A stretch of 64,000 nucleotides of DNA from NCBI GenBank assembly GCA_963829015.1, contig CAWHGR010000005.1, forward strand, positions 12,738 to 76,737, read 5' to 3'. The notes below the pieces were generated by a model. It was not told the origin of the DNA. It was given only the letters and a program-made list of their open reading frames with translations, and searched no databases. The number at the start of each line of letters is the position of its first letter. The stretch's first letter is position 1. Origin of the DNA: an uncultured Planctomycetota bacterium. GTDB taxonomy: Bacteria; Planctomycetota; UBA1135; GCA-002686595. Positions 1-64,000 of the stretch are shown piece after piece. The translations under genes were made by a program, and so were the position numbers.

Positions 1-32
1 CGCTTATTTTGGTTTTGCGCTCGCCGCGTTGA

Positions 33-983
33 CTAAAGCTCCCATGCACCGTTCCGATAAACGTGGCGCATCCGGCCTGACGCCACCCCCGCCTGTCCGG
101 CTTCCCAGCCCAGCATGGCGCGCTTGCGGGTCAGGCCCCAGTGATAGCCGGTGAGGTCGCCGCCCTTGCCGATGACGCGATGGCACGGCACCACGAAGGA
201 GATCGGGTTCTTGCCGACGGCGGCGCCGACGGCGCGCGCCGCCTTGGGCGCGCGGACATGGGCGGCGATGTCGGAATAGGTGGTGGCGCGGCCCATCGGC
301 ACTTTCAGCAGCGTCTCCCACACCCGCACCTCGAAATCGGTGCCGATCATGACGACCCGCAGCGGCCGGTCGCGCTGCCACAGCTTCGGGATCGAAGATG
401 CGGCGCGCCAGCGCCGCCGTGCGCGGCCGTGTCCTCGCGGAATTGCGCCCGCGGCCAGCGGCCGCGCATGTCGTCGAGCGCCTTGGACTTCCTCGCCGGC
501 GTCGGCGAAGGCGAGGCCGGCAAGGCCGCGCTCCGTCGCGATCACGAGGGCGGTGCCGAACGGGGAGGGATGGAAGCCGTAGGCGAGGGTGAGGCCTTCG
601 CCGCCGGCCTTCCATTGGCCCGGCGACATCGCCTCATGGGTGACGAAGAGGTCGTGCAGCCGCCCCGGTCCCGACAGGCCGACCTCGTAGGCGGCATCGA
701 GCACGCTCGCGGAGTTCGCGCAGCAGGCGTGCGGGCATGGTCGAGCGTGAGCGCCTGGACGAATGCCTTGGGGGTGAGGCCGGCCCAGCGGCGGAACAGG
801 TGATGCAGTTCGTCGCGGCGTGACGCCGGCGGCATGGGCGATCGCCTCGATCTCGGGCTGGGCGCGCCACTGCTCGGAGATGTAGGCGACGGCGCGGCGG
901 ACGACGCGTAGTCGTCGACGGCGCCGGTTGGCAACGTCACGGGCAGGAGCGGGTGACGTCGTGGGGGCGAAGGACATGTTCAT
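33..983 (-). pseudogene. AraC-type HTH / O6-alkylguanine-DNA methyltransferase fusion (Ada-like), multiply frameshifted
   Basis: C-terminus ...KNPISFVVPCHRVIGKGGDLTGYHWG carries the PCHRV alkyltransferase active-site motif. The N-terminal half is an AraC-like HTH, but HLFRRWAGLTPKAFVQALTLDHAR lies in a second frame (ORF 542..940). ALDDMRGRWPRAQF and ARRIFDPE lie in other frames, so there are at least 4 frame switches. Confidence 0.75.
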
Positions 984-1051
984 GGCCCCGATCTAGCCCC
1001 GGCCCTCCCTTCCCGCCACCCGATTCCCGCAAGGCGCGCCGCCGCCAGGGA

Positions 1052-1578
1052 TCACTCGAATACCGTCCGGGTCGGGCCGCGCTTGGCCTCCCCGATCGCC
1101 GCCGCGAGGGCAGCCGCAAAGCTTTCCTTCTCCTGGGGCGGGAGGAAGCTCGCGATCGGAAGCTTGCGTCCCCGCGACACCAGGTACAGGCGCTGGAGGC
1201 CGAATTCCTCGTCGCTCTCGTATTCGAGCCGGGCCCATAGCGGGTTGAGCGTCCATTCCGACACCTGGCCGCGATGGCTGACCTTGCGGACGCGCAGCTC
1301 CGACGGCATCACCACCACCTCCTCATAGGCGGCGGCGGCGCGATAATTGGCGCGAAACGCCCAGTACACCAGCAGCACGTCGAGCCCGAAGAAGCCGAAC
1401 ACCGGCCACGCCCCGATCAGCAGGAACACCGATTCCCGGCGGCGAAGCTGACCGCGCCCAGCACCGCCATGACCAGCACGAAACCGGCCCGGCTGAGCGA
1501 GCGGTGCGGCGTCAGCCGCGCCGCAAACAGCGCCGGTTCGTGTTGGTCGCTTTCGTGGCCGGCATTGCCTGGGGTCAT
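1052..1578 (-). pseudogene. DUF2244-type integral membrane protein, one frameshift near 1435
   Basis: A reverse-strand ATG at 1578 gives [41 protein letters not shown]. After a 1-nt shift it continues ...[29 protein letters not shown]...LYLVSRGRKLPIASFLPPQEKESF. This pattern is typical of alphaproteobacterial DUF2244 proteins. Confidence 0.6.
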
Positions 1579-1583
1579 GAGGA

Positions 1584-2401
1584 TTGATTATAGGAACGAT
1601 ATGGGCCGAAACACCAATCACAAGACCGCGAAGGTCAAGCTCGAAGACGGCCCTGGCGCGCAAGCCCGCCGAGGGCTCGCGAAAGCCCAAGGCTCTCAGC
1701 CAAGCTTCCAAGACCAAGGCTCCCAAGACCAAGGCTCCCAAGCAAAAGCCCTGGACCAAAGCCGAGATCGAGGAGGCGTTCGCGCGCCTGCGCGAGGCCA
1801 ATCCGGAGCCACGCGGCGAACTCGAGCACGTCAACCCCTACACGCTGCTGGTGGCGGTCGTGCTGTCGGCGCAGGCGACCGATGCCGGGGTCAACAAGGC
1901 GACGCGCGCGTTGTTCGCGCAGGTCGATACGCCGGAAAAGATGGTGGCGCTCGGCGAGGCGAAGCTGCGCGACGCCATCAAGACCATCGGCCTGTTCAAC
2001 ACCAAGGCGAAGAACGTCATCGCGCTGTCGCACAAGCTCATCGCCGAGCACGGCGGCGTGGTGCCGCGCGAGCGCGCGGTGCTGGAGACGCTGCCCGGCG
2101 TCGGCCGCAAGACCGCCAACGTCGTTCTCAACGTCGCGTTCGGCGAGGAGACCTTCGCGGTCGACACCCACGTCTTCCGCGTCGGCAACCGCACCGGAAT
2201 GGCGCCGGGCAAGACGCCGCTCGAGGTCGAGCTCAAGCTGGAAGCAGCTGGTGCCGCCGGCGTACCGCCTGCCACGCCCATCACTGGCTGATCCTGCACG
2301 GCCGCTACATCTGCAAGGCGCAGCGCCCGCTGTGCGAGAAATGCCCGATCAACGATCTGTGCCGCTGGCCGGAAAAGACCACGTTCATGGCGCGCGCATA
2401 G
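1584..2401 (+). pseudogene. nth: Endonuclease III (Nth) with two 1-nt frame shifts near 2243 and 2272; start uncertain (TTG 1584 or ATG 1601 in another frame)
   Basis: [24 protein letters not shown]...[36 protein letters not shown] is the HhH-GPD core. ELKLE (frame 1) is followed by [10 protein letters not shown] (frame 3) and then [35 protein letters not shown] (frame 2), which holds the Fe-S Cys cluster. Confidence 0.85.
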
Positions 2402-3125
2402 GGCCCTCGACCAGCTCGCGTTTGCGACCCGTAATGCGCTTGTGGATATGCACCATGAGCGCGGTGCCGAACAGCGGCGTCGCGAGGTTGAGGATCGGTA
2501 TCGACACGAAGCCGGCGATGAACAGGCCGCCGATGAAGACGGTCGTCTGGTGGATCCGCCGCAGCGCCTTGGCTTCGGCCACCGAATGGAATCGCATGGC
2601 GGCGAGCTCGAAATACTGCCGCCCCTGGACCCAGGCGGTGGCGAGAAAGAACAGCACCACGCCGATGCCCGCGAACAACAGGAACGGCGCAGCGACGAGA
2701 TAGATCGCGACCGCCAGCAGCGCGATCTTGGCGCCTTCGACGGTGGAGCGGAGGAGCGGCAACGCGCGACCCGGCGGGTCGGCCGGATAATGCGAGCGCT
2801 CCACGATCTCGGCGATCTCGTCGGCGAACAGGCTCGCCACCACCGCGGTGACCGCCGGCATCAGCAGCACCGCGCCGGCCAGGAGCCCGACGCCGAGCGC
2901 GACCGCGACGATCCAGCCGGCGACCGCGAGCGTTCCGTGCGCCCATGACCCGAGCGCCGTCTCGAGCCAGGTGATGCCGGTGCCGGACAGCCATTCGAGC
3001 AGCCGGAACAGAACAATGACCAGCACCACGAGAAGGGCGACGGCGAGCCCGACCGACTTGAGCAGCACCGTGCGGAACGGCGCCGTGAACATCTGGTCGA
3101 GGGCCTTGAATACCGCCGCAAGCAT
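2385..3125 (-). CDS. EI24/CysZ-like membrane protein
   Basis: Begins at the internal Met [34 protein letters not shown]. It has several hydrophobic helices and the family-like segment [23 protein letters not shown]. Confidence 0.6.
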
Positions 3126-3256
3126 CGCGTCGCTCTCCGCGCCGAATGGCAGAGGTAGTGGACTGCCCGTCGCCCGGCAAGGTGGCGTCGGATTCCCTTG
3201 CCGTACGCGCCGGGGACCGGTAGATGTAGCCCACACACCAACACGGATTGCGAGCG

Positions 3257-3547
3257 ATGCTCGAACTGCTGCGGTTCATCAACTTTCTTCTCGATATCTA
3301 CATTTTCGTGCTGTTCGCCGCCGCGATCCTGAGCTGGCTGATCGTGTTCAACGTGGTCAACACCCGCAATCCGGCGGTGGCGATGATCGGCGAGTTTCTC
3401 TACCGCGTCACCGAGCCGGTGCTGCGGCCGATCCGCAACCGGCTGCCGAATTTCGGCGGCATCGACATTTCGTTCATCGTCGTCATCCTGATCATCTATT
3501 TCATCCAGTGGGTCATCATCCCGAATCTCGCGCGGGCCTTCATTTAG
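3257..3547 (+). CDS. yggT: YggT family membrane protein
   Basis: [78 protein letters not shown] is a typical YggT repeat signature. Confidence 0.8.
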
Positions 3548-3879
3548 TGACGGTTATCCACGACAGGCCGTGGGCGGCGTGCGCCGATGGCCTGGTCGTC
3601 ACCGTGCGTCTCACGCCGCGCGGCGGCCGCGATTTGATCGAGGGCGTGGAAACCCGTGCCGACGGGCGTTGCGTGCTCAAGGCGCGGGTCCGTGCCGCCG
3701 CGACCGAGGGCGAGGCGAACGATGCGCTGACGCGCCTCATCGCCCGTTCGGCCGGCGTCGCCCCCAGTGCGGTCCGCCTGATCGGCGGGGCGACCTCACG
3801 CATCAAGCGCCTTCACATCGGCGGCGATCCCGGTGCGCTCGCCGTCGCGCTCACCCGCGTCATGGAGGCCGCGTCGTGA
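3547..3879 (+). CDS. DUF167 (YggU-like) protein
   Basis: The GTG start overlaps the yggT stop. Sequence ...[21 protein letters not shown]...[46 protein letters not shown], together with the conserved yggT-yggU gene order. Confidence 0.7.
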
Positions 3880-4757
3880 CCGCAGCCCTGATCGACGGCA
3901 AAGCCGTTGCGACCGCGTTGCGCGCCCGCGTGATGACGGCGGTCCGAGGCCTCGCCGAGGGCCACGGCGTCGTTCCCGGCCTCGCCGTGGTGCTGGTGGG
4001 CGACGATCCCGCGAGCGAGGTCTATATCGGTGCCAAGAAGAAGATGTCCGCCGAAACCGGCATGAGGTCGATCGACCATCGGCTCGCGGCATCGACGAGC
4101 CAGGCCGCGTTGCTGGCGCTGCTCGCGAGGCTCAACGAGGATCGCGACGTCCATGGCATTCTGGTCCAGCTTCCGCTGCCGCCCCAGATCGATCCTCACG
4201 CGGTGATTGCGGCGATCGATCCCGGCAAGGACGTCGACGGATTTCACCCTCTCAATGTCGGCCGCATCGCGATCGGGCTTCCGGCGCTCGCGCCGTGCAC
4301 GCCGCAGGCCTGCATCGTGCTGGCCAAGACCGTGCATGCGTCCCTCGCCGGCCTCGATGCGCTGGTGATCGGCCGCTCGACCATCGTCGGCAAGCCGCTC
4401 GCCCAGCTTCTCATCGCGCAGAGCGCGACGGTCACGGTGGCGCATTCCAAGACCAGGGACCTGCCCGCGGCGTCGCGGCGGGCCGATCTCGTATTTGCGG
4501 CGATCGGCCGTCCCGAGCTCGTCCGGGGCGACTGGATCAAGCCGGGCGCGACGGTGATCGATGTCGGCACCAACCGGGTGATGCGCGAAGGCAGGCACCG
4601 CGTCGTCGGCGATGTCGCCTTCGAGGAAGCGCGCGAGGTCGCCGCAGCGATCACGCCGGTGCCCGGCGGCGTCGGCCCGATGACCATCGCCTGCCTGCTC
4701 GCCAATACGGTCAGGGCCGCCTGCAGCCTTTCAGGCCTGCCGGCGCCGGCGTTGTGA
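3876..4757 (+). CDS. folD: Bifunctional methylenetetrahydrofolate dehydrogenase/cyclohydrolase
   Basis: IDGKAVA...[23 protein letters not shown]...[10 protein letters not shown]...[11 protein letters not shown]...PCTPQACI...[16 protein letters not shown]...TVAHSKT...[15 protein letters not shown] is a full-length FolD signature. Confidence 0.92.
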
Positions 4758-4828
4758 GGGAGCAAAGGCGCTCCCAAGCCATTAAAGGGTGACTTCCCGA
4801 ACAACGGGACGTAGCGGCACGCGCGAAC

Positions 4829-5623
4829 TCACCCCGCCGGCTTGCCCTTCATCATGCCGTCCGCCTCCAGAGCTTGGTCGATCGCGGGACCCTGAAGGAA
4901 CCTGATCATCGCACGTGCCGCTTTTTCGTCATTGGCGTGCTTGCCGATCACAGCGGAGATGATCACCGGCACCTGCAGTTCCGCCATCACCGGTCCAAGG
5001 TTTTTCAGCGCCTTGTTGGGAATGATCTCACTGAGCGGGTACAAGTTGAGCTCGTACTCACCGGGCGCGAGTTCCACTTTGGTCCTCTCCCTGCTCGAGT
5101 CTTTGACCAAATCCGCAATTCCCAGCGTGGAAAGGACCTTTTTGACCGTCAAGATGGCTGCGCCCGTCGGTGCGTACCTGACGGACTTGGCGTTCAGCAT
5201 TGCGGTCTTCAGAGCCGCGGGTGTGCCGACATCGACATTGGGCGCGTCTCCTCGCAGCCCGATGGCCACATTCACGCGCGCGATTTCATGACTCTCCGGC
5301 AGAATTTTTCCCTGCCGCAGCAGCTCCTCGTTGACGTCGGGGAGCAGAAGCGCGACCTCGAAATCCTGCCCCGCAAGAATCTCGTCTCTCAGGTTTCCGC
5401 GGGCCGAGCCGTACTCGACCACCAATGGGTGGCCGACCACTTGCTGTGCCTGCGCAAGCACCGCGTCGAGCGGCTCGCGGATCGCCGCGGTTGCGATGAC
5501 ACGCAGGTCGCCCGGCTTGGCATCGGCGACCTTCGGACCGCTAAAACCTTGAGCGCAGGCGAGCCCGCCCTGAAGAAGGAACCATGTGACGGCGAATTGG
5601 AAGACGGCGGCTGGAAATTTCAT
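4829..5623 (-). CDS. Periplasmic substrate-binding protein, ModA/molybdate-binding-like
   Basis: Signal peptide MKFPAAVFQFAVTWFLLQGGLACAQG, then LRVIATAAIREPLDAVL...VVEYGSARGNLRDEILAGQDFEVALL...YPLSEIIPNK, a type-2 periplasmic binding fold pattern. Confidence 0.55.
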   Translation of the reverse strand: MKFPAAVFQFAVTWFLLQGGLACAQGFSGPKVADAKPGDLRVIATAAIREPLDAVLAQAQQVVGHPLVVEYGSARGNLRDEILAGQDFEVALLLPDVNEELLRQGKILPESHEIARVNVAIGLRGDAPNVDVGTPAALKTAMLNAKSVRYAPTGAAILTVKKVLSTLGIADLVKDSSRERTKVELAPGEYELNLYPLSEIIPNKALKNLGPVMAELQVPVIISAVIGKHANDEKAARAMIRFLQGPAIDQALEADGMMKGKPAG

Positions 5624-5641
5624 CTCGATATCTCCCCTCGC

Positions 5642-6187
5642 TTATTTGTTTTCCGGCGCCCCCGGAAGCGGCTCTGGCTTGAACGGCGAAATATCGTCAT
5701 CATCGCGCCAGACCACGCGCTTCTTGAACCTCCAGCCCTGCGGAGTCTTTACCAGCGTGTCGTCGTAAATCGCGGTTTCCACAATCGTCGCCGGGATGTT
5801 TCGCGCGTTGAAGAGAAGCAGGTAGACCGAACCTTTCGCACCCTCCGGTGTCGGCGTGACAACAAGGTTGGCGGTAAAGTGACGCAAGCCGCCGCGGCTG
5901 CCCATTTTCAATAGCGCGTCTTTGCCTTTGGCCGGGTTTCGAACTTCGCCGCCTCGGCCCGGTCCTCTTCCTCCGGTGAACTCACCATCGATGACGAAGG
6001 TCGAAGCGAAACGCTCGCCTTCGCCCTTGTCGAGGGCGTGAGCATAGTTGGCGTAGAGCTGTTGGATTTCGACATAGTCATCGGCCGTCAGTTTCGGAGC
6101 GGCGCCGGCATCGGCAGCTGCAGCCGGACGGAACGCGGCCAGCGCAGCCAACATCGCTCCGGCAGAAAAAACGCTGCGTCGCAACAT
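5642..6187 (-). CDS. Secreted SnoaL/NTF2-like domain protein
   Basis: The internal Met MLRRSVFSAGAMLAALAAFRPAAA is a signal peptide. It is followed by DDYVEIQQLYANYAHALDKGEGERFASTFVIDGEF...LRHFTANLVVTP, which is NTF2-like. Confidence 0.5.
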   Translation of the reverse strand: MLRRSVFSAGAMLAALAAFRPAAAADAGAAPKLTADDYVEIQQLYANYAHALDKGEGERFASTFVIDGEFTGGRGPGRGGEVRNPAKGKDALLKMGSRGGLRHFTANLVVTPTPEGAKGSVYLLLFNARNIPATIVETAIYDDTLVKTPQGWRFKKRVVWRDDDDISPFKPEPLPGAPENK

Positions 6188-6485
6188 AAGGGCCTCCTCC
6201 TCTGGTGGTCGCTGGACTGATTTGCGCGAGCGCCGACGCGTTTTTTTGCCGTCCGCCCCGACGCGCGATGAGCGTTTCCGACACCTACCCTTCCAGTAGC
6301 GGGGCGTTCGGGTCACCAAGATATGGTAACAGACAGGCAGTCCACCAGAACAGCCGATCAGCTCACGCTACCGTGTCAGAAATGATCTGTGCCGCAGGAG
6401 GCGCGCGCTCTCTCTGTCCCCTTTCGGGGAGCCAGGGGTGGCGACGTCTCGGCCCGCCTTGCTCGCTTTTCTGGACAGTCGCGGC

Positions 6486-6995
6486 TCACGCCTGCCAGGC
6501 GTAGGCCACCTTATCGAGGGTCTTTTCGCCGAATTTCTCGCAGGAACGGGCGACCGGGCGGCCGCCGAGCGCGCGATAGAACTCGACCGCGGACTCATTG
6601 TCCGACAGGGCCCATACCACGAGGCTGCGAATCCCGCTCTGGGCGAGGTCACGCCGTGCCGCGGTGAACAGCCGGCGCCCGAAGCCGAGGCCTTGAAATT
6701 CCGGCCGCAGGTAAAGCTCGTAGATTTCGCCGTCATAGGTCAGGCTGCGCGCACGGTTGCGCCCGTAATTCGCATAGCCTGCAAGGGTGTCACCGAACGC
6801 CAGGATCGAGATGCGGCTGCCCTTGCGAATGGCGCCTTCCCACCACTGCGCGCCGCGCCGGTTGATCAGCTTGTCGAGCTCCGGTCCCGGGATGATCCCC
6901 TGATAGGCGGTGCGCCACGCATCGTCATGGGTGGCGGCCAAAGCGACGGCGTCCGGCGCCTTGGCGCGGCGGATTTCGATGAGGCTCGTATTCAT
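6486..6995 (-). CDS. GNAT family N-acetyltransferase
   Basis: IRRAKAPDAVALAATHDDAWRTAY...GEIYELYLRPEFQGLGFGRRLFTAARRDLAQSGIRSLVVWALSDNESAVEFYRALGG contains the acetyl-CoA binding motif Q/RxxGxG/A. Confidence 0.8.
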   Translation of the reverse strand: MNTSLIEIRRAKAPDAVALAATHDDAWRTAYQGIIPGPELDKLINRRGAQWWEGAIRKGSRISILAFGDTLAGYANYGRNRARSLTYDGEIYELYLRPEFQGLGFGRRLFTAARRDLAQSGIRSLVVWALSDNESAVEFYRALGGRPVARSCEKFGEKTLDKVAYAWQA

Positions 6996-7288
6996 GTGCG
7001 GATTAGCGCCGGCACGGCCGCTCCCCTTTTCCCCGACATTAACGATCCCTTAATGATCGGATTATCGCGGCTGCGCCGGCAAAATCAACTGCCTAGCCGG
7101 GCGCGGCCAAATCGCTTGGCCGAACGTGGCGGTTTCGCAACACTTTTCTGAAAGCTGCGTCGTATTGGCACGCCCAGCAGTGAAATCTGTGGAGAATGCG
7201 TGAGATTTTTTCGGGTGGCCAACCCAGCGCCGGAACGGCCGAGGCACCGTTTCCGCTCGATTGCAGGGGCGATCGACGGGAAAAAGCG

Positions 7289-9115
<1,827 letters not shown>

Positions 9116-9350
9116 GCGGGAATGCTCGTTGATATGGGAAGAGAATCCGTGGCCGGCCGGAACATGCCGGCCTGCCGGCTCATGCTTCGGGACGATCGGT
9201 TCTCATCACAAATGGTTCCGGGTCGGGGTTCGAGCACACGCACGAACCCCGAAGTGACGCCTTCTCTGACAGAGCCGCTAATTTGCGCGGAATATAGTGT
9301 TTCGCGGCCGTTGTGCAACGCGAAAAGTGGCGGAATTCGTCACCTTCGCA

Positions 9351-10868
9351 TCATTCCGCGGCGGCGATGTGCAACGGCACCACTTCCGTCACAGGGGCTG
9401 CAGTGACAGGCACCACGCCCTGGGCGGTCAATATGGCCCGGCGCTCGGAGATCGCGCTCTGCGCCTGATTGAGCGCGATCGAAAAGGCAACCATGGCGGA
9501 TTTGTCGAGGTCGTTGCGCTCGACCTGATGCATGGTGCGCCGGACCAGGTCGTCGACGTCGCAGCGCAGCTTGTCGAGCTGCTCGTGGGTCTCCGCGTAG
9601 CGAGAGGTCCCGGCAATGTCGAGCAGAGTTTCCAGAGCCCTGAGCTTGCGGATGCGGTCGTCCGCCCGCGAATAGCTCGCGAGCCAGGCTGCACCGGAGC
9701 CGAAGCCGGAAAACACCATGATGCCGAGATAGATGAAATCGCTGTATTTGTCGAAGAAGGTCTTCTGCTCGTCGTCGATGAAGGCGGCCGCGCCGGGATG
9801 CGCGAGCACCGCCGCATCCTTGTCGGTGTCCGGCTTCGTCATCTGCGCGATGGCCGGATAGTCGGAGGCGAGGCTCTGGCGGACGCCGAACAACAGCTTG
9901 GTGACGTCGCCGGCCAGCGCATCGGAGAGAGACTTCCGCGCCACGATGTAATGGGAGAAGCCGATCGTATCGATATCCTCTTCGGGCAGCGGCGAGTGCC
10001 CGCCGAACACGCCTTTCTTGATTTCGGTGGCTTCGTAGACCGGCAGCCGCTTGGCGATCGCCGCGGCGCCGCCGATCTCCAGGAATTTCGGCTGCTCGTT
10101 GCCCTTGCTGGCCGCGGCGATGGCATCGGCGAAAACGGGGTTCGTTACCGGCCCGGCGCCGAACACCACATCGACCGGATTGTTGCGCAGCGCGGTCTTC
10201 ACGTCGTCAGGATCGAGGGAGACGATTTTCACCTTGTCGGCGGGAACCTCGTATTGCTTGAGAACGAGATTGAGGAGATCGGTATTGGCGCCGCCGCGGC
10301 CGATGACCCCGACGGTGCGCCCGGCGATCTGCTCCACTTTCTCGATCTTTTTCCCGGTCGTCTTCGTCGTCGCGGTCTTGGAACGCTTTGCAGACGCGCC
10401 GACCGCCGCCAGCGAGCCCGGCGCCGGTACGATCATCACCACGACGTTCTCGCGCAGCACGGCGACCGCCAGGCCTTGCTTGGGATAGGCGCGGTCGCGG
10501 CGGATGACGGCGAGCTCGGCCTGGTCGCCATCGAGCGCGGCAGCACTCTCGGTGGCGCTGTTCTTGAGGATCGGTTTCAGCCGTATGGTCGCCCGGTCAC
10601 GCGCCAATTGCTGGGCGATGGCCTGGACCAGACGCGCATCCTCGCCGTCGGCCGGCCCGACCGCGATGCGCAGGGTGGTCGGCTGCGACTCCACATACAG
10701 CGCGGCGCCGATCAGGCTGCCGAACAGCAGCAGCACCCCCAGCGTGATGAGCCAGGTCTGCCGGAGCATGATGCGCAGGCGCCGCTGGGTGTCGCGGCTG
10801 TTCATCGGACCGAAGATCCGTCGCGTCAGGACGAACCAGGATACGACGTAAAGTCGACGCAGCTTCAT
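9351..10868 (-). CDS. TAXI-family TRAP solute-binding-like protein with extra membrane/C-terminal region
   Basis: N-terminal TM helix, then TLRIAVGPADGEDARLVQAIAQQL...AELAVIRRD...VGVIGRGGANTDLLNLVLKQYEVPADKVKIVSL (TAXI-like). A later hydrophobic segment FIYLGIMVFSGFGSGAAWL follows. An alternative start is possible at 10805. Confidence 0.5.
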   Translation of the reverse strand: MKLRRLYVVSWFVLTRRIFGPMNSRDTQRRLRIMLRQTWLITLGVLLLFGSLIGAALYVESQPTTLRIAVGPADGEDARLVQAIAQQLARDRATIRLKPILKNSATESAAALDGDQAELAVIRRDRAYPKQGLAVAVLRENVVVMIVPAPGSLAAVGASAKRSKTATTKTTGKKIEKVEQIAGRTVGVIGRGGANTDLLNLVLKQYEVPADKVKIVSLDPDDVKTALRNNPVDVVFGAGPVTNPVFADAIAAASKGNEQPKFLEIGGAAAIAKRLPVYEATEIKKGVFGGHSPLPEEDIDTIGFSHYIVARKSLSDALAGDVTKLLFGVRQSLASDYPAIAQMTKPDTDKDAAVLAHPGAAAFIDDEQKTFFDKYSDFIYLGIMVFSGFGSGAAWLASYSRADDRIRKLRALETLLDIAGTSRYAETHEQLDKLRCDVDDLVRRTMHQVERNDLDKSAMVAFSIALNQAQSAISERRAILTAQGVVPVTAAPVTEVVPLHIAAAE

Positions 10869-11228
10869 GGCCTGTCTGTCTCCCCCGCAACGTTGGACCG
10901 CCGGCGAGCGGCGGTGGACGGGGATCGGCTAATCGGACCTGTCAATCATAGCACCTGCCGATTGTCGGCTAAATAGCACAATCGACTATGGTTATTTGTC
11001 CGTGCGCGGCACGGATTTCAACCGGCGAGTCGGCGAAGTCTTCGACGAAAAAGTCGGCGGCACAGAGGCAAGATGGCCGAACATGCCTCCCGGCTGGCCT
11101 GCCGGGGCGATGGGATAACGGATTGCTGGAAAAACAACGCTGGATCAAAAGGTTGATCTTATTGACCGAGGGGACGCGCGGTGGGTTCGGTTGGGCGCAC
11201 CGACGCCATCCAGGAGTGTGGCTTGAGA

Positions 11229-11576
11229 CTATGGACCCAGGTGTCGGACGGGGTCCATACGCTCATGAAGGACACGGAGGATTTCGATTAGATTTGGCTG
11301 CAGCGCCTGGTAGTAGATCAGATGAACGGGGCTGCTCACCTTTTGCTCAGATGTCTTGGCCCGCACGTGCCTCGTGTGAAAGCTGCGAAGCCCTGGCATC
11401 ACCTCGCTGCGGCTTCGAGTCATCCGACCTTGAGGGTCGGCCGCGACCGCGTGCATTGCCGCGGTAAGGAGTGCGGCATAACGGCGCCTGCCTCGAGTCC
11501 CCCATTGTCGCGTGCTCGTTGCCAGGATTTTTCGGATATCTGAACGTGCCAGCGCGGATACGCGAAAACGCGCCAT
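11229..11576 (-). CDS. parE: Type II toxin, ParE/RelE family
   Basis: [26 protein letters not shown]...[18 protein letters not shown]...GLRSFHTRH...[24 protein letters not shown] is a classical ParE pattern. It starts 3 nt after the antitoxin stop. Confidence 0.8.
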
Positions 11577-11579
11577 TTG

Positions 11580-11861
11580 TCAGCGCGAAGATTTGCCGGC
11601 CGGCGAAATCAGCTCTTCGAAGAAGACGTCCAGGTCCGCCTCATCTACTTCCGTGAAATCACCACGATCGATGGCCTCGCGCCCGGCTTTGATTTGCAAG
11701 CGCAATGCCTTCAATTTCAATGTGTCTTCCTGCCGGCGCTGCCGCAGGACGCGGAGCGCATCGCGAACAGCCTCACTGGCATTCTGATACTCGCCCGACT
11801 TGATCACGTCTTCGATGAAAGCGTCTTGATCCGCGGTGAGGCTGATGTTCCGTGTCGGCAT
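11580..11861 (-). CDS. parD: Type II antitoxin, ParD (COG3609-type)
   Basis: [69 protein letters not shown] is the ParD4-like ribbon-helix-helix signature. Confidence 0.8.
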
Positions 11862-12128
11862 GTCCGGTGTCTCCTCAGGCACCGCCGGAAACTATCAAAA
11901 ATGGCAAAATTTGCCAACATTCGCTGGGCTGCCCCGGGCAGGCCCAGGGCGACCGGCGAGTTTTGTCGCCTCGAGCCCGAGGCTGCGCCAATCCGCTATA
12001 GGCAGCCCACCCCGTCCTGCGCTATGTTGGCGCGGCCGGGGACGGTCGCTTTCTCCGCCGTCTCCGCGCCGGCAATCCGCATTCAAGCGAAGCTAATTCG
12101 CTGCACAACTTGCCTTGCGAGGACGCTC

Positions 12129-12620
12129 ATGGCCAAGCTCAACATCAATGGACGGGTACGTGACGTGCAGGTCGAGCCCGACACGCCGCTCTTGTGGGTG
12201 ATCCGCGAGCAGGTCGGCCTCACCGGCACCAAATACGGCTGCGGCGTCGCCCAGTGCGGCGCCTGTTCGGTGCACATCAACGGCGAGGTGACGCGCTCCT
12301 GCTCGATCCGGGTCGGCGACGTCAAGGCGAGCGACAAGATCGTCACCATCGAGGGCCTGTCGGCGACCAGCTCGCATCCGGTGCAGAAGGCCTGGGCGGC
12401 GATCGACGTGCCGCAATGCGGCTACTGCCAGTCCGGCCAGATCATGGCGGCGGCGGCGCTGCTCAAGAAGACCCCGAAGCCGACCGACAAGGACATCGAC
12501 GACGCGATGACCAATATCTGTCGCTGCGGCACCTATCAGCGCATCCGCACGGCGGTGCATATGGCGGCCGGCATGGCCGAGGCGGCAAGTCCGCCGACAG
12601 TCACCGGTCACAAAGTCTGA
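12129..12620 (+). CDS. (2Fe-2S)-binding small subunit of molybdopterin oxidoreductase (IorA/aldehyde dehydrogenase alpha type)
   Basis: [53 protein letters not shown]...[19 protein letters not shown]...[11 protein letters not shown] contains both [2Fe-2S] Cys motifs. Confidence 0.9.
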
Positions 12621-12638
12621 GGCTCGAGGAGGTCCGCC

Positions 12639-14859
12639 ATGACAAAGAACAATTCATCAGCAAAGACCGCACAAGCTTTCTCGCCGCACCTTCGTGGTCG
12701 GCTCGACGGCCGCCGCGGGCGGCGGCCTGGCGCTCGGCTTCCACCTGCCGTCCGGCGCCGCGTCGGCGCGCGCCGAGACCGCCGACGGCGTCGAGGTCAA
12801 TGCCTGGGTCGTCATCAAGCCCGACGACACCTGCATGATCCGCATCGCGCGCACCGAGATGGGCCAGGGCACCCGCACCGGCCTCGCCCAGCTCGTCGCC
12901 GAAGAGCTCGAATGCGACTGGAAGAAGGTGACGACCGAACTCCATCACGCCCGGCCAGAACCTCGCCCGCAAGCGGGTGTGGGGCGAAATGGGCACCGGC
13001 GGCAGCCGCGGCATCCGCACCTCGCAGGATTATGTCCGCCGCGGCGGCGCCGCCGCGCGCATGATGCTGCTGCAGGCGGCGGCCGATCAGTGGAAGGTGC
13101 CGGTCGGCGAGCTCACCGTCTCCGACGGCATCATCACCCATGCGGCGACGCAAGCGCACCGACGAGCTACGGCAAGGTCGCGGCGGCCGCCGCCAAGCTG
13201 ACGCCGCCCGACCCCAAGAGCATCACGCTCAAGGATCCGCGCAACTGGAAGATCGCCGGCAAGCCGATGAAGCGGCTCGACACCGCCGACAAGCTCAACG
13301 GCAGCAAGGTCTATGCGATCGACGTCAAGCTGCCGGGCATGCTGTGCGCCGCGATCAAGGACTGCCCGGTGTTCGGCGGCAAGCTCAAGAGCTATGACGA
13401 GGCCAAGATCGCCGGCCGTCCCGGCGTCAAGCGGCGTCGTCAAGGTGAAGGACAACGGCGTCGCGGTGGTCGCCGACACCTGGTGGCGGGCGAAGTCCGC
13501 GCTCGAGGCGCTGCCGATCGTGTGGGACGAGAGGCCCGAACGCGGCCGCGTCGAGCGCCGACCATCGCGGCGCATCTGCGCGACGGCTTCGACGCCGCCA
13601 CCAACAACGGCAACCGCGAGAACGGCGATGCCGTCAAGGCGATCGAAGGCGCCGCCAAGAAGGTCGAGGCGATCTATTCGACGCCGTTCCTCGCCCACGC
13701 CACCATGGAGCCGATGAACTGCACGGCCAAGATTTCGGCCGACAAGGCCGAGGCCTGGGTGCCGTCGCAGAACGCCGAGGCCTCGCTCGCGGCGCTGTCG
13801 GAAGCCTCCGGCCTGCCGCTCGACAAATGCGAGGTCTACCGGCTCGGACCCCGGCGGCGGCTTCGGCCGGCGCGGCGGCCCGCAGGACTATGTCCATCAG
13901 GCGGTCGCCATCGCCAAGAACTTCCCGGATACGCCGGTCAAGCTGATCTGGTCGCCGCGAGGAGGACATGGCGCACGACTTCTACCGGCCGATCTCGCAG
14001 TGCCAAGATGTCGGCCGGCCTCGACGAGCAGGGCAATCTGGTCGGCCTGCACGTGCGCATCTCCGGCCAGTCGATCAACGCCTTTCTCGAATCCGGCGGC
14101 GATCTCCGGCGGCAAGGACATGCGCCAGCTGCAGGGCTATGACGTGGCAGCCCGGCGATGCCCAGCTCGGCTACGCGGCGCCGAACATGCTCATCGAGTA
14201 TGTGATGCGCAACACCCACGTGCCGGTCGGTCCGTGGCGCGGCGTCAACACCAACCAGAACGCCGTCTACATGGAATGCTTCATGGACGAGGTGGCGCGG
14301 GCGGCCGGCAAGGACCCGCTCGAGTTCCGCCGCTCGCTGATGGGCAACTATCCCGAAGCATCTCGCGATGCCTCAATGCGGTCGCCGAGAAGGCCGACTG
14401 GGGCAAGCCGCTGCCGGCCGGCGTCCATCGCGGCATCGCGCAGTTCAACGGCTACGGCACCTATTCGGCGGCGGTCGCCGAGGTCTCGGTGAGCGACGAC
14501 CGGCAAGCTCAAGGTGCATCGCATGGTGCTGGCGGTGAATTGCGGCCATGCCGGTCAATCCCGACCAGATCGCCGCCCAGTGCGAAGGCTCGGTCGTCTT
14601 CGGGCTCACGGCGGCGCTCTACGGCGAGATGTCCGTCAAGGACGGCCGCATGGCGTCGCTCAATTTCGACACCTACCAGATCATGCGGCTGGCCGAGATG
14701 CCGAAGGTCGAGACCATCATCGTGCCGACCTACGACTTCTGGGGCGGCATCGGCGAGCCGACCATCTGCGTGGTCACGCCCGCCGTTCTCAACGCGATCC
14801 ACGCCGCCACCGGCAAGCCGGTGCGCAGCCTGCCGCTGAAGAACGTCAAGCTGGTGTAA
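12639..14859 (+). pseudogene. Molybdopterin-binding large subunit (IorB-type), about 10 frame shifts
   Basis: Tat-like start MTKNNSSAKTAQAFS(R)RTFVVGSTAAAGGG. Conserved blocks IRIARTEMGQGTRTGLAQLVAEELECDW, RVWGEMGTGGSRGIRTSQDY, KIAGKPMKRLDTADKLNG, YSTPFLAHATMEPMNC, HDFYRPISQ, PVGPWRGVNTNQNAVYMECFMDE and FWGGIGEPTICVVTPAVLNAIHAATG are spread over all three frames. Confidence 0.85.
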
Positions 14860-14869
14860 AGCGCTCGCC

Positions 14870-14889
14870 GCGTCGAGTCATCTCGACGC
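14870..14889 (+). terminator. Perfect 8-bp stem hairpin (gcgtcgag-tcat-ctcgacgc) 11 nt after the iorB-like stop; candidate terminator without U-tract
   Basis: Palindrome read directly from the sequence. A terminator function is inferred from its position only. Confidence 0.3.
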
Positions 14890-14890
14890 G

Positions 14891-15000
14891 GTCATTCCGG
14901 GGCGCCGCGCAAGCGGCGAACCCGGAATCCAGACGGTCTCGCGGCGCATTGCAGAAGCCTGGGTTCCGGGTTCGCGCGAAGATGCGCGCCCCGGAATGAC
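14891..15000. repeat. REP/MITE-like palindromic intergenic element (Bradyrhizobium/Rhodopseudomonas type)
   Basis: gtcattccggggcgc (14891-14905) is the perfect reverse complement of gcgccccggaatgac (14986-15000). Inner arms cgaacccggaatcc / gggttccgggttcg are also near-complementary. The gtcattccggggcgc...cccggaatg motif is a familiar dispersed repeat of Nitrobacteraceae genomes. Confidence 0.6.
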
Positions 15001-15004
15001 ATCG

Positions 15005-16229
15005 CTAAATCTCACCGCGCAGCCGCGACACCGCGTCCGCGAGCACCTCGCAGCCGAACACGATGTCGTCATCGCGACGTGTTCTCGGTGATGTCGTGGC
15101 TGATGCCGCCGATGCAGGGGACGAACATCATGGCGGCCGGCATGTAGCGCGCCACCACCATGGCGTCGTGGCCGGCGCCGCTCGGCAGCGACACCGGCTT
15201 CTCGCCGCGCGCCGCCGCCGCCGCGGCGATGGCCGCGCCGAGGTTCGGCGCTCATCGCGGTGGGCGCGATGCGCGCCGTCGCCTCGAGCCTCGATCCTGA
15301 CCGGGCCGCGATTGGCCGCGGCGACGCGCGCCAGGACGCGCTCCGCGGCTCGGTCCAGCACCGCGGCGTCGATGTCGCGGAATTCGAGCAGCATCTCGCC
15401 TTCGCCCGGCACCACGTTCGCGGCGCCGGGCCGGAAAATCATGTTGCCGATGTTCCACACGGTGTCGGGTCCGGCGAGGCGGCGCATGTCCTCGGTCGAC
15501 GCCCGGCCGCGAGCGCGATCAGGGCGGCGCCGGCGTCCTTGCGCATGGCCATCGGGGTGGTGCCGGCGTGATTGGCGCAGCCGTGGCTGCACGATGCGAA
15601 AGCGCCTGATCCCGACCAGCCCGGTCACCACGCCGATGCGGTTGCCGCCCGCTTCCATCCGCGGCCCCTGCTCGATATGGGCCTTCGAGGTAGCCGACAT
15701 AGCGCGCCGGCGTCGAAGCGATGCGGCGCAGGCTCGGCCGCGATCGTCGCCAGCGCCGCGGCGAGCGAGGCACCGTCCTTCGACTTGGCGGCCGGCGATC
15801 TCGGCGTCGTCGAGATCGTCGCAAAAGCTGCGGCTGCCGAGGAACGGCAGATAGGTGCCCTCCTCGTCCTCGAACGAGATGACGTCGACGCCGGTCGCGT
15901 GCGGCTCGTTCGCCTCGATGGCGGCGCGGGCGATCTCGAGCGCGTAGCCGACGCCGAGCGCGCCGTCGAGCCAGCCGCCCTTGGGCACCGTGTCGGTGTG
16001 CGAGCCGATCAGGATCGCTTTCGTTCGCATCGGGGTCGCGTCCGAGCACATTGCCGACGCGGTCCATCGACGCCTGCAAGCCGGCCGTCTGGAGCCTGCC
16101 GACCAGCCACCGTCGCGCCTCGATGTCCTGTGCCGACAGCGCGATGCGGTCGACTCCGGTCTTGAAGCCGCCGATGCTCGCAAGCTCGCGCAAATCCGCC
16201 AGCAGCCGTTTGCCGTTGATGCGTATCAT
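15005..16229 (-). pseudogene. M20-family Zn hydrolase (N-carbamoyl-L-amino-acid hydrolase / allantoate amidohydrolase type), at least 5 frame shifts
   Basis: MIRINGKRLLADLRELASIGGFKTGVDRIALSAQDIEARRWLVGRLQTAGL, ILIGSHTDTVPKGGWLDGALGVGYALEIARA, VDVISFEDEEGTY, HIEQGPRMEAGGNRIGVVTG, DTVWNIGNMIFRPGAANVVPGEGEMLLEFRD and the C-terminal [22 protein letters not shown] lie in different minus-strand frames. Confidence 0.75.
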
Positions 16230-16417
16230 CTGGTCGATTCCGCCCGATCCCTTGCCTGCCAAAGCATGTTCCGCCTCCGAAGTCGATGCGGCGTTCGGAT
16301 GGGCGAACGGCGCGAGCGCGCGCTCGGCTTTATCACGGCTACCCGGCCGGTCGGGATCATGCCTTAATGCGTGGCACCCTATCGCTGTCTGCAATCAATC
16401 CTGTTGGGAGAACCACG

Positions 16418-17938
16418 ATGAACCGGGGCACGCTTGTTCTGCAATCCGCCGCCGTTCTGCTCGGTCTCGGCGTGCTCGCCGGCCCGGCTGCCGCCCAGAC
16501 CGACGCGCGCAAGGCGCTCGCCTACGAGGCGATCGACCGCAATGCCGACCAGATCGCCACCATCGGCGACACCGTCTATTATTTCGGCGAGCTCGGCATG
16601 CAGGAGATCGAGAGCTCGAAATTCGTCAAAGGGGTGCTCGAATTGATCGGCTTCACCGTGGAGACCGGCACCGCCGGCATGAACACCAACGTCTGGGCCC
16701 ATTGGGGCACCGGCAAGCCGCAGGTCGTGATCGTCACGGAAATCGATGCGCTGCCCGGCGGCTCGCAGGCGCCGTTGAACATCGATCACAAGCCGCTCGT
16801 GTCGGGCGCGCCCGGCCACATGGAAGGCCACAACACCCATGCGGGCGTGGCGATCGGCGCCGCCTATGCGGTCAAGCAGGCGATGCAGCGCTTCAACATT
16901 CCCGGCAGCGTCGCGATCTCGTTCGGTCCCGCCGAGGAGCAGATCGTGAGCCGGCCGTTCCTGGTCCGCGCCGGGCTGTACAAGGATGCCGATGTCGCCA
17001 TCCTCCTGCATATCGGCGACACCTTCGGGGCGGGCTATGGGCTGATGAATTATGCCGCGATCAGCTCCAAGTTCACCTTTCACGGCAAGGCTGCCCATGG
17101 CGCCGTCGACCCCTGGAACGGCAAGGACGCGGTCGACGCGGTGGAGTTGATGGACATCGGCTTCGACAAGCTGCGCGAGCACCTGCGCCCGACCTACCGC
17201 GCCCACCGCGCCATCACCGCGGGCGGCATCCAGCCCAACATCATCGCCGACTACGGAGAGATCTGGTGGTTCGTGCGCGATGCCAACATGCCGGCGGCCA
17301 AGGAGACCTTCGACAAGCTCGTCAGGATCGCCGAGGGCGCCGCGCTGATGACCGGCACCACCTGGGAATACAAGATCGACGCGGCAGCCTGGCCGCAGCT
17401 CGGCCTGCGGCCCGTGGCCGAGGCTATCCACGCCAACATCGAGACGGTCGGCATGCCGCGTTGGAGCGAGGAGGAGCAGGCCTTCGCCCGCAAGTTCCAG
17501 ACCGCCATGGGGGCGAGGCCGATCGGGCTCAACACCAAGCCGACGGCACTCGGCCAACAACCGCAATCGGCGTCATCAAACGACAATGGCGACGTGACCT
17601 GGGTGGTGCCCAGCGCGCTGATGAGGTTTCCCGCCGCCGTGCCGGGGATCGGCGCGCACAATTGGCCGGCGGCAGTAACGCCGACCAGCACCATCGCCCA
17701 CAAGGGCATGATCGCGGGATCCAAGGTGCTGGCCGGAACCATCCTCGATCTCCTGACGCGCCCCGAGCTGGTCAAGGCCGCCCGTGCCGAGTTCGAAAAG
17801 GCGACGGACGAGATGAAATACTTCGCGGTGCTGCCTGCCGACGCCAAGCCGCCGCTCGACCTCAACAAGGAAACCATGGACCGCTACCGCCCAGCGATGC
17901 GCCAGTTCTACCTGGACAAGCCCGTCAGGTTCGAGTGA
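16418..17938 (+). CDS. Secreted M20-family amidohydrolase/peptidase (AbgB-like)
   Basis: Signal peptide MNRGTLVLQSAAVLLGLGVLAGPAAAQ, then GELGMQEIESSKF...VTEIDALPG...GHMEGHNTHAGVAIGAAYA...FHGKAAHGAVDPWNGKDAVDAV...HNWPAAV. The ORF is intact. Confidence 0.8.
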   Translation: MNRGTLVLQSAAVLLGLGVLAGPAAAQTDARKALAYEAIDRNADQIATIGDTVYYFGELGMQEIESSKFVKGVLELIGFTVETGTAGMNTNVWAHWGTGKPQVVIVTEIDALPGGSQAPLNIDHKPLVSGAPGHMEGHNTHAGVAIGAAYAVKQAMQRFNIPGSVAISFGPAEEQIVSRPFLVRAGLYKDADVAILLHIGDTFGAGYGLMNYAAISSKFTFHGKAAHGAVDPWNGKDAVDAVELMDIGFDKLREHLRPTYRAHRAITAGGIQPNIIADYGEIWWFVRDANMPAAKETFDKLVRIAEGAALMTGTTWEYKIDAAAWPQLGLRPVAEAIHANIETVGMPRWSEEEQAFARKFQTAMGARPIGLNTKPTALGQQPQSASSNDNGDVTWVVPSALMRFPAAVPGIGAHNWPAAVTPTSTIAHKGMIAGSKVLAGTILDLLTRPELVKAARAEFEKATDEMKYFAVLPADAKPPLDLNKETMDRYRPAMRQFYLDKPVRFE

Positions 17939-18089
17939 CGCGGGCGGCTCCGCGGCTGCCCCCGCCGTTTGCTGCCCGGCAACGGGAACGCGGTGGGGGC
18001 ATGCGATCAGACCGCAACCCGCGGTTTAGGGGCGAGCGCAGTTGGGATAAGGTCAGGCGGCGTGGTGGCGGGTCAGGCAGGAGAGCACG

Positions 18090-18362
18090 ATGCGCTTGAC
18101 GATCCTCCCATTCGCCGTCGCCATTGCCACTCTGGCCGGCGGAATTGGTGCAGCGCCGGCGCAATCGCCCTATTCCTATCCCTGGTGCGCCAGGGTCGTC
18201 ACCAAGTCGGCATCGACGAGCTGCTACTACGCCACCAAGGAGCTTTGCATGCTCACGATCTCCGGCGTCGGCGGCTATTGTTACCAAAACCCCGGGTATC
18301 AGGGTCGGGCGGCCGGGGCCGCCGGGCCGGCCCACAAGCGGCGCCCAGGGCGACCGTCCTGA
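18090..18362 (+). CDS. DUF3551-like small secreted Cys protein
   Basis: Signal peptide plus YPWCARVVTKSASTSCYYATKELCMLTISGVGGYCYQNP. This matches the YPWC...C...QC...SG.GG.C..NP pattern seen in Bradyrhizobiaceae DUF3551 proteins. Confidence 0.6.
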   Translation: MRLTILPFAVAIATLAGGIGAAPAQSPYSYPWCARVVTKSASTSCYYATKELCMLTISGVGGYCYQNPGYQGRAAGAAGPAHKRRPGRPS

Positions 18363-18595
18363 CGGCGCGCCTGACGCCGACGAGCAGCGACCGGGTCCTG
18401 CCGCGTAGCGGTCGCGCAGTCCGAATGTCTATGGGTGCGATTGACCGAGGTTGCGCGCCGGGAGCCAAGCCAATCGCCCAAGTCGAGCGGGAATCCGGGG
18501 GCGAATACCTTATTTTTTCACCGATCTTTACTGTTTTTTCGCCTTGTTCCTGCCCTATCTGGTTTACAACACTTATCGGGGTCATCCTCGGGGGG

Positions 18596-19656
18596 ATGTG
18601 GATTATGAATGTACGCGTGATCGCGGCGAGCCTGTTTGCGGTAGCGGGGATGATGAGCGCTGCCAGCGCCCAGTACTACCCACCGCCGCCTCCGGGCTAT
18701 GGTCAGCCGGTCTATCCGCCACCGGGATATGTGCCGGCGCCGGGCTATGCCCCGCCCCCTGGATACGCTCCGCCCCCGGGATACGCTCCGCCGCCCGGCT
18801 ATCGCGGCCGCCAAGTCGTCGACGATGACGACGATGTCGGCGCGCTGCCGGCGCCAGGGCCTTACGGAAGGCCGCGGGGCTATCAGTATAACGGCCCGGC
18901 CTATGACGGCCCGCAATACGGCCCGCCACGGCCGCCTTCGGTCATTCAACGGGACGCCTTGCCGGCTCCCGGCGCGGACCCGCAGTACCAGGACAACACC
19001 TTTGCGCCGCTCCCGGGCGCCGGGACTACGGCTACGCGCCGCCGGAACAGGCGCGGCCTCCAGGCGATGTGGGTCCCAACGCGTTTCCGGCACCGCCGTC
19101 CGCCCAGCCCGGCGGCTATGCCGGGCTGCCTCCGGACTACCAGCCGGAGGTCGGCAAGCCCAAGGAATTGCCGCCGCAGTTCCGCCGCCAGATGGTCGAG
19201 TTCGCGACCAAGGAACCGGCCGGCACGCTCATCATCGATACGCCCAACACCTACCTGTACCTGGTGCTCGGCGGCGGCAAGGCGGTGCGCTACGGCATCG
19301 GCGTCGGCCGCGAGGGCTTCACCTGGACCGGCCGCGAGCGCATCAGCAGGATGTCGGAATGGCCGGATTGGCATCCGCCCAAGGAGATGATCGAACGCCA
19401 GCCCTATCTGCCGCGCTTCATGGCCGGCGGCGAAAGCAATCCGCTGGGGGCGCGCGCGCTCTATCTCGGCAACACGCTGTACCGCATCCACGGCACCAAC
19501 CAGCCCTCGACGATCGGAACCTTCGTGTCGTCGGGCTGCATCCGCCTGACCAACAACGACATCGAGGATCTCTACAGCCGCGTCAATGTCGGCACCAAGG
19601 TCGTCGTCTACCCGGGCAAGCCTTCGCCCGAGACCACCGCCAGCGTGGTGCGGTAG
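18596..19656 (+). pseudogene. L,D-transpeptidase (YkuD domain) with proline-rich N-terminal repeats; one frame shift near 19020
   Basis: Signal peptide, then PGYAPP repeats, then after the frame switch ...LIIDTPNTYLYLVLGGGKAVRYGIGVGREGFTWTG...NPLGARALYLGNTLYRIHGTNQPSTIGTFVSSGCIRLTNNDIEDLY (YkuD catalytic His/Cys motif). Confidence 0.8.
18718..18804 (+). repeat. In-frame tandem repeat encoding PGY(V/A)P(A/P)P units
   Basis: ccgggctatgccccgccccct / ggatacgctccgcccccg / ggatacgctccgccgccc / ggctat is translated as PPGYVPAPGYAPPPGYAPPPGYAPPPGY. Confidence 0.7.
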
Positions 19657-19771
19657 GGCCGCCGCGCCACGGTGCCCGCCTCTTCGATGCGGACCGCCAC
19701 ATGACGGATTGACTGCGCGGGCTTGCTCGCGCACCATCCGCCCCGGGCGGCAACGGGATGGGGGTGTGGCC

Positions 19772-20083
19772 ATGCGCGGGATGCGACCGTGGCGGCAGGC
19801 GGTGGTTTGGGGCTGCGTGGCGTGGTTCTCGAACTGCCCATGGAACGACGTACGCACCAATGCCATTCCGCTTGAATTCGGCATGCCGCCCGACGTGGTC
19901 GCGACGGCGTTGGGCGTGCCGATCGTCCATGTGTCGGGAGGCGCCGGCAACGAAGTCTATTATGCCGAGCGTTCGACCCTCGTGCCCAGCCTGTTCACCT
20001 ATGACCGCCGGCTGTGGCTCCAATTCCGCAACGGCAAGCTCACCGGCTGGACCAACGATTACAAGCGCGGCGGGCCGTGGTAG
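19772..20083 (+). CDS. Hypothetical small protein
   Basis: ORF MRGMRPWRQAVVWGCVAWFSNCPW...RLWLQFRNGKLTGWTNDYKRGGPW has non-junk composition downstream of the transpeptidase gene. I recognise no family. Confidence 0.35.
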   Translation: MRGMRPWRQAVVWGCVAWFSNCPWNDVRTNAIPLEFGMPPDVVATALGVPIVHVSGGAGNEVYYAERSTLVPSLFTYDRRLWLQFRNGKLTGWTNDYKRGGPW

Positions 20084-20133
20084 CCCCGGTCCCGGCAATC
20101 CGCGGAACCGGGCATGATCGTTCAATTCTGACG

Positions 20134-20748
20134 TTATTTTTGATGTGGCTGGCCCGGCGCTGGGACGGCGATCGCCTTCGTCCATAGCCGGCTCAGCTTT
20201 CGCGCCCCGGTTCCCGACATGTGGCAGCCGTCATAGCGGTCGGACGCCGAATTGAGCTCCGCATCCATGTCGGGCCCGGAGTACAACCCTTCTCCCTCGG
20301 CGATCAGCCGCTTCTGGGACCGGACGATCGGATTGTCCGGCTTTGGGGGTGTCGCCGCGCCGTCGCAGTAACCGGACTCGATCGCCACGAATATGGGCGC
20401 GCGGATTCCGCTCCCCCGCAGCGCTGCGATCACCCTGGCAAAGCGCGCGAAATATTCCTCCGCCGGCGTGCCGGCCATGAGGTCCGCCTCGCCTTGCGCA
20501 ATGAACACATGGGTGAATGCGAGCCCGGGGCCGATGGAGCCGACGGCATCCATGAGATGCGCGTGCAAGCGGCCTCCCGGCGCCCATTGGCCGATATAGG
20601 ATCCCGACACCGCGGCCGTGACGAGGACCACCGCGTCGAACAGTTTTTGCCGTACCAGTTCGTTTCCAACCAGGGTCCACACGTTTCCGCCGCCATAGTC
20701 GGTGCCCAGCAGCGGATCGGCGGCGCGATAGCAGCGGCCGCGGAAATA
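20134..20748 (-). pseudogene. 5'-truncated SGNH/sialate-O-acetylesterase-like hydrolase fragment, cut by IS1595 insertion
   Basis: ...NVWTLVGNELVRQKLFDAVVLVTAAVSGSYIGQWAPGG...HVFIAQGEADLMAGTPAEEYFARFARVIAALRGSGIRAPIFVAIESGY...RYDGCHMSGTGARKLSRLW. The reading frame runs straight into the IS left inverted repeat, and no N-terminal part is found beyond the IS. Confidence 0.55.
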
Positions 20749-21719
20749 CTTGACGCCACCACCCCCTACATATAGCGTGAGGGCGTGAAAGAGGATTATC
20801 CGCGAACACTGATGGAATTGGAACAACGTTTCGCCGATGACGAAGCGTGCAGGCAGTATTTGTTCGGGCTTCGGTGGCCGCAGGGAATCGAGTGTTCGGC
20901 CTGCGGAGGCAGGGGCGTTTGGAAAGGAAGCCGTAACCGCCTGCTGTGTACGTCTTGTCGACGGCAGATTTATATCCTTGCGGGCACTGTTTTTCAGGAC
21001 AGCCACCTCCCTTTGACGCTCTGGTTCCGAGCAATGTGGCATCTCACAAGCCAGAAGAATGGGATCAGTGCTTTGGGGTTGCAGCGGGAACTTGGAATCG
21101 GAAGCTATAAGACGGCGTGGACGTTGTTGCACAAGTTGCGTCGAGCCATGGTTCGTCCCGGTCGTGAGCGTTTGCGGGGTGCCGTCGAAGTTGATGAGGC
21201 CTATTGGGGAGCACCGGAAGAAGGCGCTGTTGGCCGGTTAACCGAGGATAAAGCCTTGATAGCCGTAGCCGTTGAAGAAGATCGGGATGGCATCGGGCGC
21301 ATACGCCTTCATCGCATTCCCAATCTAACGCGAGCAACCTTGCATGACTTTATTGCTCAATCCATTGAGCCGGGCAGCACCGTGCGGACGGATGGGTTGC
21401 CAGCCTATCTTGATTTGGCCGGCTATGATCATGATCGAAAGGTGCAGCGGGACCAGCCGAAAGGCGAACACCTGCTGCCTCGCGCCCACCGTGTCATCTC
21501 CCTTTTCAAGCGGTGGTTGATGGGTACCCACCAAGGAGCCGTCAGCCATGATCACCTAGACGACTACCTCAACGAATTTGTTTTCCGATTCAACCGCCGC
21601 AAGTCCGCGTCACGAGGCAAGCTGTTTTTCCGGCTGGCACAGCAAGCCGTACAGGTGGCTCCGGCACCTTATGCGACACTCATCACTCCACAACATGTAG
21701 GGGGTGGTGGCGTCAAGTA
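20747..21719 (+). mobile_element. IS1595-family insertion sequence (~973 bp) with perfect terminal inverted repeats
   Basis: tacttgacgccaccaccccctacat (20747-20771) is the exact reverse complement of atgtagggggtggtggcgtcaagta (21695-21719). The repeats enclose a single transposase ORF. Confidence 0.9.
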
Positions 21720-21720
21720 A
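20785..21720 (+). CDS. IS1595-family transposase
   Basis: N-terminal zinc ribbon CSACGG...CTSCRRQ, then FQDSHLPLTLWFRAMWHLTSQKNGISALGLQRELGIGSYKTAWTLLHKLRRAM and the DDE region VEVDEAYWG...VRTDGLPAYLDL...NEFVFRFNRR. Confidence 0.9.
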   Translation: MKEDYPRTLMELEQRFADDEACRQYLFGLRWPQGIECSACGGRGVWKGSRNRLLCTSCRRQIYILAGTVFQDSHLPLTLWFRAMWHLTSQKNGISALGLQRELGIGSYKTAWTLLHKLRRAMVRPGRERLRGAVEVDEAYWGAPEEGAVGRLTEDKALIAVAVEEDRDGIGRIRLHRIPNLTRATLHDFIAQSIEPGSTVRTDGLPAYLDLAGYDHDRKVQRDQPKGEHLLPRAHRVISLFKRWLMGTHQGAVSHDHLDDYLNEFVFRFNRRKSASRGKLFFRLAQQAVQVAPAPYATLITPQHVGGGGVK

Positions 21721-21770
21721 ATAGCCCTAAACTGGATTGTCTTGGTCCTCCGATCAGATTATCTTATCAC

Positions 21771-22721
21771 GTGGTCTCGTTACGGCAGCTGCGCTATCTC
21801 GAAGCGCTGGCGGAGCACCGCCATTTCGGGCGGGCGGCCGATGCTTGCTCGATCAGCCAGCCGGCGCTGTCGATGCAGATCCGCGATCTCGAAAAGGCGC
21901 TCGGCGTCACCCTGGTGGAGCGGCGGCCGGGCCAGGTGGCGCTCACCGAGATCGGCGGCGAGCTCGCGCGGCGCGCCGGCCGGGTGCTGGTCGCGACCCG
22001 CGACCTCGAGGAATTCGCCCGCCATCACGGCCGCGTGCTGTCCGGCCGCCTGCAGCTCGGCATCATTCCCTCGCTCGGTCCCTATGTGCTGCCGCAAATC
22101 CTGCCGGTTCTGCAACGCCGTTTTCCCGAGTTGCGCATCGAGGTGCGGGAAACCCAGACCAAGCCCCTCCTCGAAGAGCTCATCCGCGGCGCGCTCGATG
22201 CGGTCATGCTCGCGCTGCCGGTCGAAGAGCCCGACATCGAGACGCTTGCCCTGTTCGACGACACCTTCCTGCTCGCCGTCCCCGCCGGCGAGGGAAAGCC
22301 CTATCCCGCCCGGGTGACGCCGCAGGAGATCGATCAGTCGCGGCTCATCCTGCTGGAGGAGGGACACTGCCTGCGCGACCAGGCGCTGGCCTATTGCGCC
22401 GGCGCGCGTCCCCACCAGGCCATGGGTCTCGGCGCATCGAGCCTGGCGACGGTGATGCAGATGGTCGCGAATGGTTACGGCATCACGCTGGTGCCGAAGG
22501 TCGCGGTCGAGGTCGAGGTGCGTGACTATCGCGTCAAGCTGGTGCGCTTCGCGGCGCCCGAACCCGGCCGCACCGTCGGCCTCGCGTGGCGGCGCACCTC
22601 GCCGCGCAAGGCGGATTTCGTCGCGCTCGGAGCGCTCGTGAGCGAGACGCTGGGGCCGCCGGAGGCGGAGGCGTCGGGACGGCGGGCGGGCAAGACCCCG
22701 GCCAAATCCGTACGTTCCTGA
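21771..22721 (+). CDS. oxyR: LysR-family peroxide-sensing regulator OxyR
   Basis: LRQLRYLEALAEHRHFGRAADACSISQPALSMQIRDLE is the HTH. LLEEGHCLRDQALAYC carries both redox cysteines in the same spacing as E. coli C199/C208. Confidence 0.85.
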   Translation: MVSLRQLRYLEALAEHRHFGRAADACSISQPALSMQIRDLEKALGVTLVERRPGQVALTEIGGELARRAGRVLVATRDLEEFARHHGRVLSGRLQLGIIPSLGPYVLPQILPVLQRRFPELRIEVRETQTKPLLEELIRGALDAVMLALPVEEPDIETLALFDDTFLLAVPAGEGKPYPARVTPQEIDQSRLILLEEGHCLRDQALAYCAGARPHQAMGLGASSLATVMQMVANGYGITLVPKVAVEVEVRDYRVKLVRFAAPEPGRTVGLAWRRTSPRKADFVALGALVSETLGPPEAEASGRRAGKTPAKSVRS

Positions 22722-22739
22722 GCCTGCCGAGCACCCGGT

Positions 22740-23775
22740 CTAAACCACGTCGTCGGGGGCGAGCGCGCAGGCGAGATGCTGATCGACCTCGATCTGCATG
22801 GTGGCGTGGTTGATCTTGAACCGCAGCGGCGAGCTCCTCCGCCAGTCCATGGATGAAGGCGTCCCCGGGGTGCCCACGCGGCATCACCAGATGGCAGGTC
22901 AAGCGCGATTTCCGTGGTGCTCATCGGCCAGATGTGCAGGTCGTGCAGGCTGGCGACGTCCGGGCGACCTTTCGAGAAGGCCGCGCACCTCGGCGGGATC
23001 GATCTGGGGCGGGACGGCGGCCATCGACATTCCCAGCGAAGTCCCGCAGCAGGCCCCAGGTGCCCCAGACGATCACCGCGTTGATGGCGAGGCTGACGAG
23101 CGGGTCGAGCCAGAGCCATCCGGTGAGCAGGATCACCAGGCCCGCGACCACCACCCCGACCGAGACCAGCGCGTCGGCGGCCATGTGCAAAAACGCGCCG
23201 CGCACATTGAGGTCGCCCTTGCGGCCGGAGGCGAACAGCCAGGCGGTGACGCCGTTGACGAGGATGCCGATGGCGGCGACCGACCATCACCGTCGCGCCG
23301 GCCACCGGCTCGGGATCGCTCAAGCGCTGGATCGCCTCCCACGAAATCGCGCCCGACGGTCAGCAGCAGGAAAACCGCGTTGAACAGCGCGGCCAGGATC
23401 GAGGAGCCGCGCAGCCCGTAGGTGAAACGCGCGGACGGCGCCCGCTTCACCAGCACGCGTCGGCGATCCAGGCGACCAGCAGCCCGAGCACGTCGCCGAG
23501 ATTGTGCCCGGCGTCCGCCAGCAGCGCGACCGAGTTGCTGATGAAGCCGTAGGCGGCCTCGATGATCACATAGGTGACGTTGAGGACGATGCCGATCGCG
23601 AAGGCCTCGCCGAAGCTGGCGGGCGCATGAACGTGCCCCATGTGCGAATGGCCGTGACCTGATCGTGGCCGTGACGTTCGTGGCCATGATCGTGATCGTG
23701 CCCATGATCGTGGTCATGATCATGATGCTGGCCGTGGGCGTGGTCATGCCCATCATGGTCGTGATGGTGGCTCAT
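22740..23775 (-). pseudogene. czcD: Cation diffusion facilitator (CzcD-like) with His-rich N-terminus, at least 5 frame shifts
   Basis: MSHHHDHDGHDHAHGQHHDHDHDHGHDHDHGH..., FAIGIVLNVTYVIIEAAYGFISNSVALLADAGHNLGDV, YGLRGSSILAALFNAVFLLL, NVRGAFLHMAADALVSVGVVVAGLVILLTGWLWLDPLVSL, LHDLHIWPMSTTEIAL and the C-terminal MQIEVDQHLACALAPDDVV are spread over three minus-strand frames. Confidence 0.8.
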
Positions 23776-24038
23776 GAATGCCTTGCCTCTTTCGCCGCCT
23801 GTCGGTCGCCGATCACCCGCGTGTTATGACCCTGCGGGAAATCGAACAAGGCCAGATTCCCCATGGGTCGCGCAAGTGCCGTCCGGCCTGCCGCCCGCGC
23901 CGGGTCGCCGACATGTTCCTCATGATTTCTTCCTTGCCGCGGGCCGGACTATAGGCCAAAGCGTGACCCGAATGTGCGTTCGCGGAATGTGCATTCGCGT
24001 TTCACCCACCCGGCTCCAACTTCGGCAGGAAACATACG

Positions 24039-25002
24039 ATGAAAGCCGTCTACATCGACAAGCATGGCGGGCCTGAAGTCCTGACCTATGGCGACGTGCC
24101 GGATCCCGTCGCCAAGCCGGGCGAGGTCGTGGTCGACATCTTCGCTGCCAGCGTCAACGGCGCCGACTGGAAGGTGCGCTCGGGCAGCTCCTACCAGGCA
24201 TCGCATTTCCCCTACGTCCTCGGGCGCGACTTTTCCGGCGTGGTCAGCGCCGTCGGCGACGGGTGTCCACGACTTCGCGGTCGGCGATGCCGTGTTCGGC
24301 GTCTGCGATGTCGGCCAGGAGGGGGCCTATGCGGAGAAGATCGCGATCAAGGCCGCGATCATCGCGAAAAAGCCGGAGAGCCTGTCGCACGCCGAGGCCG
24401 CCGGCCTGGCGCTGGCGGGCCTCACCGCGCTGGTCTCCGTCGAGGATACGCTGCAGCTGAAGTCCGGCGAGACCATCCTGATCCAGGGCGGCGCCGGCGG
24501 TGTCGCGAGCTTCGCCGTCCAGCTCGCCAAGCATATCGGCGCCCGCGTCATCACCACCGCGCGGGCGGAAAATCACGACTATCTCCGCTCGATCGGCGCC
24601 GACGAGATCATCGACTACAACACCACGGACTTCACCAAGGTCGTTTCCGGTTGCGACGCCGTCTTCGATACCGTCGGCGGCGCCGTGGCGGAAAAATCGT
24701 TTGCGGTGCTCAGGCCGGGCGGCCGCGCGGCCTTCATCGGGTCGGGCCCGAAGGCGCCGCCATCGCCGCGCAGCGACGTGCGCTCGCTGCGTCCGGCGGT
24801 CGGACGCGACCGCGCGCATCTCGAGCGCATCGTCGAATTGGTGCAGTCGGGCGCCGTGCGCGCGCCCGAGATCACGCTTTATCGCCTGTCCGATGCCGTC
24901 GCCGCCCACCGCGTCAGCGAGGCGCGCCACCTGCGCGGCAAGCTGGTGTTCCAGGTGATAGTCTTACTGAGTCAGGACACTGAGTCACAAGGTCGCGGGT
25001 GA
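24039..25002 (+). pseudogene. Zn-independent quinone oxidoreductase/MDR family, one frame shift near 24262; last ~14 codons probably IS-derived
   Basis: MKAVYIDKHGGPEVLTYGDVPDPVAKPGEVVVDIFAASVNGADWKVRSG...GRDFSGVVSAVGDG, then in the next frame VHDFAVGDAVFGV...ILIQGGAGGVASFAVQLAKHIGARVITTA...HLRGKLVFQV. Confidence 0.8.
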
Positions 25003-26440
25003 TTGTGATTGAGAATCAGATAGTTGCGAAAGCTCATCTCGAGCGGGAGGAGCGGGGATGGATTTTGCGGCTATCATTGATGGGGTCGAGAGTTTTGCGG
25101 CTTATGTCGGCGAACTGGCGAACGTGATCGGTCATGTTGGTCGGGTGGCGCCGCTGCACGACTATTGCGCGGGCCTGTTGGCGAGCGAAGGACGGCGCAG
25201 TGTCGAACCGATGGCGGCGCTGACGGCGCCGGCCGAGGTATCGGTGCAGCATCAGCGGCTGTTGCATTTTGTCGGCGAAGCCGATTGGTCGGACGCGCGG
25301 GTATTGATGAAAGTACGCCAGTTGGTGGTGCCGGTGATCGAGGACGGCGAGCCGATCAAGGCGTGGATCATCGACGACACATCCTATCCCAAGCAAGGCA
25401 ACCATTCGGTGGGCGTGCACCATCAGTATTGCGGACAGCTCGGCAAGCAGGCCAACTGCCAGGCGGCGGTGACGCTGTCGATCGCCAATCATCACGCCAG
25501 TCTCCCGATCGCCCATCAACTGTATCTGCCGAAGGCCTGGGCCACTGATGCCGCGCGGCGCCGCAAAGCGCATGTCCCGAAGACGGTGCGCTTCATGACC
25601 AAGCCGCAGATCGCGCTCATGCAGATCACCGCGGCACTCAAGGCGGGCGTCGCGCCCGGCGTCGTGCTGATGGATGCGAGCTACGGCACCAATGCGGGGC
25701 TGCGCTCCGGCATTGCCGCGCTCGGCCTCACCTATGCGGGCGCCATTGTGCCGACCGTCAAAGTGTGCGCCGTTGCCGAGCCGCGAGAGCGCGTGAGCGT
25801 GAAGACACTGGCGCTCCGCTTGCCGAAACATGCCTGGCGCACCATCACCTGGCGCGAGGGTTCGGCCGAGAAGCTCACGTCACGCTTTGCCCGCGTGCGC
25901 GTGCGCACCGCGCCGAGCAAGGGCGCGCGTGAACTGGGCGCTGCTGGCCGCCCGGAAGAGACGCTGTTGATCGAATGGCCGCCGGGCGAAGCCGCCCCCA
26001 CCAAATACTGGCTCTCAAACCTTCCCGCGAAAACCAAATTTCGTGACATCGTCGATATCACCAAAATGCGCTGGCGCATCGAGCGCGATTATCAGGAGCT
26101 CAAACAGGAGATCGGGCTCGACCACTACGAGGGCCGCGGCTGGCGCGGCTTTCATCATCACGCCACACTGTGCATCGCGGCTTACGGCTTCCTGATCTCC
26201 CAACGGGAGAAGATTCCCCCCTCAGCACCACGTGCCGCCGCTGTGCTCGCGAAACCTGCCCTTCCCGCCGGTTACCGACCCCGCGGCGCCGCCGATCAGG
26301 CCGCAGCGCCACGTCCCCAACTCAATCGCCACCATGCATCATCTGCTGATCGTCGCGCTCGCCCGTGCCCTACCGCGATGCCCTTGCTGCGCCCGCAGAT
26401 TCCCGCCAACCAGGCAAAAACTTTCCGGTAGCAGCGCTTG
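24960..26440 (+). mobile_element. IS701-family element; ends only approximate (no clear inverted repeats found by eye)
   Basis: A transposase ORF is flanked on the left by the natural-looking end of the oxidoreductase (GKLVFQV). On the right is a cupin gene whose 3' end is replaced after ...EMHYYDESKR at about 26432. Confidence 0.6.
25058..26431 (+). CDS. IS701-family DDE transposase (C-terminal tail appears shifted into another frame near 26290)
   Basis: HDYCAGLLASEGRRSVEPMAA...QRLLHFVGEADWSD...AWIIDDTSYPKQGNHSVGVHHQYCGQLGKQANCQAAVTLS...VVLMDASYG...RIERDYQELKQEIGLDHYEGRGWRGFHHHATLCIAAYGFL. The family-typical tail HVPNSIATMHHLLIVALARALPRCPCC is read in ORF 26232..26492. Confidence 0.85.
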   Translation: MDFAAIIDGVESFAAYVGELANVIGHVGRVAPLHDYCAGLLASEGRRSVEPMAALTAPAEVSVQHQRLLHFVGEADWSDARVLMKVRQLVVPVIEDGEPIKAWIIDDTSYPKQGNHSVGVHHQYCGQLGKQANCQAAVTLSIANHHASLPIAHQLYLPKAWATDAARRRKAHVPKTVRFMTKPQIALMQITAALKAGVAPGVVLMDASYGTNAGLRSGIAALGLTYAGAIVPTVKVCAVAEPRERVSVKTLALRLPKHAWRTITWREGSAEKLTSRFARVRVRTAPSKGARELGAAGRPEETLLIEWPPGEAAPTKYWLSNLPAKTKFRDIVDITKMRWRIERDYQELKQEIGLDHYEGRGWRGFHHHATLCIAAYGFLISQREKIPPSAPRAAAVLAKPALPAGYRPRGAADQAAAPRPQLNRHHASSADRRARPCPTAMPLLRPQIPANQAKTFR

Positions 26441-26818
26441 CTCTCGTCGTAGTAGTGCATTTCGAACAGCAGGCATCCCTGTTCCGACTTGAAGGGCCCG
26501 TGGTGGACGCCGGGCGGGCGGCACGCATAGGTCGGCGCCATGAACGGCTCGCCGCCCCTGCCCTGCGCATCATTGCCGACGATGAGGTCGCCGGACATCA
26601 GATAGACCTCCTCCCAATGGTCATGGACGAAGGGAACGGTGGTGTAGACGCCGGGCTCGAATTTCAAGAGCCGCGAGCGGCTCCCCATCTTTTTGGTCTC
26701 GTCGAGGTCGCTCGCGGAGAATCTTCTGCTTGATCCCGGCGGGATAGCCGGCGGGCGTGTGCCAGCCTTCGTTCATGTCGACGGGGTGGAATTCGAGATG
26801 CGGTTTGTTCATCGGCAT
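26430..26818 (-). pseudogene. Cupin-domain protein, one frame shift (~26690) and 3' end displaced by the IS701 element
   Basis: MPMNKPHLEFHPVDMNEGWHTPAGYPAGIKQKI, then in the next frame SASDLDETKKMGSRSRLLKFEPGVYTTVPFVHDHWEEVYLMSGDLIVGN...YACRPPGVHHGPFKSEQGCLLFEMHYYDE. Confidence 0.6.
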
Positions 26819-27040
26819 GATGGCGGTAATTCCTTTTGATTCTCGGCTTTTACCAACGTTCGCATGTCTTGTGTATCACTGGGCGTCTCGGGACATCGCC
26901 TCCGCCATTCAACACAACGGGTGGTTGTCGTGGCCGCCATATTGGTGATAAAGCGATTGTCTTGGTGGGACATTTTTTGGAGTATCCGCGTTGACTGAGC
27001 GCTCCATAGGCCCAATGTACGGGTGGAAAGGTGACGGCAG

Positions 27041-27976
27041 ATGGATTTCCCTGCGCTGGGTGTGCTAGTTCTGGCGACCGTGAATGCGCCGTACAGCGTA
27101 AAGCTGGACGCGGAGGAACTTGCTCACTGCCTTGTTGACCCCGCCGCAGCGAAAGCCAAGCCAGGTCATATGTCATCGTTTTTCGGCGAGGTTAAGCCGG
27201 AGCTGCAAGCGGCATTTGCCGACCACTTCAACATTACCGATGTCCAACTTGAAGCTGCCAAGATGGATTTCGCAGCGTATTCGGGCGAATCTCTACGCTC
27301 CCGCCGCGTGAGCACCGCAACCTCCTCGGGTGGGTGGCAGCGGCTGTTCAAGCAGGCGTGCTCACTTATCCGACAAGCTAACATTGGCGACGATTGGACA
27401 TTCGGCGGCGGTACCGCGATGATGATACAGATCGGTCACCGCGAAAGCCGTGACATAGACATTTTTCTATCAGACCCCCAACTACTTCCTTTGCTCGATC
27501 CTCAGAAGAATGATTTTGAATTTGAAATTCAGCCCAATGTTTACATGGGTGACGGCACCATCTCTCAAAGATTTGCGTTCGGTGACGGAGAAATCGATTT
27601 CATTGTGGCAAGCGCTCTGACGTCCTCGCCATCAATACCAATGACTGTGGAAGGTGAGGCGATTCGGCTAGAAACCATTCCCGAGATCATCACTAAAAAG
27701 GTCTTCTATCGTAGAGCCCTTATAAAGCCGCGCGATATTTTCGACATCGCGGCAGCATGCGAAAACCATGAAGCTTCCGTGGTCGCAGCGCTAAGAGACT
27801 ATCCCGATCAAGTGACTCAGGCACTTGCCGCAATAAGGAAACTGAATCCTTCATTTGTGAAAGGTACGATAGCGGAATTGGCCATTAGGGATGAGTTCAA
27901 AACAACAGCCGAGACGGCGCTCGAAAGAGCCAAAGACATTTTGGGTGCAATCCAACCGAAAACTACTCCCACATAA
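27041..27976 (+). CDS. Nucleotidyltransferase AbiEii/AbiGii toxin-family (DUF1814-like) protein; true start may be 27170 or 27263
   Basis: WTFGGGTAMMIQIGHRESRDIDIF matches the GGTAL...R.S.DIDF motif. KKVFYRRALIKPRDIFDIAAA matches the K..A...R....RD.YD motif. The gene sits in a conspicuously AT-richer stretch than its surroundings. Confidence 0.6.
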   Translation: MDFPALGVLVLATVNAPYSVKLDAEELAHCLVDPAAAKAKPGHMSSFFGEVKPELQAAFADHFNITDVQLEAAKMDFAAYSGESLRSRRVSTATSSGGWQRLFKQACSLIRQANIGDDWTFGGGTAMMIQIGHRESRDIDIFLSDPQLLPLLDPQKNDFEFEIQPNVYMGDGTISQRFAFGDGEIDFIVASALTSSPSIPMTVEGEAIRLETIPEIITKKVFYRRALIKPRDIFDIAAACENHEASVVAALRDYPDQVTQALAAIRKLNPSFVKGTIAELAIRDEFKTTAETALERAKDILGAIQPKTTPT

Positions 27977-28087
27977 ATCGGAACCTAGTCTCGCGCCTTT
28001 TTAGACTTCTTGTCCTTGTAACGTCTGTCATACCGGTGCCTTCGGAAACAGGCATACGCATCGGCGCGGCATCTACGGAGAACCATC

Positions 28088-28573
28088 ATGAACCGCACCT
28101 CTGCGAGGCGAGACCCACAGACGCTTCAAGCATCGATCGTTCCCGGATCGGTGATCGTGGCTTCGACCGGTACGGGTCCCTTCGAGCAGGTTCTTCTCGA
28201 CGGGCGCCACGCCTTGCGTGCCGACGAGCCGGCCGCGGTCGGCGGAGGCGATGCCGGCCCAGGCCCCTATGAGCTCTTGTTGATGGCGCTGGGCAGTTGC
28301 ACCTCGATGACGATCAACATGTACGCGACACGGAAAAAATGGGCGCTCGACCAGGTCGTGGTGCGGCTGCGACACGAACGGGTCTACGCCGATGATTGCA
28401 TCAACTGTGAAGACCAAAAGTCGAAGATCGATCGCATCTGGTGCAGCATCGAGCTGATCGGCGCATTGGACGACGCACAACGCAACAGATTGATCGAGAT
28501 CGCAAAGCAGTGTCCCGTCCACCGCACGCTGACCAGCAAGGCCGAAATCCGCACCGATCTCGTTGCGCTCTGA
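28088..28573 (+). CDS. OsmC-family protein
   Basis: GDAGPGPYELLLMALGSCTSMTINMYATRKKW...IELIGALDDAQRNRLIEIAKQCPVHRTL is the OsmC/Ohr fold with both conserved Cys contexts. Confidence 0.85.
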   Translation: MNRTSARRDPQTLQASIVPGSVIVASTGTGPFEQVLLDGRHALRADEPAAVGGGDAGPGPYELLLMALGSCTSMTINMYATRKKWALDQVVVRLRHERVYADDCINCEDQKSKIDRIWCSIELIGALDDAQRNRLIEIAKQCPVHRTLTSKAEIRTDLVAL

Positions 28574-28620
28574 GATGTCGTCGCACCGCCAGCAAGCGTC
28601 GGGCGCCTCGCCACAAAACC

Positions 28621-29322
28621 TCACCCCATGATGGGCAGGATACGCACCGCATAGGCATGCGCGATGCGCCGGCCGAGCACGGGGTCTTCGATCTCGTATT
28701 CGAACCGCGGCGTCGGCCGCACCCCGCCGCGCGCGGCGAGCGTGCCGCAAAACATGATCGTGTTCTCGGGCAACCGGGCGCTGCTCCCGACGCAGCGGCC
28801 GATCAGGTCGAGCGGCGCCAGCATCGCGGTGACGCCGCCCTCCTGGTAGAGCTTGCGCTCGCCGTTCTCGACCACGTGGGAGCGCAGCAGGAGGCGGTCC
28901 CAATGGGGCGCGACCTCGTCGAACGCCCAGAACGCGGGCGCCAGCGGCTTGTCGCACATCTGCTTGGACACGGTGACGCCATAGGTCTCGACCTCGCGGT
29001 CGGTGTGGTCGGACCCGGTGCCGACCCACATGCGTCCGTCATGCTGCAGCAGGACGAACTCGACTTCGCCGCCGGAGGTCGCGCCGACCGCCTCGATCTC
29101 GGCGTCGGTGGTGAGCCGCGCCGCGCCGACGCGGTAGAAGATCGGCGTCGAGGCCGGGCGCTTCACGCCCAAGGCTTCCAATTCCCGCACGTGCTTTTCC
29201 ACCGCGGCGGGATCGCGGCCGGTCCAGCCGGCGATGATCGCGTCGTCGATGGCGACGTCGGCCCGGCGCGATGTCGCGCCGCTCGACAAGGTGAGGGAAA
29301 GGGTTCGGCGGGGCACGGGCAT
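28621..29322 (-). CDS. DUF2848 domain protein
   Basis: AIIAGWTGRDPAAVEKHVRELEALGVKRPASTPIFYRVGAARLT...EVEFVLLQHDGRMWVGTGSDHTDREVETYGVTVSKQMCDKPLA...MFCGTLAARGGVRP. Confidence 0.65.
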   Translation of the reverse strand: MPVPRRTLSLTLSSGATSRRADVAIDDAIIAGWTGRDPAAVEKHVRELEALGVKRPASTPIFYRVGAARLTTDAEIEAVGATSGGEVEFVLLQHDGRMWVGTGSDHTDREVETYGVTVSKQMCDKPLAPAFWAFDEVAPHWDRLLLRSHVVENGERKLYQEGGVTAMLAPLDLIGRCVGSSARLPENTIMFCGTLAARGGVRPTPRFEYEIEDPVLGRRIAHAYAVRILPIMG

Positions 29323-29401
29323 GTCCGGGGTTGCGGGCCAACTTTGTGGATCGATTCCATGAAACCAATGGCATGGGGACGGATGGAATTCAAAACAGGG
29401 A

Positions 29402-29506
29402 CCTCATCCTGAGGGCGCCGCAGGCGCGTCTCGAAGGATGGCCGCCGGCACGATCTCGCTTGTGGCCGTCCTTCGAGACAACGCTGCGCGCCTCCTCAGG
29501 ACGAGG
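29402..29506. repeat. Inverted pair of ~42-bp REP units (cctcatcctgagg...gtctcgaaggatgg type) in a divergent promoter region
   Basis: cctcatcctgagggcgccgcaggcgcgtctcgaaggatggcc, and the reverse complement of ggccgtccttcgagacaacgctgcgcgcctcctcaggacgagg, are near-identical units. The motif class is common in Bradyrhizobium/Rhodopseudomonas intergenic DNA. Confidence 0.55.
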
Positions 29507-29645
29507 CTTATGGATGATATGGATATGACTCGAGCTTCGGATACGCTGCACCGACGGTGAGATGTTAATCCACACACACGCGCGCGATCGCAAGCCCACC
29601 TATTGATCGCCGGGCCCGCGTGGGGCATGTCTGCATCCCGATCGG

Positions 29646-31013
29646 ATGGGACCTCTCAAAATGCGGACGCTGGCGCAGTCGGTGCGCGAAATGGAAGCCG
29701 GAGGGTCGAGCCGGTCCCTGGTCGAGGAATGCCTCGCCCGGATCGCCGGCCCCGCCGGCGAAGGCCGTCGCGTCTTTCTCAAGGTGCATGCCGAGACCGC
29801 GCGCGCCGCGGCCGATCACATCGATAGCCTGCGTCGGCACGGCGCCGCGCCGTCGCGCTTTGCCGGCATTCCCGTCTCCGTCAAGGACCTGTTCGATGTC
29901 GCCGGCGACGTCACCATGTCCGGCTCGGTGGCGCTGCGCGATGCGCCGCCCGCGGCGGCCGATGCGCCGGCGGTCGCGCGCCTGCGCGCCGCCGGCCTGA
30001 TCCCGATCGGCCGCACCAACATGACGGAGTTCGCGTTCACCGGCCTCGGCATCAATCCGCATTACGACACGCCGCGCAATCCGTACGACCGCGCCACCGG
30101 CCGGCTTCCCGGCGGCTCGTCGTCGGGCGCCGCGGTGTCGGTGAGCGACGGCATGGCGGTGGGCGCGCTCGGCACCGACACCGGCGGCTCCTGCCGCATC
30201 CCGGCGGCGCTGTGCGGCGTCGTCGGCTACAAGCCGACCGCGAAGCGGATTCCGCTCGCCGGCGTGCTGCCGCTGTCGTTCTCGCTCGATTCGGTGGGGC
30301 CGTTGGCGCCGACCGTCGCCTGCTGCGCCGCCCTCGACGCGATCATGGCGGGCGAGGAGCCCGCAGACCTCGAGCCGTTTCCGCTGCGAGGATTGCGGCT
30401 CGCGGCGCCGCAGGCGGTGGTGCTCGACGGCCTCGACCAAACGGTGTCGCGCAGCTACGCGCTTGCGCTCTCCGCGCTGAGCAAGGCAGGCGCCGGGATC
30501 ACCGACATTGCACTGCACGAGCTCACGGAGATCGCGACGCTCAATGGGCGCGGCGGCTTCGCCGCGTCGGAAGCCTACGCGTGGCACCGCATGCTGATCG
30601 AAGCCAAGGGCGCGCTCTATGATCCCCGCGTGCTCATGCGCATCATGCGCGGCAAGGACATGAGTGCGGCGGAATACATCGAATTGAGCCGCGGCCGCAT
30701 CGACCTGATCCGCCGGGTCGCGGCGATCACCAGCCATTACGATGCGCTGGTGATGCCGACGGTTCCCCTCATCGCGCCGCCCCTCGCCGATCTCGACGCC
30801 GAGGAGGCCTACCGCAAGGTCAACCTGCAGGTGCTGCGCAACCCCACCGTCGCCAACATGCTCGACCGCTGCGCCATTTCGCTGCCCTGCCACCGCCCCG
30901 GCGAAGCGCCGGTCGGGCTGATGCTGATCGGCGAGCATGGCGGGGATCGCCGCCTGTTCGCCATCGCCGCCGGCATCGAGGCGGTCGTGTCGCCGATCGT
31001 GGGACCCGCGTGA
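29646..31013 (+). CDS. Amidase-signature family amidohydrolase
   Basis: GIPVSVKDLFDVAGDVTMSGS...RLPGGSSSGAAVSVSDGMAVGALGTDTGGSCRIPAALCGVVGYKPT is the Ser-cisSer-Lys amidase signature. An alternative ATG lies at 29661. Confidence 0.85.
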   Translation: MGPLKMRTLAQSVREMEAGGSSRSLVEECLARIAGPAGEGRRVFLKVHAETARAAADHIDSLRRHGAAPSRFAGIPVSVKDLFDVAGDVTMSGSVALRDAPPAAADAPAVARLRAAGLIPIGRTNMTEFAFTGLGINPHYDTPRNPYDRATGRLPGGSSSGAAVSVSDGMAVGALGTDTGGSCRIPAALCGVVGYKPTAKRIPLAGVLPLSFSLDSVGPLAPTVACCAALDAIMAGEEPADLEPFPLRGLRLAAPQAVVLDGLDQTVSRSYALALSALSKAGAGITDIALHELTEIATLNGRGGFAASEAYAWHRMLIEAKGALYDPRVLMRIMRGKDMSAAEYIELSRGRIDLIRRVAAITSHYDALVMPTVPLIAPPLADLDAEEAYRKVNLQVLRNPTVANMLDRCAISLPCHRPGEAPVGLMLIGEHGGDRRLFAIAAGIEAVVSPIVGPA

Positions 31014-32116
31014 TGGGCGACCTGCTGTTCAAGCTGGCGAGCCCGGTGCTCGCGGTCCTCGACCCGGAGCGCGCCCATGGCCTGACCGTGCAGGCGCTCA
31101 AGCTCGGCCGCAATCTCGGCCTCGGACGAACTCGCGAGCCCGACGATCCCATCCTCGCAACCTCCGTGTGGGGCCTCGACTTCCCCAATCCGGTCGGCCT
31201 TGCCGCCGGGTTCGATAAGCATGCGGAGGTCTGCGACGCCATGCTGGCGCTCGGCTTCGGCTTCGTCGAAGCGGGCACGGTGACGCCGCGGCCGCAGCCC
31301 GGCAATTCCGGCCAGCGGCTGTTCCGCCTTGCCGAGGACGAGGCCGTGATCAACCGGTTCGGCTTCAACAGCTGCGGCATCGCGCCGTTTGCCGGACGAC
31401 TGGCGAAGCGCCGCGCCGCAAGCAACAAGGGCGCGGGCGGCATCGTCGGCGCCAATCTCGGCAAGAACCGCGACACCTTCGACGGCGCTGCCGATTACAT
31501 CGCCTGCATCGAAGCGGTATCGGGATTGGCGGACTATCTCGTCATCAACATCTCCTCGCCGAACACGCCGGGGCTGCGGGCGCTGCAGGCGCGCGCCCAG
31601 ATCGAGGAGCTGCTCGCGCGCGTCCAAAATGCCCGGCGTGCGAGTACCGCACCGCGCCAGCCGCCGCTACTGGTGAAGGTCGGCCCCGATCTCGATGACG
31701 GCGAAATACGCGACATCGCGGAGGTGGCGCTGGCGAGCGGCGTCGACGGCCTCATCATCGGCAACACCACGGTGGCGCGCCCGCCGAGCCTGAAGAGCCC
31801 GCACCGCTCGGCGCCGGGCGGTCTCTCCGGCAGGCCGCTGCTCGGCCCCTCCACCGCCTGCCTGGCCGCCATGTACCGGGCGACCCGCGGCAAGCTCCCC
31901 ATCATCGGCTGCGGCGGGATCGCGAGCGGTGCCGACGCCTATGCCAAGATTCGCGCCGGCGCCTCGCTGGTGCAGCTCTATTCGGCGCTGGCCTTCCACG
32001 GGCCGTCGCTGGTCGGCAGCATCAAGCGCGACCTCGCCGCACGCCTGCGCGCGGACGGCTTTGCCCGCGTGGGCGACGCGGTGGGAGCGGACCAGCCCTT
32101 AAAGTCGCCTCCCTGA
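31013..32116 (+). CDS. pyrD: Dihydroorotate dehydrogenase (quinone), class 2
   Basis: DPERAHGLTVQALK...GLDFPNPVGLAAGFDKHAEV...GFGFVEAGTVTPRPQPGN...RLFRLAEDEAVINRFGFNS...NISSPNTPGLRALQ...IGCGGIASGADAYAKIRAGASLVQLYSAL. The start overlaps the amidase stop (TGATG). Confidence 0.9.
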   Translation: MGDLLFKLASPVLAVLDPERAHGLTVQALKLGRNLGLGRTREPDDPILATSVWGLDFPNPVGLAAGFDKHAEVCDAMLALGFGFVEAGTVTPRPQPGNSGQRLFRLAEDEAVINRFGFNSCGIAPFAGRLAKRRAASNKGAGGIVGANLGKNRDTFDGAADYIACIEAVSGLADYLVINISSPNTPGLRALQARAQIEELLARVQNARRASTAPRQPPLLVKVGPDLDDGEIRDIAEVALASGVDGLIIGNTTVARPPSLKSPHRSAPGGLSGRPLLGPSTACLAAMYRATRGKLPIIGCGGIASGADAYAKIRAGASLVQLYSALAFHGPSLVGSIKRDLAARLRADGFARVGDAVGADQPLKSPP

Positions 32117-32221
32117 AGTCAGCCCCTAGCAATCCGGCCGCGCATCCATTATAAGCCCGGCTTCCGTCTACAACCCGATTTTGGCGTTCGCCGCCGTATC
32201 CAGGAATGCGAGGAGACCATC

Positions 32222-32407
32222 ATGGCCGTGCCGAAAAAGAAGACGTCGCCGTCGAGACGCGGCATGCGGCGTTCCGCCGACGCGTTGAAGCCGCCGACCT
32301 ATGTGGAAGACAAGGATTCCGGCGAGTTGCGCCGGCCCCATCACATCGACATGAAAACCGGCATGTATCGCGGCCGCCAGGTGTTCAAGGTGAAGTCCGA
32401 GGCCTGA
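32222..32407 (+). CDS. rpmF: 50S ribosomal protein L32
   Basis: [54 protein letters not shown] is the canonical alphaproteobacterial L32. A GAGGAG Shine-Dalgarno sequence lies upstream. Confidence 0.95.
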
Positions 32408-32489
32408 GCCGGGCCTCGGTCGGCTCCTCAGGCGAGAGCAGGGGGCGGCACGGTACCGTCCGGACCGTCATAGATCCCGAGGTCGGCCG

Positions 32490-32900
32490 ATGTTCCTCCT
32501 TGGCGTCCCCCTGCTGATCTTCCCCTTCGCGATCTACAACATCGTCGAATTCATGCTGCCCGGGTTCGCCTGGTCCATGGAGGTGTTGCGTTTCCAGCTT
32601 CCCTCCGGCGCCGATTGCGCGATAACCGCCGGCGACGCGATGGTCGCGGGATCGATCCTCCTGTTGATCCTCGAGATGCTGAAGGCGGGGCGGATGAGCC
32701 GCCGCGGCTTCATGGACCATCTGTTGTCGATGATGCTGTTCGCCGCCATGGTGAGCGAATTCCTCCTGGTGAAGCAGGTGGCGACATCCACCTTCCTCCT
32801 GCTGCTCGTCGTCAGCTTCGTCGACGTGATGGGCGGCTTCGCTGTCGGCGGTCGCGCCGCCCGGCGAGACGAATCCTACTCCGAGTCCGATCACCCCTGA
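32490..32900 (+). CDS. Conserved hypothetical membrane protein
   Basis: Four hydrophobic helices (LLGVPLLIFPFAIYNIVEFML, AMVAGSILLLILEML, LLSMMLFAAMVSEFLLV, FLLLLVVSFVDVMGGF). No family recognised. Confidence 0.45.
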   Translation: MFLLGVPLLIFPFAIYNIVEFMLPGFAWSMEVLRFQLPSGADCAITAGDAMVAGSILLLILEMLKAGRMSRRGFMDHLLSMMLFAAMVSEFLLVKQVATSTFLLLLVVSFVDVMGGFAVGGRAARRDESYSESDHP

Positions 32901-32945
32901 CCTGCACTCCGCCTGAGCGCGCCGCGCGCGACGAAATCGAGCCCT

Positions 32946-34525
32946 ATGTTTCGCGATTTTCACAGCCCCGGGCGCTCTCCGGTGATGGCCTGCGAGGGCA
33001 TGGCCGCGACCTCCCATCCGCTGGCGAGCGAGATCGCGATCGCCGCGCTGCGGGCTGGCGGCACCGCGGCCGATGCGGCGGTCGCCGCGGTGGCGGCGCT
33101 CGGCGTCTTCGAACCGCACATGACCGGCATCGGCGGCGACTGCTTCTGCCTGGTGGCGAAGCCCGGCGCGCCGCTGTGGGGCTATAACGGCTCGGGCCGC
33201 TCCGCCGCCGCGGCGAGGCCCGATGTCCTGGTCGCGCAGGGGATGTCCGCGATCGGCTTCGAATCCGTGCATTCGGTCACGGTGCCGGGCGCCGTCGATG
33301 CCTGGGAGGCGGTGCTCACGGCCCACGGAAGGTTCGGCCTCGACCGCGCGCTGGCGCCGGCGATCCACCATGCCGAGCGCGGATGTCCGGTGGCGCCGCG
33401 GGTCGCCTGCGACTGGGGCGGCCTGGTCGAGCGCCTGCGCGCCGACCCCGGCGCGGCGCGCCATTACCTCGTCGACGGGCGCGCGCCGCTGCCGGGCGAC
33501 ATCATGCGGTTTCCGGCGCTGGCGGCGACCTTGAAGTCGATCGCGGCGCGCGGGCCCCGTGCATTCTACGAGGACTTGGCCGAAGACATCGTCGACACGC
33601 TGGCGGCCCGCGGCTCATGGCTCACGCGGGAGGATTTCGCGCGCCATCGCGGCGAACCGGCGACGCCGATCGCATCGAATTATCGCGGGCTCGATGTGGT
33701 CGAGCTGCCGCCGAACGGCCAGGGCCTGATCGCGCTGGTGCTGCTCAACATTCTCGAATGCTTCGACCTCGCTTCGCTCGCTCCGGACGGGCCGGAACGC
33801 CTGCATATCGCGCTCGAGGCGGCCCGGCTCGCCTATGGCGTGCGCAATGCCCATGTCGCCGACCCCGGCCATCTGCGGGTCGCAGTCGAGGCGCTGATCG
33901 ACAAGGGCTTTGCCCGCGACCTCGCCGCGCGGATCGACCGCCGCACGCGCGTGCCGCTGCCGCCGGCACCGCCCCCGGCGGGCAGATACCGTCTACGTGA
34001 CCGTGGTCGACCGCGACCGCATGGCGGTGTCGATCATCAATTCGCTCTACAGCCAGTTCGGCTGCGGCATCGCCACCGAGAAGACCGGGATCATGCTGCA
34101 TAACCGCGGTTCCTGCTTCGTGGTCGATCCCTCCCATCCGAACGCCATCGGCCCGGCCAAGCGGCCGATGAACACCATCATCCCGGCGCTCGCGATGCGC
34201 GACGGCCGCTGCGAATTGTCGTTCGGCGTCATGGGTGGCGCCTACCAGCCCATGGGCCACGCCCACGTCGTCACCAATCTCGTCGATTACGGCATGGACC
34301 TGCAGGCCGCGATCGACGAGCCGCGGGTGTTTTTCGAGGGCGAAACACCGTCGTGGAGCGCGGCGTCCGCCGGCGGCCAGATCGACGGCCTCAGGCAGCG
34401 CGGCCACCAGGTGACGGTTCGCCACGGCCCTGGGCGGCGGCCAGGCCATCGCCATCGACTGGCGGCGCGGCGTGCTGATCGGCGCCTCCGACGCGCGCAA
34501 GGACGGCTGCGCGATCGGGTATTGA
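32946..34525 (+). pseudogene. ggt: Gamma-glutamyltransferase family protein, at least 3 frame shifts (about 33985, 34350, 34420)
   Basis: MAATSHPLASEIAIAALRAGGTAADAAVAA...EPHMTGIGGDCF... then [42 protein letters not shown]...[11 protein letters not shown] (autoprocessing Thr context) in another frame. The tail [31 protein letters not shown] is in a third frame. Confidence 0.85.
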
Positions 34526-34860
34526 AGCGATGGCGCTTTGCCGTTGAGCCCGGCCCCGAGCGCCGGCCGGCCACCCTGAAGCGGCAGAATTACCTCTTTG
34601 TTTAGTGTATTTGGTTACGTTCCCGATAGATTTCGCCGCGTCGATGGGGATTGGCCGTGGGCACCACCAAGAAGCTGTCGGCTGCGCCGGCCCGAGCCGT
34701 GCCGCCGGCCGGAGCCGTGCCGATGCCGGCGCAGCCGGGGCCGAGCGGAAAGTCCGTCGCTCGCCGCCGGCGCCGACTGAGGTGGATCGCCGCGGAGCGT
34801 GACGATGCCCGCAGCGTTGATCTGGCAGCGCCGCGGGAGCATCCTTTGCGCGAGGCGCGC

Positions 34861-37591
34861 ATGTCCCGCTCACGAATCGGCCGCTCCGCTCTCGCACTGA
34901 CGCTCGCGCTCGTCGCGCTGCTGGCCGCGATCGGCGTGCTGGCGTGGTTCGTGGTGCGCGGAAACTCGGCGCGCGGAACTGAAAGGGCAGACAATCCCAA
35001 GATCGAACTGCGCAGCGATCCGCAGGCCGACCTGTCGAGCGGACAAGATGCCGCTCGAGGCGCGCAGCGCGGAGAAGGGCGAGGCGGGCGGCGGGGGAGC
35101 TCAGGGCGGCGCCGAGGGTTCGACGGGCACCGGCACGCTGCGCATCCACGTGCTCGACGAGGAGACGCGCGCGCCCATCCCCGACCTGCAGTTCGTCGCC
35201 TACCGCGAGCGTGGCGGGGTGAAGGAGCTCGGTCGCGGACGGACGGACAAGGACGGCCGCGCGGAGCTGCGCGAGGTCGAGGCGAACACCGTCATCGTGC
35301 GCACCGAACGCAGACCTCCGCACGCCGAGCAGACGGGAGCGGTGTGGCTCACCAACGGCGCGACGAAGGAGCTCGAGATCCTCGTCGGCGCAGGTGGTGC
35401 CTTCGTAGGGCGCGTGATCGACGATCTCGAGCGGCCGATCGAGGGCGCAGAGATTCGGATCCAAGGTCAGCGCGAGCCGGGGCCGCCCGATTCCCTGAGC
35501 GGTCCCGACGGTCGATTCCGCGTCGGGTGCCTTGCGAGCCGGCCGGGTTCGGTGTGGATCGTCGACGGTGCGATGCGGCCAGAGGGTTGGGGCGAGGTCT
35601 ACCTCTCGGCGAGCCGCGACAACATGAGCACAGGGGGCAGGGGGACACCGCTCCCTGGCAAGGACGTCGACCTCGGCGATCTTCGGCTTTACCGCGCGAC
35701 GACCTACACGGGGCGGCTCTTCGACGCGGGCGGTCGGCTCGTCGCCGGCGCGCTGCTCAGCCAGGCCTGGGGGCCCGCGCACGGTCCCGCGGACCCCCAG
35801 TTCCAACTCGCGCCGGGCGAAGTGCTGACCGACGGCGGGGGGAGCTTCGAGCTGCGCGCGGAGCCCGGGCTCGGGCGCCTGCTCGTTTGGACGCGCGAGG
35901 GTGCGAATCAGCATCTGAAGCTGCCCGAGGGCAAGCCCGGCGAGCGCGTCGATGGGATCGAGCTGCGCTTGCTGCCCGAGACGCTGTTCGAACTGGAGCT
36001 CGTGGATGCGAGCGGAGGGCCGGCGGTGCTCCCCGCACCGGCCGGGGCCAGCGAGCGTGTCCTCACTCCCTGGGCGCGCATGACGAGCTGGGGCAGCGAG
36101 AAGCTCAGCGTGCTCGCGCGCTCCGCCGATGGAGCGCGCGAACGCATCGGCTGCGAGCACGCCGATCCCGACGGCAAGTGGCGTGGGCGACTCGCGATCG
36201 ATCCGCGCGCGATCGGGGAGCTCGAGGTGACCGCGCCGGGATACGCGCCGGCGGTTGAGACCTCGGAGAGCGGCTTCCCCGCGCTCGTGCAGCGCAAACT
36301 CGTGCTGACTCCGTTCCCGACGCTTCGGGTGCGGCTGGTGCCGAAGGACCCCGACGCGAAACCGCTCGACGGAGAGGGCGGATTCGTCACAGTGCAAGTC
36401 TGCATGGCCGATCCGGTGCGTCATGCGGCTGCAAGAAACGGCTGCTGCGGGCTTGGCTCCAGCTGGTACGACCGCTGGCGCGGCGTGCCGCTGGAGATCG
36501 TGATGCCCGTGCGCAAGCAGGCGCCGTTCTGGATCTACGCACGCGGACCGCGGCCGGATGCCGGACCAAAGGGCTTCGCGGGCTTCGGTTACACGGGCGA
36601 GCAGATGCCCTCGGGCGGTCTCGTCGATTTCGCGCGCATCGGACCCTTCGAGCCCGGACCCGAGGTGCACGAGCTCGCCCTCGATCCGAGAGACTTCATG
36701 CGGGGCACGGCCCCAGAGAAGGAGCGCAAGCCGCCCCCGCCGAGCCAGCCGGGCGAGGACCGTCGAGGGCGACTGCGTGCGCACGTCAGCGACGCGCGCA
36801 CGGGCAAACCGATCCGGGCGTACATCTACGTGGAGGGCGGCGGCGCGAGCACCGACGAGAACGGCGACGTGAAGGACCAGCCGGTGCAGGCGGGGAAGGG
36901 AAAGATCGACGTCCAATCCCGAGGCTACCGGATCCTGGACCTCGGCGAACGCACGGTGCCCCAGGGTGAGACTCTCGACCTCGGCTCGATCGCGCTCGAG
37001 CCTTTGACGCGCCACCGCGGCCGCATCCTCGACGCGGACGGCAACGCGCTGCCGCGCGTCTGGCTCGGCGTCGTCGCCGGGGTTGCGGACGCGCAGAACG
37101 AGAATGGCGGCCTGGGGAGCGAACCCGACGGGAGCTTCGAGTTGATCGGAGAGCTTCCTCAGAGCTTCGTGCTGCAGGTCCTGTCGCCGGCCATGCACGC
37201 GGGCTGGGGAGCGCAGGCGCAGCGCTTCGCGCTCGCATCCTGGCCGGAGGACGAAGTGAAGGAGCTACGACTTCGCGAGGTTCCGGAAGGTCGTCGTGAC
37301 CGTCGCGGGTGTCGACCCGCTGGAAGCCTCGCTCGTTCCCAACGTCTGCCCTGCACCTGGCGAGCCGACCGCGACCTGCGACCACAGGCTGGCAAACGTT
37401 CCCCGGCACGAGGAGCTCTGCCGGGGCCTCGAGATCGCTTCGTCGGCGGATGGGCTGCGTTTCGCGTTCCTGCTCGCCCCCGGGCGCTACCAGACTTCTG
37501 GGGCGCGAACCTGATGCACGAGCTGCCGGTCACCGAACTCGAGGTCACCCCCGGCGATACCGACATCGAGCTCGCGATCACCGCACACTGA
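34861..37591 (+). pseudogene. Membrane-anchored multi-repeat (carboxypeptidase-regulatory-like beta-sandwich) protein, paralog A; about 3 frame shifts (about 35040, 37285, 37495)
   Basis: MSRSRIGRSALALTLALVALLAAIGVLAWFVV is the anchor. In the next frame follow GTLRIHVLDEETRAPIPDLQFVAYRE...GRTDKDGRAELREV and further repeats such as FVGRVIDDLERPIEGAEIRIQG...GPDGRFRV and HRGRILDADGNALPRVWLGV. The C-terminal part is split with ORF 37296..37514. Confidence 0.6.
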
Positions 37592-37663
37592 GCACCTTGC
37601 CCGCCCCGGGGAGCTGGGCTAGCCTCGATCCTGTCCCCTCCGGATCGTCGGTGGAGGTCGGCC

Positions 37664-38182
37664 ATGCGCAAGTTGGGTCACGTGCTTCTCGCCCTCGGCT
37701 GCTTCGCGCTGCTCCACGGCTCGACCTGCGTGGTGGTCTACTGCTCCGAGGACTGCGATCCGTGCGTCACGCAGTGCAAGTGCCACACCTGCCCGCATCC
37801 GCAGGCGCAGGCCTACGAGCCCGCGCACCGGCTGCTGGCCTTCGAGCTGATCGAGGAGCTCGACGCGCAGGGGCTGCAGCACCAGACGCTGGCCTGGATC
37901 GGCGGTCTCGAGGTCAGGCACGCCACGGGACGCGAGGAGTTCGCGCCGCGCGACCTGCGCGAGTTCGCCGAGGGCGTGCTGGGCGTCAACCACGAGCTGC
38001 TCGACCTCGATCCGGCACTCGGGCACTGGCAGTTCGTGAGCGTCGAGCTCGCGGGCGAGTTCGCGCTGGTGACGTTCGCGCGCGTCGACACGGCGGGGCG
38101 CGCGGCCGAGGGCGCGCTGGAGTTCGTCTTCGACAAGCACGGGAAGCTGCTCGAGATCGTGCGCGCGATTCCTCGATCCTGA
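37664..38182 (+). CDS. Hypothetical secreted protein with Cys-rich N-terminal knot
   Basis: GGAGGT Shine-Dalgarno sequence, signal peptide MRKLGHVLLALGCFALLHG, then CVVVYCSEDCDPCVTQCKCHTC (7 Cys in 22 aa) and an acidic ~120-aa domain. Confidence 0.5.
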   Translation: MRKLGHVLLALGCFALLHGSTCVVVYCSEDCDPCVTQCKCHTCPHPQAQAYEPAHRLLAFELIEELDAQGLQHQTLAWIGGLEVRHATGREEFAPRDLREFAEGVLGVNHELLDLDPALGHWQFVSVELAGEFALVTFARVDTAGRAAEGALEFVFDKHGKLLEIVRAIPRS

Positions 38183-38299
38183 GACGCGCGCCGGCCCGCT
38201 TCCTTGAGCTTTCCTGAAGCCCGGACATCCGGGCTCGCGCGCCGCTAGAATCGCGGCCTCCCGGCCGCCCCCGCTTCGCCGGATGAACGGAGACCCATC

Positions 38300-39362
38300 A
38301 TGAAGACCGCATTCACATTCACCCTGCTCGCCCTCGCGGGCGGCACCGCGCTCAGCACCGACTACTCGCAAGGAGCGCTCGGTCAAGGTCGACAGCTCGT
38401 TCCAGCTCGCCACCGAGACCGAGACGACGCGCGAGCGCGACGGCCAGCCGGTCGAGGGGCGCGGCGGCGGCGGCAGCATGAAGTCGGACTCGACCTGGCA
38501 CGTCGTGCAGGTCGACGAGGTCCAGGCGCACGAGGGCAAGAAGCCGACCAAGGTCAAGCGCAGCTACGAGAAGGTCGGCGGCGAGGCCAACGTGGCCTTC
38601 GGCGAGAACGAGAACACCATTCCGTTCGAGAGCCCCTTCGAGGGCGCGACGCTGCAGCTCTCGGGCGACGACGAGGACGTGAAGGTCGAGTTCGTCGACG
38701 GCAAGAAGCCCGACCACGAGGGCGCGCTGGTCGGCCACAAGCTCGGGCTCGCGCTCGACGCGCTGCTGCCCGACAAGGAAGTCGAGAAGGACGCGCACTG
38801 GGATCTCGACAGCGGCGCAGATCAAGCACGCGCTCGGCCTCGACCTGCGCAAGGCGCTCTTCCCGCCCCCGCCCGCTCCCGAGGGTGCGGGTGGCGGAGG
38901 TGGCGGCGGCGGCGGCCGGCCCGGGGAATGGGGCGCGGCGGCGGCATGGGCGGCATCCCGGCGGACGCGGAATGGACCGGCAAGGCCAAGCTGGTGTCGC
39001 TCGACGAGGACGTCGACGGCATGAAGTGCGCCAAGATCGAGATCGAGATCGGCGCGCACGGCGACCTGCCCGAGCATGCAGATGGGCGGCGGCGGCCGCG
39101 GCCGGATGCTCGAGCCCGAGAGCGCGCCCGCGCTCTTCGCGAGCACCTACTCGGCCGAAGCCAAGGGCGAGTTCTACTTCGCGCTCGAGGGCAAGCGTCC
39201 GGTCAAGCTCGAGCTCGAAGGCAAGGTCGAGAGCGTGCGCGACAGCGAGATGAAGCGCGAGGACGATCGTGACGAAGATCGCACAGCAAGATGCAGGGCA
39301 AGCTCAAGGTCAAGGTCGCCGTCAGCGAGGAGGCCAAGGCGAAGGACGCGAAGGGCAAGTAG
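38300..39362 (+). pseudogene. Hypothetical secreted Gly/Lys/Glu-rich protein, at least 3 frame shifts
   Basis: Signal peptide MKTAFTFTLLALAGGTALS. Coding-looking blocks KSDSTWHVVQVDEVQAHEGKKPTKVKRSYEKVGGEANVAFGENENTIPFESPFEGATLQLSGDD, GMGRGGGMGGIPADAEWTGKAKLVSLDEDVDGMKCAKIEIEI, FASTYSAEAKGEFYFALEGKRPVKLELEGKVES and the end [23 protein letters not shown] lie in different frames. Confidence 0.4.
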
Positions 39363-39374
39363 CCCGCCCCAGTG

Positions 39375-40875
<1,501 letters not shown>

Positions 40876-40885
40876 ACTCTAGCGG

Positions 40886-41695
40886 ATGAGCACTTCCCAC
40901 GTGGCCTTCGTCACCGGCGCGGGACGCGGCATCGGAACCGCGATCGCGCTGCGTCTGGCGCAGAGCGGAGCGGCGCTGATCCTCGGCGCGCGCAGCCAGG
41001 AGGCGACCAGCGCGCTCGCCTCCGCGATCAACGCCGGCGGCGGGAAGGCCTGGCCGGTCTACCTCGACGTGAGCGACCCCGAGACGATCCAGGAGGCGCT
41101 CGAGCTCGTGCGCGACATCGCGCGCGGCATCGGACCGGTGGACTGGCTGGTCAACAACGCGGGCATCGCGATCACGGCGCCCGTCCTGCGCCACGGGCGC
41201 GAGCAGGGCGAGGATCTCTACGAGAAGCACATGGAGACGAACTTCCACGGTGCGCGGCGCATGATCGAGGCGCTCGTGCCGGCGATGACCACGCACGGCT
41301 ACGGCCGCGTGGTCAACATCGCCTCCTCGGCCGCGCTGCAGGGCTACGCCTACTCTGCGGCCTACGCGGCCAGCAAGCACGCGCTGCTCGGCTACAGCCG
41401 CTGCGCGGCGCTCGACCTCGCGGGCACGGGCGTCACGCTCAACACGATCTGCCCGCACTTCGTCGACTCGCCGATGACCGACGAGACCGTGCAGCGCATC
41501 ATGCAGAAGACCAACCGCAGCGAGGCCAAGACGCGCGCCTTCCTGGCCGCGCAGAACCCGGGCGGCGCGCTGGTGAGCGTCGACGAGGTAGCGGAGCTCA
41601 CGCACGAGCTGCTCGGCGGCGACAAGAACGGCTCCGTGATCGAGCTCTGCGGCGGCGGCAAGCGGCACCTGATCGAGAGCGGAGCGGTTCCCTGA
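40886..41695 (+). CDS. SDR-family oxidoreductase
   Basis: [20 protein letters not shown] (TGxxxGIG), NNAGI, and [28 protein letters not shown] (S...YxxxK). Confidence 0.85.
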
Positions 41696-42099
41696 TGAAG
41701 ATCGAGACCGTGCAGCCCGAGGGCTGGAAGAAGCCCAAGGGCTACGCCAACGGCATCGTGCTCTCCGGCGCCGCGAAGCTGGTCTTCGTCGCCGGGCAGG
41801 TGGCCTGGGACAGCCAGGAGCAGATCGTCGGGCGCGGCGACTTCGGCGCGCAGTTCGAGCAGGCGCTGCGCAACGTGGCCGCGGTGCTGCAGGCGGCGGG
41901 CGCCAAGCCCGAGCACATCGTGCGCCTGACCGTGTACGTCACCGACAAGCAGATGTACGTCGCGCACGCGAAGAAGATCGGCGTGATCTGGAAGGACGTC
42001 GTCGGCCGGCACTATCCCGCGATGACGCTGGTCGAGGTCGCGGACCTGCTCGAGGAGGGCGCGCTGCTCGAGCTCGAGGCGACGGCGGCGATCCCCTGA
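41695..42099 (+). CDS. RidA/YjgF family protein
   Basis: [23 protein letters not shown]...[33 protein letters not shown]...[25 protein letters not shown]. The ATG overlaps the SDR stop. Confidence 0.85.
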
Positions 42100-42110
42100 G
42101 AGGAGCTCCG

Positions 42111-42931
42111 ATGAACCCCAAGACCTTCCGCTACTCCGAGGCCGACGGCGTCGGCACGATCCGGCTCGACCGGCCCGAGCGCTTGAACGCGCTGACCTTC
42201 GACAGCTATGCCGAGCTGACGCAGACCTTCGCCGAGCTCGGCAAGCGCGACAGCGTGCGCTGCGTGGTGATCACGGGCACGGGCCGCGCCTTCTGCACCG
42301 GCGGCGACGTGCTCGACATCATCGGGCGGCTGTTCGACGTGCCGGTCGCCGACGTGCACGCCTTCACGCGCATGACCTGCAAGCTGATCGAGAACATGCG
42401 CAAGCTCGAGAAGCCGATCCTCGCCTCGCTCAACGGCACGACCTGCGGCGCGGGCGCGGTGATCGCGGCCGCGGCCGACCTGCGCATCGGGGCGGAGAGC
42501 GCGAAGATCGCGTTCCTGTTCACGAAGGTCGGCCTGTGCGGCGCGGACATGGGCGCGGCCTGGCTCCTGCCGCGCATCGTCGGGCTCTCGAACGCGACCG
42601 AGCTCCTGATGCTGGGCGACTTCATCACGCGCGCAGCGCGCGAAGGAGGTCGGCCTGTACAACAAGGTCGTGCCCGACGCGGAGCTCGAGGCGGCGACGG
42701 CCGAGTGGGCGCAGGAAGCTCGCCAGCGGGCCGAGCCTGGGTCTCGCGGCGACGAAGCGCATGCTCAACGCCGAGGCCTCGATGTCGCTCGAGGCCGCGC
42801 TCTCGGCCGAGGCCTGGATCCAGGCCGAGTGCATGGCGCATCCGGATTATCGCGAGGCCTACGAGGCCTTCGTCGCGAAGCGCCCGACGAACTTCGTCCA
42901 GAACTGGCCCGGCGCGAAGGTGCGCGCGTGA
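42111..42931 (+). pseudogene. Enoyl-CoA hydratase/isomerase family, two frame shifts (about 42625, 42715)
   Basis: [17 protein letters not shown]...[16 protein letters not shown]...[25 protein letters not shown]...[22 protein letters not shown], then [19 protein letters not shown] and [17 protein letters not shown]...[13 protein letters not shown] in other frames. Confidence 0.8.
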
Positions 42932-44078
42932 AGGCGCTGCATCCGCTGCTCGCCGAGCTGCGCGAGCGCGCGAGCATGGCGGCGAAGGGCGCGGAGAAGC
43001 GCCTCGACGCGCTCTCCGAGCGCGACGCGGCGCTCGAGGCGCTGCGCATCGTGCGCAAGGCCGGCCTGACGACCTACATGGTGCCCGAGCGCGACGGCGG
43101 CGCGCACGCGGGCGGATTGTGCGGGCCCGAGACGATCAGCACGCGCGTCCTGTGCGCGCTGCGCGACGAGCTCGCCTGGCACCACGGCCTGCTCGACCTG
43201 ATGCTCGTCGAGCAGGGCCTCGGTTCGTTCCCGATCGCGCTGGGCGGGACGAGCGAGCTGCGCGCGGAGGTCCTGCCCGCCGTCGCGAGTGGATCCAGGA
43301 TCGCCGCCTTCGCGCTGACCGAGCCCGAGGCAGGCTCGAACCTCTCCGACGTCGCGACGCGCGCGACGCGCACGAAGCACGGCTGGCGGCTCGACGGCAA
43401 GAAGACCTTCATCACCAACGCCGGCATCGCGGACTTCTACACGGTGCTCGCGCGCACGCGCGGCGAGCCGGGCGAGGAGGGTCTCTCGATGTTCTACGTG
43501 CCGGCCGAGGCGAAGGGTCTCTCGGTGGCGCCCTTCGAGGTGCTCGCGCCGCATCCGATCGGCGAGGTCGCGCTCGACGCGGTCGAGGTGCCCGAGCGCG
43601 CGCTGCTCGGCCGCGAGCACGAGGGCGTCGCGATCGCGCTCGCGACGCTCGGCCGCTTCCGCACCGGCGTCGCGGCCGCGGCGAACGGCTTCGCGCGCCG
43701 CGCGCTGGACGAGTCGCGCGCGCACCTCTCGCAGCGCAAGCAGTTCGGCCGGCCGCTCGCGACGTTCCAGGCGCTGCGCTTCGACATCGCCGAGATGGAC
43801 GTGCGCCTGCGCGCGGGCCAGCTGCTTGTCGGACGAGGCCGCCGAGCTCGTCGACGCGCGGCGCCAACGCGACCGCCGCCGTAGCGCGCGCGAAGCTCTT
43901 CGCGACCGAGAGCGCCTCCTGGATCTGCGACCGCGCGGTTCAGCACTTCGGCGGACTGGGCGTGAAGCGCGGCACGGTGGTCGAGCGCCTGTTCCGCGAA
44001 ACGCGCGCGCTGCGCATCTACGAGGGCACGAGCGAGATCCAGAAGCTCGTGCTGGCGCGCGAGCTGTTCCAGTCCTGA
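42928..44078 (+). pseudogene. Acyl-CoA dehydrogenase family, two frame shifts near 43825-43870
   Basis: [53 protein letters not shown]...[27 protein letters not shown]...[21 protein letters not shown], then [24 protein letters not shown]...[21 protein letters not shown]. Confidence 0.85.
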
Positions 44079-44081
44079 GCG

Positions 44082-44090
44082 TGGTAGAAT
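44082..44090 (+). promoter_or_regulatory. Extended -10-like element TGgTAGAAT, 12 nt upstream of the ferredoxin ATG
   Basis: An AT-rich TGnTAnnnT motif stands out in ~70% GC DNA. No Shine-Dalgarno sequence lies between it and the ATG. Promoter function is inferred. Confidence 0.35.
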
Positions 44091-44102
44091 CGGGAAACTC
44101 GC

Positions 44103-44468
44103 ATGCCGAAGTTCCAGCGCCACGTCTTCATCTGCACCAACGAGCGCGATCCCTCCGACGCGCGCGGCTGCTGCGCGGCGCGCGGCTCGAAGGAAGTCGT
44201 CGAGGCCTTCAAGCAGCAGCTGCACGACGCCGGCCTGAAGCGCATCGTGCGCCCCAACAAGGCCGGCTGCCTCGACCAGTGCGCGCACGGCGTGACCGTC
44301 GTGGTCTATCCCGAGCAGGTCTGGTACGGCCACGTCACGCCCGCCGACGTGGGCGAGATCATCCAGCAGCACATCCTCGGCGGTAAGCCCGTCGCGCGCC
44401 TCGTGATCCCCGATCCCGAGCTCACCGGTCTCGACCCCGCGGCACGCAAGGTGCCCGAGAAAGCCTGA
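44103..44468 (+). CDS. Thioredoxin-like [2Fe-2S] ferredoxin-domain protein
   Basis: [22 protein letters not shown]...[27 protein letters not shown] has the Cys-x12-Cys...Cys-x3-Cys arrangement. Confidence 0.8.
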
Positions 44469-44476
44469 GGTCCCCG

Positions 44477-45178
44477 ATGCCCGCCCCGGAACTCGACGAG
44501 GAATCGAAAGGCCTGCTGCGCCGCATCGTCGAGCGCCAGGCCTACCGCCAGATGATGATCGAGAAGATCCGCGGCCACGGGCTCAAGTTCGTGCCCGAGA
44601 TCGACGCGCAGATCCTGCTGGCGCAGGACATCGTCCACTCGCTGCGCGTGATGCAGCAGATCGAGTTCTGCTACGCGGAGATCGGCGGCGACGACCTCGT
44701 CACGGCCGTGCGCGACAAGATGGAGCGCATCCCGTATCCCGCCTCGCGCCTCGAGCTCGCGATCTGCCTGGCGCTGTGCGACCGCGCCGAGCGCGTCGCG
44801 GCCGAGAGCTACGTCGACAGCCGCTCGAGCGAGTTCGCCGCGATCGCGCTCTCGATCCTGGCCATGGACCGCACCAGCACGCGCCAGGGCGAGGAGCTCT
44901 TCAAGGGCTTCTGCGCCGAGTCCGGCAACCGCCACGCCGCGCAGCAGATGTTCCAGCGCTGGCTCTCGATCACGATCCAGGCCATGGGCCGGCCCGGCAC
45001 GCAGGGCGACGAGCGCGCGTTCGCGCTCGGACTGCGCCGGCAGAAGTGCGCCGACTCGCTGCGCATGTACGTCGAGGAGTTGAAGCCGCTGATGGCGAGC
45101 TGCCATCTCGTGCTGCCGAGCGCCGCGGCGATGGGCGTGGAGCTGCCGAAGGAGCTCGCGGGGCAGATGGGGAGCTGA
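44477..45178 (+). CDS. Hypothetical all-helical protein (possibly ferritin-like/PaaC-like; unverified)
   Basis: Intact 233-aa ORF with coding-like composition (LLRRIVERQAYRQMMIEKIRGHGLKFVPEIDAQILLAQDIVHSLRVMQQIEF...). No metal-ligand motif could be confirmed by eye. Confidence 0.35.
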   Translation: MPAPELDEESKGLLRRIVERQAYRQMMIEKIRGHGLKFVPEIDAQILLAQDIVHSLRVMQQIEFCYAEIGGDDLVTAVRDKMERIPYPASRLELAICLALCDRAERVAAESYVDSRSSEFAAIALSILAMDRTSTRQGEELFKGFCAESGNRHAAQQMFQRWLSITIQAMGRPGTQGDERAFALGLRRQKCADSLRMYVEELKPLMASCHLVLPSAAAMGVELPKELAGQMGS

Positions 45179-45181
45179 GGC

Positions 45182-48100
45182 TCAGGGCAGACGCACCTGC
45201 GTCCGCCCGTGCGCCGGGATCTCGACCTCGATGGGGGAGTCCGTCTTCCCCGCGACGATCACGCGCGCCTTCGCCGCGGGCAACGCATCGAGCGTCGCGT
45301 GTCCGCTTGCGTCGAGGATCGCGTGCATGGTCCAGAGTGCGCCGTTGGGGAGACCCGCATGCACCTGGATCGCGGCGCCCGGATTGCCCTCGACGTCGAG
45401 AGCTCCGAGTTCACACTCGAGCACCCAGCGCAGTCCATCGCTCGGGACGGTCAGGCGTGCCTCGATGCAATCATCCCGGTCGACCGTGCCTGGCGAGCGC
45501 AGCGAGAGGATCTGCGTGCCGAACGTGGCGGCCTGCAGACGAAAGCTGCTCTTCGCGGAGAGCAGAGTCGCCCTCTGGTAAGCATCCCACCAGCGATCCT
45601 CCGGCGCGAGCGTGGCCGTCCAAGACGGACAGGCATGGCCATCGAGCAACATCCGGCCTTCGAGGCAGCGCGACTCGGGCCCACGTACATCGAAGTCGCA
45701 GGAGCTCGTCTGGCTTGCCGTGACCTCGACGCGCTTCAGCAGGGAGTCCTCGATCTGCGTGCCTGCGGGCAGCAGTTGGGAAGAGTTGCTGGTGTCCGGC
45801 ATCACGCGCAGCCACCAGCTTCCCGGAGCCAGTCCATCGATGCTGTAGCTGCCATCGGGCGCGATGCGTTCGCAGCGCGGATTGTCGAGGCCGCAGGAGT
45901 ACAGCACCTGTGCTGCGCGCCCGCGCGTCTCGAGCGTTGTTTCCACATGTCCCTTGATGGACCCGGATGCGGCGACATCGATGACGAGGCCCTCGAGCGG
46001 GTGACCGACGGCGAGTTCGACAGGCTGCGTGAACACGACATTCCCCGTGCGGCCTTCGCCCCAGAGCATGAACCGCCCAGAGCCAGAGACCCCGATTGCG
46101 AAGCTCCCATCGTCCCGCACGCTGGCCCTCGTCCCAGGCTCGGCGAGTTGCGGCATCCCGTCATTGCGCAGACGAGGCTCGCCGAACGGGGCATCAAGGT
46201 GGACCACCAACCAGTTCTCCGGGCCTCCATTGCCGACGACGCGGCCACTCACCGAGGACGAGTCGGGCAGATGGAATGCGATCGTCGTGGGCACGTTCTC
46301 CTGCGTGAAGGGACCTTGCTCCTGCGCTGAGAAGCCGTCAGCCCCCACGCGTACCTTGAACGGTCTCGCTCGCGCAATCTGCGAGTACGTTCCGCCCGGC
46401 GCCGTGACCGTCCCCTCGAAGCCCGTGCCGTCCTCGGTATGCACCCCGAGCGAGTAGCGCTCGACTGGCGCGCCTGAAGGATCGTCGACGTGGACGTCGA
46501 AGCGGCGCGCGGGCGGCAGCTTGAGGACGAGTCCGAGTTCGCCCGGACGCACGCCGCGCAGCACGGCCTCGCCGGAGTCGCCGCCCGAGTCGCGCGCATA
46601 CAGCTCCACGAGCATCGCCGAACTGCCCACGAGCGTGAACGTCCCGTCCTTCTCGGCGCGCGTGCCGACGAACTCGTCCTCCGCGCCGAAGGTGTACTCG
46701 AGCTCCGCGTCCGCGCAGGGCTTCCCGTCTGCCGTGAGCACGGTACCGCGGATCGCAATGGCGCAGTCCTCGAGCACGAGGTCCGGCACGACGAACTGCT
46801 CTCCCGTCGAGAGCAGGAAGGGCTCGGCAAAAGCCCCTGAGCGCTTCTCGGCTGTCGCGTAGACCCGGAAGCAGCCCACGGGTACGCCAGGCATCGAGAA
46901 CGATCCATCGCTCGCGCACACCGCGCTGCGCAGCTGGGTCGAACGACTGAAGCTGCCGCGCTGTGCCTGAGCCCGCTCCTCGAGCGAGAGATCGGGGTAC
47001 ATCAGCTGCACCCTGGATTTCGCGAGCGGGGTCCCATCGCTGGCGATGCACCGCCCGGAAAGATCGGCGCCATCCTGAAGCACGACATCACCCAGAGCGC
47101 TCGGCTCTCCGAGCACGAGGGTCACAGCGACCTTGCGCGTAGCGTAGCCGCGGCACGAGAGCTCGAACTCGCCATCCCATGTGTTGGGCGGGAGGCCCGC
47201 GCGCTTCCCGCGCCGGCGCGAGCGGTCCGCATCGCGAATCGAGACCGAGGCTATCCCCGCGGCGTCGCTCAACGCCTGCGGCGCTTCCTCATCGGTGCAC
47301 TCGCGAATCGCTGAGCGGTCCGTCAGTTTCATCCGCGCCCCGCCGATGGCGACGCCGTGTGCGTCGAGGACGCGCGCAACCACGCGGGCGACGGGCTCCT
47401 CGCTCGCCGCGGACTTGATCGGATCCGCGGCGCTTGCAGGAGGATGGGCTTCCATGCGCTCCGAGTCCGACATCGGTGCGGAGAGCAGCCGCGCAGAGTC
47501 CTCGGCGAGCACAGGCTGGGAGTTGGCGAGCTCCTCGGGCGCATGCTGCGCACGGAGCACGGCATGGGCAGCAAAGCCCGCGAGACCGACGAGCGCGATG
47601 CCAGCAGCGAGCTTGACCCAGGTCGCGATCACGACTGCGGTAGCAGCAGCGGGCAATGCGCTGCTGTCGAGCCTTGCGAGAGGCGCGAGCACCATCGCCC
47701 AGGCCTGGCGATCCCCGCCGGCGCGCTCGTCGAGCTCGCGGCGCAGACACTCGAGCGCCTTCTGCAGTCGCGTGCGCACGGTGCTGTCCGGCACGCGCTC
47801 GCGCTCGGCGATCTGGCGCGAGTTCAAGCCGTGGAAGTAGCGACCGATGATCACGCGCCGCAGCGGCTCGTCGAGCGCTTCGATGGCCGCGACGAGGCGC
47901 CGCTGTGCGTCGAACGTCGGTCGCCGTGTCGATCCCCGCCGAATCATCTTCGCGGCGGCGCGTGAGAGTGCTCGCGCTCGCTTGCGTCGCTCTTCGCTGC
48001 GACGGCGGTTCGAGGCCGAGCTCTGCACGACGCGCGCCCACCACGCGCGCAGGCCGTCGCCGGCGGTCGGCGGGCGCTTCAGGGCCGCGACCCAGGCATC

Positions 48101-48235
48101 TTGCGCGACGTCGTCGGCCTCGTTGGGGTCGGAGAGCAGTGCGCGCGAGAGCATGCGCACCCAGTCCGCGTGCGCGAGCAGCTCGTCGGTGGTGGCCGGG
48201 CGGTTCCTGTCGGGGTCGGGTGTGCGCGAGTTCAT
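45182..48235 (-). CDS. ECF sigma-70 factor fused via one TM helix to a ~790-aa extracytoplasmic repeat domain (first ATG 48235; the open frame also begins at GTG 48247)
   Basis: Region 2: ADDVAQDAWVAALKRPP...LRAWWARVVQSSASNRRR. Region 4: LDEPLRRVIIGRYFHGLNSRQIAERERVPDSTVRTRLQKALECLRREL. TM helix: AAATAVVIATWVKLAAGIALVGLAGFAAHAVL. These are followed by repeated units such as IRGTVLTADGKPCADAELEY...KDGTFTLVG. There is no stop or frame break in 1021 codons. Confidence 0.8.
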   Translation of the reverse strand: MNSRTPDPDRNRPATTDELLAHADWVRMLSRALLSDPNEADDVAQDAWVAALKRPPTAGDGLRAWWARVVQSSASNRRRSEERRKRARALSRAAAKMIRRGSTRRPTFDAQRRLVAAIEALDEPLRRVIIGRYFHGLNSRQIAERERVPDSTVRTRLQKALECLRRELDERAGGDRQAWAMVLAPLARLDSSALPAAATAVVIATWVKLAAGIALVGLAGFAAHAVLRAQHAPEELANSQPVLAEDSARLLSAPMSDSERMEAHPPASAADPIKSAASEEPVARVVARVLDAHGVAIGGARMKLTDRSAIRECTDEEAPQALSDAAGIASVSIRDADRSRRRGKRAGLPPNTWDGEFELSCRGYATRKVAVTLVLGEPSALGDVVLQDGADLSGRCIASDGTPLAKSRVQLMYPDLSLEERAQAQRGSFSRSTQLRSAVCASDGSFSMPGVPVGCFRVYATAEKRSGAFAEPFLLSTGEQFVVPDLVLEDCAIAIRGTVLTADGKPCADAELEYTFGAEDEFVGTRAEKDGTFTLVGSSAMLVELYARDSGGDSGEAVLRGVRPGELGLVLKLPPARRFDVHVDDPSGAPVERYSLGVHTEDGTGFEGTVTAPGGTYSQIARARPFKVRVGADGFSAQEQGPFTQENVPTTIAFHLPDSSSVSGRVVGNGGPENWLVVHLDAPFGEPRLRNDGMPQLAEPGTRASVRDDGSFAIGVSGSGRFMLWGEGRTGNVVFTQPVELAVGHPLEGLVIDVAASGSIKGHVETTLETRGRAAQVLYSCGLDNPRCERIAPDGSYSIDGLAPGSWWLRVMPDTSNSSQLLPAGTQIEDSLLKRVEVTASQTSSCDFDVRGPESRCLEGRMLLDGHACPSWTATLAPEDRWWDAYQRATLLSAKSSFRLQAATFGTQILSLRSPGTVDRDDCIEARLTVPSDGLRWVLECELGALDVEGNPGAAIQVHAGLPNGALWTMHAILDASGHATLDALPAAKARVIVAGKTDSPIEVEIPAHGRTQVRLP

Positions 48236-48315
48236 GTCGGAGTCCACACCGCTCGGAGCCCGACTGTCGGCGGAAAGGCGCGAATCCGCAAGGCGGGACC
48301 GCGCCTGGCACTGGG

Positions 48316-48324
48316 TGCTAGAGT
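48316..48324 (+). promoter_or_regulatory. Extended -10-like element TGcTAGAGT, 9 nt upstream of ATG 48334 (leaderless-type spacing)
   Basis: Read directly from the sequence. No Shine-Dalgarno sequence fits in the 9-nt gap. Confidence 0.35.
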
Positions 48325-48333
48325 GGTCGGAGC

Positions 48334-49530
48334 ATGACCTTCGACCCCGAACGCTTCCGCGCGAGCTTCCCGATCGTCGAGGACACGACCTACCTCGTCA
48401 ACCACTCGCTCGGCGCGATGCCGGCGAGCGTGCCGGACAAGCTGCGCGAGTTCGCGGAGCAGTGGGCCACGCGCGGCGTGCGCGCCTGGGGCGAGGGCTG
48501 GTGGAGCGCGCCGGTCGACGTCGGCAACGTGCTGGCGAAGATCGCCAACGCGCCGACGGACTCGATCGCGATGCACCCGAACGTCTCGACGGTGCAGTCG
48601 GTGATCGCCTCGCGCGCTCGACTTCTCGAAGAAGCGCAACAAGGTCGTCTACACGGACCTCGAGTTCCCGACGAACATGTACGTCTGGGAGGGGCAGCGG
48701 CGCTTCGGCGCGCGCATCGAGTGCGTGAAGACGGACGGCGTGAGCGTCGACCACGAGCGGCTGCTCGCGGCGATCGACGAGGAGACGCTGATCGTTCCGC
48801 TGTCGCACGTGTGCTTCAAGAGCCACTTCCTGGTCGACGCGCAAGGCGGTGTGCGACAAGGCGCGCGCGGTCGGCGCGCTGGTGCTGCTCGACACGTACC
48901 AGTCGCTCGGCACCGTGCCGGTCGACGTGCAGGCGCTGGGCGTGGACATGATCTGCGGCGGCTCGGTCAAGTGGCTCTGCGGCGGGCCGGGTGCGGGCTA
49001 CCTCGTACGTGCGGCCCGATCTGCAGGACAAGCTCGAGCCGCGCATCACCGGCTGGGCCGCGCACGCGGCACCGTTCGCGTTCGAGACGGGCCCGCAGCG
49101 CTATGCCAAGGGCATCCGGCGTTTCCTGAACGGCTCGCCCGCGGTGCCGAGCCTGCTCGCGGCGACGGCAGGATACGAGATGGTGCTCGAGGCCGGCGTG
49201 CAGAACATCCGCGCGCACTCGACGAAGCTCACGGAGAAGCTGCGCGCGGACATGCTCGCGCGCGGCTTCACGATCAACAGCCCGGTCGATCCCAAGCAGC
49301 GCGGCGGCACGCTCACGGTCGGTCTCGCGGAGGACGAGCAGGGTCCGGCCTGGGTCAAGGCGCTCGAGGCGCGCGGGATCCTGGTCGATCATCGGCCGAA
49401 TGCGGGCATTCGCGTCTCGCCGCACTTCTACACGCTCGAGGACGAGCTCGAGGAGTTCGCCGAGGTGATGAGCGAGCTGCGCGCGAAGCGCAAGTGGCGC
49501 GAGTTCGTCAGCAGCCACGCGGCGTACTGA
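48334..49530 (+). pseudogene. Class-V PLP-dependent enzyme, kynureninase-like; three frame shifts (about 48610, 48845, 49005)
   Basis: YLVNHSLGAMPASVPDKLREFAEQWATRGVRAW...DSIAMHPNVSTVQSV; VVYTDLEFPTNMYVW...; LLDTYQSLGTVPVDVQALGVDMICGGSVKWLCGGPGAGYL (PLP-Lys context like kynureninase S-x-K-x-L-x-GGPG); ITGWAAHAAPFAFE...GTLTV...IRVSPHFYT. Confidence 0.7.
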
Positions 49531-49569
49531 GCGGGAATCCGCCCGGAATCGACAGTCCGAGCGCGCTCC

Positions 49570-49578
49570 TGGTATCGT
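49570..49578 (+). promoter_or_regulatory. Extended -10-like element TGgTATCGT, 10 nt upstream of ATG 49589
   Basis: Read directly from the sequence. Same spacing class as the elements at 44082 and 48316. Confidence 0.3.
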
Positions 49579-49588
49579 GGGGTTCCCC

Positions 49589-50461
49589 ATGACGACCAAG
49601 TCGCTCACCCTGTTCGATCTCGCGCCCGGCAAGGACCTGCTCGGGCAATACACCATCCGCCGTGCGCACCGCCAGGGCGGGATGTCGACCACCTTCGAGG
49701 TCGAGGACAAGAAGCGCAAGTCGGCCTGCGAGGTGCAGGTCTTCCCCGCGGCGCTGTTCGAGAGCGCGCAGCAGGCGCGCGAGTTCGCCGACAGCCTCGC
49801 GGCCTGGACGCGCGTGGAATCCAAGCACGTGCTCGCGTCCTTCGACGTGCACGTGCTCGAGGACGGCTCGATCCTGTACGTGACGGACATGCCGATCGGC
49901 AGCTCGCTGCGCGAGTGGCTGCGCGCGCACCCGGTCAGCTCGCCCGCGACCGTGATCGACATCGGCTGCCAGCTGCTCGAGGGGCTCAGCGCGGTGCACG
50001 CCGCGGGTCTCGTGCACGGCGACATCAAGCCGCACACGATCCAGATCGAGGACGGCAAGAAGCTGTGCCTCGTGCTGGCCGACGGCGGCATCACGCCCGG
50101 CCTGTGGACGGCCAAGCACCTGGGCGACAAGACGGCGCTGATCGGCACGCCCTTCTACGCGCCGATCGAGCAGTTCGGCGGCGAGTCGCCCAACGTGCAG
50201 TCGGACATCTACAACGTCGCCACGGTGCTCTTCGAGGCCGCGACGGGCACGATCCCCTGGAAGGGCAAGAGCTTCATCGAGGTCTTCCAGTCCAAGCTCG
50301 ACAAGCGCCCGCCGGCGATGAAGTCGCGCGCGCCCAAGGTGGACGTGCCGCCCGAGCTCGAGGACGTGATCGCCGGCGGATTGATGGCCGACAAGAGCGA
50401 GCGCTACGCCACGGCCGACGAGTTCCGCAAGCAGCTGCTGGCGGTGAAGAAGGGGACCTGA
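49589..50461 (+). CDS. Stand-alone Hanks-type Ser/Thr kinase-like protein with degenerate catalytic motifs
   Basis: The kinase fold is recognisable: HAAGLVHGDIKPHTIQI (HRDLKPxN-like), LADGGI in place of DFG, GTPFYAPIEQ (APE-like), SDIYNVATVLFEAATG and ERYATADEF. The beta3 VAIK position reads CEVQVF, so the Lys is absent. Confidence 0.7.
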   Translation: MTTKSLTLFDLAPGKDLLGQYTIRRAHRQGGMSTTFEVEDKKRKSACEVQVFPAALFESAQQAREFADSLAAWTRVESKHVLASFDVHVLEDGSILYVTDMPIGSSLREWLRAHPVSSPATVIDIGCQLLEGLSAVHAAGLVHGDIKPHTIQIEDGKKLCLVLADGGITPGLWTAKHLGDKTALIGTPFYAPIEQFGGESPNVQSDIYNVATVLFEAATGTIPWKGKSFIEVFQSKLDKRPPAMKSRAPKVDVPPELEDVIAGGLMADKSERYATADEFRKQLLAVKKGT

Positions 50462-50489
50462 GCGACGCTCGCGCTGCGCGGCCCCCGCC

Positions 50490-52001
50490 TCAGCGGCTGG
50501 GCGCGACGAGCTGAGCGAGGTGGCGCTGTTGCGCCTCGTTCGCGTCCGCCCGCACGACGAGGTACCAGGCGCGCTGCGGATCCTGCGCACCCGGCTCATC
50601 GAAGCGCAGGCCGAACCATTCGAGCGCCTCGGTGTAGTCGAGCTCGTGCGTGGTCTCGAGCAGCTCGTGGAAGTAGTCCGCCAGGTCCGCGCCCGCGATC
50701 TCGGATGCGCAGGCCAGGAACTGCGCCGGCGTGAAGCCCTTCGCGCCGCTGTAGCGCGCGTAGGCGAGTCGCAGCACGTTGTCGAGGCTCTTCTTCTCCT
50801 GGGTCAGCCGCCGGATGCGCGCGTCGAGCAGGAAGCCGACCACCGGCCCCTTCTCGTAGTAGCTGATCGTGGTCTTCGGATCGCCGCCGACGCCGGAGCT
50901 CGAGGTCCTGCCCGCCGTGAGCGAGGCCTCGGCCAGCGTCTGCACCAGCCGGCCGGGCGTCGTCTGCACCGAGCGGATGTTGCCCGAGAGTCCGGCGAGA
51001 TGTTCCGCGAGCGTGCCCACACCCGAGCGCACGACCGCCAGGTCGCCGTAGTAGGTGGTCAGGCCTTCGGAGATCCACAAGCTCGGCGTGCTCGGGAGCC
51101 TCTCGTAGTCGAAGGGCCCGAGCTCGAGCGGGCGCAGGCGCTTGACGTTGATCGCATGGAAGTACTCGTGGCTGACGTACTTCCACCAGTCGAGCGAAGG
51201 CAGCGGCTCTCTCGGCGCGGGTGAGGAGGAGAGCAGCGTCGAATTCAAGTGCTCGAGGCCGCCCCAGCCGCCGCGCATGGCGTTGAGGAAGACGTAGCGC
51301 TTGAAGGGCAGCTCGCCCAGGAAGGCGCGCTGCTCGGCGACGATGCGCGCGAGCGTCGCGGCGACGGCCGCGCCGTCCCAGGCCCCGAGCGCGCCGAAGT
51401 CTGCCAGCACGTGCTTCGTGCCGCCGACCTCGAACTCGTGCAGGCTGAGCGTGCCGGCGACGACCGGCGAGTCGATCAGGACGTCGTAGTCGGGCGCGCG
51501 GTAGTGGTTCGGCTTGCCGTCCGGCGCCGGGTCGAGCGAGCTGATCGACTCCTTCCAGGCCGCGGGCAGCTCGAGGTCGAGCTCGTAACTGCAACCGTCG
51601 CGCTCCACGGGCGTGATGAACGTCGAGGGGCCGTTGATCACCGCGCAGTCCGTGCCCACCCAGCTGCCGGTGACGAAACGGCTCTGGCAATCGAGCTCGT
51701 ACTCGAGCACCACAGCAACCGCGCCCTGCGTCGCCACCACCCAGTGGTTCGACTTCCGATGCTCGACGGCGAGCGCCACGCCGGCATTCGTGTGCGCCGA
51801 GATGCGCTGGATGTCGCGCGCGTAATCGCCCAGCGCGTAGTAGCCCGGCGACCAGGCCGGCAGCATCAGCTCGAGGCTCGCGCGACCCGCGCACGGGATG
51901 CGCGCCTCGATCTGCGCCTGGTGCGTCTCGGGCGCCGGCGCTCGCAGCGTGTAGACGATCGGATCGGATGTGGCGAGTGCGAGAAGGAGATGCAGGAGCA
52001 T
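50490..52001 (-). CDS. M61 family (glycyl aminopeptidase-like) metallopeptidase
   Basis: LEHLNSTLL...SHEYFHAINVKRLRPLELGPFDY...LWISEGLTTYYGD is the HExxH plus downstream E pattern of M61. An N-terminal signal-like segment is present. Confidence 0.8.
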   Translation of the reverse strand: MLLHLLLALATSDPIVYTLRAPAPETHQAQIEARIPCAGRASLELMLPAWSPGYYALGDYARDIQRISAHTNAGVALAVEHRKSNHWVVATQGAVAVVLEYELDCQSRFVTGSWVGTDCAVINGPSTFITPVERDGCSYELDLELPAAWKESISSLDPAPDGKPNHYRAPDYDVLIDSPVVAGTLSLHEFEVGGTKHVLADFGALGAWDGAAVAATLARIVAEQRAFLGELPFKRYVFLNAMRGGWGGLEHLNSTLLSSSPAPREPLPSLDWWKYVSHEYFHAINVKRLRPLELGPFDYERLPSTPSLWISEGLTTYYGDLAVVRSGVGTLAEHLAGLSGNIRSVQTTPGRLVQTLAEASLTAGRTSSSGVGGDPKTTISYYEKGPVVGFLLDARIRRLTQEKKSLDNVLRLAYARYSGAKGFTPAQFLACASEIAGADLADYFHELLETTHELDYTEALEWFGLRFDEPGAQDPQRAWYLVVRADANEAQQRHLAQLVAPSR

Positions 52002-52055
52002 GCGCTCCCCATCCTATGGGTTGCACGGCGGCGCGCGAAGGCGGAGACTCCGCGC

Positions 52056-53033
<978 letters not shown>

Positions 53034-53498
53034 TCAGCCGTCCGGATCGGCCAGTGCGCAGGCGCGCACGGCGCGCTGGCCTTCGGCCTCGTCGACGAGC
53101 GTGAGCTTCGAGGCGAAGGTCCAGTAGCCCATCTCGCCCTCCTGTCGCACGAAGAGCAGACTGCCGGCACTGGCGCGGAAAGCCAGCTGCATGTCGGGAT
53201 CGCCGCGCGACTCGAGCGTGTGCGAACCCGGGGTCACCCAGCCGAAGAGATAGTCGCCGCCGCCGGTGCGACCGAAGGGATGCCCGTCGAGCACGAGCTC
53301 GAGTTCCAGCGAGCCCCCGCGCGCGCCCTCGCGGTACACGTACAGGCCGCACAGGTCCGGGCGCGTCTCGAAGGACTTGGCGCGCGCGTCGTCCTCGGCG
53401 CTGGCCAGCGGGACGTGCGTGCAGGCGCTGGCGAGGAAGGCCAGCGCCAGCGCGCAGAGGAAGCGCGGGCTCAGGGCGGCGACTCCGCGAGCTCGCAC
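53034..53498 (-). CDS. DUF2846-like lipoprotein (start inferred at GTG 53498, overlapping the upstream paralog by ~28 nt)
   Basis: Lipobox ALAFLASAC, then CGLYVYREGARGGSLELELVLDGHPFGRTGGGDYLFGWVTPGSHTLESRG...AGSLLFVRQE. It is homologous to the adjacent gene. Confidence 0.5.
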   Translation of the reverse strand: MRARGVAALSPRFLCALALAFLASACTHVPLASAEDDARAKSFETRPDLCGLYVYREGARGGSLELELVLDGHPFGRTGGGDYLFGWVTPGSHTLESRGDPDMQLAFRASAGSLLFVRQEGEMGYWTFASKLTLVDEAEGQRAVRACALADPDG

Positions 53499-53902
53499 TC
53501 GAGCACGCCGGCCTTGCCGCCGTTCAGTCCCATCAGGTGCAGCTGGCAGCCGGCCGACATGAAGCCCCACTTCACCTCCTGCCAGACGAAGAGCAGCTCG
53601 CCGCCCCTGGCGTCGAGCGTCAGCTGCGAGTCGTGCTCGGCCTTCGAGAGCAGCTTGTGCTCGCCCGGCTCGAGCCAGGTGAACAGGTAGGTCTGCGCCC
53701 CGGTCGCACCGAGCGACTTGCCGTCGAGCATGACTTGCATGCTCACCGCTCCGCCGAGCGACTCGTTGCGGTAGACGTAAAGGCCGCACTTGTCCGGCAG
53801 CGTCTCGAAGGTCTTCGCCTTCTTGTCGGCCTCCACGCTGGCCCTGGGAACGGAAGTACAGGAGCTCACGACGAGCGCGAGCAGGATGGCGAGGGACTTC
53901 AT
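53471..53902 (-). CDS. DUF2846-like lipoprotein
   Basis: MKSLAILLALVVSSC (lipobox), then CGLYVYRNESLGGAVSMQVMLDGKSLGATGAQTYLFTWLEPGEHKLLSKA...GGELLFVWQE. A GGAGA Shine-Dalgarno sequence lies upstream. Confidence 0.6.
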   Translation of the reverse strand: MKSLAILLALVVSSCTSVPRASVEADKKAKTFETLPDKCGLYVYRNESLGGAVSMQVMLDGKSLGATGAQTYLFTWLEPGEHKLLSKAEHDSQLTLDARGGELLFVWQEVKWGFMSAGCQLHLMGLNGGKAGVLECELAESPP

Positions 53903-53999
53903 GATGGTCTCCACTGCGGCGGGATGCCGCGGCGCGCATTGTCGCTTTCGCTCCCGGCTGCCGCAATCCGGCGCAGAGACTATCCTGGCGCAGAGATCC

Positions 54000-56670
54000 A
54001 TGCCCCGCCGCACGCTCGCCATCGTCGCGCTCGCGCTGCTCGCCTGGCTTTTCGTACGAGCCCGGCCGCCAGACGGATCCACGCCCGCACCGCCCGTTGC
54101 GCCGGACTCGCTCGCGCACCCGGCGCCAGGCCTGGAGTCCGAGCCCGCCGCGGTCGAGGCGCCGCAATCGCCGCCCGGCCGTTCGCATCCCGACGGGGCG
54201 CTCTTCGAGCCGCTGCCCGAGGACCCGAGCGGGATCCTCGTGCACCTGCGCGACGCGGCGACGCATGCGCCCGTGCTCGGCGCCGAGGTGTTCGTCTGCG
54301 AAGAGCAGCGCTGGGACTGGTCCTCACTCGCCTACGACTCCGACGCGCCCTGGCCCGACGTCGAGGCCGAGCTGCGCGCGCGCGGCCGGCGCATCGAGAG
54401 CGACACGCAGGGCAACCTGCAGCTCCCGATCCCGTCCGCGTGGCTGGCCGTGATGGCGCGCAAGGACGAGCGCTTCGGCGCGCTCACGCTCGGCTTCGAG
54501 AACGCGCCCGAGGCGCAGCTCGACCTGTACGCGAGCAGCCCCTGCTCCGTGCGCATCCGCGACGCTGCGGGCCGGCCCGTCGCAGGCGAGCAGCTCGTGC
54601 TCGCGACCCAAAACGGGAACGCATTCTGGCGCGGCGCGAGCGACGCGACTGGAACCGCGCGCGTCCCGAACCTCGGCTGGCGGATCGCCGACGGCTCCGG
54701 CGACAGCGAGACCTGGTTCGCGATGGCCAACGACGCCTGCGCCGCGGCGCCGATCCGCTGGTTCGCCAGAGCCGAGCCGGCGCCCTCCGCATTCGAGCTC
54801 GTCGTCGGGGACGCGCAGCGCGTGCGCCTGCACGTCGTCGCCAGCGACGGGACGCGCGTCCCCATCGACGGGCACGTGGGCGTGTCGCCGCGCAGCACGT
54901 CGGGGAGCACCTCGGTGCTGCGCCTGCCGCGGCGCACGAACCCGCAACTGCCCCTCGCGCGCGGCGAGGCGCTCATCGCGCGCGGCGAACCGGGCGGCTG
55001 GCTCGATCTCGAGGTCGGCCTCGCCGGCAGCGTGAGCTTCGAGGCTGCGCTGCGCGTGCCCGCGCGCGGCGAGGCTGCGGGCGAGCTCACGCTGCGCATG
55101 CCCGCGGAGCTGCAGGTCCTGCTGCTGCACCCGACCGACGAGCAGGGCACACCGCTCGCGCGCCAGGAGTTCGAGTGGGTCTCCTGGGGACAGAGGGAGG
55201 GCGACGATCGCCAGCTCGACCAGCACATCGACCGCGTGCGGAGCGACGAAACGGGCCTGCTCGCGCTCGCGATCGCGCGCCTGGATTTGCACCCGCAACA
55301 GGCCGAAGAACCGGCTGGCCCGCGCAGAGCGTTCGTGCACAGCGGCGCCCTGCGTCTGCACGGCGCGCGCGAGCTCGAGAGCGCGACCTTCCCCTTCGCC
55401 GCGCTCGGCGCGGACGCCGTCCACGATCACGGTGCCCTCGCGCTCGCGAGCGCGATGCCGCTCGTGCGCGGCCGCGTCGTCGACGACCGCGGCCAGCCGC
55501 TGGCGCAGGTGCGCATCGGACTCGAGCAGCTGCACGTGTGGGACGGCGACCACGAGCTCGAGAGCCTGGCCGGCGTGGAGACGAAGTCGGGCGCGCGCAC
55601 CGGCGCCGACGGCCGCTTCGTGCTCTACGGCAAGTGCCTCGGCGGTCGCCTGCAGCTCAACCTCACGCGCGAGGGCTACCTCGCGCCGCGCGGCAGCGAG
55701 CAGGAGCTGTTCGAGTGCGGGAGTTCGCCCGACCTGCAGCTCGTGCTGCTCCGGCCGGCGGAGCTCGAGACCAGCGTGCGCGTCCCCGCGCGTCTCGATC
55801 GCCGGCTGGTCTGGCTCATCGACGACGGGAGCCCGGACCTGCGCATGGAGGAGATCGAGCCGCCTGCGGGCGGCGGCCTGCTGGTGCACGACCATGCGGG
55901 TTTCCTGCCCGGGACCTACCGCGTGAGCCTGCGCGAGCTCGACGACAGCACGGCGGCAGCGATCCTGGAGGTGGAGAACGTGCTGCTGCGGCCGGGCGAG
56001 CGCACGCTCGACCCGCGCCTCCTGGACGTCGACCTCATGCGCTTCGCGCTGGCCGGGAATGCGCCTCCGCCGGAGTTGCCCGGCGCAGCCGATCGTGCTC
56101 GAGATCCGCGACCTCGATGGCCGGCCGCTCTCCGACGGGCGGCTGGTCGAGCGCTTCGGCGACTTCAGCTCGGTGCAGGAGTGGCACGGAGGGCGCGTGC
56201 GCATCGAGCCGAACATGCAGCGCGCCTCGCTGACCATCTGGAGTCCGGGCCGGCTGGCCTGGATCGGCGAGTGTCCCGAGCAATCGGGCGAGCTGCGGCT
56301 GCAGCCGGCGCCGATGCTCAAGCTGCAGGTGCGCATCCCGCCCGAGCTGCGCCGCGCGGACTGGCACTTCCGCGTCGAGCCGCGCGTGGTGAGCTCCGAC
56401 CAGCGCCTGTGGGACCTCGCCACGCCGCTCGCGCCCGCGGATGTGGACGCCGATGGATCCGTCGCCTTCGAGATCCCGGGCGAGTTCACGCTCGGGCTGA
56501 GCCTGGTCGCGTTCGTGCTCGATCCAAGCGGCACGAGCTACCGCGAGGGCAGCGCTCCCTGCAGCGTGACCTATCTCACGCTGGAGGTCCCGGCCGGCGA
56601 CGGGCCGCACCCGATCGCGCCCACGCCCGAGGAATGGGCGGCGGCGGAGAAGGCGCTCGCCGGGAAGTGA
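54000..56670 (+). pseudogene. Membrane-anchored multi-repeat protein, tandem paralog B1; one frame shift at about 56060-56085
   Basis: MPRRTLAIVALALLAWLFV is the anchor. The protein is collinear with B3 along its whole length (ELRARGRRIESD, LPIPSAWLAVMARKDERFG, EFEWVSWGQ, ARTGADGRFVLYGKCLGGRLQLNLTREGY, ERTLDPRLLDVDLMRF). The C-terminal module continues in ORF 56059..56670 (PIVLEIRDLDGRPL...EEWAAAEKALAGK). Confidence 0.7.
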
Positions 56671-56702
56671 CCGCGGCTGCGGCGCGCCCTAGTGGGCGCG
56701 TC

Positions 56703-59309
56703 ATGCGCGGGACCATCCTCCTCGGCGCGCTGCTCGTGCTCGGCACGGCGCTCTGGTTCGTCCAGCGACCGGTCGAGCGCATCGGTTGCGAACGGGTGTC
56801 GCAGCTCGAGCCGATTCAGACTGAATCGAGGCGGGATCTGGAGTTCGAAGCAGACGGCCTGTCGGCTCACGCGGCGCGCACGCCCGGCTCGACCGAGGGC
56901 GCGCTGCGCTTCGAGGATCTCGAGCCGGAACCCACCGAGCTCGTCGTGCGGCTGGTGACGGGCGAAAACGAAGCGCCCGTGCTCGATGCGGAGATCTTCG
57001 CGCTCGAGCCCGGCTACGAAGTGTTCGACGTTGAGACTGAGGCGCGCGCGCGCGGTCGCAGGCTGGAGTGCGACGCGAACGGGCGAGTGTATCTGGGGCT
57101 GCCGCGCGCTGAGTTGTTCGTGTGTGCGCGCAAGGGCGAGCTCTTCGGAGGCGCGTGGTTCAGTGCCAGCGACGCGCCCGATGCCAGCCTGAGCCTGATG
57201 ATCACGCACACCTCCCGCGTGCGAGTCCTCTCCACGGCAGGCGAGGCGCTCGCGGGCATCCCGATCGTGATGGGGAATTCGCGAGGCAGCTCCGGGAACG
57301 CGACCACGGGAACGGCGGGGGAGCTGTTGCTGCCCAATGTCGAGTGGCTGATCGAGCACCGGCTCTACGCAAACCCCAGCTGGTTCGTGGGGGTCGATGC
57401 GCCGTTCGAGGAACCTCCTCTGCGCTGGTTCGACTCCGGCGCCGCGGCGCCGCTGTGGATCGACCTCACGCTCCCCGCGGCCAGCGCGCTGCGCCTGCGG
57501 GTGCTGGCCAGTGACGGCACGCCCGTGCCGGTCAGCGGCGAGGTCAGTCTCTACCTGCTCAACGGAGGCGATCACCGCGCCGCCGCACGCCTGAAGCGCG
57601 GGGAGACTACCGCCGTCCCGTTGATCGCCGGCGAGGCGCTGGTTCCGTGCGCCGAGCCGGGAGCATGGCTCGACGCCGACGTGGATCTCGACGGCGACAC
57701 CGCGATCCACCAGAACCTGCGCGTGCCCGAGACCGGCGCGGCGATCGAGCTGCGGCTTCCGAAGAACCTCCAGGCGCTGCTCTTCTGCGCCTGCGACGAG
57801 CGGGGTGTCGCGCTCGCGAGCCGCAAGCTCGAGTGGATCTCCTACTCGCAGGAAGAGGGCGACATCGAGCAGCAGGACACCAGCCACGACTGCGTGCGGA
57901 CGGACGAGCTCGGCCGTTGCGCGCTGGTCGTCGATCGGCGGGACTTGCAGCCGCCGGAGATCGACCCGGACGAGGACCCTCCCAAGCCGAAGCATTGGCG
58001 CGGCATCCTGCGCCTGCGCGAAGGAGCAACCCAGCTCGAAAGCGGGCCGATCGACTTCGGCGACCTCGGGGCCGGGAGTGTCAGGAATCTCGGGCGCGTG
58101 CAGCTCGCGGTCGCACAGCCGCTCGTGCGCGGTCACGTGCGCGATGCGGACGGGAAGCCGCTCGCGCGGTCGAGCATCGGCCTCGTCCAGCTGACCTCTC
58201 TCGATGGCAAGGAGTACCACATCAATCTCCTCGGGGTCGACGACGTCGAGTCGGAGGAGGACGGCAGCTTCGCGATCTTCGGCACCTGCCCGGGCGGCCG
58301 GCTGCGTCTGACGATCGACCGCACGGACTACGACCTGCCGGGCGAGGCGAGCATGCCCGAGTTCGACTGCGGCGCGAGCCCTGACCTGGAGGTCGTGCTC
58401 GCGCGAACCGGCACGCTGTGCACGAGCGTTCTCGCAGATGCCGCCCTGAGCCAGTGGTACCGGTGGGAGCTCGAGGATGCGAACGGTGAACAGCACGAGC
58501 ATCTCTCGGCCGATAACGGTCCCGGCGAAATCCCGAGAGAGTTCCGGTCGCTGCGGCCGGGGCGCGTGCGGGTCCGTCTCGTCCGCAGCGATACGCCGCA
58601 GCCGCCGATCGTTGAGTTCGACGACGTCATCATCCAATCCGGAAGATGCACATTCGACCCGCGGCTCCTGCGCGTGCCGATCCACGTGCCCCCGGGATCC
58701 GCGGCGGTGCTCGTGCGCACACCGGAGCCGCCCCCGATCCCGTTGCACATCGTCGATGAGCAGGGAGGCAGGATCGAAACCGGCTTGCTGATCACGTTCA
58801 CCCACTGCGGCTCGCACCAGACCGAGTTCCGCGGCGGGCGTGTCGATCTGCGCGCTTGCCAGGAGAGCAGCACGATCGGCCTGTGGGCTCCGGGACATAT
58901 GTACTGGGAAGGCCCGTGCCCCGAACGCGAGCGCGAGATGGTGCTGGAGCCGGCGCTGCGCGTGCGACTGCACGTCGACGAGCCCGAGGAGCTGCGCCGC
59001 GCGGGGATCCGCCTGCTCATGGACAGCGGCTTCCCCAAGGTTTGCCTCCAGAACCTCGCCGGTTCGGCCGAACTCGATCCGCAGGGCGACGTGCAGATCG
59101 AGTGCCCGCTCCCATGCCGCATGTGGATCGGCTTGCGCGGGATGGTGCTCGACAAGTCGGGAGCGCTGCGCGGCGCGCAAGTCGAGCTCGAGACCGAGGA
59201 GGACCTTTTCGTCGACGTCACGGACGAGCCGCTCGAGCAGCGATTCGAGCTGAAAATCCGCGCCGAGGAGTGGGCGGCTCTCGCCAGGGCGCTGGGTGTC
59301 GGCCGCTGA
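56703..59309 (+). CDS. Membrane-anchored multi-repeat protein, tandem paralog B2
   Basis: MRGTILLGALLVLGTALWFV is the anchor. It is more divergent than B1/B3 but collinear with them (ARARGRRLECDANG, LPRAELFVCARKGELFG, LEWISYSQ, VRGHVRDADGKPLARSSIGL...EEDGSFAIFGTCPGGRLRLTIDRTDY, FDPRLLRV, ...AEEWAALARALGVGR). Confidence 0.75.
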   Translation: MRGTILLGALLVLGTALWFVQRPVERIGCERVSQLEPIQTESRRDLEFEADGLSAHAARTPGSTEGALRFEDLEPEPTELVVRLVTGENEAPVLDAEIFALEPGYEVFDVETEARARGRRLECDANGRVYLGLPRAELFVCARKGELFGGAWFSASDAPDASLSLMITHTSRVRVLSTAGEALAGIPIVMGNSRGSSGNATTGTAGELLLPNVEWLIEHRLYANPSWFVGVDAPFEEPPLRWFDSGAAAPLWIDLTLPAASALRLRVLASDGTPVPVSGEVSLYLLNGGDHRAAARLKRGETTAVPLIAGEALVPCAEPGAWLDADVDLDGDTAIHQNLRVPETGAAIELRLPKNLQALLFCACDERGVALASRKLEWISYSQEEGDIEQQDTSHDCVRTDELGRCALVVDRRDLQPPEIDPDEDPPKPKHWRGILRLREGATQLESGPIDFGDLGAGSVRNLGRVQLAVAQPLVRGHVRDADGKPLARSSIGLVQLTSLDGKEYHINLLGVDDVESEEDGSFAIFGTCPGGRLRLTIDRTDYDLPGEASMPEFDCGASPDLEVVLARTGTLCTSVLADAALSQWYRWELEDANGEQHEHLSADNGPGEIPREFRSLRPGRVRVRLVRSDTPQPPIVEFDDVIIQSGRCTFDPRLLRVPIHVPPGSAAVLVRTPEPPPIPLHIVDEQGGRIETGLLITFTHCGSHQTEFRGGRVDLRACQESSTIGLWAPGHMYWEGPCPEREREMVLEPALRVRLHVDEPEELRRAGIRLLMDSGFPKVCLQNLAGSAELDPQGDVQIECPLPCRMWIGLRGMVLDKSGALRGAQVELETEEDLFVDVTDEPLEQRFELKIRAEEWAALARALGVGR

Positions 59310-59396
59310 GGTCCCGCGCTGATATTCGGTCCGCGTGACGCCGGCCTGCCGCGCTGAAACAGGTGACCGGGGTGCGCTAGACTCCTAGGTGTCGCC

Positions 59397-62066
59397 ATGC
59401 GCCGAAGGCTCCACCTGCTGCTGTCGCTGTCGATCGCCGCGCTGGCGTACATGGCTTGGCGCAGCGCCGGGCAGGTGAATGGGCCCGGTGCGGTGAGGGG
59501 CGAGCTCACGCAGACGCCAAGCGCAGACGAGCCCGGCGCTCTCGACGATCATGCCCAGGCCGCCGGCTCGCGCGCGGAGCCGGCTCCCGCGCTGCGCTTC
59601 GAGCCGCTGCCCGAGGAATCGTGCGAGATCCTCGTGCACATCGTCGATGGGATCACTGAGCAGCCGATCCTCGGCGCCGAGGTCTTCGTGCTCGACGTCG
59701 ACGAGTGGGACTGGCCGCTCGGCGGGTTGCGCACCGAAGAGATGCATCCCGATGCGGAGGCCGAGCTGCGCGCGCGTGGCAGGCGCATCGAGAGCGACGC
59801 GATGGGCGAGCTGCACTTGCCGATCCCGCGCGCATGGCTGGCGGTCATGGCTCGTAAGGACGGGCTCTTCGGAGAGTGTTCGGTCGCATTCGAGAACTCC
59901 CCGGAGACCACGCTGAGCCTGTACTCTTCGCGTCCCTGCGTCGTGCGGACACTCGATCGCGCCGGTCGTGGCGTCGCGGGCGTGACGGTCGTGCTGCGCA
60001 GGGGAAATGGCGGCGGATTCTGGCTGGGTCGCAGCGACTCGGACGGCGGGGCGCGCATCCCCAACCTCGGCTGGCTCGTGCAGGAACACTGCCCCGAGGA
60101 GCAGGCATGGTCCGCATCGCTGTCCGATGCCTGCTTCGACGCGCCCGTGCGCTGGTTCCTGGTCGGCGAGCCGCTGCCTGCGGCGATCGAGCTCACGATC
60201 CCTGATGCGCAACGCCTCGAGCTCGAGCTGGAGACGAGCGACGGCGCACGCGCGCCGATCGGCGGCTGCGTTCACGTCTCGATCCGAAGCGCCCCGGGAA
60301 GCGTTTCGGTGCTGCGCATTCCGCGCTTCACTGATCCCTATCTCCCGCTCGTCAAGGGCCGGGCTGTGCTCGCGCGCGCCGAGCCCGATAGCTGGCTCGA
60401 GTGCGACGTCTGGCTGCCCGGCGAGGAGACGTTCAGCGGCTCGGTGCACGTCCCGGAGGCGGGCGCCGCTGCAGGTCAGGCGACGCTGCGGATCCCGGCG
60501 TACCTGCAGATCGTTCTCGCGCGTCCCGCCGACGCGAGCGGCGCGCCGCTCGCGAACCGTGAGTTCGAGTGGGTTTCCTGGGCGCAGGCGCCGAAGGACG
60601 ACCTCGAGCAGGACCAGCACAAGGACAACGTGCGCAGCGACGCGCAGGGACGGATCGTTTTCGCGATCGGGCGAGCGGACCTCTTCCCGAACGAGCCCGA
60701 GGATCAAGACGAGCCGGCGCCGGAGCGTGCCTGGCGCGGCGTGCTGCGCCTGCGCGAGCCCGGGCAGGAGCTCGAGAGTGCGCCGATCCTCTTCCGCGCG
60801 CTCGGTCCCGGCGCCACTCGCTACCTCGGCGTGCTGCAGCTCGTCCCGGCGACGCCGATCGTGCGCGGGCGCGTGCTCGACGAGCTCGGCCGTCCGCTGG
60901 CGCACGTCGACGTGGGCATCGAGCAGCTGCGCAGCGTCGACGGAAAGGTCAAGCGCGAGAGCCTCGCCGGACTCGAGACCTACGGCCAGACGCGCACCGG
61001 CGCCGATGGTGCGTTCGCGATCTACGGCAGTTGCCCGGGCGGCTCGCTGACACTGCGCCTCGGCCGCGTGGGCTACCGGCTGCCGCGCGAGTCGCCCGAG
61101 GTCCGCTTCGAGTGCGGCAGCAGCCCCGACCTGACGCTCACGCTCGTGCGCTCTGGCGCCGTGCACATCAGCGCGCGCACGCCGCGCAGGCTGGCGCACG
61201 ATGTGAGGTGGGTGCTCGACGACGGCGTCGAGGAGCAGCGGCACGAGTTGCAGAGGGAACAGGGCATGGGCCTGCTCGAGTGCGAGTTCGAGGACGTCCG
61301 GCCGGGGAAGTGCCGCGTGCGCCTCGAGAGCGACTTCACGGACGAAGAGGCAATCCTAGTCGTGGAGGACGTGATCGTGCGGCCTGCCGAGCGGACCCTC
61401 GACCCGCGTCTCTGCGAGGTCGACCTCTCGCGCTTTGCCGTCCAGACGGAGGAGCCGTTCCCGGCAACACGCCCGCAAGAACCGATCGTGCTGCAGATCG
61501 TCGATCGCGACGGGCGTTCAATCCCGGAGGGGCGCCTCTTCGACGAGTACGGCGGCCACCGTTCTGACTCGGCATGGCGCGGCGGCCGCGTACGCATCGA
61601 AGGCAACCGCAGGGAAGCGCACTTCACGATCTGGAGCCCTGGCTTCTGCGCCTGGAGCGGTGAGTGCCCCGAGCGATCGGGTGAGCTGCGGCTCGAGCCT
61701 GCCTGGCGCATCGGGTTCGAATTCCAGGTCCCCGAGGCCCTGCGCAGGCCCGACAGGCTGGTCCAGCTCTTGCCCAGAGTGATCACGAGCGATTTCGGCT
61801 CGTCGGAAGTGCTCAACCGGATGGCGCCGGCCGTGGTCGGGAGCGACGGGCGCGTCAACTTCGAGGTCCCGGGCCCGTGCTACCTCGGCTTCGTGGTGCA
61901 GCTCGTTGCGCTTGATCGCTCGGGCACGGCGTTCCGCGAGGGAATCGAGCCGCAGGTAGTGGACGACTTCTCGATGCAGATCCCGCCAGGCGACAACTCC
62001 TACGAGATAGATGTCGACTCCGAGCGCTGGGCCGCAGCGGAGAAGGCTCTGTGCGGCGGGCACTGA
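59397..62066 (+). CDS. Membrane-anchored multi-repeat protein, tandem paralog B3
   Basis: MRRRLHLLLSLSIAALAYMAW is the anchor. Intact 889-aa ORF with VRGRVLDELGRPLAHVDVGIEQL...TRTGADGAFAIYGSCPGGSLTLRLGRVGY and C-terminal ...SERWAAAEKALCGGH. Confidence 0.8.
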   Translation: MRRRLHLLLSLSIAALAYMAWRSAGQVNGPGAVRGELTQTPSADEPGALDDHAQAAGSRAEPAPALRFEPLPEESCEILVHIVDGITEQPILGAEVFVLDVDEWDWPLGGLRTEEMHPDAEAELRARGRRIESDAMGELHLPIPRAWLAVMARKDGLFGECSVAFENSPETTLSLYSSRPCVVRTLDRAGRGVAGVTVVLRRGNGGGFWLGRSDSDGGARIPNLGWLVQEHCPEEQAWSASLSDACFDAPVRWFLVGEPLPAAIELTIPDAQRLELELETSDGARAPIGGCVHVSIRSAPGSVSVLRIPRFTDPYLPLVKGRAVLARAEPDSWLECDVWLPGEETFSGSVHVPEAGAAAGQATLRIPAYLQIVLARPADASGAPLANREFEWVSWAQAPKDDLEQDQHKDNVRSDAQGRIVFAIGRADLFPNEPEDQDEPAPERAWRGVLRLREPGQELESAPILFRALGPGATRYLGVLQLVPATPIVRGRVLDELGRPLAHVDVGIEQLRSVDGKVKRESLAGLETYGQTRTGADGAFAIYGSCPGGSLTLRLGRVGYRLPRESPEVRFECGSSPDLTLTLVRSGAVHISARTPRRLAHDVRWVLDDGVEEQRHELQREQGMGLLECEFEDVRPGKCRVRLESDFTDEEAILVVEDVIVRPAERTLDPRLCEVDLSRFAVQTEEPFPATRPQEPIVLQIVDRDGRSIPEGRLFDEYGGHRSDSAWRGGRVRIEGNRREAHFTIWSPGFCAWSGECPERSGELRLEPAWRIGFEFQVPEALRRPDRLVQLLPRVITSDFGSSEVLNRMAPAVVGSDGRVNFEVPGPCYLGFVVQLVALDRSGTAFREGIEPQVVDDFSMQIPPGDNSYEIDVDSERWAAAEKALCGGH

Positions 62067-62079
62067 GCGCCTCGCCGTC

Positions 62080-62085
62080 TATACT
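62080..62085 (+). promoter_or_regulatory. -10-like hexamer TATACT, 8 nt upstream of GTG 62094
   Basis: Read directly from the sequence. It lies inside the 27-nt gap after B3, with no Shine-Dalgarno sequence. Confidence 0.25.
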
Positions 62086-62093
62086 CTGTCCGC

Positions 62094-62855
62094 GTGACAC
62101 CACACCTCGCCTACGTCGAGCACAACCTGCCTGCCTCAACGCCGGAGGAGCGCTTCGCGCTCGCGCGCGCGCACTCGCTCGAGCTCGAGATCGCGCACAA
62201 GGACGACGACCGCGCCGCACGCGCACGCGACGCGGGCCTCGCGATCGCGACGCTGCAAGCCTGGCGCCTGCACGAGGTGCACCCGATCCATCCCGACAAG
62301 AAGGTGCGCGGCGAGGCCTATGAGCATCTGCGGCGCACGATCGAGCTCGCGGCGAAGCTCGGCGTGCCGCGCGTGATCGCGGTCGCGGGCTACGGGCAGG
62401 AGATCTGCGCCGATCCGTTCGAGGAAGCGCGCGCGTTCTTCCGCTTCCTCGCGCCGGTCGCGCGCGACAACAAGGTGCGCGTGCTACTCGAGCCGCTCAG
62501 CCCTTTGCGCTGCGCCGCGCTGACGGCGCCGATGGTGCTGGCGCGGCTGCTGGAGGAGATCGGGAGCCCGGATGTGTTCGGTTCGGCGATCGACACGGGG
62601 CACGTGATCGACTCGGGCCGCGAGGTGGACGAGTACCTCGAGCGCTGGCCGCGAGCGGTCGAGGAGCTGCAGCTGAAGGGCAAGGGCTCGTCGCCGCCGG
62701 AGCACGATGTGCCGCTGGCGAGGTGGTTGCGCAAGCTGAAGGCCGTGCCGGATGTCGTGTGCGTCGAGCACCGGCTGCCGATCGAGGCCGAGGAGCTCGG
62801 GAAGCTGCTCGAGCATCTGCGCGGGGAGCTACGCGCATTCGCTAGGTCCGTCTGA
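62094..62855 (+). CDS. Sugar phosphate isomerase/epimerase (xylose-isomerase-like TIM barrel) family
   Basis: ...HLRRTIELAAKLGVPRVIAVAGYG...VRVLLEPLSP...DTGHV...VCVEH is the typical AP-endonuclease-2/TIM-barrel metal-ligand spacing (E...D...H...E). Confidence 0.65.
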   Translation: MTPHLAYVEHNLPASTPEERFALARAHSLELEIAHKDDDRAARARDAGLAIATLQAWRLHEVHPIHPDKKVRGEAYEHLRRTIELAAKLGVPRVIAVAGYGQEICADPFEEARAFFRFLAPVARDNKVRVLLEPLSPLRCAALTAPMVLARLLEEIGSPDVFGSAIDTGHVIDSGREVDEYLERWPRAVEELQLKGKGSSPPEHDVPLARWLRKLKAVPDVVCVEHRLPIEAEELGKLLEHLRGELRAFARSV

Positions 62856-62878
62856 CGTACGGGGCGGGGGAGCGAAGA

Positions 62879-64000
62879 GTGGAATTCCAAGAGTTCGTCC
62901 GAACCCTGGCGGACCACTCTGGGTTGGGTGCGCGCGTGAAGCACGGCGTGCAGAGACTTGGGGTAGTGGAGAGACTCGGGCAACTCGTCCCGGGAGCGCT
63001 GTTCGTGCTCGCCTCCGCTCCGAGGGTGTCCGCCCAATCAAGTGTCGCGGTGGAGGCGAAGCGCGATCCTCCCGATGGCCTGGGCTACCCACCTTGCCCG
63101 CTCAATGACGTCGACGGCGATGGGTGCGCTGACTTCGCGATCGACGACGGCTGCGACATCGCGTGGGTTATCTCGGGCAAGACGGCGAAGGTTCTCGCGA
63201 CCGTTCAGGCTCTCGACGTACGAGGGACTGATGCGGTGCGGCAGGTGCAACTCGTTCGCACTCCGCGGTGACCTCGACGGCGACGGTCGTTGGGACCTGC
63301 TTGACCTCGGGAACGGCCAGCATCAACCGAGGATCGCCCGATCTGGGCGAGATCTGCACGCCCTGGGGCGGGAGTTCGGGATGTCCTGGGATGGTCCCTG
63401 GAATCGAATGGAGCGACCGGGGATCGGCGATTGGGATGGCGATGGAACTCCCGACGTGATCACGCGATTCGCGCCGGGCGAGGCGAGCCAGGCTTCAAGG
63501 TGCTCTCGGGCAAGACGGCCGAAGCGGATCGGCTTCTTCGACGGACCGGAGTTCGCGCACAAGAGATGTCTGTGCTGCGGCGACTACAACCACGACGGCA
63601 AGAGTGAGGCACTCGTTGCCGACGGCGCAGGCTGGAGCGCATTCCTCCTCGGGCAGGGCCTCGAGGAGCCGCTCGCGACGCTGCAGGATGATGGCGAGCC
63701 GCCCGAAGCAGGACTCGAGGAGGAGATGAGTTGCGCCGCGGCGTTCGTCCCCGACATGGACGGCGACAAGCGCGACGACATCGTGTTCGTGCGACCGGCA
63801 GTTCGAGATGTGGACTGACGTCGACGCCTTGCAGCAAGTGGCACGCAGCGCACCCGAGCGCCGGCAAGGCAGTCATCCGCTCCAGCAGTACCGGGCAAGC
63901 TCCTGAAGACACTTGACGCAACGCTAGCCATGTCCGAGTGCGACGGGGCGGCAGTCGCATCCCTCTCGGACGTCGATCGCGATGGAGTGCCGGATTTCGC
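62879..64000 (+). pseudogene. FG-GAP/VCBS-repeat secreted protein(s), frame-shifted, running off the window end
   Basis: Repeated DxDxDG calcium-loop motifs DVDGDGCADF, GDLDGDGRWDL, GDWDGDGTPDV, GDYNHDGKSEAL, PDMDGDKRDDI and DVDRDGVPDF are found in successive frames. A signal-like segment ALFVLASAPRVSAQ lies near the start. Confidence 0.55.

Follow-up and report, generated by a model that had tools for sequence, protein, structure and literature searches.

A planctomycetal gene for an ECF sigma factor fused, by way of a single membrane helix, with an extended beta-sandwich rod in the periplasm

How is a sigma factor controlled when it belongs to a polypeptide that crosses the membrane, and is such a polypeptide the product of a single gene? 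The question is raised by a minus-strand ORF (45182..48247) in the window, that is, the whole stretch of 64,000 nucleotides from an uncultured Planctomycetota bacterium analysed here. Of the ways in which ECF sigma factors are controlled, the one by fused membrane-spanning extensions is understood least, and proteins such as this one are at present annotated simply as “sigma-70 family RNA polymerase sigma factor”, a label that passes over about 80% of the chain. The analysis identifies a single genuine, conserved planctomycetal gene, whose product spans the membrane once, with an ECF sigma factor on one side and a long rod of beta-sandwiches in the periplasm.

The gene, its family and its surroundings

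The ORF begins with GTG at 48247 and stays open for 1021 codons, as the initial annotation had reported, with an in-frame GC3 of 0.77–0.91 over its entire length. Since the orthologues begin at the ATG at 48235, and the database copy P0001, 100% identical to the gene product, has 1017 aa, this ATG is probably the true start rather than the GTG. The encoded parts follow in the order: sigma region 2, sigma region 4, a conserved helix of 17 aa, one transmembrane (TM) helix, a disordered linker of about 47 aa and about 740 aa of beta-sandwiches (Table 1).

Table 1. Positions of the gene, its parts and the upstream element in the window
Feature	Positions	Strand	Evidence
Whole gene, ECF sigma–TM–beta-sandwich ectodomain	45182..48235	-	1017 aa from the probable ATG start at 48235; orthologue starts
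Upstream block GCCGAC-N14-CGGYGTG	48245..48271	-	Invariant in the window and five orthologue loci
Sigma region 2 (aa ~20–100)	47948..48190	-	Pfam Sigma70_r2 at aa 25–87; AF2; conservation
Sigma2–sigma4 linker segment (aa ~90–111), probably mis-framed	47915..47980	-	DNA alignment; alternative frames; low identity
Sigma region 4 (aa ~108–175)	47723..47926	-	Pfam Sigma70_r4_2 at aa 116–168; Foldseek
Post-sigma4 juxtamembrane helix, motif GGDRxAWxxLxPLA (aa 176–192)	47672..47722	-	Family conservation; AF2
Single TM segment, Ala/Gly-rich (aa ~199–232)	47552..47653	-	Hydropathy; AF2 helix; relatives
Disordered Pro/Ala/Ser/Glu-rich periplasmic linker (aa 233–279), candidate site-1 cleavage region	47411..47551	-	AF2; family composition
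Ectodomain, ~8 tandem beta-sandwich domains (CarboxypepD_reg/transthyretin-like/Ig-like; aa 280–1021)	45185..47410	-	Pfam; AF2; profile; Foldseek
Top-scoring CarboxypepD_reg repeat (aa 586–660)	46268..46492	-	Pfam
Stop codon	45182..45184	-	

The architecture could be an artefact, if a sigma gene and a membrane-protein or anti-sigma gene had been joined by an indel or a misassembly. The window does have frame problems: at least seven frameshifts occur in the flanking genes, and DNA alignment with the orthologues reveals three 1-nt insertions in the sigma2–sigma4 linker, which compensate each other and thereby keep the ORF open. Alternative frames of this segment match the orthologue sequence, and aa 89–114 is the only stretch of low identity in the gene, so that aa ~90–111 are probably mis-framed. 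Indel errors or mutations in the window therefore leave the fine details of this gene copy uncertain. However, independent assemblies show a conserved, collinear junction of sigma region 4, the motif and the TM helix in every orthologue, as well as in about 180 further clusters, and GC3 is continuous, the sole aberrant stretch being aa 89–114. A misassembly or two-gene fusion is thereby effectively refuted, and its probability is vanishingly small. Both the indel damage and the strongly conserved motif behind region 4 had been overlooked in the initial annotation.

Whether homologues are fused or split into separate genes had been left for a homology search, and the fusion proves to be conserved: full-length orthologues of 69–28% identity are found in independent assemblies (JGI, NCBI, ENA, Logan). 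At E<=1e-30, a query with the sigma part alone recovered at least 182 clusters (50% identity). The sigma domain alone gave one uninformative match in a word-indexed search. The best 150 of the 182 representatives have a median length of 859 aa; nearly all of them are long and combine the GGDRxAWxxLxPLA motif with the TM helix. The family is large, lies almost entirely within the Planctomycetota and is of a kind already known; planctomycete ECFs with long and varied C-terminal extensions have been surveyed before (PMC7671368, PMC7826278). With at least 182 clusters, the rarity implied at first was overstated. Several copies are present in some genomes, including at least two members in the cultured strain Saltatorellus ferox Poly30.

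Flanking the gene are a divergently oriented, aminotransferase-like gene and a convergent one of 233 aa, an arrangement shared by relatives, and the reported absence of an adjacent anti-sigma gene holds. All-against-all comparison of the ORFs at 52 family loci yielded no conserved partner, recovering only the sigma fusion and its antisense shadow ORF; likewise, close and distant orthologues have no conserved neighbour gene in common, and no TonB-dependent transducer gene was found in the window or the related loci.

In all nine orthologue loci retrieved (L001–L009, from five orthologue proteins), the sigma gene is closely preceded by one exact copy of the block GCCGAC-N14-CGGYGTG, which is kept even where the gene context differs. 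The block is a candidate autoregulated ECF-type promoter with a -35-like CCGAC and a -10-like YGTG. The exact block is unique in the window, and a search with it found no regulon members there. Five one-mismatch matches are present in the window, at least four of them within coding ORFs; the match at 15974..16000 may sit upstream of an M20 peptidase gene, with the mismatch in the -35-like half. Given the coding location and the -35-half mismatch, these sites were taken as chance. The 10-mer TTCCGCCGAC at 32272 was rejected as a regulon site, as it falls within rpmF.

Anatomy of the protein

The claim that ECF regions 2 and 4 form the N-terminus is borne out by in silico analysis. Scores above cut-off were obtained for (i) Sigma70_r2 (PF04542; 30.3 bits, cut-off 24); (ii) Sigma70_r4_2 (PF08281; 40.6 bits, cut-off 25.7); (iii) a second region 4 model, PF04545 (32.8 bits, cut-off 24.1); and (iv) the NCBIfam sigma70-ECF model TIGR02937 (52.9 bits, cut-off 42.9). 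No region 1 or region 3 Pfam match was found in the protein, which thus has sigma2 and sigma4 only, and no NCBIfam ECF subfamily or equivalog model reached its cut-off. The best PDB match of the profile is Mycobacterium tuberculosis SigL (2.8e-25). Region 2 is modelled by AF2 with a pLDDT of about 90 (above 90 in a 64-sequence model), and the predicted sigma fold matches ECF sigma structures in Foldseek, where region 4 aligns with region 4 of sigmaE and SigL (TM-score ~0.8, rmsd 0.9–2.3 Å). Across 182 family members the core-binding and DNA-binding sigma positions are 90–100% conserved, with D46, Q49 and W69 of region 2 at 98–100%. Taken together, the Pfam and TIGR02937 matches, the SigL match, the predicted fold and the residue conservation identify the domains as bona fide ECF (group 4) sigma-70 domains.

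Behind region 4 lies the juxtamembrane helix, whose motif is conserved among the 182 members at G178 (88%), R180 (89%), W183 (96%), L187 (82%) and P189 (79%). This helix is predicted to be functionally important, perhaps as a cis-inhibitory element, a recognition site for a protease or adaptor, or an element of the membrane interface. The single hydrophobic helix that had been noted after region 4 is also recovered: hydropathy gives exactly one hydrophobic segment in the protein, at aa ~197–233, and two AF2 models place a helix at aa 206–231 or 200–233 of the ORF. The segment contains 27% Ala and 10% Gly, and it occupies the same position, at a fixed distance after region 4, in 65 of 67 and 140 of 146 relatives in two comparisons. 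Semi-conserved residues in or near it are G203 (80%), K212 (62%), G224 (65%), W228 (68%) and P237 (86%). By the count of Lys and Arg alone (1.21 versus 1.45) the positive-inside rule does not favour a cytoplasmic N-terminus; the net charge across the segment (+0.9 versus -0.5) favours it.

No anti-sigma module was detected in the protein. The HxxxCxxC (ZAS) motif is absent from the protein sequence, in agreement with the initial annotation, the protein has no Pfam match to FecR, and scans of aa 164–285 returned no anti-sigma domain in Pfam, zf-HC2 included, even at E<=10. The same region of one relative gave nothing relevant at that threshold, and no hidden anti-sigma domain was found between region 4 and the linker by these scans. 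The linker itself has a pLDDT below 50 and no secondary structure in AF2; its Pro/Ala/Ser/Glu richness derives from the family composition over the 60 aa after the TM helix. The linker is a putative region of site-1 cleavage.

The C-terminal extension past the sigma part measures about 845 aa. Its proposed carboxypeptidase-regulatory-like sandwich repeats are supported by CarboxypepD_reg matches (PF13620; 79.8 bits, cut-off 32.3) in three stretches and by an all-beta AF2 model with a pLDDT of about 90. No catalytic domain was found in the ectodomain. Its profile matches NOMO2 and SusC N-terminal domains, and the Foldseek matches, obtained with the full-length model, are pilins, MG domains of alpha-2-macroglobulin and adhesins, all generic multi-sandwich arrays with low TM-scores that give no functional clue. 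When 52 relatives were picked by sigma similarity alone, 49 had a CarboxypepD_reg ectodomain.

Four anchored paralogues with the same repeat type had been proposed for the window, together with homotypic partner, decoy or ligand relations with them. The window holds three other CarboxypepD_reg proteins (35048..37591, 53790..59309 and 59397..62066), two with N-terminal anchors and none close to the ectodomain: blastp gave nothing at E<1e-3 and the best tblastn match had E=0.023. Judged by sequence, the likeness is at the level of the domain family only, and the upstream motif is absent from these proteins, so the proposed relations find no support. The same array also occurs without a sigma part and with an N-terminal anchor, in P0215 and in two proteins of the window, at 53.8 and 59.4 kb.

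Proposed release from the membrane and its alternatives

It had been argued that a sigma factor covalently held in the membrane must either be released or act there, and because the fusion is conserved this logic stands. As the most likely reading, to which we give an even chance, we propose a one-component envelope-to-transcription sensor whose sigma factor is freed from the membrane by proteolysis. In the intact protein the sigma factor would be kept at the membrane, inactive or poorly active. An envelope signal, sensed or transmitted via the ectodomain, would lead a periplasmic site-1 protease to remove the ectodomain in or near the disordered linker, and a site-2 intramembrane protease of the RseP type would then cut the short stub that remains. 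Once free, the sigma factor would transcribe its regulon, to which its own gene probably belongs through the element GCCGAC-N14-CGGYGTG. Beyond the protein anatomy, we infer this sequence of events by analogy. The earlier statement that no such architecture has an established mechanism needs correction, as Prc and RseP cut IutY of Pseudomonas putida, a single polypeptide with a sigma factor and a periplasmic domain, and release the sigma domain after trimming of the periplasmic part to about 50 aa (PMC5411451; reviewed in PMC8999054). The same working mode is predicted for ECF48, ECF52 and ECF53 (PMC8999054). In IutY and ECF52 the TM helix is preceded by an anti-sigma or ZAS module, which is missing from this family, and tethering alone would therefore have to hold the sigma factor off. 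A sigma factor can itself be cut by such proteases, since Bacillus pro-sigmaK is a direct substrate of SpoIVFB, of the S2P family. The disordered stub and the Ala/Gly-rich TM helix are circumstantial indications of a site-2 protease substrate.

The sigma factor might instead be active while tethered, in the manner of ToxR, CadC and TcpP, recruiting RNA polymerase to membrane-proximal promoters while the ectodomain modulates it by conformation or oligomerisation, without proteolysis. There is no anti-sigma module needing relief, the juxtamembrane helix and the semi-conserved TM positions suggest specific signal transmission and not a passive tether, and the C-terminus of sigma4 tolerates extensions in other ECF groups (PMC7826278). 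However, the ~25–35 residues between region 4 and the bilayer are tight for a holoenzyme–promoter complex, and the TM helix and stub that fit a site-2 protease substrate speak for cleavage. We know of no membrane-bound sigma factor shown to act while tethered. IutY, the one characterised tethered ECF, needs cleavage (PMC5411451), and this mode appears distinctly unlikely. The juxtamembrane helix may also be read as a minimal anti-sigma element in cis. Packed against sigma4 or sigma2, it would prevent core binding, and activation would mainly consist in the relief of this autoinhibition, with or without later proteolysis. W183 is about as conserved as the core sigma residues though it lies outside canonical sigma4; the helix comes after a GG break past the last helix of sigma4 with a pLDDT dropping from 86 to 70 in the 64-sequence model, and ECF41 and ECF42 have regulatory C-terminal extensions contacting sigma2 and sigma4 (PMC7826278, PMC8999054). 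Yet with 12–16 residues the helix is far below the size of any known anti-sigma domain, it has no Pfam match, and its pLDDT is low (53–72) in the 25-sequence full-length model. As the main explanation this is unlikely, and it can coexist with proteolytic release.

That the sigma-like domain is no longer a sigma factor is very improbable. On this reading the protein would in essence be a scaffold of the envelope, or resemble an adhesin, and its cytoplasmic part would anchor it or act as a decoy for RNA polymerase or another partner. The ectodomain does resemble structural arrays (pilins, adhesins, NOMO), and the sigma-less anchored arrays exist, but the sigma2 and sigma4 residues are conserved across the 182 clusters as expected of working ECFs, the TIGR02937 cut-off is passed and a conserved ECF-like bipartite element precedes the gene. 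A bolder proposal, to which we attach only a small probability, is a new ECF regulatory class in which the invariant-Trp helix would serve as the protein's own minimal anti-sigma or switch element and the ~8-domain rod as a mechanical or ruler sensor of envelope architecture. One chain would then exert control directly across the membrane. The sigma factor would either not be released, or its release would limit itself, the S2P cut leaving an Ala-rich degron on it.

Among fused ECFs of this kind, direct proteolysis data exist to our knowledge for IutY only, and IutY still has an anti-sigma module. The present family is large, has no such module, carries a sharp juxtamembrane motif and includes members in a cultured strain. 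It therefore lends itself to two questions: can a sigma factor be silenced by tethering alone, and by what means does a beta-sandwich array without catalytic function report on the planctomycetal envelope?

Comparison with known systems

The closest parallel in layout is IutY of P. putida (ECF243), a cell-surface signalling sigma/anti-sigma hybrid in which one chain likewise comprises a cytoplasmic ECF sigma factor, one TM helix and a periplasmic part (PMC5411451). IutY has a FecR-type anti-sigma region and works in iron signalling with a TonB-dependent transducer. Neither such a region nor a transducer neighbour was found for the protein described here, whose beta-sandwich ectodomain is much larger and whose sigma domain is closer to the SigL/SigE type. 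The actinobacterial groups ECF52 (SCO4117), ECF48 and ECF53 also have a membrane-crossing C-terminal extension, with a Pro-rich extracytoplasmic linker followed by a non-catalytic binding domain, which binds carbohydrate in the ECF52 type, and proteolytic activation has been proposed for them (PMC5826349, PMC8999054). They differ in that an anti-sigma module of the zinc-finger type (ZAS-like) precedes the TM helix, and their extensions reach up to ~400 aa; the protein analysed here, from another phylum, has no ZAS, an extension of ~845 aa, another ectodomain and its own juxtamembrane motif.

The planctomycetal ECF57/ECF01-Gob-type factors are similar in being multi-copy, in their long C-terminal protein-interaction repeats and in having no anti-sigma factor (PMC7826278, PMC8999054, PMC7671368). 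WD40-like repeats prevail among them, and two conserved cysteines could link sigma2 and sigma4 (PMC8999054). Set against this review description, both traits are missing here: Pfam finds no WD40 in the protein or among the listed families of the 52 sigma-domain relatives, and C167, the sole cysteine in aa 1–200 and hence the sole cytoplasmic one, lies in a variable alignment column, the sigma part of the 182 members having no cysteine consensus. Jogler et al. (2012) are reported to have described a TM helix ahead of the WD40 repeats in ECF01-Gob.

The pairs sigmaE–RseA and SigW–RsiW share the logic of the proposed pathway, in which an envelope signal leads to a site-1 cut, an S2P cut and a free sigma factor (the RseA pathway is summarised in PMC8103513). 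In contrast to these pairs and to pro-sigmaK, sensor, tether and sigma factor are here combined in one chain, which offers no anti-sigma domain for degradation and whose extension, at the C-terminus, genuinely crosses the membrane.

Architecture of the sigma protein

The sigma protein is a complete ECF sigma factor tied via one transmembrane helix to a large non-catalytic ectodomain. Its frame of 1021 codons reads as a single continuous gene, because the in-frame third-position GC stays between 0.77 and 0.91 in all 100-codon blocks. The true start is probably the ATG at 48235, which is favoured since the orthologues share this start and P0001, the public copy, is 1017 aa long. The main elements of the initial annotation have been recovered: (i) an uninterrupted reading frame; (ii) ECF sigma regions 2 and 4, matched in Pfam and by the curated ECF model TIGR02937 (52.9 against a cut-off of 42.9); (iii) only one hydrophobic segment, behind region 4 at aa ~197-233; (iv) CarboxypepD_reg-like repeats, well over the Pfam cut-off; (v) the lack of a zinc anti-sigma motif ahead of the helix. 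Direct reading of the cytoplasmic part reveals C167 as its sole cysteine and no HxxxCxxC motif, and a Pfam scan of aa 164-285, down to E<=10, found no anti-sigma domain. The cut-off was reached for none of the NCBIfam ECF subfamilies.

Features of the sigma protein and of the surrounding window (amino acid positions refer to the sigma protein)
Feature	Position	Strand	Basis or score
Sigma gene	45182..48247	-	1021 codons
Sigma70_r2	aa 25-87	-	Pfam
Sigma70_r4_2 and r4	aa 116-169	-	Pfam
CarboxypepD_reg, three stretches		-	Pfam, 79.8 bits vs cut-off 32.3
Big_1, sub-threshold match	aa 275-339	-	Pfam
Sigma2 and sigma4	ORF aa ~20-175		AlphaFold2 pLDDT >90
GG break, then helix	ORF aa 180-195		AlphaFold2 pLDDT 86 falling to 70
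Transmembrane helix	ORF aa ~200-233		AlphaFold2 pLDDT 66-86
Disordered Pro/Ala-rich linker	ORF aa 233-279		AlphaFold2 pLDDT <50
All-beta region, ~eight sandwiches	ORF aa 280-1021		AlphaFold2 pLDDT ~90
Insertions in the sigma2-sigma4 linker	47915..47980	-	DNA alignment
Upstream block	48245..48271	-	invariant among orthologues
CarboxypepD_reg protein	35048..37591		Pfam
CarboxypepD_reg tandem pair	53790..59309; 59397..62066	+	Pfam
Ser/Thr protein kinase and M61 peptidase	49577..50461 (+); 50490..52001 (-)
Frame-broken flanking genes, taken together	42111..44078, 48334..49530, 32901..34605 (+)
DDE_5 transposase and AbiEii-type toxin gene	25058..27976	+

Two AlphaFold2 models were obtained, one of the full length (25 sequences, mean pLDDT 81.9) and one of the N-terminal 286 aa (64 sequences, numbering equal to the ORF minus 4). 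The N-terminal model is matched by the ECF sigma structures SigH, AlgU, SigW, sigmaE and SigL; for region 4 alone the agreement is at TM ~0.8 and an rmsd of 0.9-2.3 Å. The family profile finds M. tuberculosis SigL (2.8e-25), and its ectodomain part finds NOMO2 and SusC N-terminal domains. With Foldseek, the full-length model matched only generic multi-sandwich arrays (pilins, alpha-2-macroglobulin MG domains, adhesins), and no catalytic domain was found in the ectodomain by Pfam, profile or Foldseek comparisons. A disordered stub of ~47 aa is predicted to adjoin the membrane, next to a flexible, Ala/Gly-rich helix.

The ~17 residues beyond sigma4 are conserved almost like the sigma core across 182 members, and carry the motif (L)D-x3-GGDRxAWxxLxPLA (L168 95%, R169 99%, L172 92%, D173 86%, G178 88%, R180 89%, W183 96%, L187 82%, P189 79%; in the core, Q49 100% and W69 98%). 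This motif had been overlooked in the initial annotation. The strong conservation implies that the juxtamembrane segment would have a specific role. The transmembrane region is variable but patterned (G203 80%, K212 62%, G224 65%, W228 68%, P237 86%), with 27% Ala and 10% Gly.

Distribution of the fusion and its genomic surroundings

The whole-protein search gave 67 clusters, mostly 850-1450 aa long, with sigma Pfam domains in 67/67, CarboxypepD_reg in 66/67 and the transmembrane helix at the same place in 65/67. Fourteen are full-length orthologues (identity 69-28%) from JGI metagenomes, NCBI MAGs, ENA and Logan assemblies; as to whether homologues are fused or split, the fusion is thus conserved in orthologues and independent assemblies. 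An exhaustive HMMER search of 1.84 billion cluster representatives, with aa 1-200 as the query, found 182 that share the sigma part at E<=1e-30, so that the rarity of the arrangement had been overstated. Among the best 150 of these 182 (40-68% identity, median length 859 aa), alignments continue through aa ~191-199, and a hydrophobic segment starts at aa 150-270 in 140/146. In 52 of these representatives picked on sigma similarity alone, Pfam identified sigma r2 and r4 in all 52 and CarboxypepD_reg in 49, together with other sandwich families, namely CarbopepD_reg_2, Dioxygenase_C-like, Big_1, TTR, SdrD_B and PEGA; WD40 is absent among the families listed for them.

The scan of species-representative genomes revealed at least 62 family loci, nearly all labelled “MAG: Planctomycetota bacterium”, and several genomes carry at least two copies. 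The cultured strain Saltatorellus ferox Poly30 (NZ_CP036434.1) encodes at least two members, at loci L039 and L045; the proteins are about 1100 and about 610 aa long, each includes the post-sigma4 motif as well as the helix, and the strain could serve for experiments. Four contigs (L026, L029, L032, L055) are labelled Kofleriaceae, Polyangia, “Proteobacteria” or “delta proteobacterium”, reflecting horizontal transfer or else MAG contigs that were wrongly binned or labelled. In one orthologue, P0009 (locus L008, 633..3932), ~80 aa of N-terminal low-complexity TPAGS(S/R)A repeats precede the sigma domain.

A search with the ectodomain only retrieved seven proteins fused to sigma and one without a sigma part, P0215 (831 aa, JGI/Logan). 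In P0215 a cytoplasmic tail of 4 residues precedes a signal anchor, after which come a Pro/Ala linker and a sandwich array of the same kind; it has no anti-sigma domain. Sigma-less anchored arrays thus exist, and P0215 is consistent with a sigma module fused onto a type-II anchored protein; the search gave no evidence of a split sigma plus anti-sigma version. PDZ domains (PF17820, PF13180, PF00595), present in precomputed Pfam data for the ectodomains of the relatives P0040, P0042 and P0051, hint at peptide, C-terminus or protein ligands.

Four window paralogues sharing the repeat type had been claimed. Other proteins with CarboxypepD_reg do exist in the window, but they number three and have no blastp similarity to the sigma ectodomain (best tblastn E = 0.023). 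The proposed partner or decoy relationships find no evidence, and an ORF comparison across 52 family loci gave no recurring neighbour gene. The tandem pair are mutual paralogues (51% identity) with N-terminal hydrophobic anchors; the 1839-aa protein is internally duplicated, each half matching the 889-aa protein, and a related gene lies at the syntenic place in locus L001.

The two closest orthologue loci keep the window synteny, with an aminotransferase-like gene diverging from the sigma gene and, converging on it, a 233-aa gene of unknown function. Orthologues of ~40% identity lie in other surroundings, preceded by HMA and rhodanese genes and followed by ACT_7 and MoaA. No adjacent anti-sigma gene occurs at the loci fetched for five orthologue proteins (P0002, P0003, P0007, P0009, P0011). 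A soluble Ser/Thr protein kinase is encoded near the sigma gene, a position it also holds in L001 and L004, the closest two relatives; an M61 peptidase is encoded nearby as well, an arrangement shared by L004 only. In the orthologues of ~40% identity both genes are missing from the vicinity of the sigma gene, and no link to sigma has been established. The transposase and toxin gene lie in a patch at 26-28 kb (GC 0.56 vs ~0.68 elsewhere in the window) that is probably a mobile insertion.

Autoregulation is common among ECF sigma factors. The intergenic DNA contains an invariant GCCGAC-N14-CGGYGTG block, present in the window as well as in each of the five orthologue groups, differing gene contexts included. 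The exact pattern occurs once per locus in 9/9 fetched orthologue loci, each time shortly ahead of the sigma gene; it is unique in the window, where no other gene carries it. With CCGAC and YGTG 17 nt apart, the block has an arrangement compatible with an ECF-type promoter; as such factors commonly autoregulate, it is a candidate autoregulated promoter. Four one-mismatch matches were taken as chance, being inside ORFs, as was a fifth at 15974..16000, maybe upstream of an M20 peptidase gene, with its -35-like half mismatched; an extra TTCCGCCGAC at 32272 is inside rpmF.

Proposed release from the membrane and alternative readings

A regulated proteolysis cascade releasing the sigma factor has, by analogy, about an even chance of being the right account. 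The ectodomain would be shed within or close to the linker, whereupon a site-2 protease would cut the transmembrane helix and the freed sigma would transcribe its targets and its own gene. Direct precedent comes from IutY, in which Prc shortens the periplasmic part to ~50 aa before RseP frees the sigma factor (PMC5411451), and ECF48/52/53 are predicted to act likewise (PMC8999054). The initial statement that no mechanism is established for such proteins is contradicted by IutY, and the absence of precedent was therefore overstated. It is unlikely that the helix behind sigma4 inhibits in cis, a reading that could hold together with proteolysis; that the protein acts while still tethered is slightly more doubtful, and a non-sigma, structural role of the protein is highly improbable.

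That the fusion is an artefact is hardly credible. The only stretch where the protein diverges from close orthologues is aa 89-114; here the window has one extra nucleotide at each of three separate places, compared with orthologues, so that the frame moves by +1, then +2, and returns, adding net one codon and leaving the ORF open. Alternative frames give back the orthologue-like EREHSHAPP and EDDSAGIDTATD, so about 22 residues of the sigma2-sigma4 linker are probably mistranslated. Flanking genes are affected too: the kynureninase/aminotransferase-like gene (frames 1>2>3>1), the enoyl-CoA hydratase (3>1>2) and the acyl-CoA dehydrogenase (1>3) are broken, each with an intact L001 orthologue, and a gamma-glutamyltranspeptidase is split over two frames, which reflects either an indel-prone assembly or a decaying region. 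The junction of sigma4, motif and helix is untouched by these frame problems, and for this reason there is no doubt that the fusion is real.

Comparison with known tethered sigma factors

A fused regulatory extension that spans the membrane is already known among ECF sigma factors, e.g. from IutY, ECF52/48/53 and the planctomycetal long-extension ECFs (PMC8999054, PMC7826278, PMC7671368). In the literature searched, no description of a sigma-CarboxypepD_reg family or of the GGDRxAW motif was found. The family is large, conserved and uncharacterised, and offers testable features and a cultured host. There are differences from the described groups: the IutY type has a FecR domain and a TonB-dependent transducer, the ECF52 type a ZAS module, and ECF57, as described in PMC8999054, WD40 repeats and a conserved Cys pair, whereas the sigma protein has none of these. 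It thereby fails the defining features of the IutY, ECF52 and ECF57 groups.

Follow-up and report, generated by a model that had tools for sequence, protein, structure and literature searches.

Three long genes that stand head-to-tail in the 64,000-nt stretch of DNA analysed here (the window) raise the question of what kind of protein they encode and what such proteins do for the cell. The genes, called B1, B2 and B3, are as follows.

54000..56670, plus strand: B1, frameshifted as read (frame 0 to frame 1), 889 aa once an extra base near 56088 is removed
56703..59309, plus strand: B2, 868 aa, intact
59397..62066, plus strand: B3, 889 aa, intact; the copy used for AlphaFold modelling

The coordinates bear out an earlier sequence-only reading, which had described three tandem genes on the same strand with gaps of 32 nt (B1-B2) and 87 nt (B2-B3). 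Pairwise alignment gives identities of 49% for B1/B3, 36% for B2/B3 and 35% for B1/B2, so that B1 and B3 are the closest pair, again in agreement with that reading. Its description of full-length collinear paralogs holds for the alignment, which is collinear throughout, but B1 is not an intact open reading frame, and the frameshift had been overlooked. In a nucleotide self-comparison of the array, only collinear similarity of 60-73% is seen, with a period of ~2.7 kb that equals the gene period. Recent gene conversion among the copies was rejected because long identical DNA tracts are absent. A proposed fourth paralog, A (35048-37591), was also rejected, since it has only the CarboxypepD_reg domain in common with the B proteins and is not matched by the B profile. 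The window as a whole is a composite of two genomic signatures, with a suspected chimeric join at ~34.6-35 kb.

The B1 span of 2671 nt is not a multiple of 3, and a change of frame is needed near 56088 (GGCGCA[G]CCGATC). The intact B1 ortholog at the related locus L002 (L002_c, 93% identical) does not have the extra base. Frameshifts also occur in ordinary genes close by, and the 1-nt insertion is therefore most likely an assembly error. However, the site is not in a homopolymer, so a real, recent inactivation of B1 is possible. Programmed frameshifting was rejected on the basis of the intact ortholog.

Each B protein contains one hydrophobic segment, located at the N-terminus. According to the sequence and the models, the predicted transmembrane (TM) helix begins at residue 3-5 of B1-B3 and leaves only 2-4 residues in the cytoplasm. 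The linker that follows (residues 24-74) is rich in Pro, Ala and Glu and is disordered in the AlphaFold model. The alignment of B1-B3 shows the conserved head as well as the C-terminal module with its shared EEWAA..AL tail, and the C-terminus is a conserved short amphipathic helix. The anchor, linker, head, C-terminal module and tail had been recognized in the sequence-only reading, together with at least six beta-sandwich-like repeats. Profile-profile comparison confirms six mutually homologous CarboxypepD_reg-like repeats (D1, D2, D3, D4, D6 and D8; probabilities 55-97%), while the domain-sized beta segments D7 and D9 and the short D5 (46 residues) have no sequence similarity to the six. Only one CarboxypepD_reg domain (PF13620) per protein exceeds the Pfam cut-off of 32.3 bits, with scores of 35.3 for B1, 34.1 for B2 and 40.8 for B3. 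The AlphaFold (AF2) model of B3 built from a deeper alignment has a pLDDT of 83.9 and a pTM of 0.76, and the approximately nine extracytoplasmic beta-sandwich domains that it predicts most likely keep fixed positions relative to one another. Invariance is confined to the structural Gly and Asp residues of the repeats. Divergence between the paralogs is spread over the whole chain, with neither a single obvious specificity domain nor a hypervariable one.

This architecture extends well beyond the window. The B family is defined here as proteins of ~870 aa with an N-terminal TM helix, a linker, about nine collinear beta domains and a C-terminal helix, and B1-B3 possess all of these features. An exhaustive profile search retrieved 1,389 cluster representatives (E <= 1e-3, ~870 aa). 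Sigma-less proteins of 820-940 aa account for 114 of the best 151 matches, and 106 of these 114 have an N-terminal hydrophobic segment. Both the length of ~870 aa and the C-terminal helix are kept down to ~20% identity, and each of 26 family members examined (26 of 26) matches PF13620. The family has no dedicated model in Pfam or NCBIfam, and a cluster look-up returned no named members. The nearest named database proteins are generic "carboxypeptidase regulatory-like domain-containing proteins", a label that carries no functional information. The B proteins resemble the generic PF13620 proteins of Planctomycetota and other phyla in having PF13620 above threshold, with five further repeats homologous at the profile level, but differ from them in the fixed length of ~870 aa, the fixed order of about nine domains, the conserved head and the C-terminal helix. 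A scan of the GTDB species representatives with B-family patterns found no relatives, and the best identity to the neighbouring alcohol dehydrogenase in these genomes was 54%. A metagenome scan with a 12-sequence B alignment yielded only 5 loci. Distant family members are solitary and lie in unrelated gene contexts.

Are the B proteins enzymes? Pfam, NCBIfam, PDB sequence and motif searches detected no catalytic family or motif. The sequence-only reading had noted the lack of protease, glycosidase, thioester and adhesin-anchor motifs, and the motif scan agrees: C[GAS]EQ (CGEQ), LPXTG (LP.TG), HEXXH and similar motifs are absent from B1-B3. The PDB sequence search gave no meaningful match, and the B3 model has no global match in the PDB. 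In fold searches with Foldseek, every match was a chain of domains of the Ig-like, CnaB or MG type, with a TM-score <=0.33. Profile and structure searches thus assigned the proteins to no characterized family, as had been supposed, and B1-B3 are most likely non-enzymatic, judging from the missing catalytic site. A role in anti-phage defence was rejected, since PADLOC models matched none of six proteins (B2, B3, two DUF2846 proteins, AP_endonuc_2 and the sigma fusion described below).

The MG-type matches bring to mind bacterial alpha-2-macroglobulin-like protease traps. Alpha-2-macroglobulin and complement MG proteins are beta-sandwich chains like the B proteins; weak bMG3 and MG4 Pfam matches occur in a few family members, and the local Foldseek matches include chains of alpha-2-macroglobulin, complement and CD109. 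However, bMG3 scores 15.6 bits against a Pfam cut-off of 34.9, and TM-scores are <=0.11 overall and <=0.08 to 4u48 and 6tav. The B chain is about half as long as the solved bacterial one (1538 residues, 4u48) and has no thioester motif, TED or A2M Pfam match, bait region, CUB domain or lipoprotein signal. This reading is effectively refuted by the missing thioester domain.

In the clade of the window, the array always lies between an alcohol dehydrogenase (ADH) gene and an AP_endonuc_2 gene, that is, at one fixed locus. The neighbours of the array in the window are listed below.

49577-50461, plus strand: Pkinase gene, conserved syntenic neighbour
50490-52001, minus strand: M61 peptidase gene, conserved syntenic neighbour
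52056-53033, plus strand: zinc-type alcohol dehydrogenase/quinone oxidoreductase (ADH) gene, conserved syntenic neighbour
53034..53498, minus strand: second DUF2846 lipoprotein gene, ~154 aa, lipobox LASAC; GTG start at 53498 inferred from the L002 ortholog
53471..53902, minus strand: DUF2846 lipoprotein gene, 143 aa, lipobox VVSSC, divergent from B1
53903..53999, no strand: divergent intergenic region between DUF2846 and B1, with a -10-like TATCCT 15 nt before the B1 ATG
62094..62855, plus strand: AP_endonuc_2 (xylose isomerase-like TIM barrel) gene, directly 3' of the array in all related loci

No Shine-Dalgarno sequence was found in 53903..53999, and a scan of 53400-63000 gave no canonical sigma-70 promoter or terminator. 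An Rfam scan of the window found nothing.

The number of B genes at this locus changes between related genomes: one in L001 and L092, three in the window, at least three in L004, and four in L002 and L086-88. At least ten paralog lineages can be distinguished. The window is otherwise 93-95% identical to L002 but is missing that locus's B_a and B_b genes, and its B3 has no equivalent there. B2 has an ortholog in L002 (L002_d, 86% identical) and B3 one in L001 (L001_a, 67% identical), and the 5' end of B1 combines sequence of two L002 genes, B_b and B_c. Comparison of these loci shows that B is a birth-and-death multigene family with one to four copies at one locus and that whole B genes are lost through recombination between their anchor-coding 5' ends. 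A dN/dS comparison, which the sequence-only reading had called for, gave 0.33 for B1 and 0.32 for B2, within an overall B range of 0.32-0.46; neighbouring genes range from 0.16 to 0.59. Values of ~0.3 indicate that the B genes are functional and under purifying selection.

Rapid gene gain and loss between genomes 93-95% identical would be expected if the B proteins were cell-surface adhesins or coat proteins, with copy turnover driven by diversifying pressure from phages, predators or substrates. The best fold matches also fit this idea: pilins, TIE adhesins, an FdeC-like protein and phage Ig-repeat proteins. Gram-positive pilins, TIE/CnaB adhesins and Big_1 invasins, which give the best Foldseek E-values, are built from tandem Ig-like or transthyretin-like beta-sandwiches, as are the B proteins. 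However, LPXTG and an outer-membrane beta-barrel anchor are absent from B, which is predicted to be anchored by an N-terminal TM helix. Big_1 scores 21.5 bits, below its cut-off of 34.9, and the barrel domain is absent. Sorting signals of the sortase, beta-barrel, T9SS or PEP-CTERM type were not detected, and homology links the N-terminal segment to a true TM helix of sigma fusions. A dN/dS of ~0.3 and the lack of a hypervariable domain also argue against this reading, and a surface adhesin or coat role is highly improbable.

The adjoining lipoproteins noted in the sequence-only reading are the two divergent DUF2846 genes with lipoboxes upstream of B1. No function for DUF2846 was found in the literature. 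Their presence raises the idea of a trans-envelope tether, in which a B protein in the inner membrane would span the periplasm and dock, perhaps via its C-terminal helix, on DUF2846 lipoproteins, thereby linking the membranes or positioning an outer-membrane component. Divergent DUF2846 genes stand beside the arrays of the window (2), L002 (3), L004 (2), L001 (1) and L086-88 (1). The conservation of the ~870-aa length and the C-terminal helix to ~20% identity, together with the fixed inter-domain geometry of the model (pTM 0.76), would suit a spanning device. However, DUF2846 is missing beside the single B gene of L092, and distant members have no DUF2846 neighbours. We regard such a tether as distinctly unlikely.

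A further possible clue to function is offered by extracytoplasmic function (ECF) sigma factors near the array.

45182..48247, minus strand: ECF sigma fusion type 1, 1021 aa, with sigma regions 2 and 4, a hydrophobic segment at ~203-228 and a CarboxypepD_reg-repeat ectodomain

This gene lies 5.75 kb upstream of the array and has orthologs in the same position in L004 (63%) and L092 (55%). The sequence-only reading had reported a sigma factor 6 kb away with the same repeat type. The distance and the CarboxypepD_reg domains hold, but the B architecture is absent: the local sigma ectodomains compared with B give an hhalign probability of 11.8% (E 0.0025), and hmmsearch finds repeated CarboxypepD_reg matches or nothing. 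On this comparison, the ectodomains of the sigma fusions flanking the array are not of the B type; they share only the generic CarboxypepD_reg domain, in a different arrangement of repeats. B1-B3 themselves contain no sigma domains in profile searches, whereas the adjacent 1021-aa protein does.

In other bacteria, the relationship is closer. In sigma-B fusions of ~1055-1076 aa, an ECF sigma domain precedes the full B-type anchor and ectodomain. The B profile (7-877) aligns with residues 202-1050 of the sigma fusions P0065, P0077 and P0098 (E ~1e-100). Since this alignment starts at the TM segment, the B anchor, already recognized as the sole hydrophobic segment, is homologous to a true TM helix. 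The ectodomain of P0098 finds its best match in the sigma-less P0074 (42% identity over 816 aa), and sigma-fused and sigma-less forms are interleaved. Since these bacteria join an ECF sigma domain to the front of the same anchor and ectodomain, the B module can evidently form the outer portion of a sigma factor tethered to the membrane. These fusions stand alone.

Could B1-B3 then be sigma-less co-sensors or decoys that tune the neighbouring sigma fusions, by sensing the same signal, by forming hetero-oligomers or by competing for the releasing protease? Wherever the flank is visible in this set of related genomes, namely in the window, L001, L004 and L092, the array has one or more membrane-tethered ECF sigma fusions within ~6 kb (type 1 in the window, L004 and L092; type 2 in L001, L004 and L092). 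The use of the B module as a sigma ectodomain elsewhere and the conservation of a small Ser/Thr kinase gene in the same block also favour this reading. However, the local ectodomains are not B-type, and sigma type 2 beside AP_endonuc_2 has been lost from L002 and from the window, yet both have kept their B arrays. A conserved block upstream of the type 1 gene (48261-48289) contains a motif that is absent from the B upstream regions, and no ECF-type promoter common to both was found. Distant members and sigma-B fusions are solitary. The co-occurrence predicted earlier is seen only among relatives that have the whole syntenic block in common, so it may be inherited rather than functional. In Planctomycetes, duplicated sigma genes (sigma2-sigma4) insert into pre-existing genes, and the resulting fusions are possibly fortuitous (Pinto and da Fonseca 2020, PMC7671368), a pattern that the sigma-plus-B fusions fit. 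A regulatory partnership with the neighbouring sigma fusions is unlikely.

For the same reasons (inherited synteny, local ectodomains of another type, the unshared upstream motif, solitary distant members and fusion by insertion), a dedicated envelope system that includes the sigma factor, as proposed in the sequence-only reading, is no more than possible on the gene comparisons; conserved genes, an unnamed family and a nearby sigma fusion are the parts of that proposal that stood.

We consider it somewhat probable that B1-B3 are long-separated paralogs within an unnamed family whose members are ~870-aa single-pass membrane proteins, with a non-catalytic scaffold or binding role in the envelope and encoded at a birth-and-death locus. 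The short, positively charged N-terminus would lie in the cytoplasm, followed by one TM helix and a disordered Pro/Ala/Glu-rich tether. The extracytoplasmic body would comprise about nine beta-sandwich domains and end in the short conserved helix. The proteins would act by binding, in an envelope-facing scaffold or recognition role, as suggested by the absence of catalytic features and by the roles of such folds in other proteins. The binding targets probably differ between the paralogs.

Membrane anti-sigma factors with extracellular binding domains, such as the RsgI type of Clostridium thermocellum, cross the membrane once, carry a non-catalytic ectodomain of several domains and are encoded close to ECF-type sigma factors. 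The B proteins have the same single-pass, non-catalytic, multi-domain plan and are likewise encoded near such sigma factors, but they lack a cytoplasmic anti-sigma domain: the N-terminal tail is a few residues long, and no anti-sigma Pfam match is found in B1-B3. The C-terminal extensions of planctomycetal ECF sigma factors (PMC7671368; ECF classification, PMC7826278) share a homologous anchor and ectodomain with B, but B1-B3 have no sigma-70 region 2 and region 4 domains.

Envelope proteins made of many beta-sandwich repeats occur commonly in these lineages, and the practical value of the finding is otherwise modest. If correct, it would give an architecture and an identity to ~1,400 sequence clusters that lack annotation and come from uncultured bacteria, probably planctomycete-like ones. 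The large extracytoplasmic extension on some membrane-tethered ECF sigma factors would also have its stand-alone counterpart in B. It is very doubtful, but conceivable, that the B ectodomain provides the signal input for a class of one-component ECF sigma factors tethered to the membrane, with stand-alone paralogs, retained next to such fusions, as exchangeable decoys or co-receptors that set the envelope or external ligands triggering sigma release. Such regulatory logic is undescribed for ECF sigma factors, and array composition would then retune specificity between close strains. Whether and how sigma extensions regulate sigma activity is a question raised in the ECF literature (PMC7671368), and the existence of sigma-fused and sigma-less versions, along with natural strains of differing array content, makes it testable.

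The B locus comprises three head-to-tail genes whose products are membrane-anchored beta-sandwich proteins of about 870-890 aa. An ECF sigma fusion lies nearby.

Features of the array and the neighbouring sigma fusion (window positions)
54000-56670, +, B1, 2671 nt, frame change near 56088
56703-59309, +, B2
59397-62066, +, B3
45182-48247, -, sigma type 1 fusion, 1021 aa, with sigma regions 2 and 4, a hydrophobic segment at about residues 203-228 and CarboxypepD_reg repeats

The positions and the gaps of 32 nt (B1-B2) and 87 nt (B2-B3) agree with the sequence-only reading, as does the paralogy. In end-to-end protein alignments the products are full-length and collinear; B1 and B3 are the closest pair (49% identity), and B2 is 35-36% identical to either. 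Divergence is distributed along the chain, with the transmembrane helix, the tail and D1 and D6, two of the nine domain-sized blocks (D1-D9) of the extracytoplasmic body, best conserved. The sole repeat signal in the DNA is a collinear similarity of 60-73% at the gene period. Since the DNA repeat comparison of the array revealed no identical tracts between the genes, the duplication is old, with no sign of recent gene conversion. The B genes are under purifying selection, with dN/dS values of 0.33 (B1), 0.32 (B2) and 0.46 (B3) and a range of 0.16-0.59 in neighbouring genes. The D7 block of B2 (about 58460-58770) is 66% identical to L002_d, a B gene of the related locus L002, versus about 90% in most domains; the block is either a hot spot of local divergence or a patch of recombined sequence.

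The claim of a tandem triplication holds for the number of genes, but it missed that B1 is not an intact ORF as written, the reading frame shifting near 56088. The L002 ortholog of B1 (L002_c, GCA_041643195.1) is 93% identical and intact, without one G at GGCGCA[G]CCGATC. Compared with L001 and L002 orthologs, ordinary neighbours also carry frame breaks: Oxidored_FMN (at least 4), enoyl-CoA hydratase (2), acyl-CoA dehydrogenase (1), aminotransferase (3) and FG-GAP (1). Because of these breaks, the retained dN/dS of B1 and the intact ortholog, the frameshift is most likely an assembly error; a very recent inactivation of B1 is conceivable. Split genes with intact orthologs (Oxidored_FMN, ECH, ACAD, Aminotran_5, FG-GAP, B1 and probably 'A', a gene at 35048-37591) are found at 39400-49600, 56088, 63256 and about 35040, which points to an indel-rich assembly of the second half of the window.

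Each B protein has a single above-threshold Pfam domain, CarboxypepD_reg, at about residues 489-583. Pfam adds weak matches to Big_1, bMG3 and TTR, and NCBIfam yields none. When a 26-sequence family alignment was split into domain-sized blocks and these were compared profile to profile, D1, D2, D3, D4, D6 and D8 proved mutually homologous (probabilities 55-97%), bearing out the proposal of at least six beta-sandwich-like repeats. D5 (a short segment), D7 and D9 showed no homology to these six blocks. The AlphaFold2 model of B3 rose from pLDDT 69 and pTM 0.40 with a 5-sequence alignment to pLDDT 83.9 and pTM 0.76 with the 26-sequence alignment. It comprises a helix (3-23), a disordered stretch (25-62), all-beta domains (about 67-871) and a second helix (875-885). 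The high pTM of this second model indicates that the domains are probably held in a fixed mutual arrangement and are not loose beads. The sole hydrophobic segment of each protein is N-terminal, as the sequence-only reading had it; the anchor would be uncleaved, giving an N-in, C-out orientation. Family-invariant residues are Gly, Asp, Phe and Arg in the repeat cores.

No characterised family claims the B proteins. Foldseek searches (PDB with both B3 models, BFVD with the first alone) matched only beta-sandwich chains: the TIE protein, pilins, SpyCEP, contactin, the Vps13 VAB domain, alpha-2-macroglobulin/complement and phage Ig-repeat proteins. No TM-score exceeded 0.33, or 0.20 in the case of the confident second model. 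PDB sequence and PADLOC searches were negative. Known catalytic and sorting motifs are also absent, the scan of B1-B3 returning no thioester, LPXTG, HEXXH, GDSL or lipobox, in line with the sequence-only reading. An alpha-2-macroglobulin-like trap, which the bMG3 and complement matches recall, is very hard to credit with no thioester in that scan. A surface adhesin or coat would suit beta-sandwich chains with pilins among their matches; with LPXTG missing from the scan, we consider it improbable. We lean modestly towards membrane proteins of an unnamed family with a non-catalytic binding or scaffold role.

A word-indexed search of 5.8 billion sequences retrieved no more than three relatives of B3. 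By exhaustive profile search the family extends to 1,389 cluster representatives at E <= 1e-3, of which 468 reach E <= 1e-10. The 151 best hits include 114 proteins of 820-940 aa without a sigma domain, 106 of them with an N-terminal hydrophobic segment and many with a loosely conserved C-terminal helix; eight of the 151 carry an N-terminal ECF sigma domain. In all three fusions tested (P0065, P0077 and P0098), the B profile (7-877) aligns with residues 202-1050, from the transmembrane segment to the C-terminus, at E of about 1e-100. By this profile evidence, the B anchor and ectodomain are homologous to the sigma-fusion ectodomains. The P0098 ectodomain is nearest to sigma-less P0074 (42% identity over 816 aa), the other fusions being more distant, so gain or loss of the sigma domain happened more than once. 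Such turnover agrees with the account that in Planctomycetes duplicated sigma2-sigma4 units enter existing coding regions, whose downstream product then becomes a C-terminal extension (PMC7671368). C-terminal extension is a recognised mode of ECF regulation (PMC7826278). A cluster look-up found no named protein among the family members; more distant named hits are Planctomycetota 'carboxypeptidase regulatory-like domain-containing protein' or 'sigma-70 family' entries. One sigma-B fusion adjoins PSCyt1/PSCyt2/PSD1 and DUF1501 genes, a neighbourhood we take to be typical of Planctomycetota.

The window and five other genomes have the gene order Pkinase - ADH - [B array] - AP_endonuc_2 in common, with varying copy numbers of B and of the DUF2846 lipoprotein genes divergent from the array.

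Copies at the B locus (B genes; DUF2846 genes)
L001: 1; 1
L092: 1; 0
Window: 3; 2
L004: at least 3, partly fragmented; 2
L002 / L003: 4; 3
L086-88: 4; 1

The locus is fixed and its B copies turn over. Clustering separates at least 10 paralog lineages (mutual identity 22-50%). The window and L002 share 93-95% DNA identity, yet three whole genes set them apart: B_a (with a DUF2846 gene) and B_b are missing from the window, and B3, whose ortholog is the sole B copy of L001, is missing from L002. The upstream region and first ~30 nt of B1 match L002 B_b and the remainder tracks B_c, a hybrid left behind when anchor-coding 5' ends recombined and the sequence between them was deleted. A trans-envelope tether formed with the DUF2846 lipoproteins would fit their adjacency; L092 has a B gene and none of them, and we rate it a rather slim prospect.

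In L092, the most divergent related genome, Pkinase, ADH, a single B and AP_endonuc_2 (6955-12366) lie in one orientation, 25-47 nt apart, and look like an operon. The opposite-strand M61 and DUF2846 genes of the window appear to be later insertions. In the window's clade, B-type genes are closely followed by a gene for an FG-GAP repeat protein (window 62969-64000, L002 16143-17471, L004 21209-22495); such a gene also lies beside a distant B-type gene and near a sigma-B fusion (L095 11954-13582; L093 11639-14152). Either chance, in genomes rich in FG-GAP genes, or a recurrent association could account for this.

At least one sigma fusion lies near the array in every genome with visible flanks. 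Orthologs of type 1 occupy the matching position in L004 and L092. A second type (849-850 aa) directly follows AP_endonuc_2 in L001 and L004, comes after two intervening genes in L092, and is absent from that spot in the window and L002. The expected co-occurrence is thus seen, but it is weak evidence for a B-sigma system because the genomes are relatives sharing the entire block. The sigma ectodomain does have the repeat type of B, as had been proposed, but only as the generic CarboxypepD_reg repeat; local sigma ectodomains resemble B in no other way. Distantly related B-type genes occur on their own, and so do sigma-B fusions. That the B proteins are regulatory partners of the sigma fusions, as the homologous fused members might suggest, is therefore doubtful, though it is the strongest competitor of a binding or scaffold role.

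An intergenic block (48261-48289, -), TTGCGGATTC-N17-AGTCGG...GCGGTGTGG, is kept in the window, L092 and L004, whose sigma proteins are 55-63% identical, and is a candidate autoregulated ECF promoter. The window has a single copy of the TTGCGGATTC-N17-AGTCGG part, ahead of the sigma type 1 gene, and this part was not found before the B genes. Most B starts and the aminotransferase gene are preceded at 6-17 nt by a -10-like element (CTAGACT/CTAGAAT/CTAGAGT/TATCCT), with no Shine-Dalgarno sequence.

-10-like elements
59377-59383, 53978-53983 and 48310-48320 in the window; also B upstream regions of L002 and L004

This proximity to the start, together with the lack of a Shine-Dalgarno sequence, suggests leaderless or near-leaderless mRNAs in the window's lineage, and each B gene would have its own promoter.

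The window carries two tetranucleotide signatures (1-34600 and 35000-64000; r = 0.59 between halves). That of 1-34 kb resembles Hyphomicrobiales loci (r about 0.9), and that of 36-64 kb resembles L002 (r 0.97) and also loci that carry planctomycete hallmark genes (r 0.88). BipA (7289-9115, -) matches one NCBI protein at 100% identity and Xanthobacteraceae TypA at 92-93%. The window is either a chimeric assembly or one with a very large foreign island, and the two signatures join between the end of the GGT gene (about 34605) and 'A'. 'A' (+, 5' part near 34900) encodes a large membrane protein with CarboxypepD_reg domains, and a transmembrane-coding stretch lies about 150 nt upstream of its main ORF in a different frame; it was rejected as a B paralog, a generic domain being the only match. 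The alphaproteobacterial half contains a low-GC (0.56) segment (25058-27976) with a DDE_5 transposase (25058-26431) and an AbiEii toxin-like gene (27041-27976).

Neither the fold type nor the sigma-extension phenomenon is new. In the libraries and literature searched, we found no description of a B family of fixed architecture, of its stand-alone/sigma-fused duality or of its dynamic tandem arrays. The B family is real and definable, and proteins of its class abound in these lineages.
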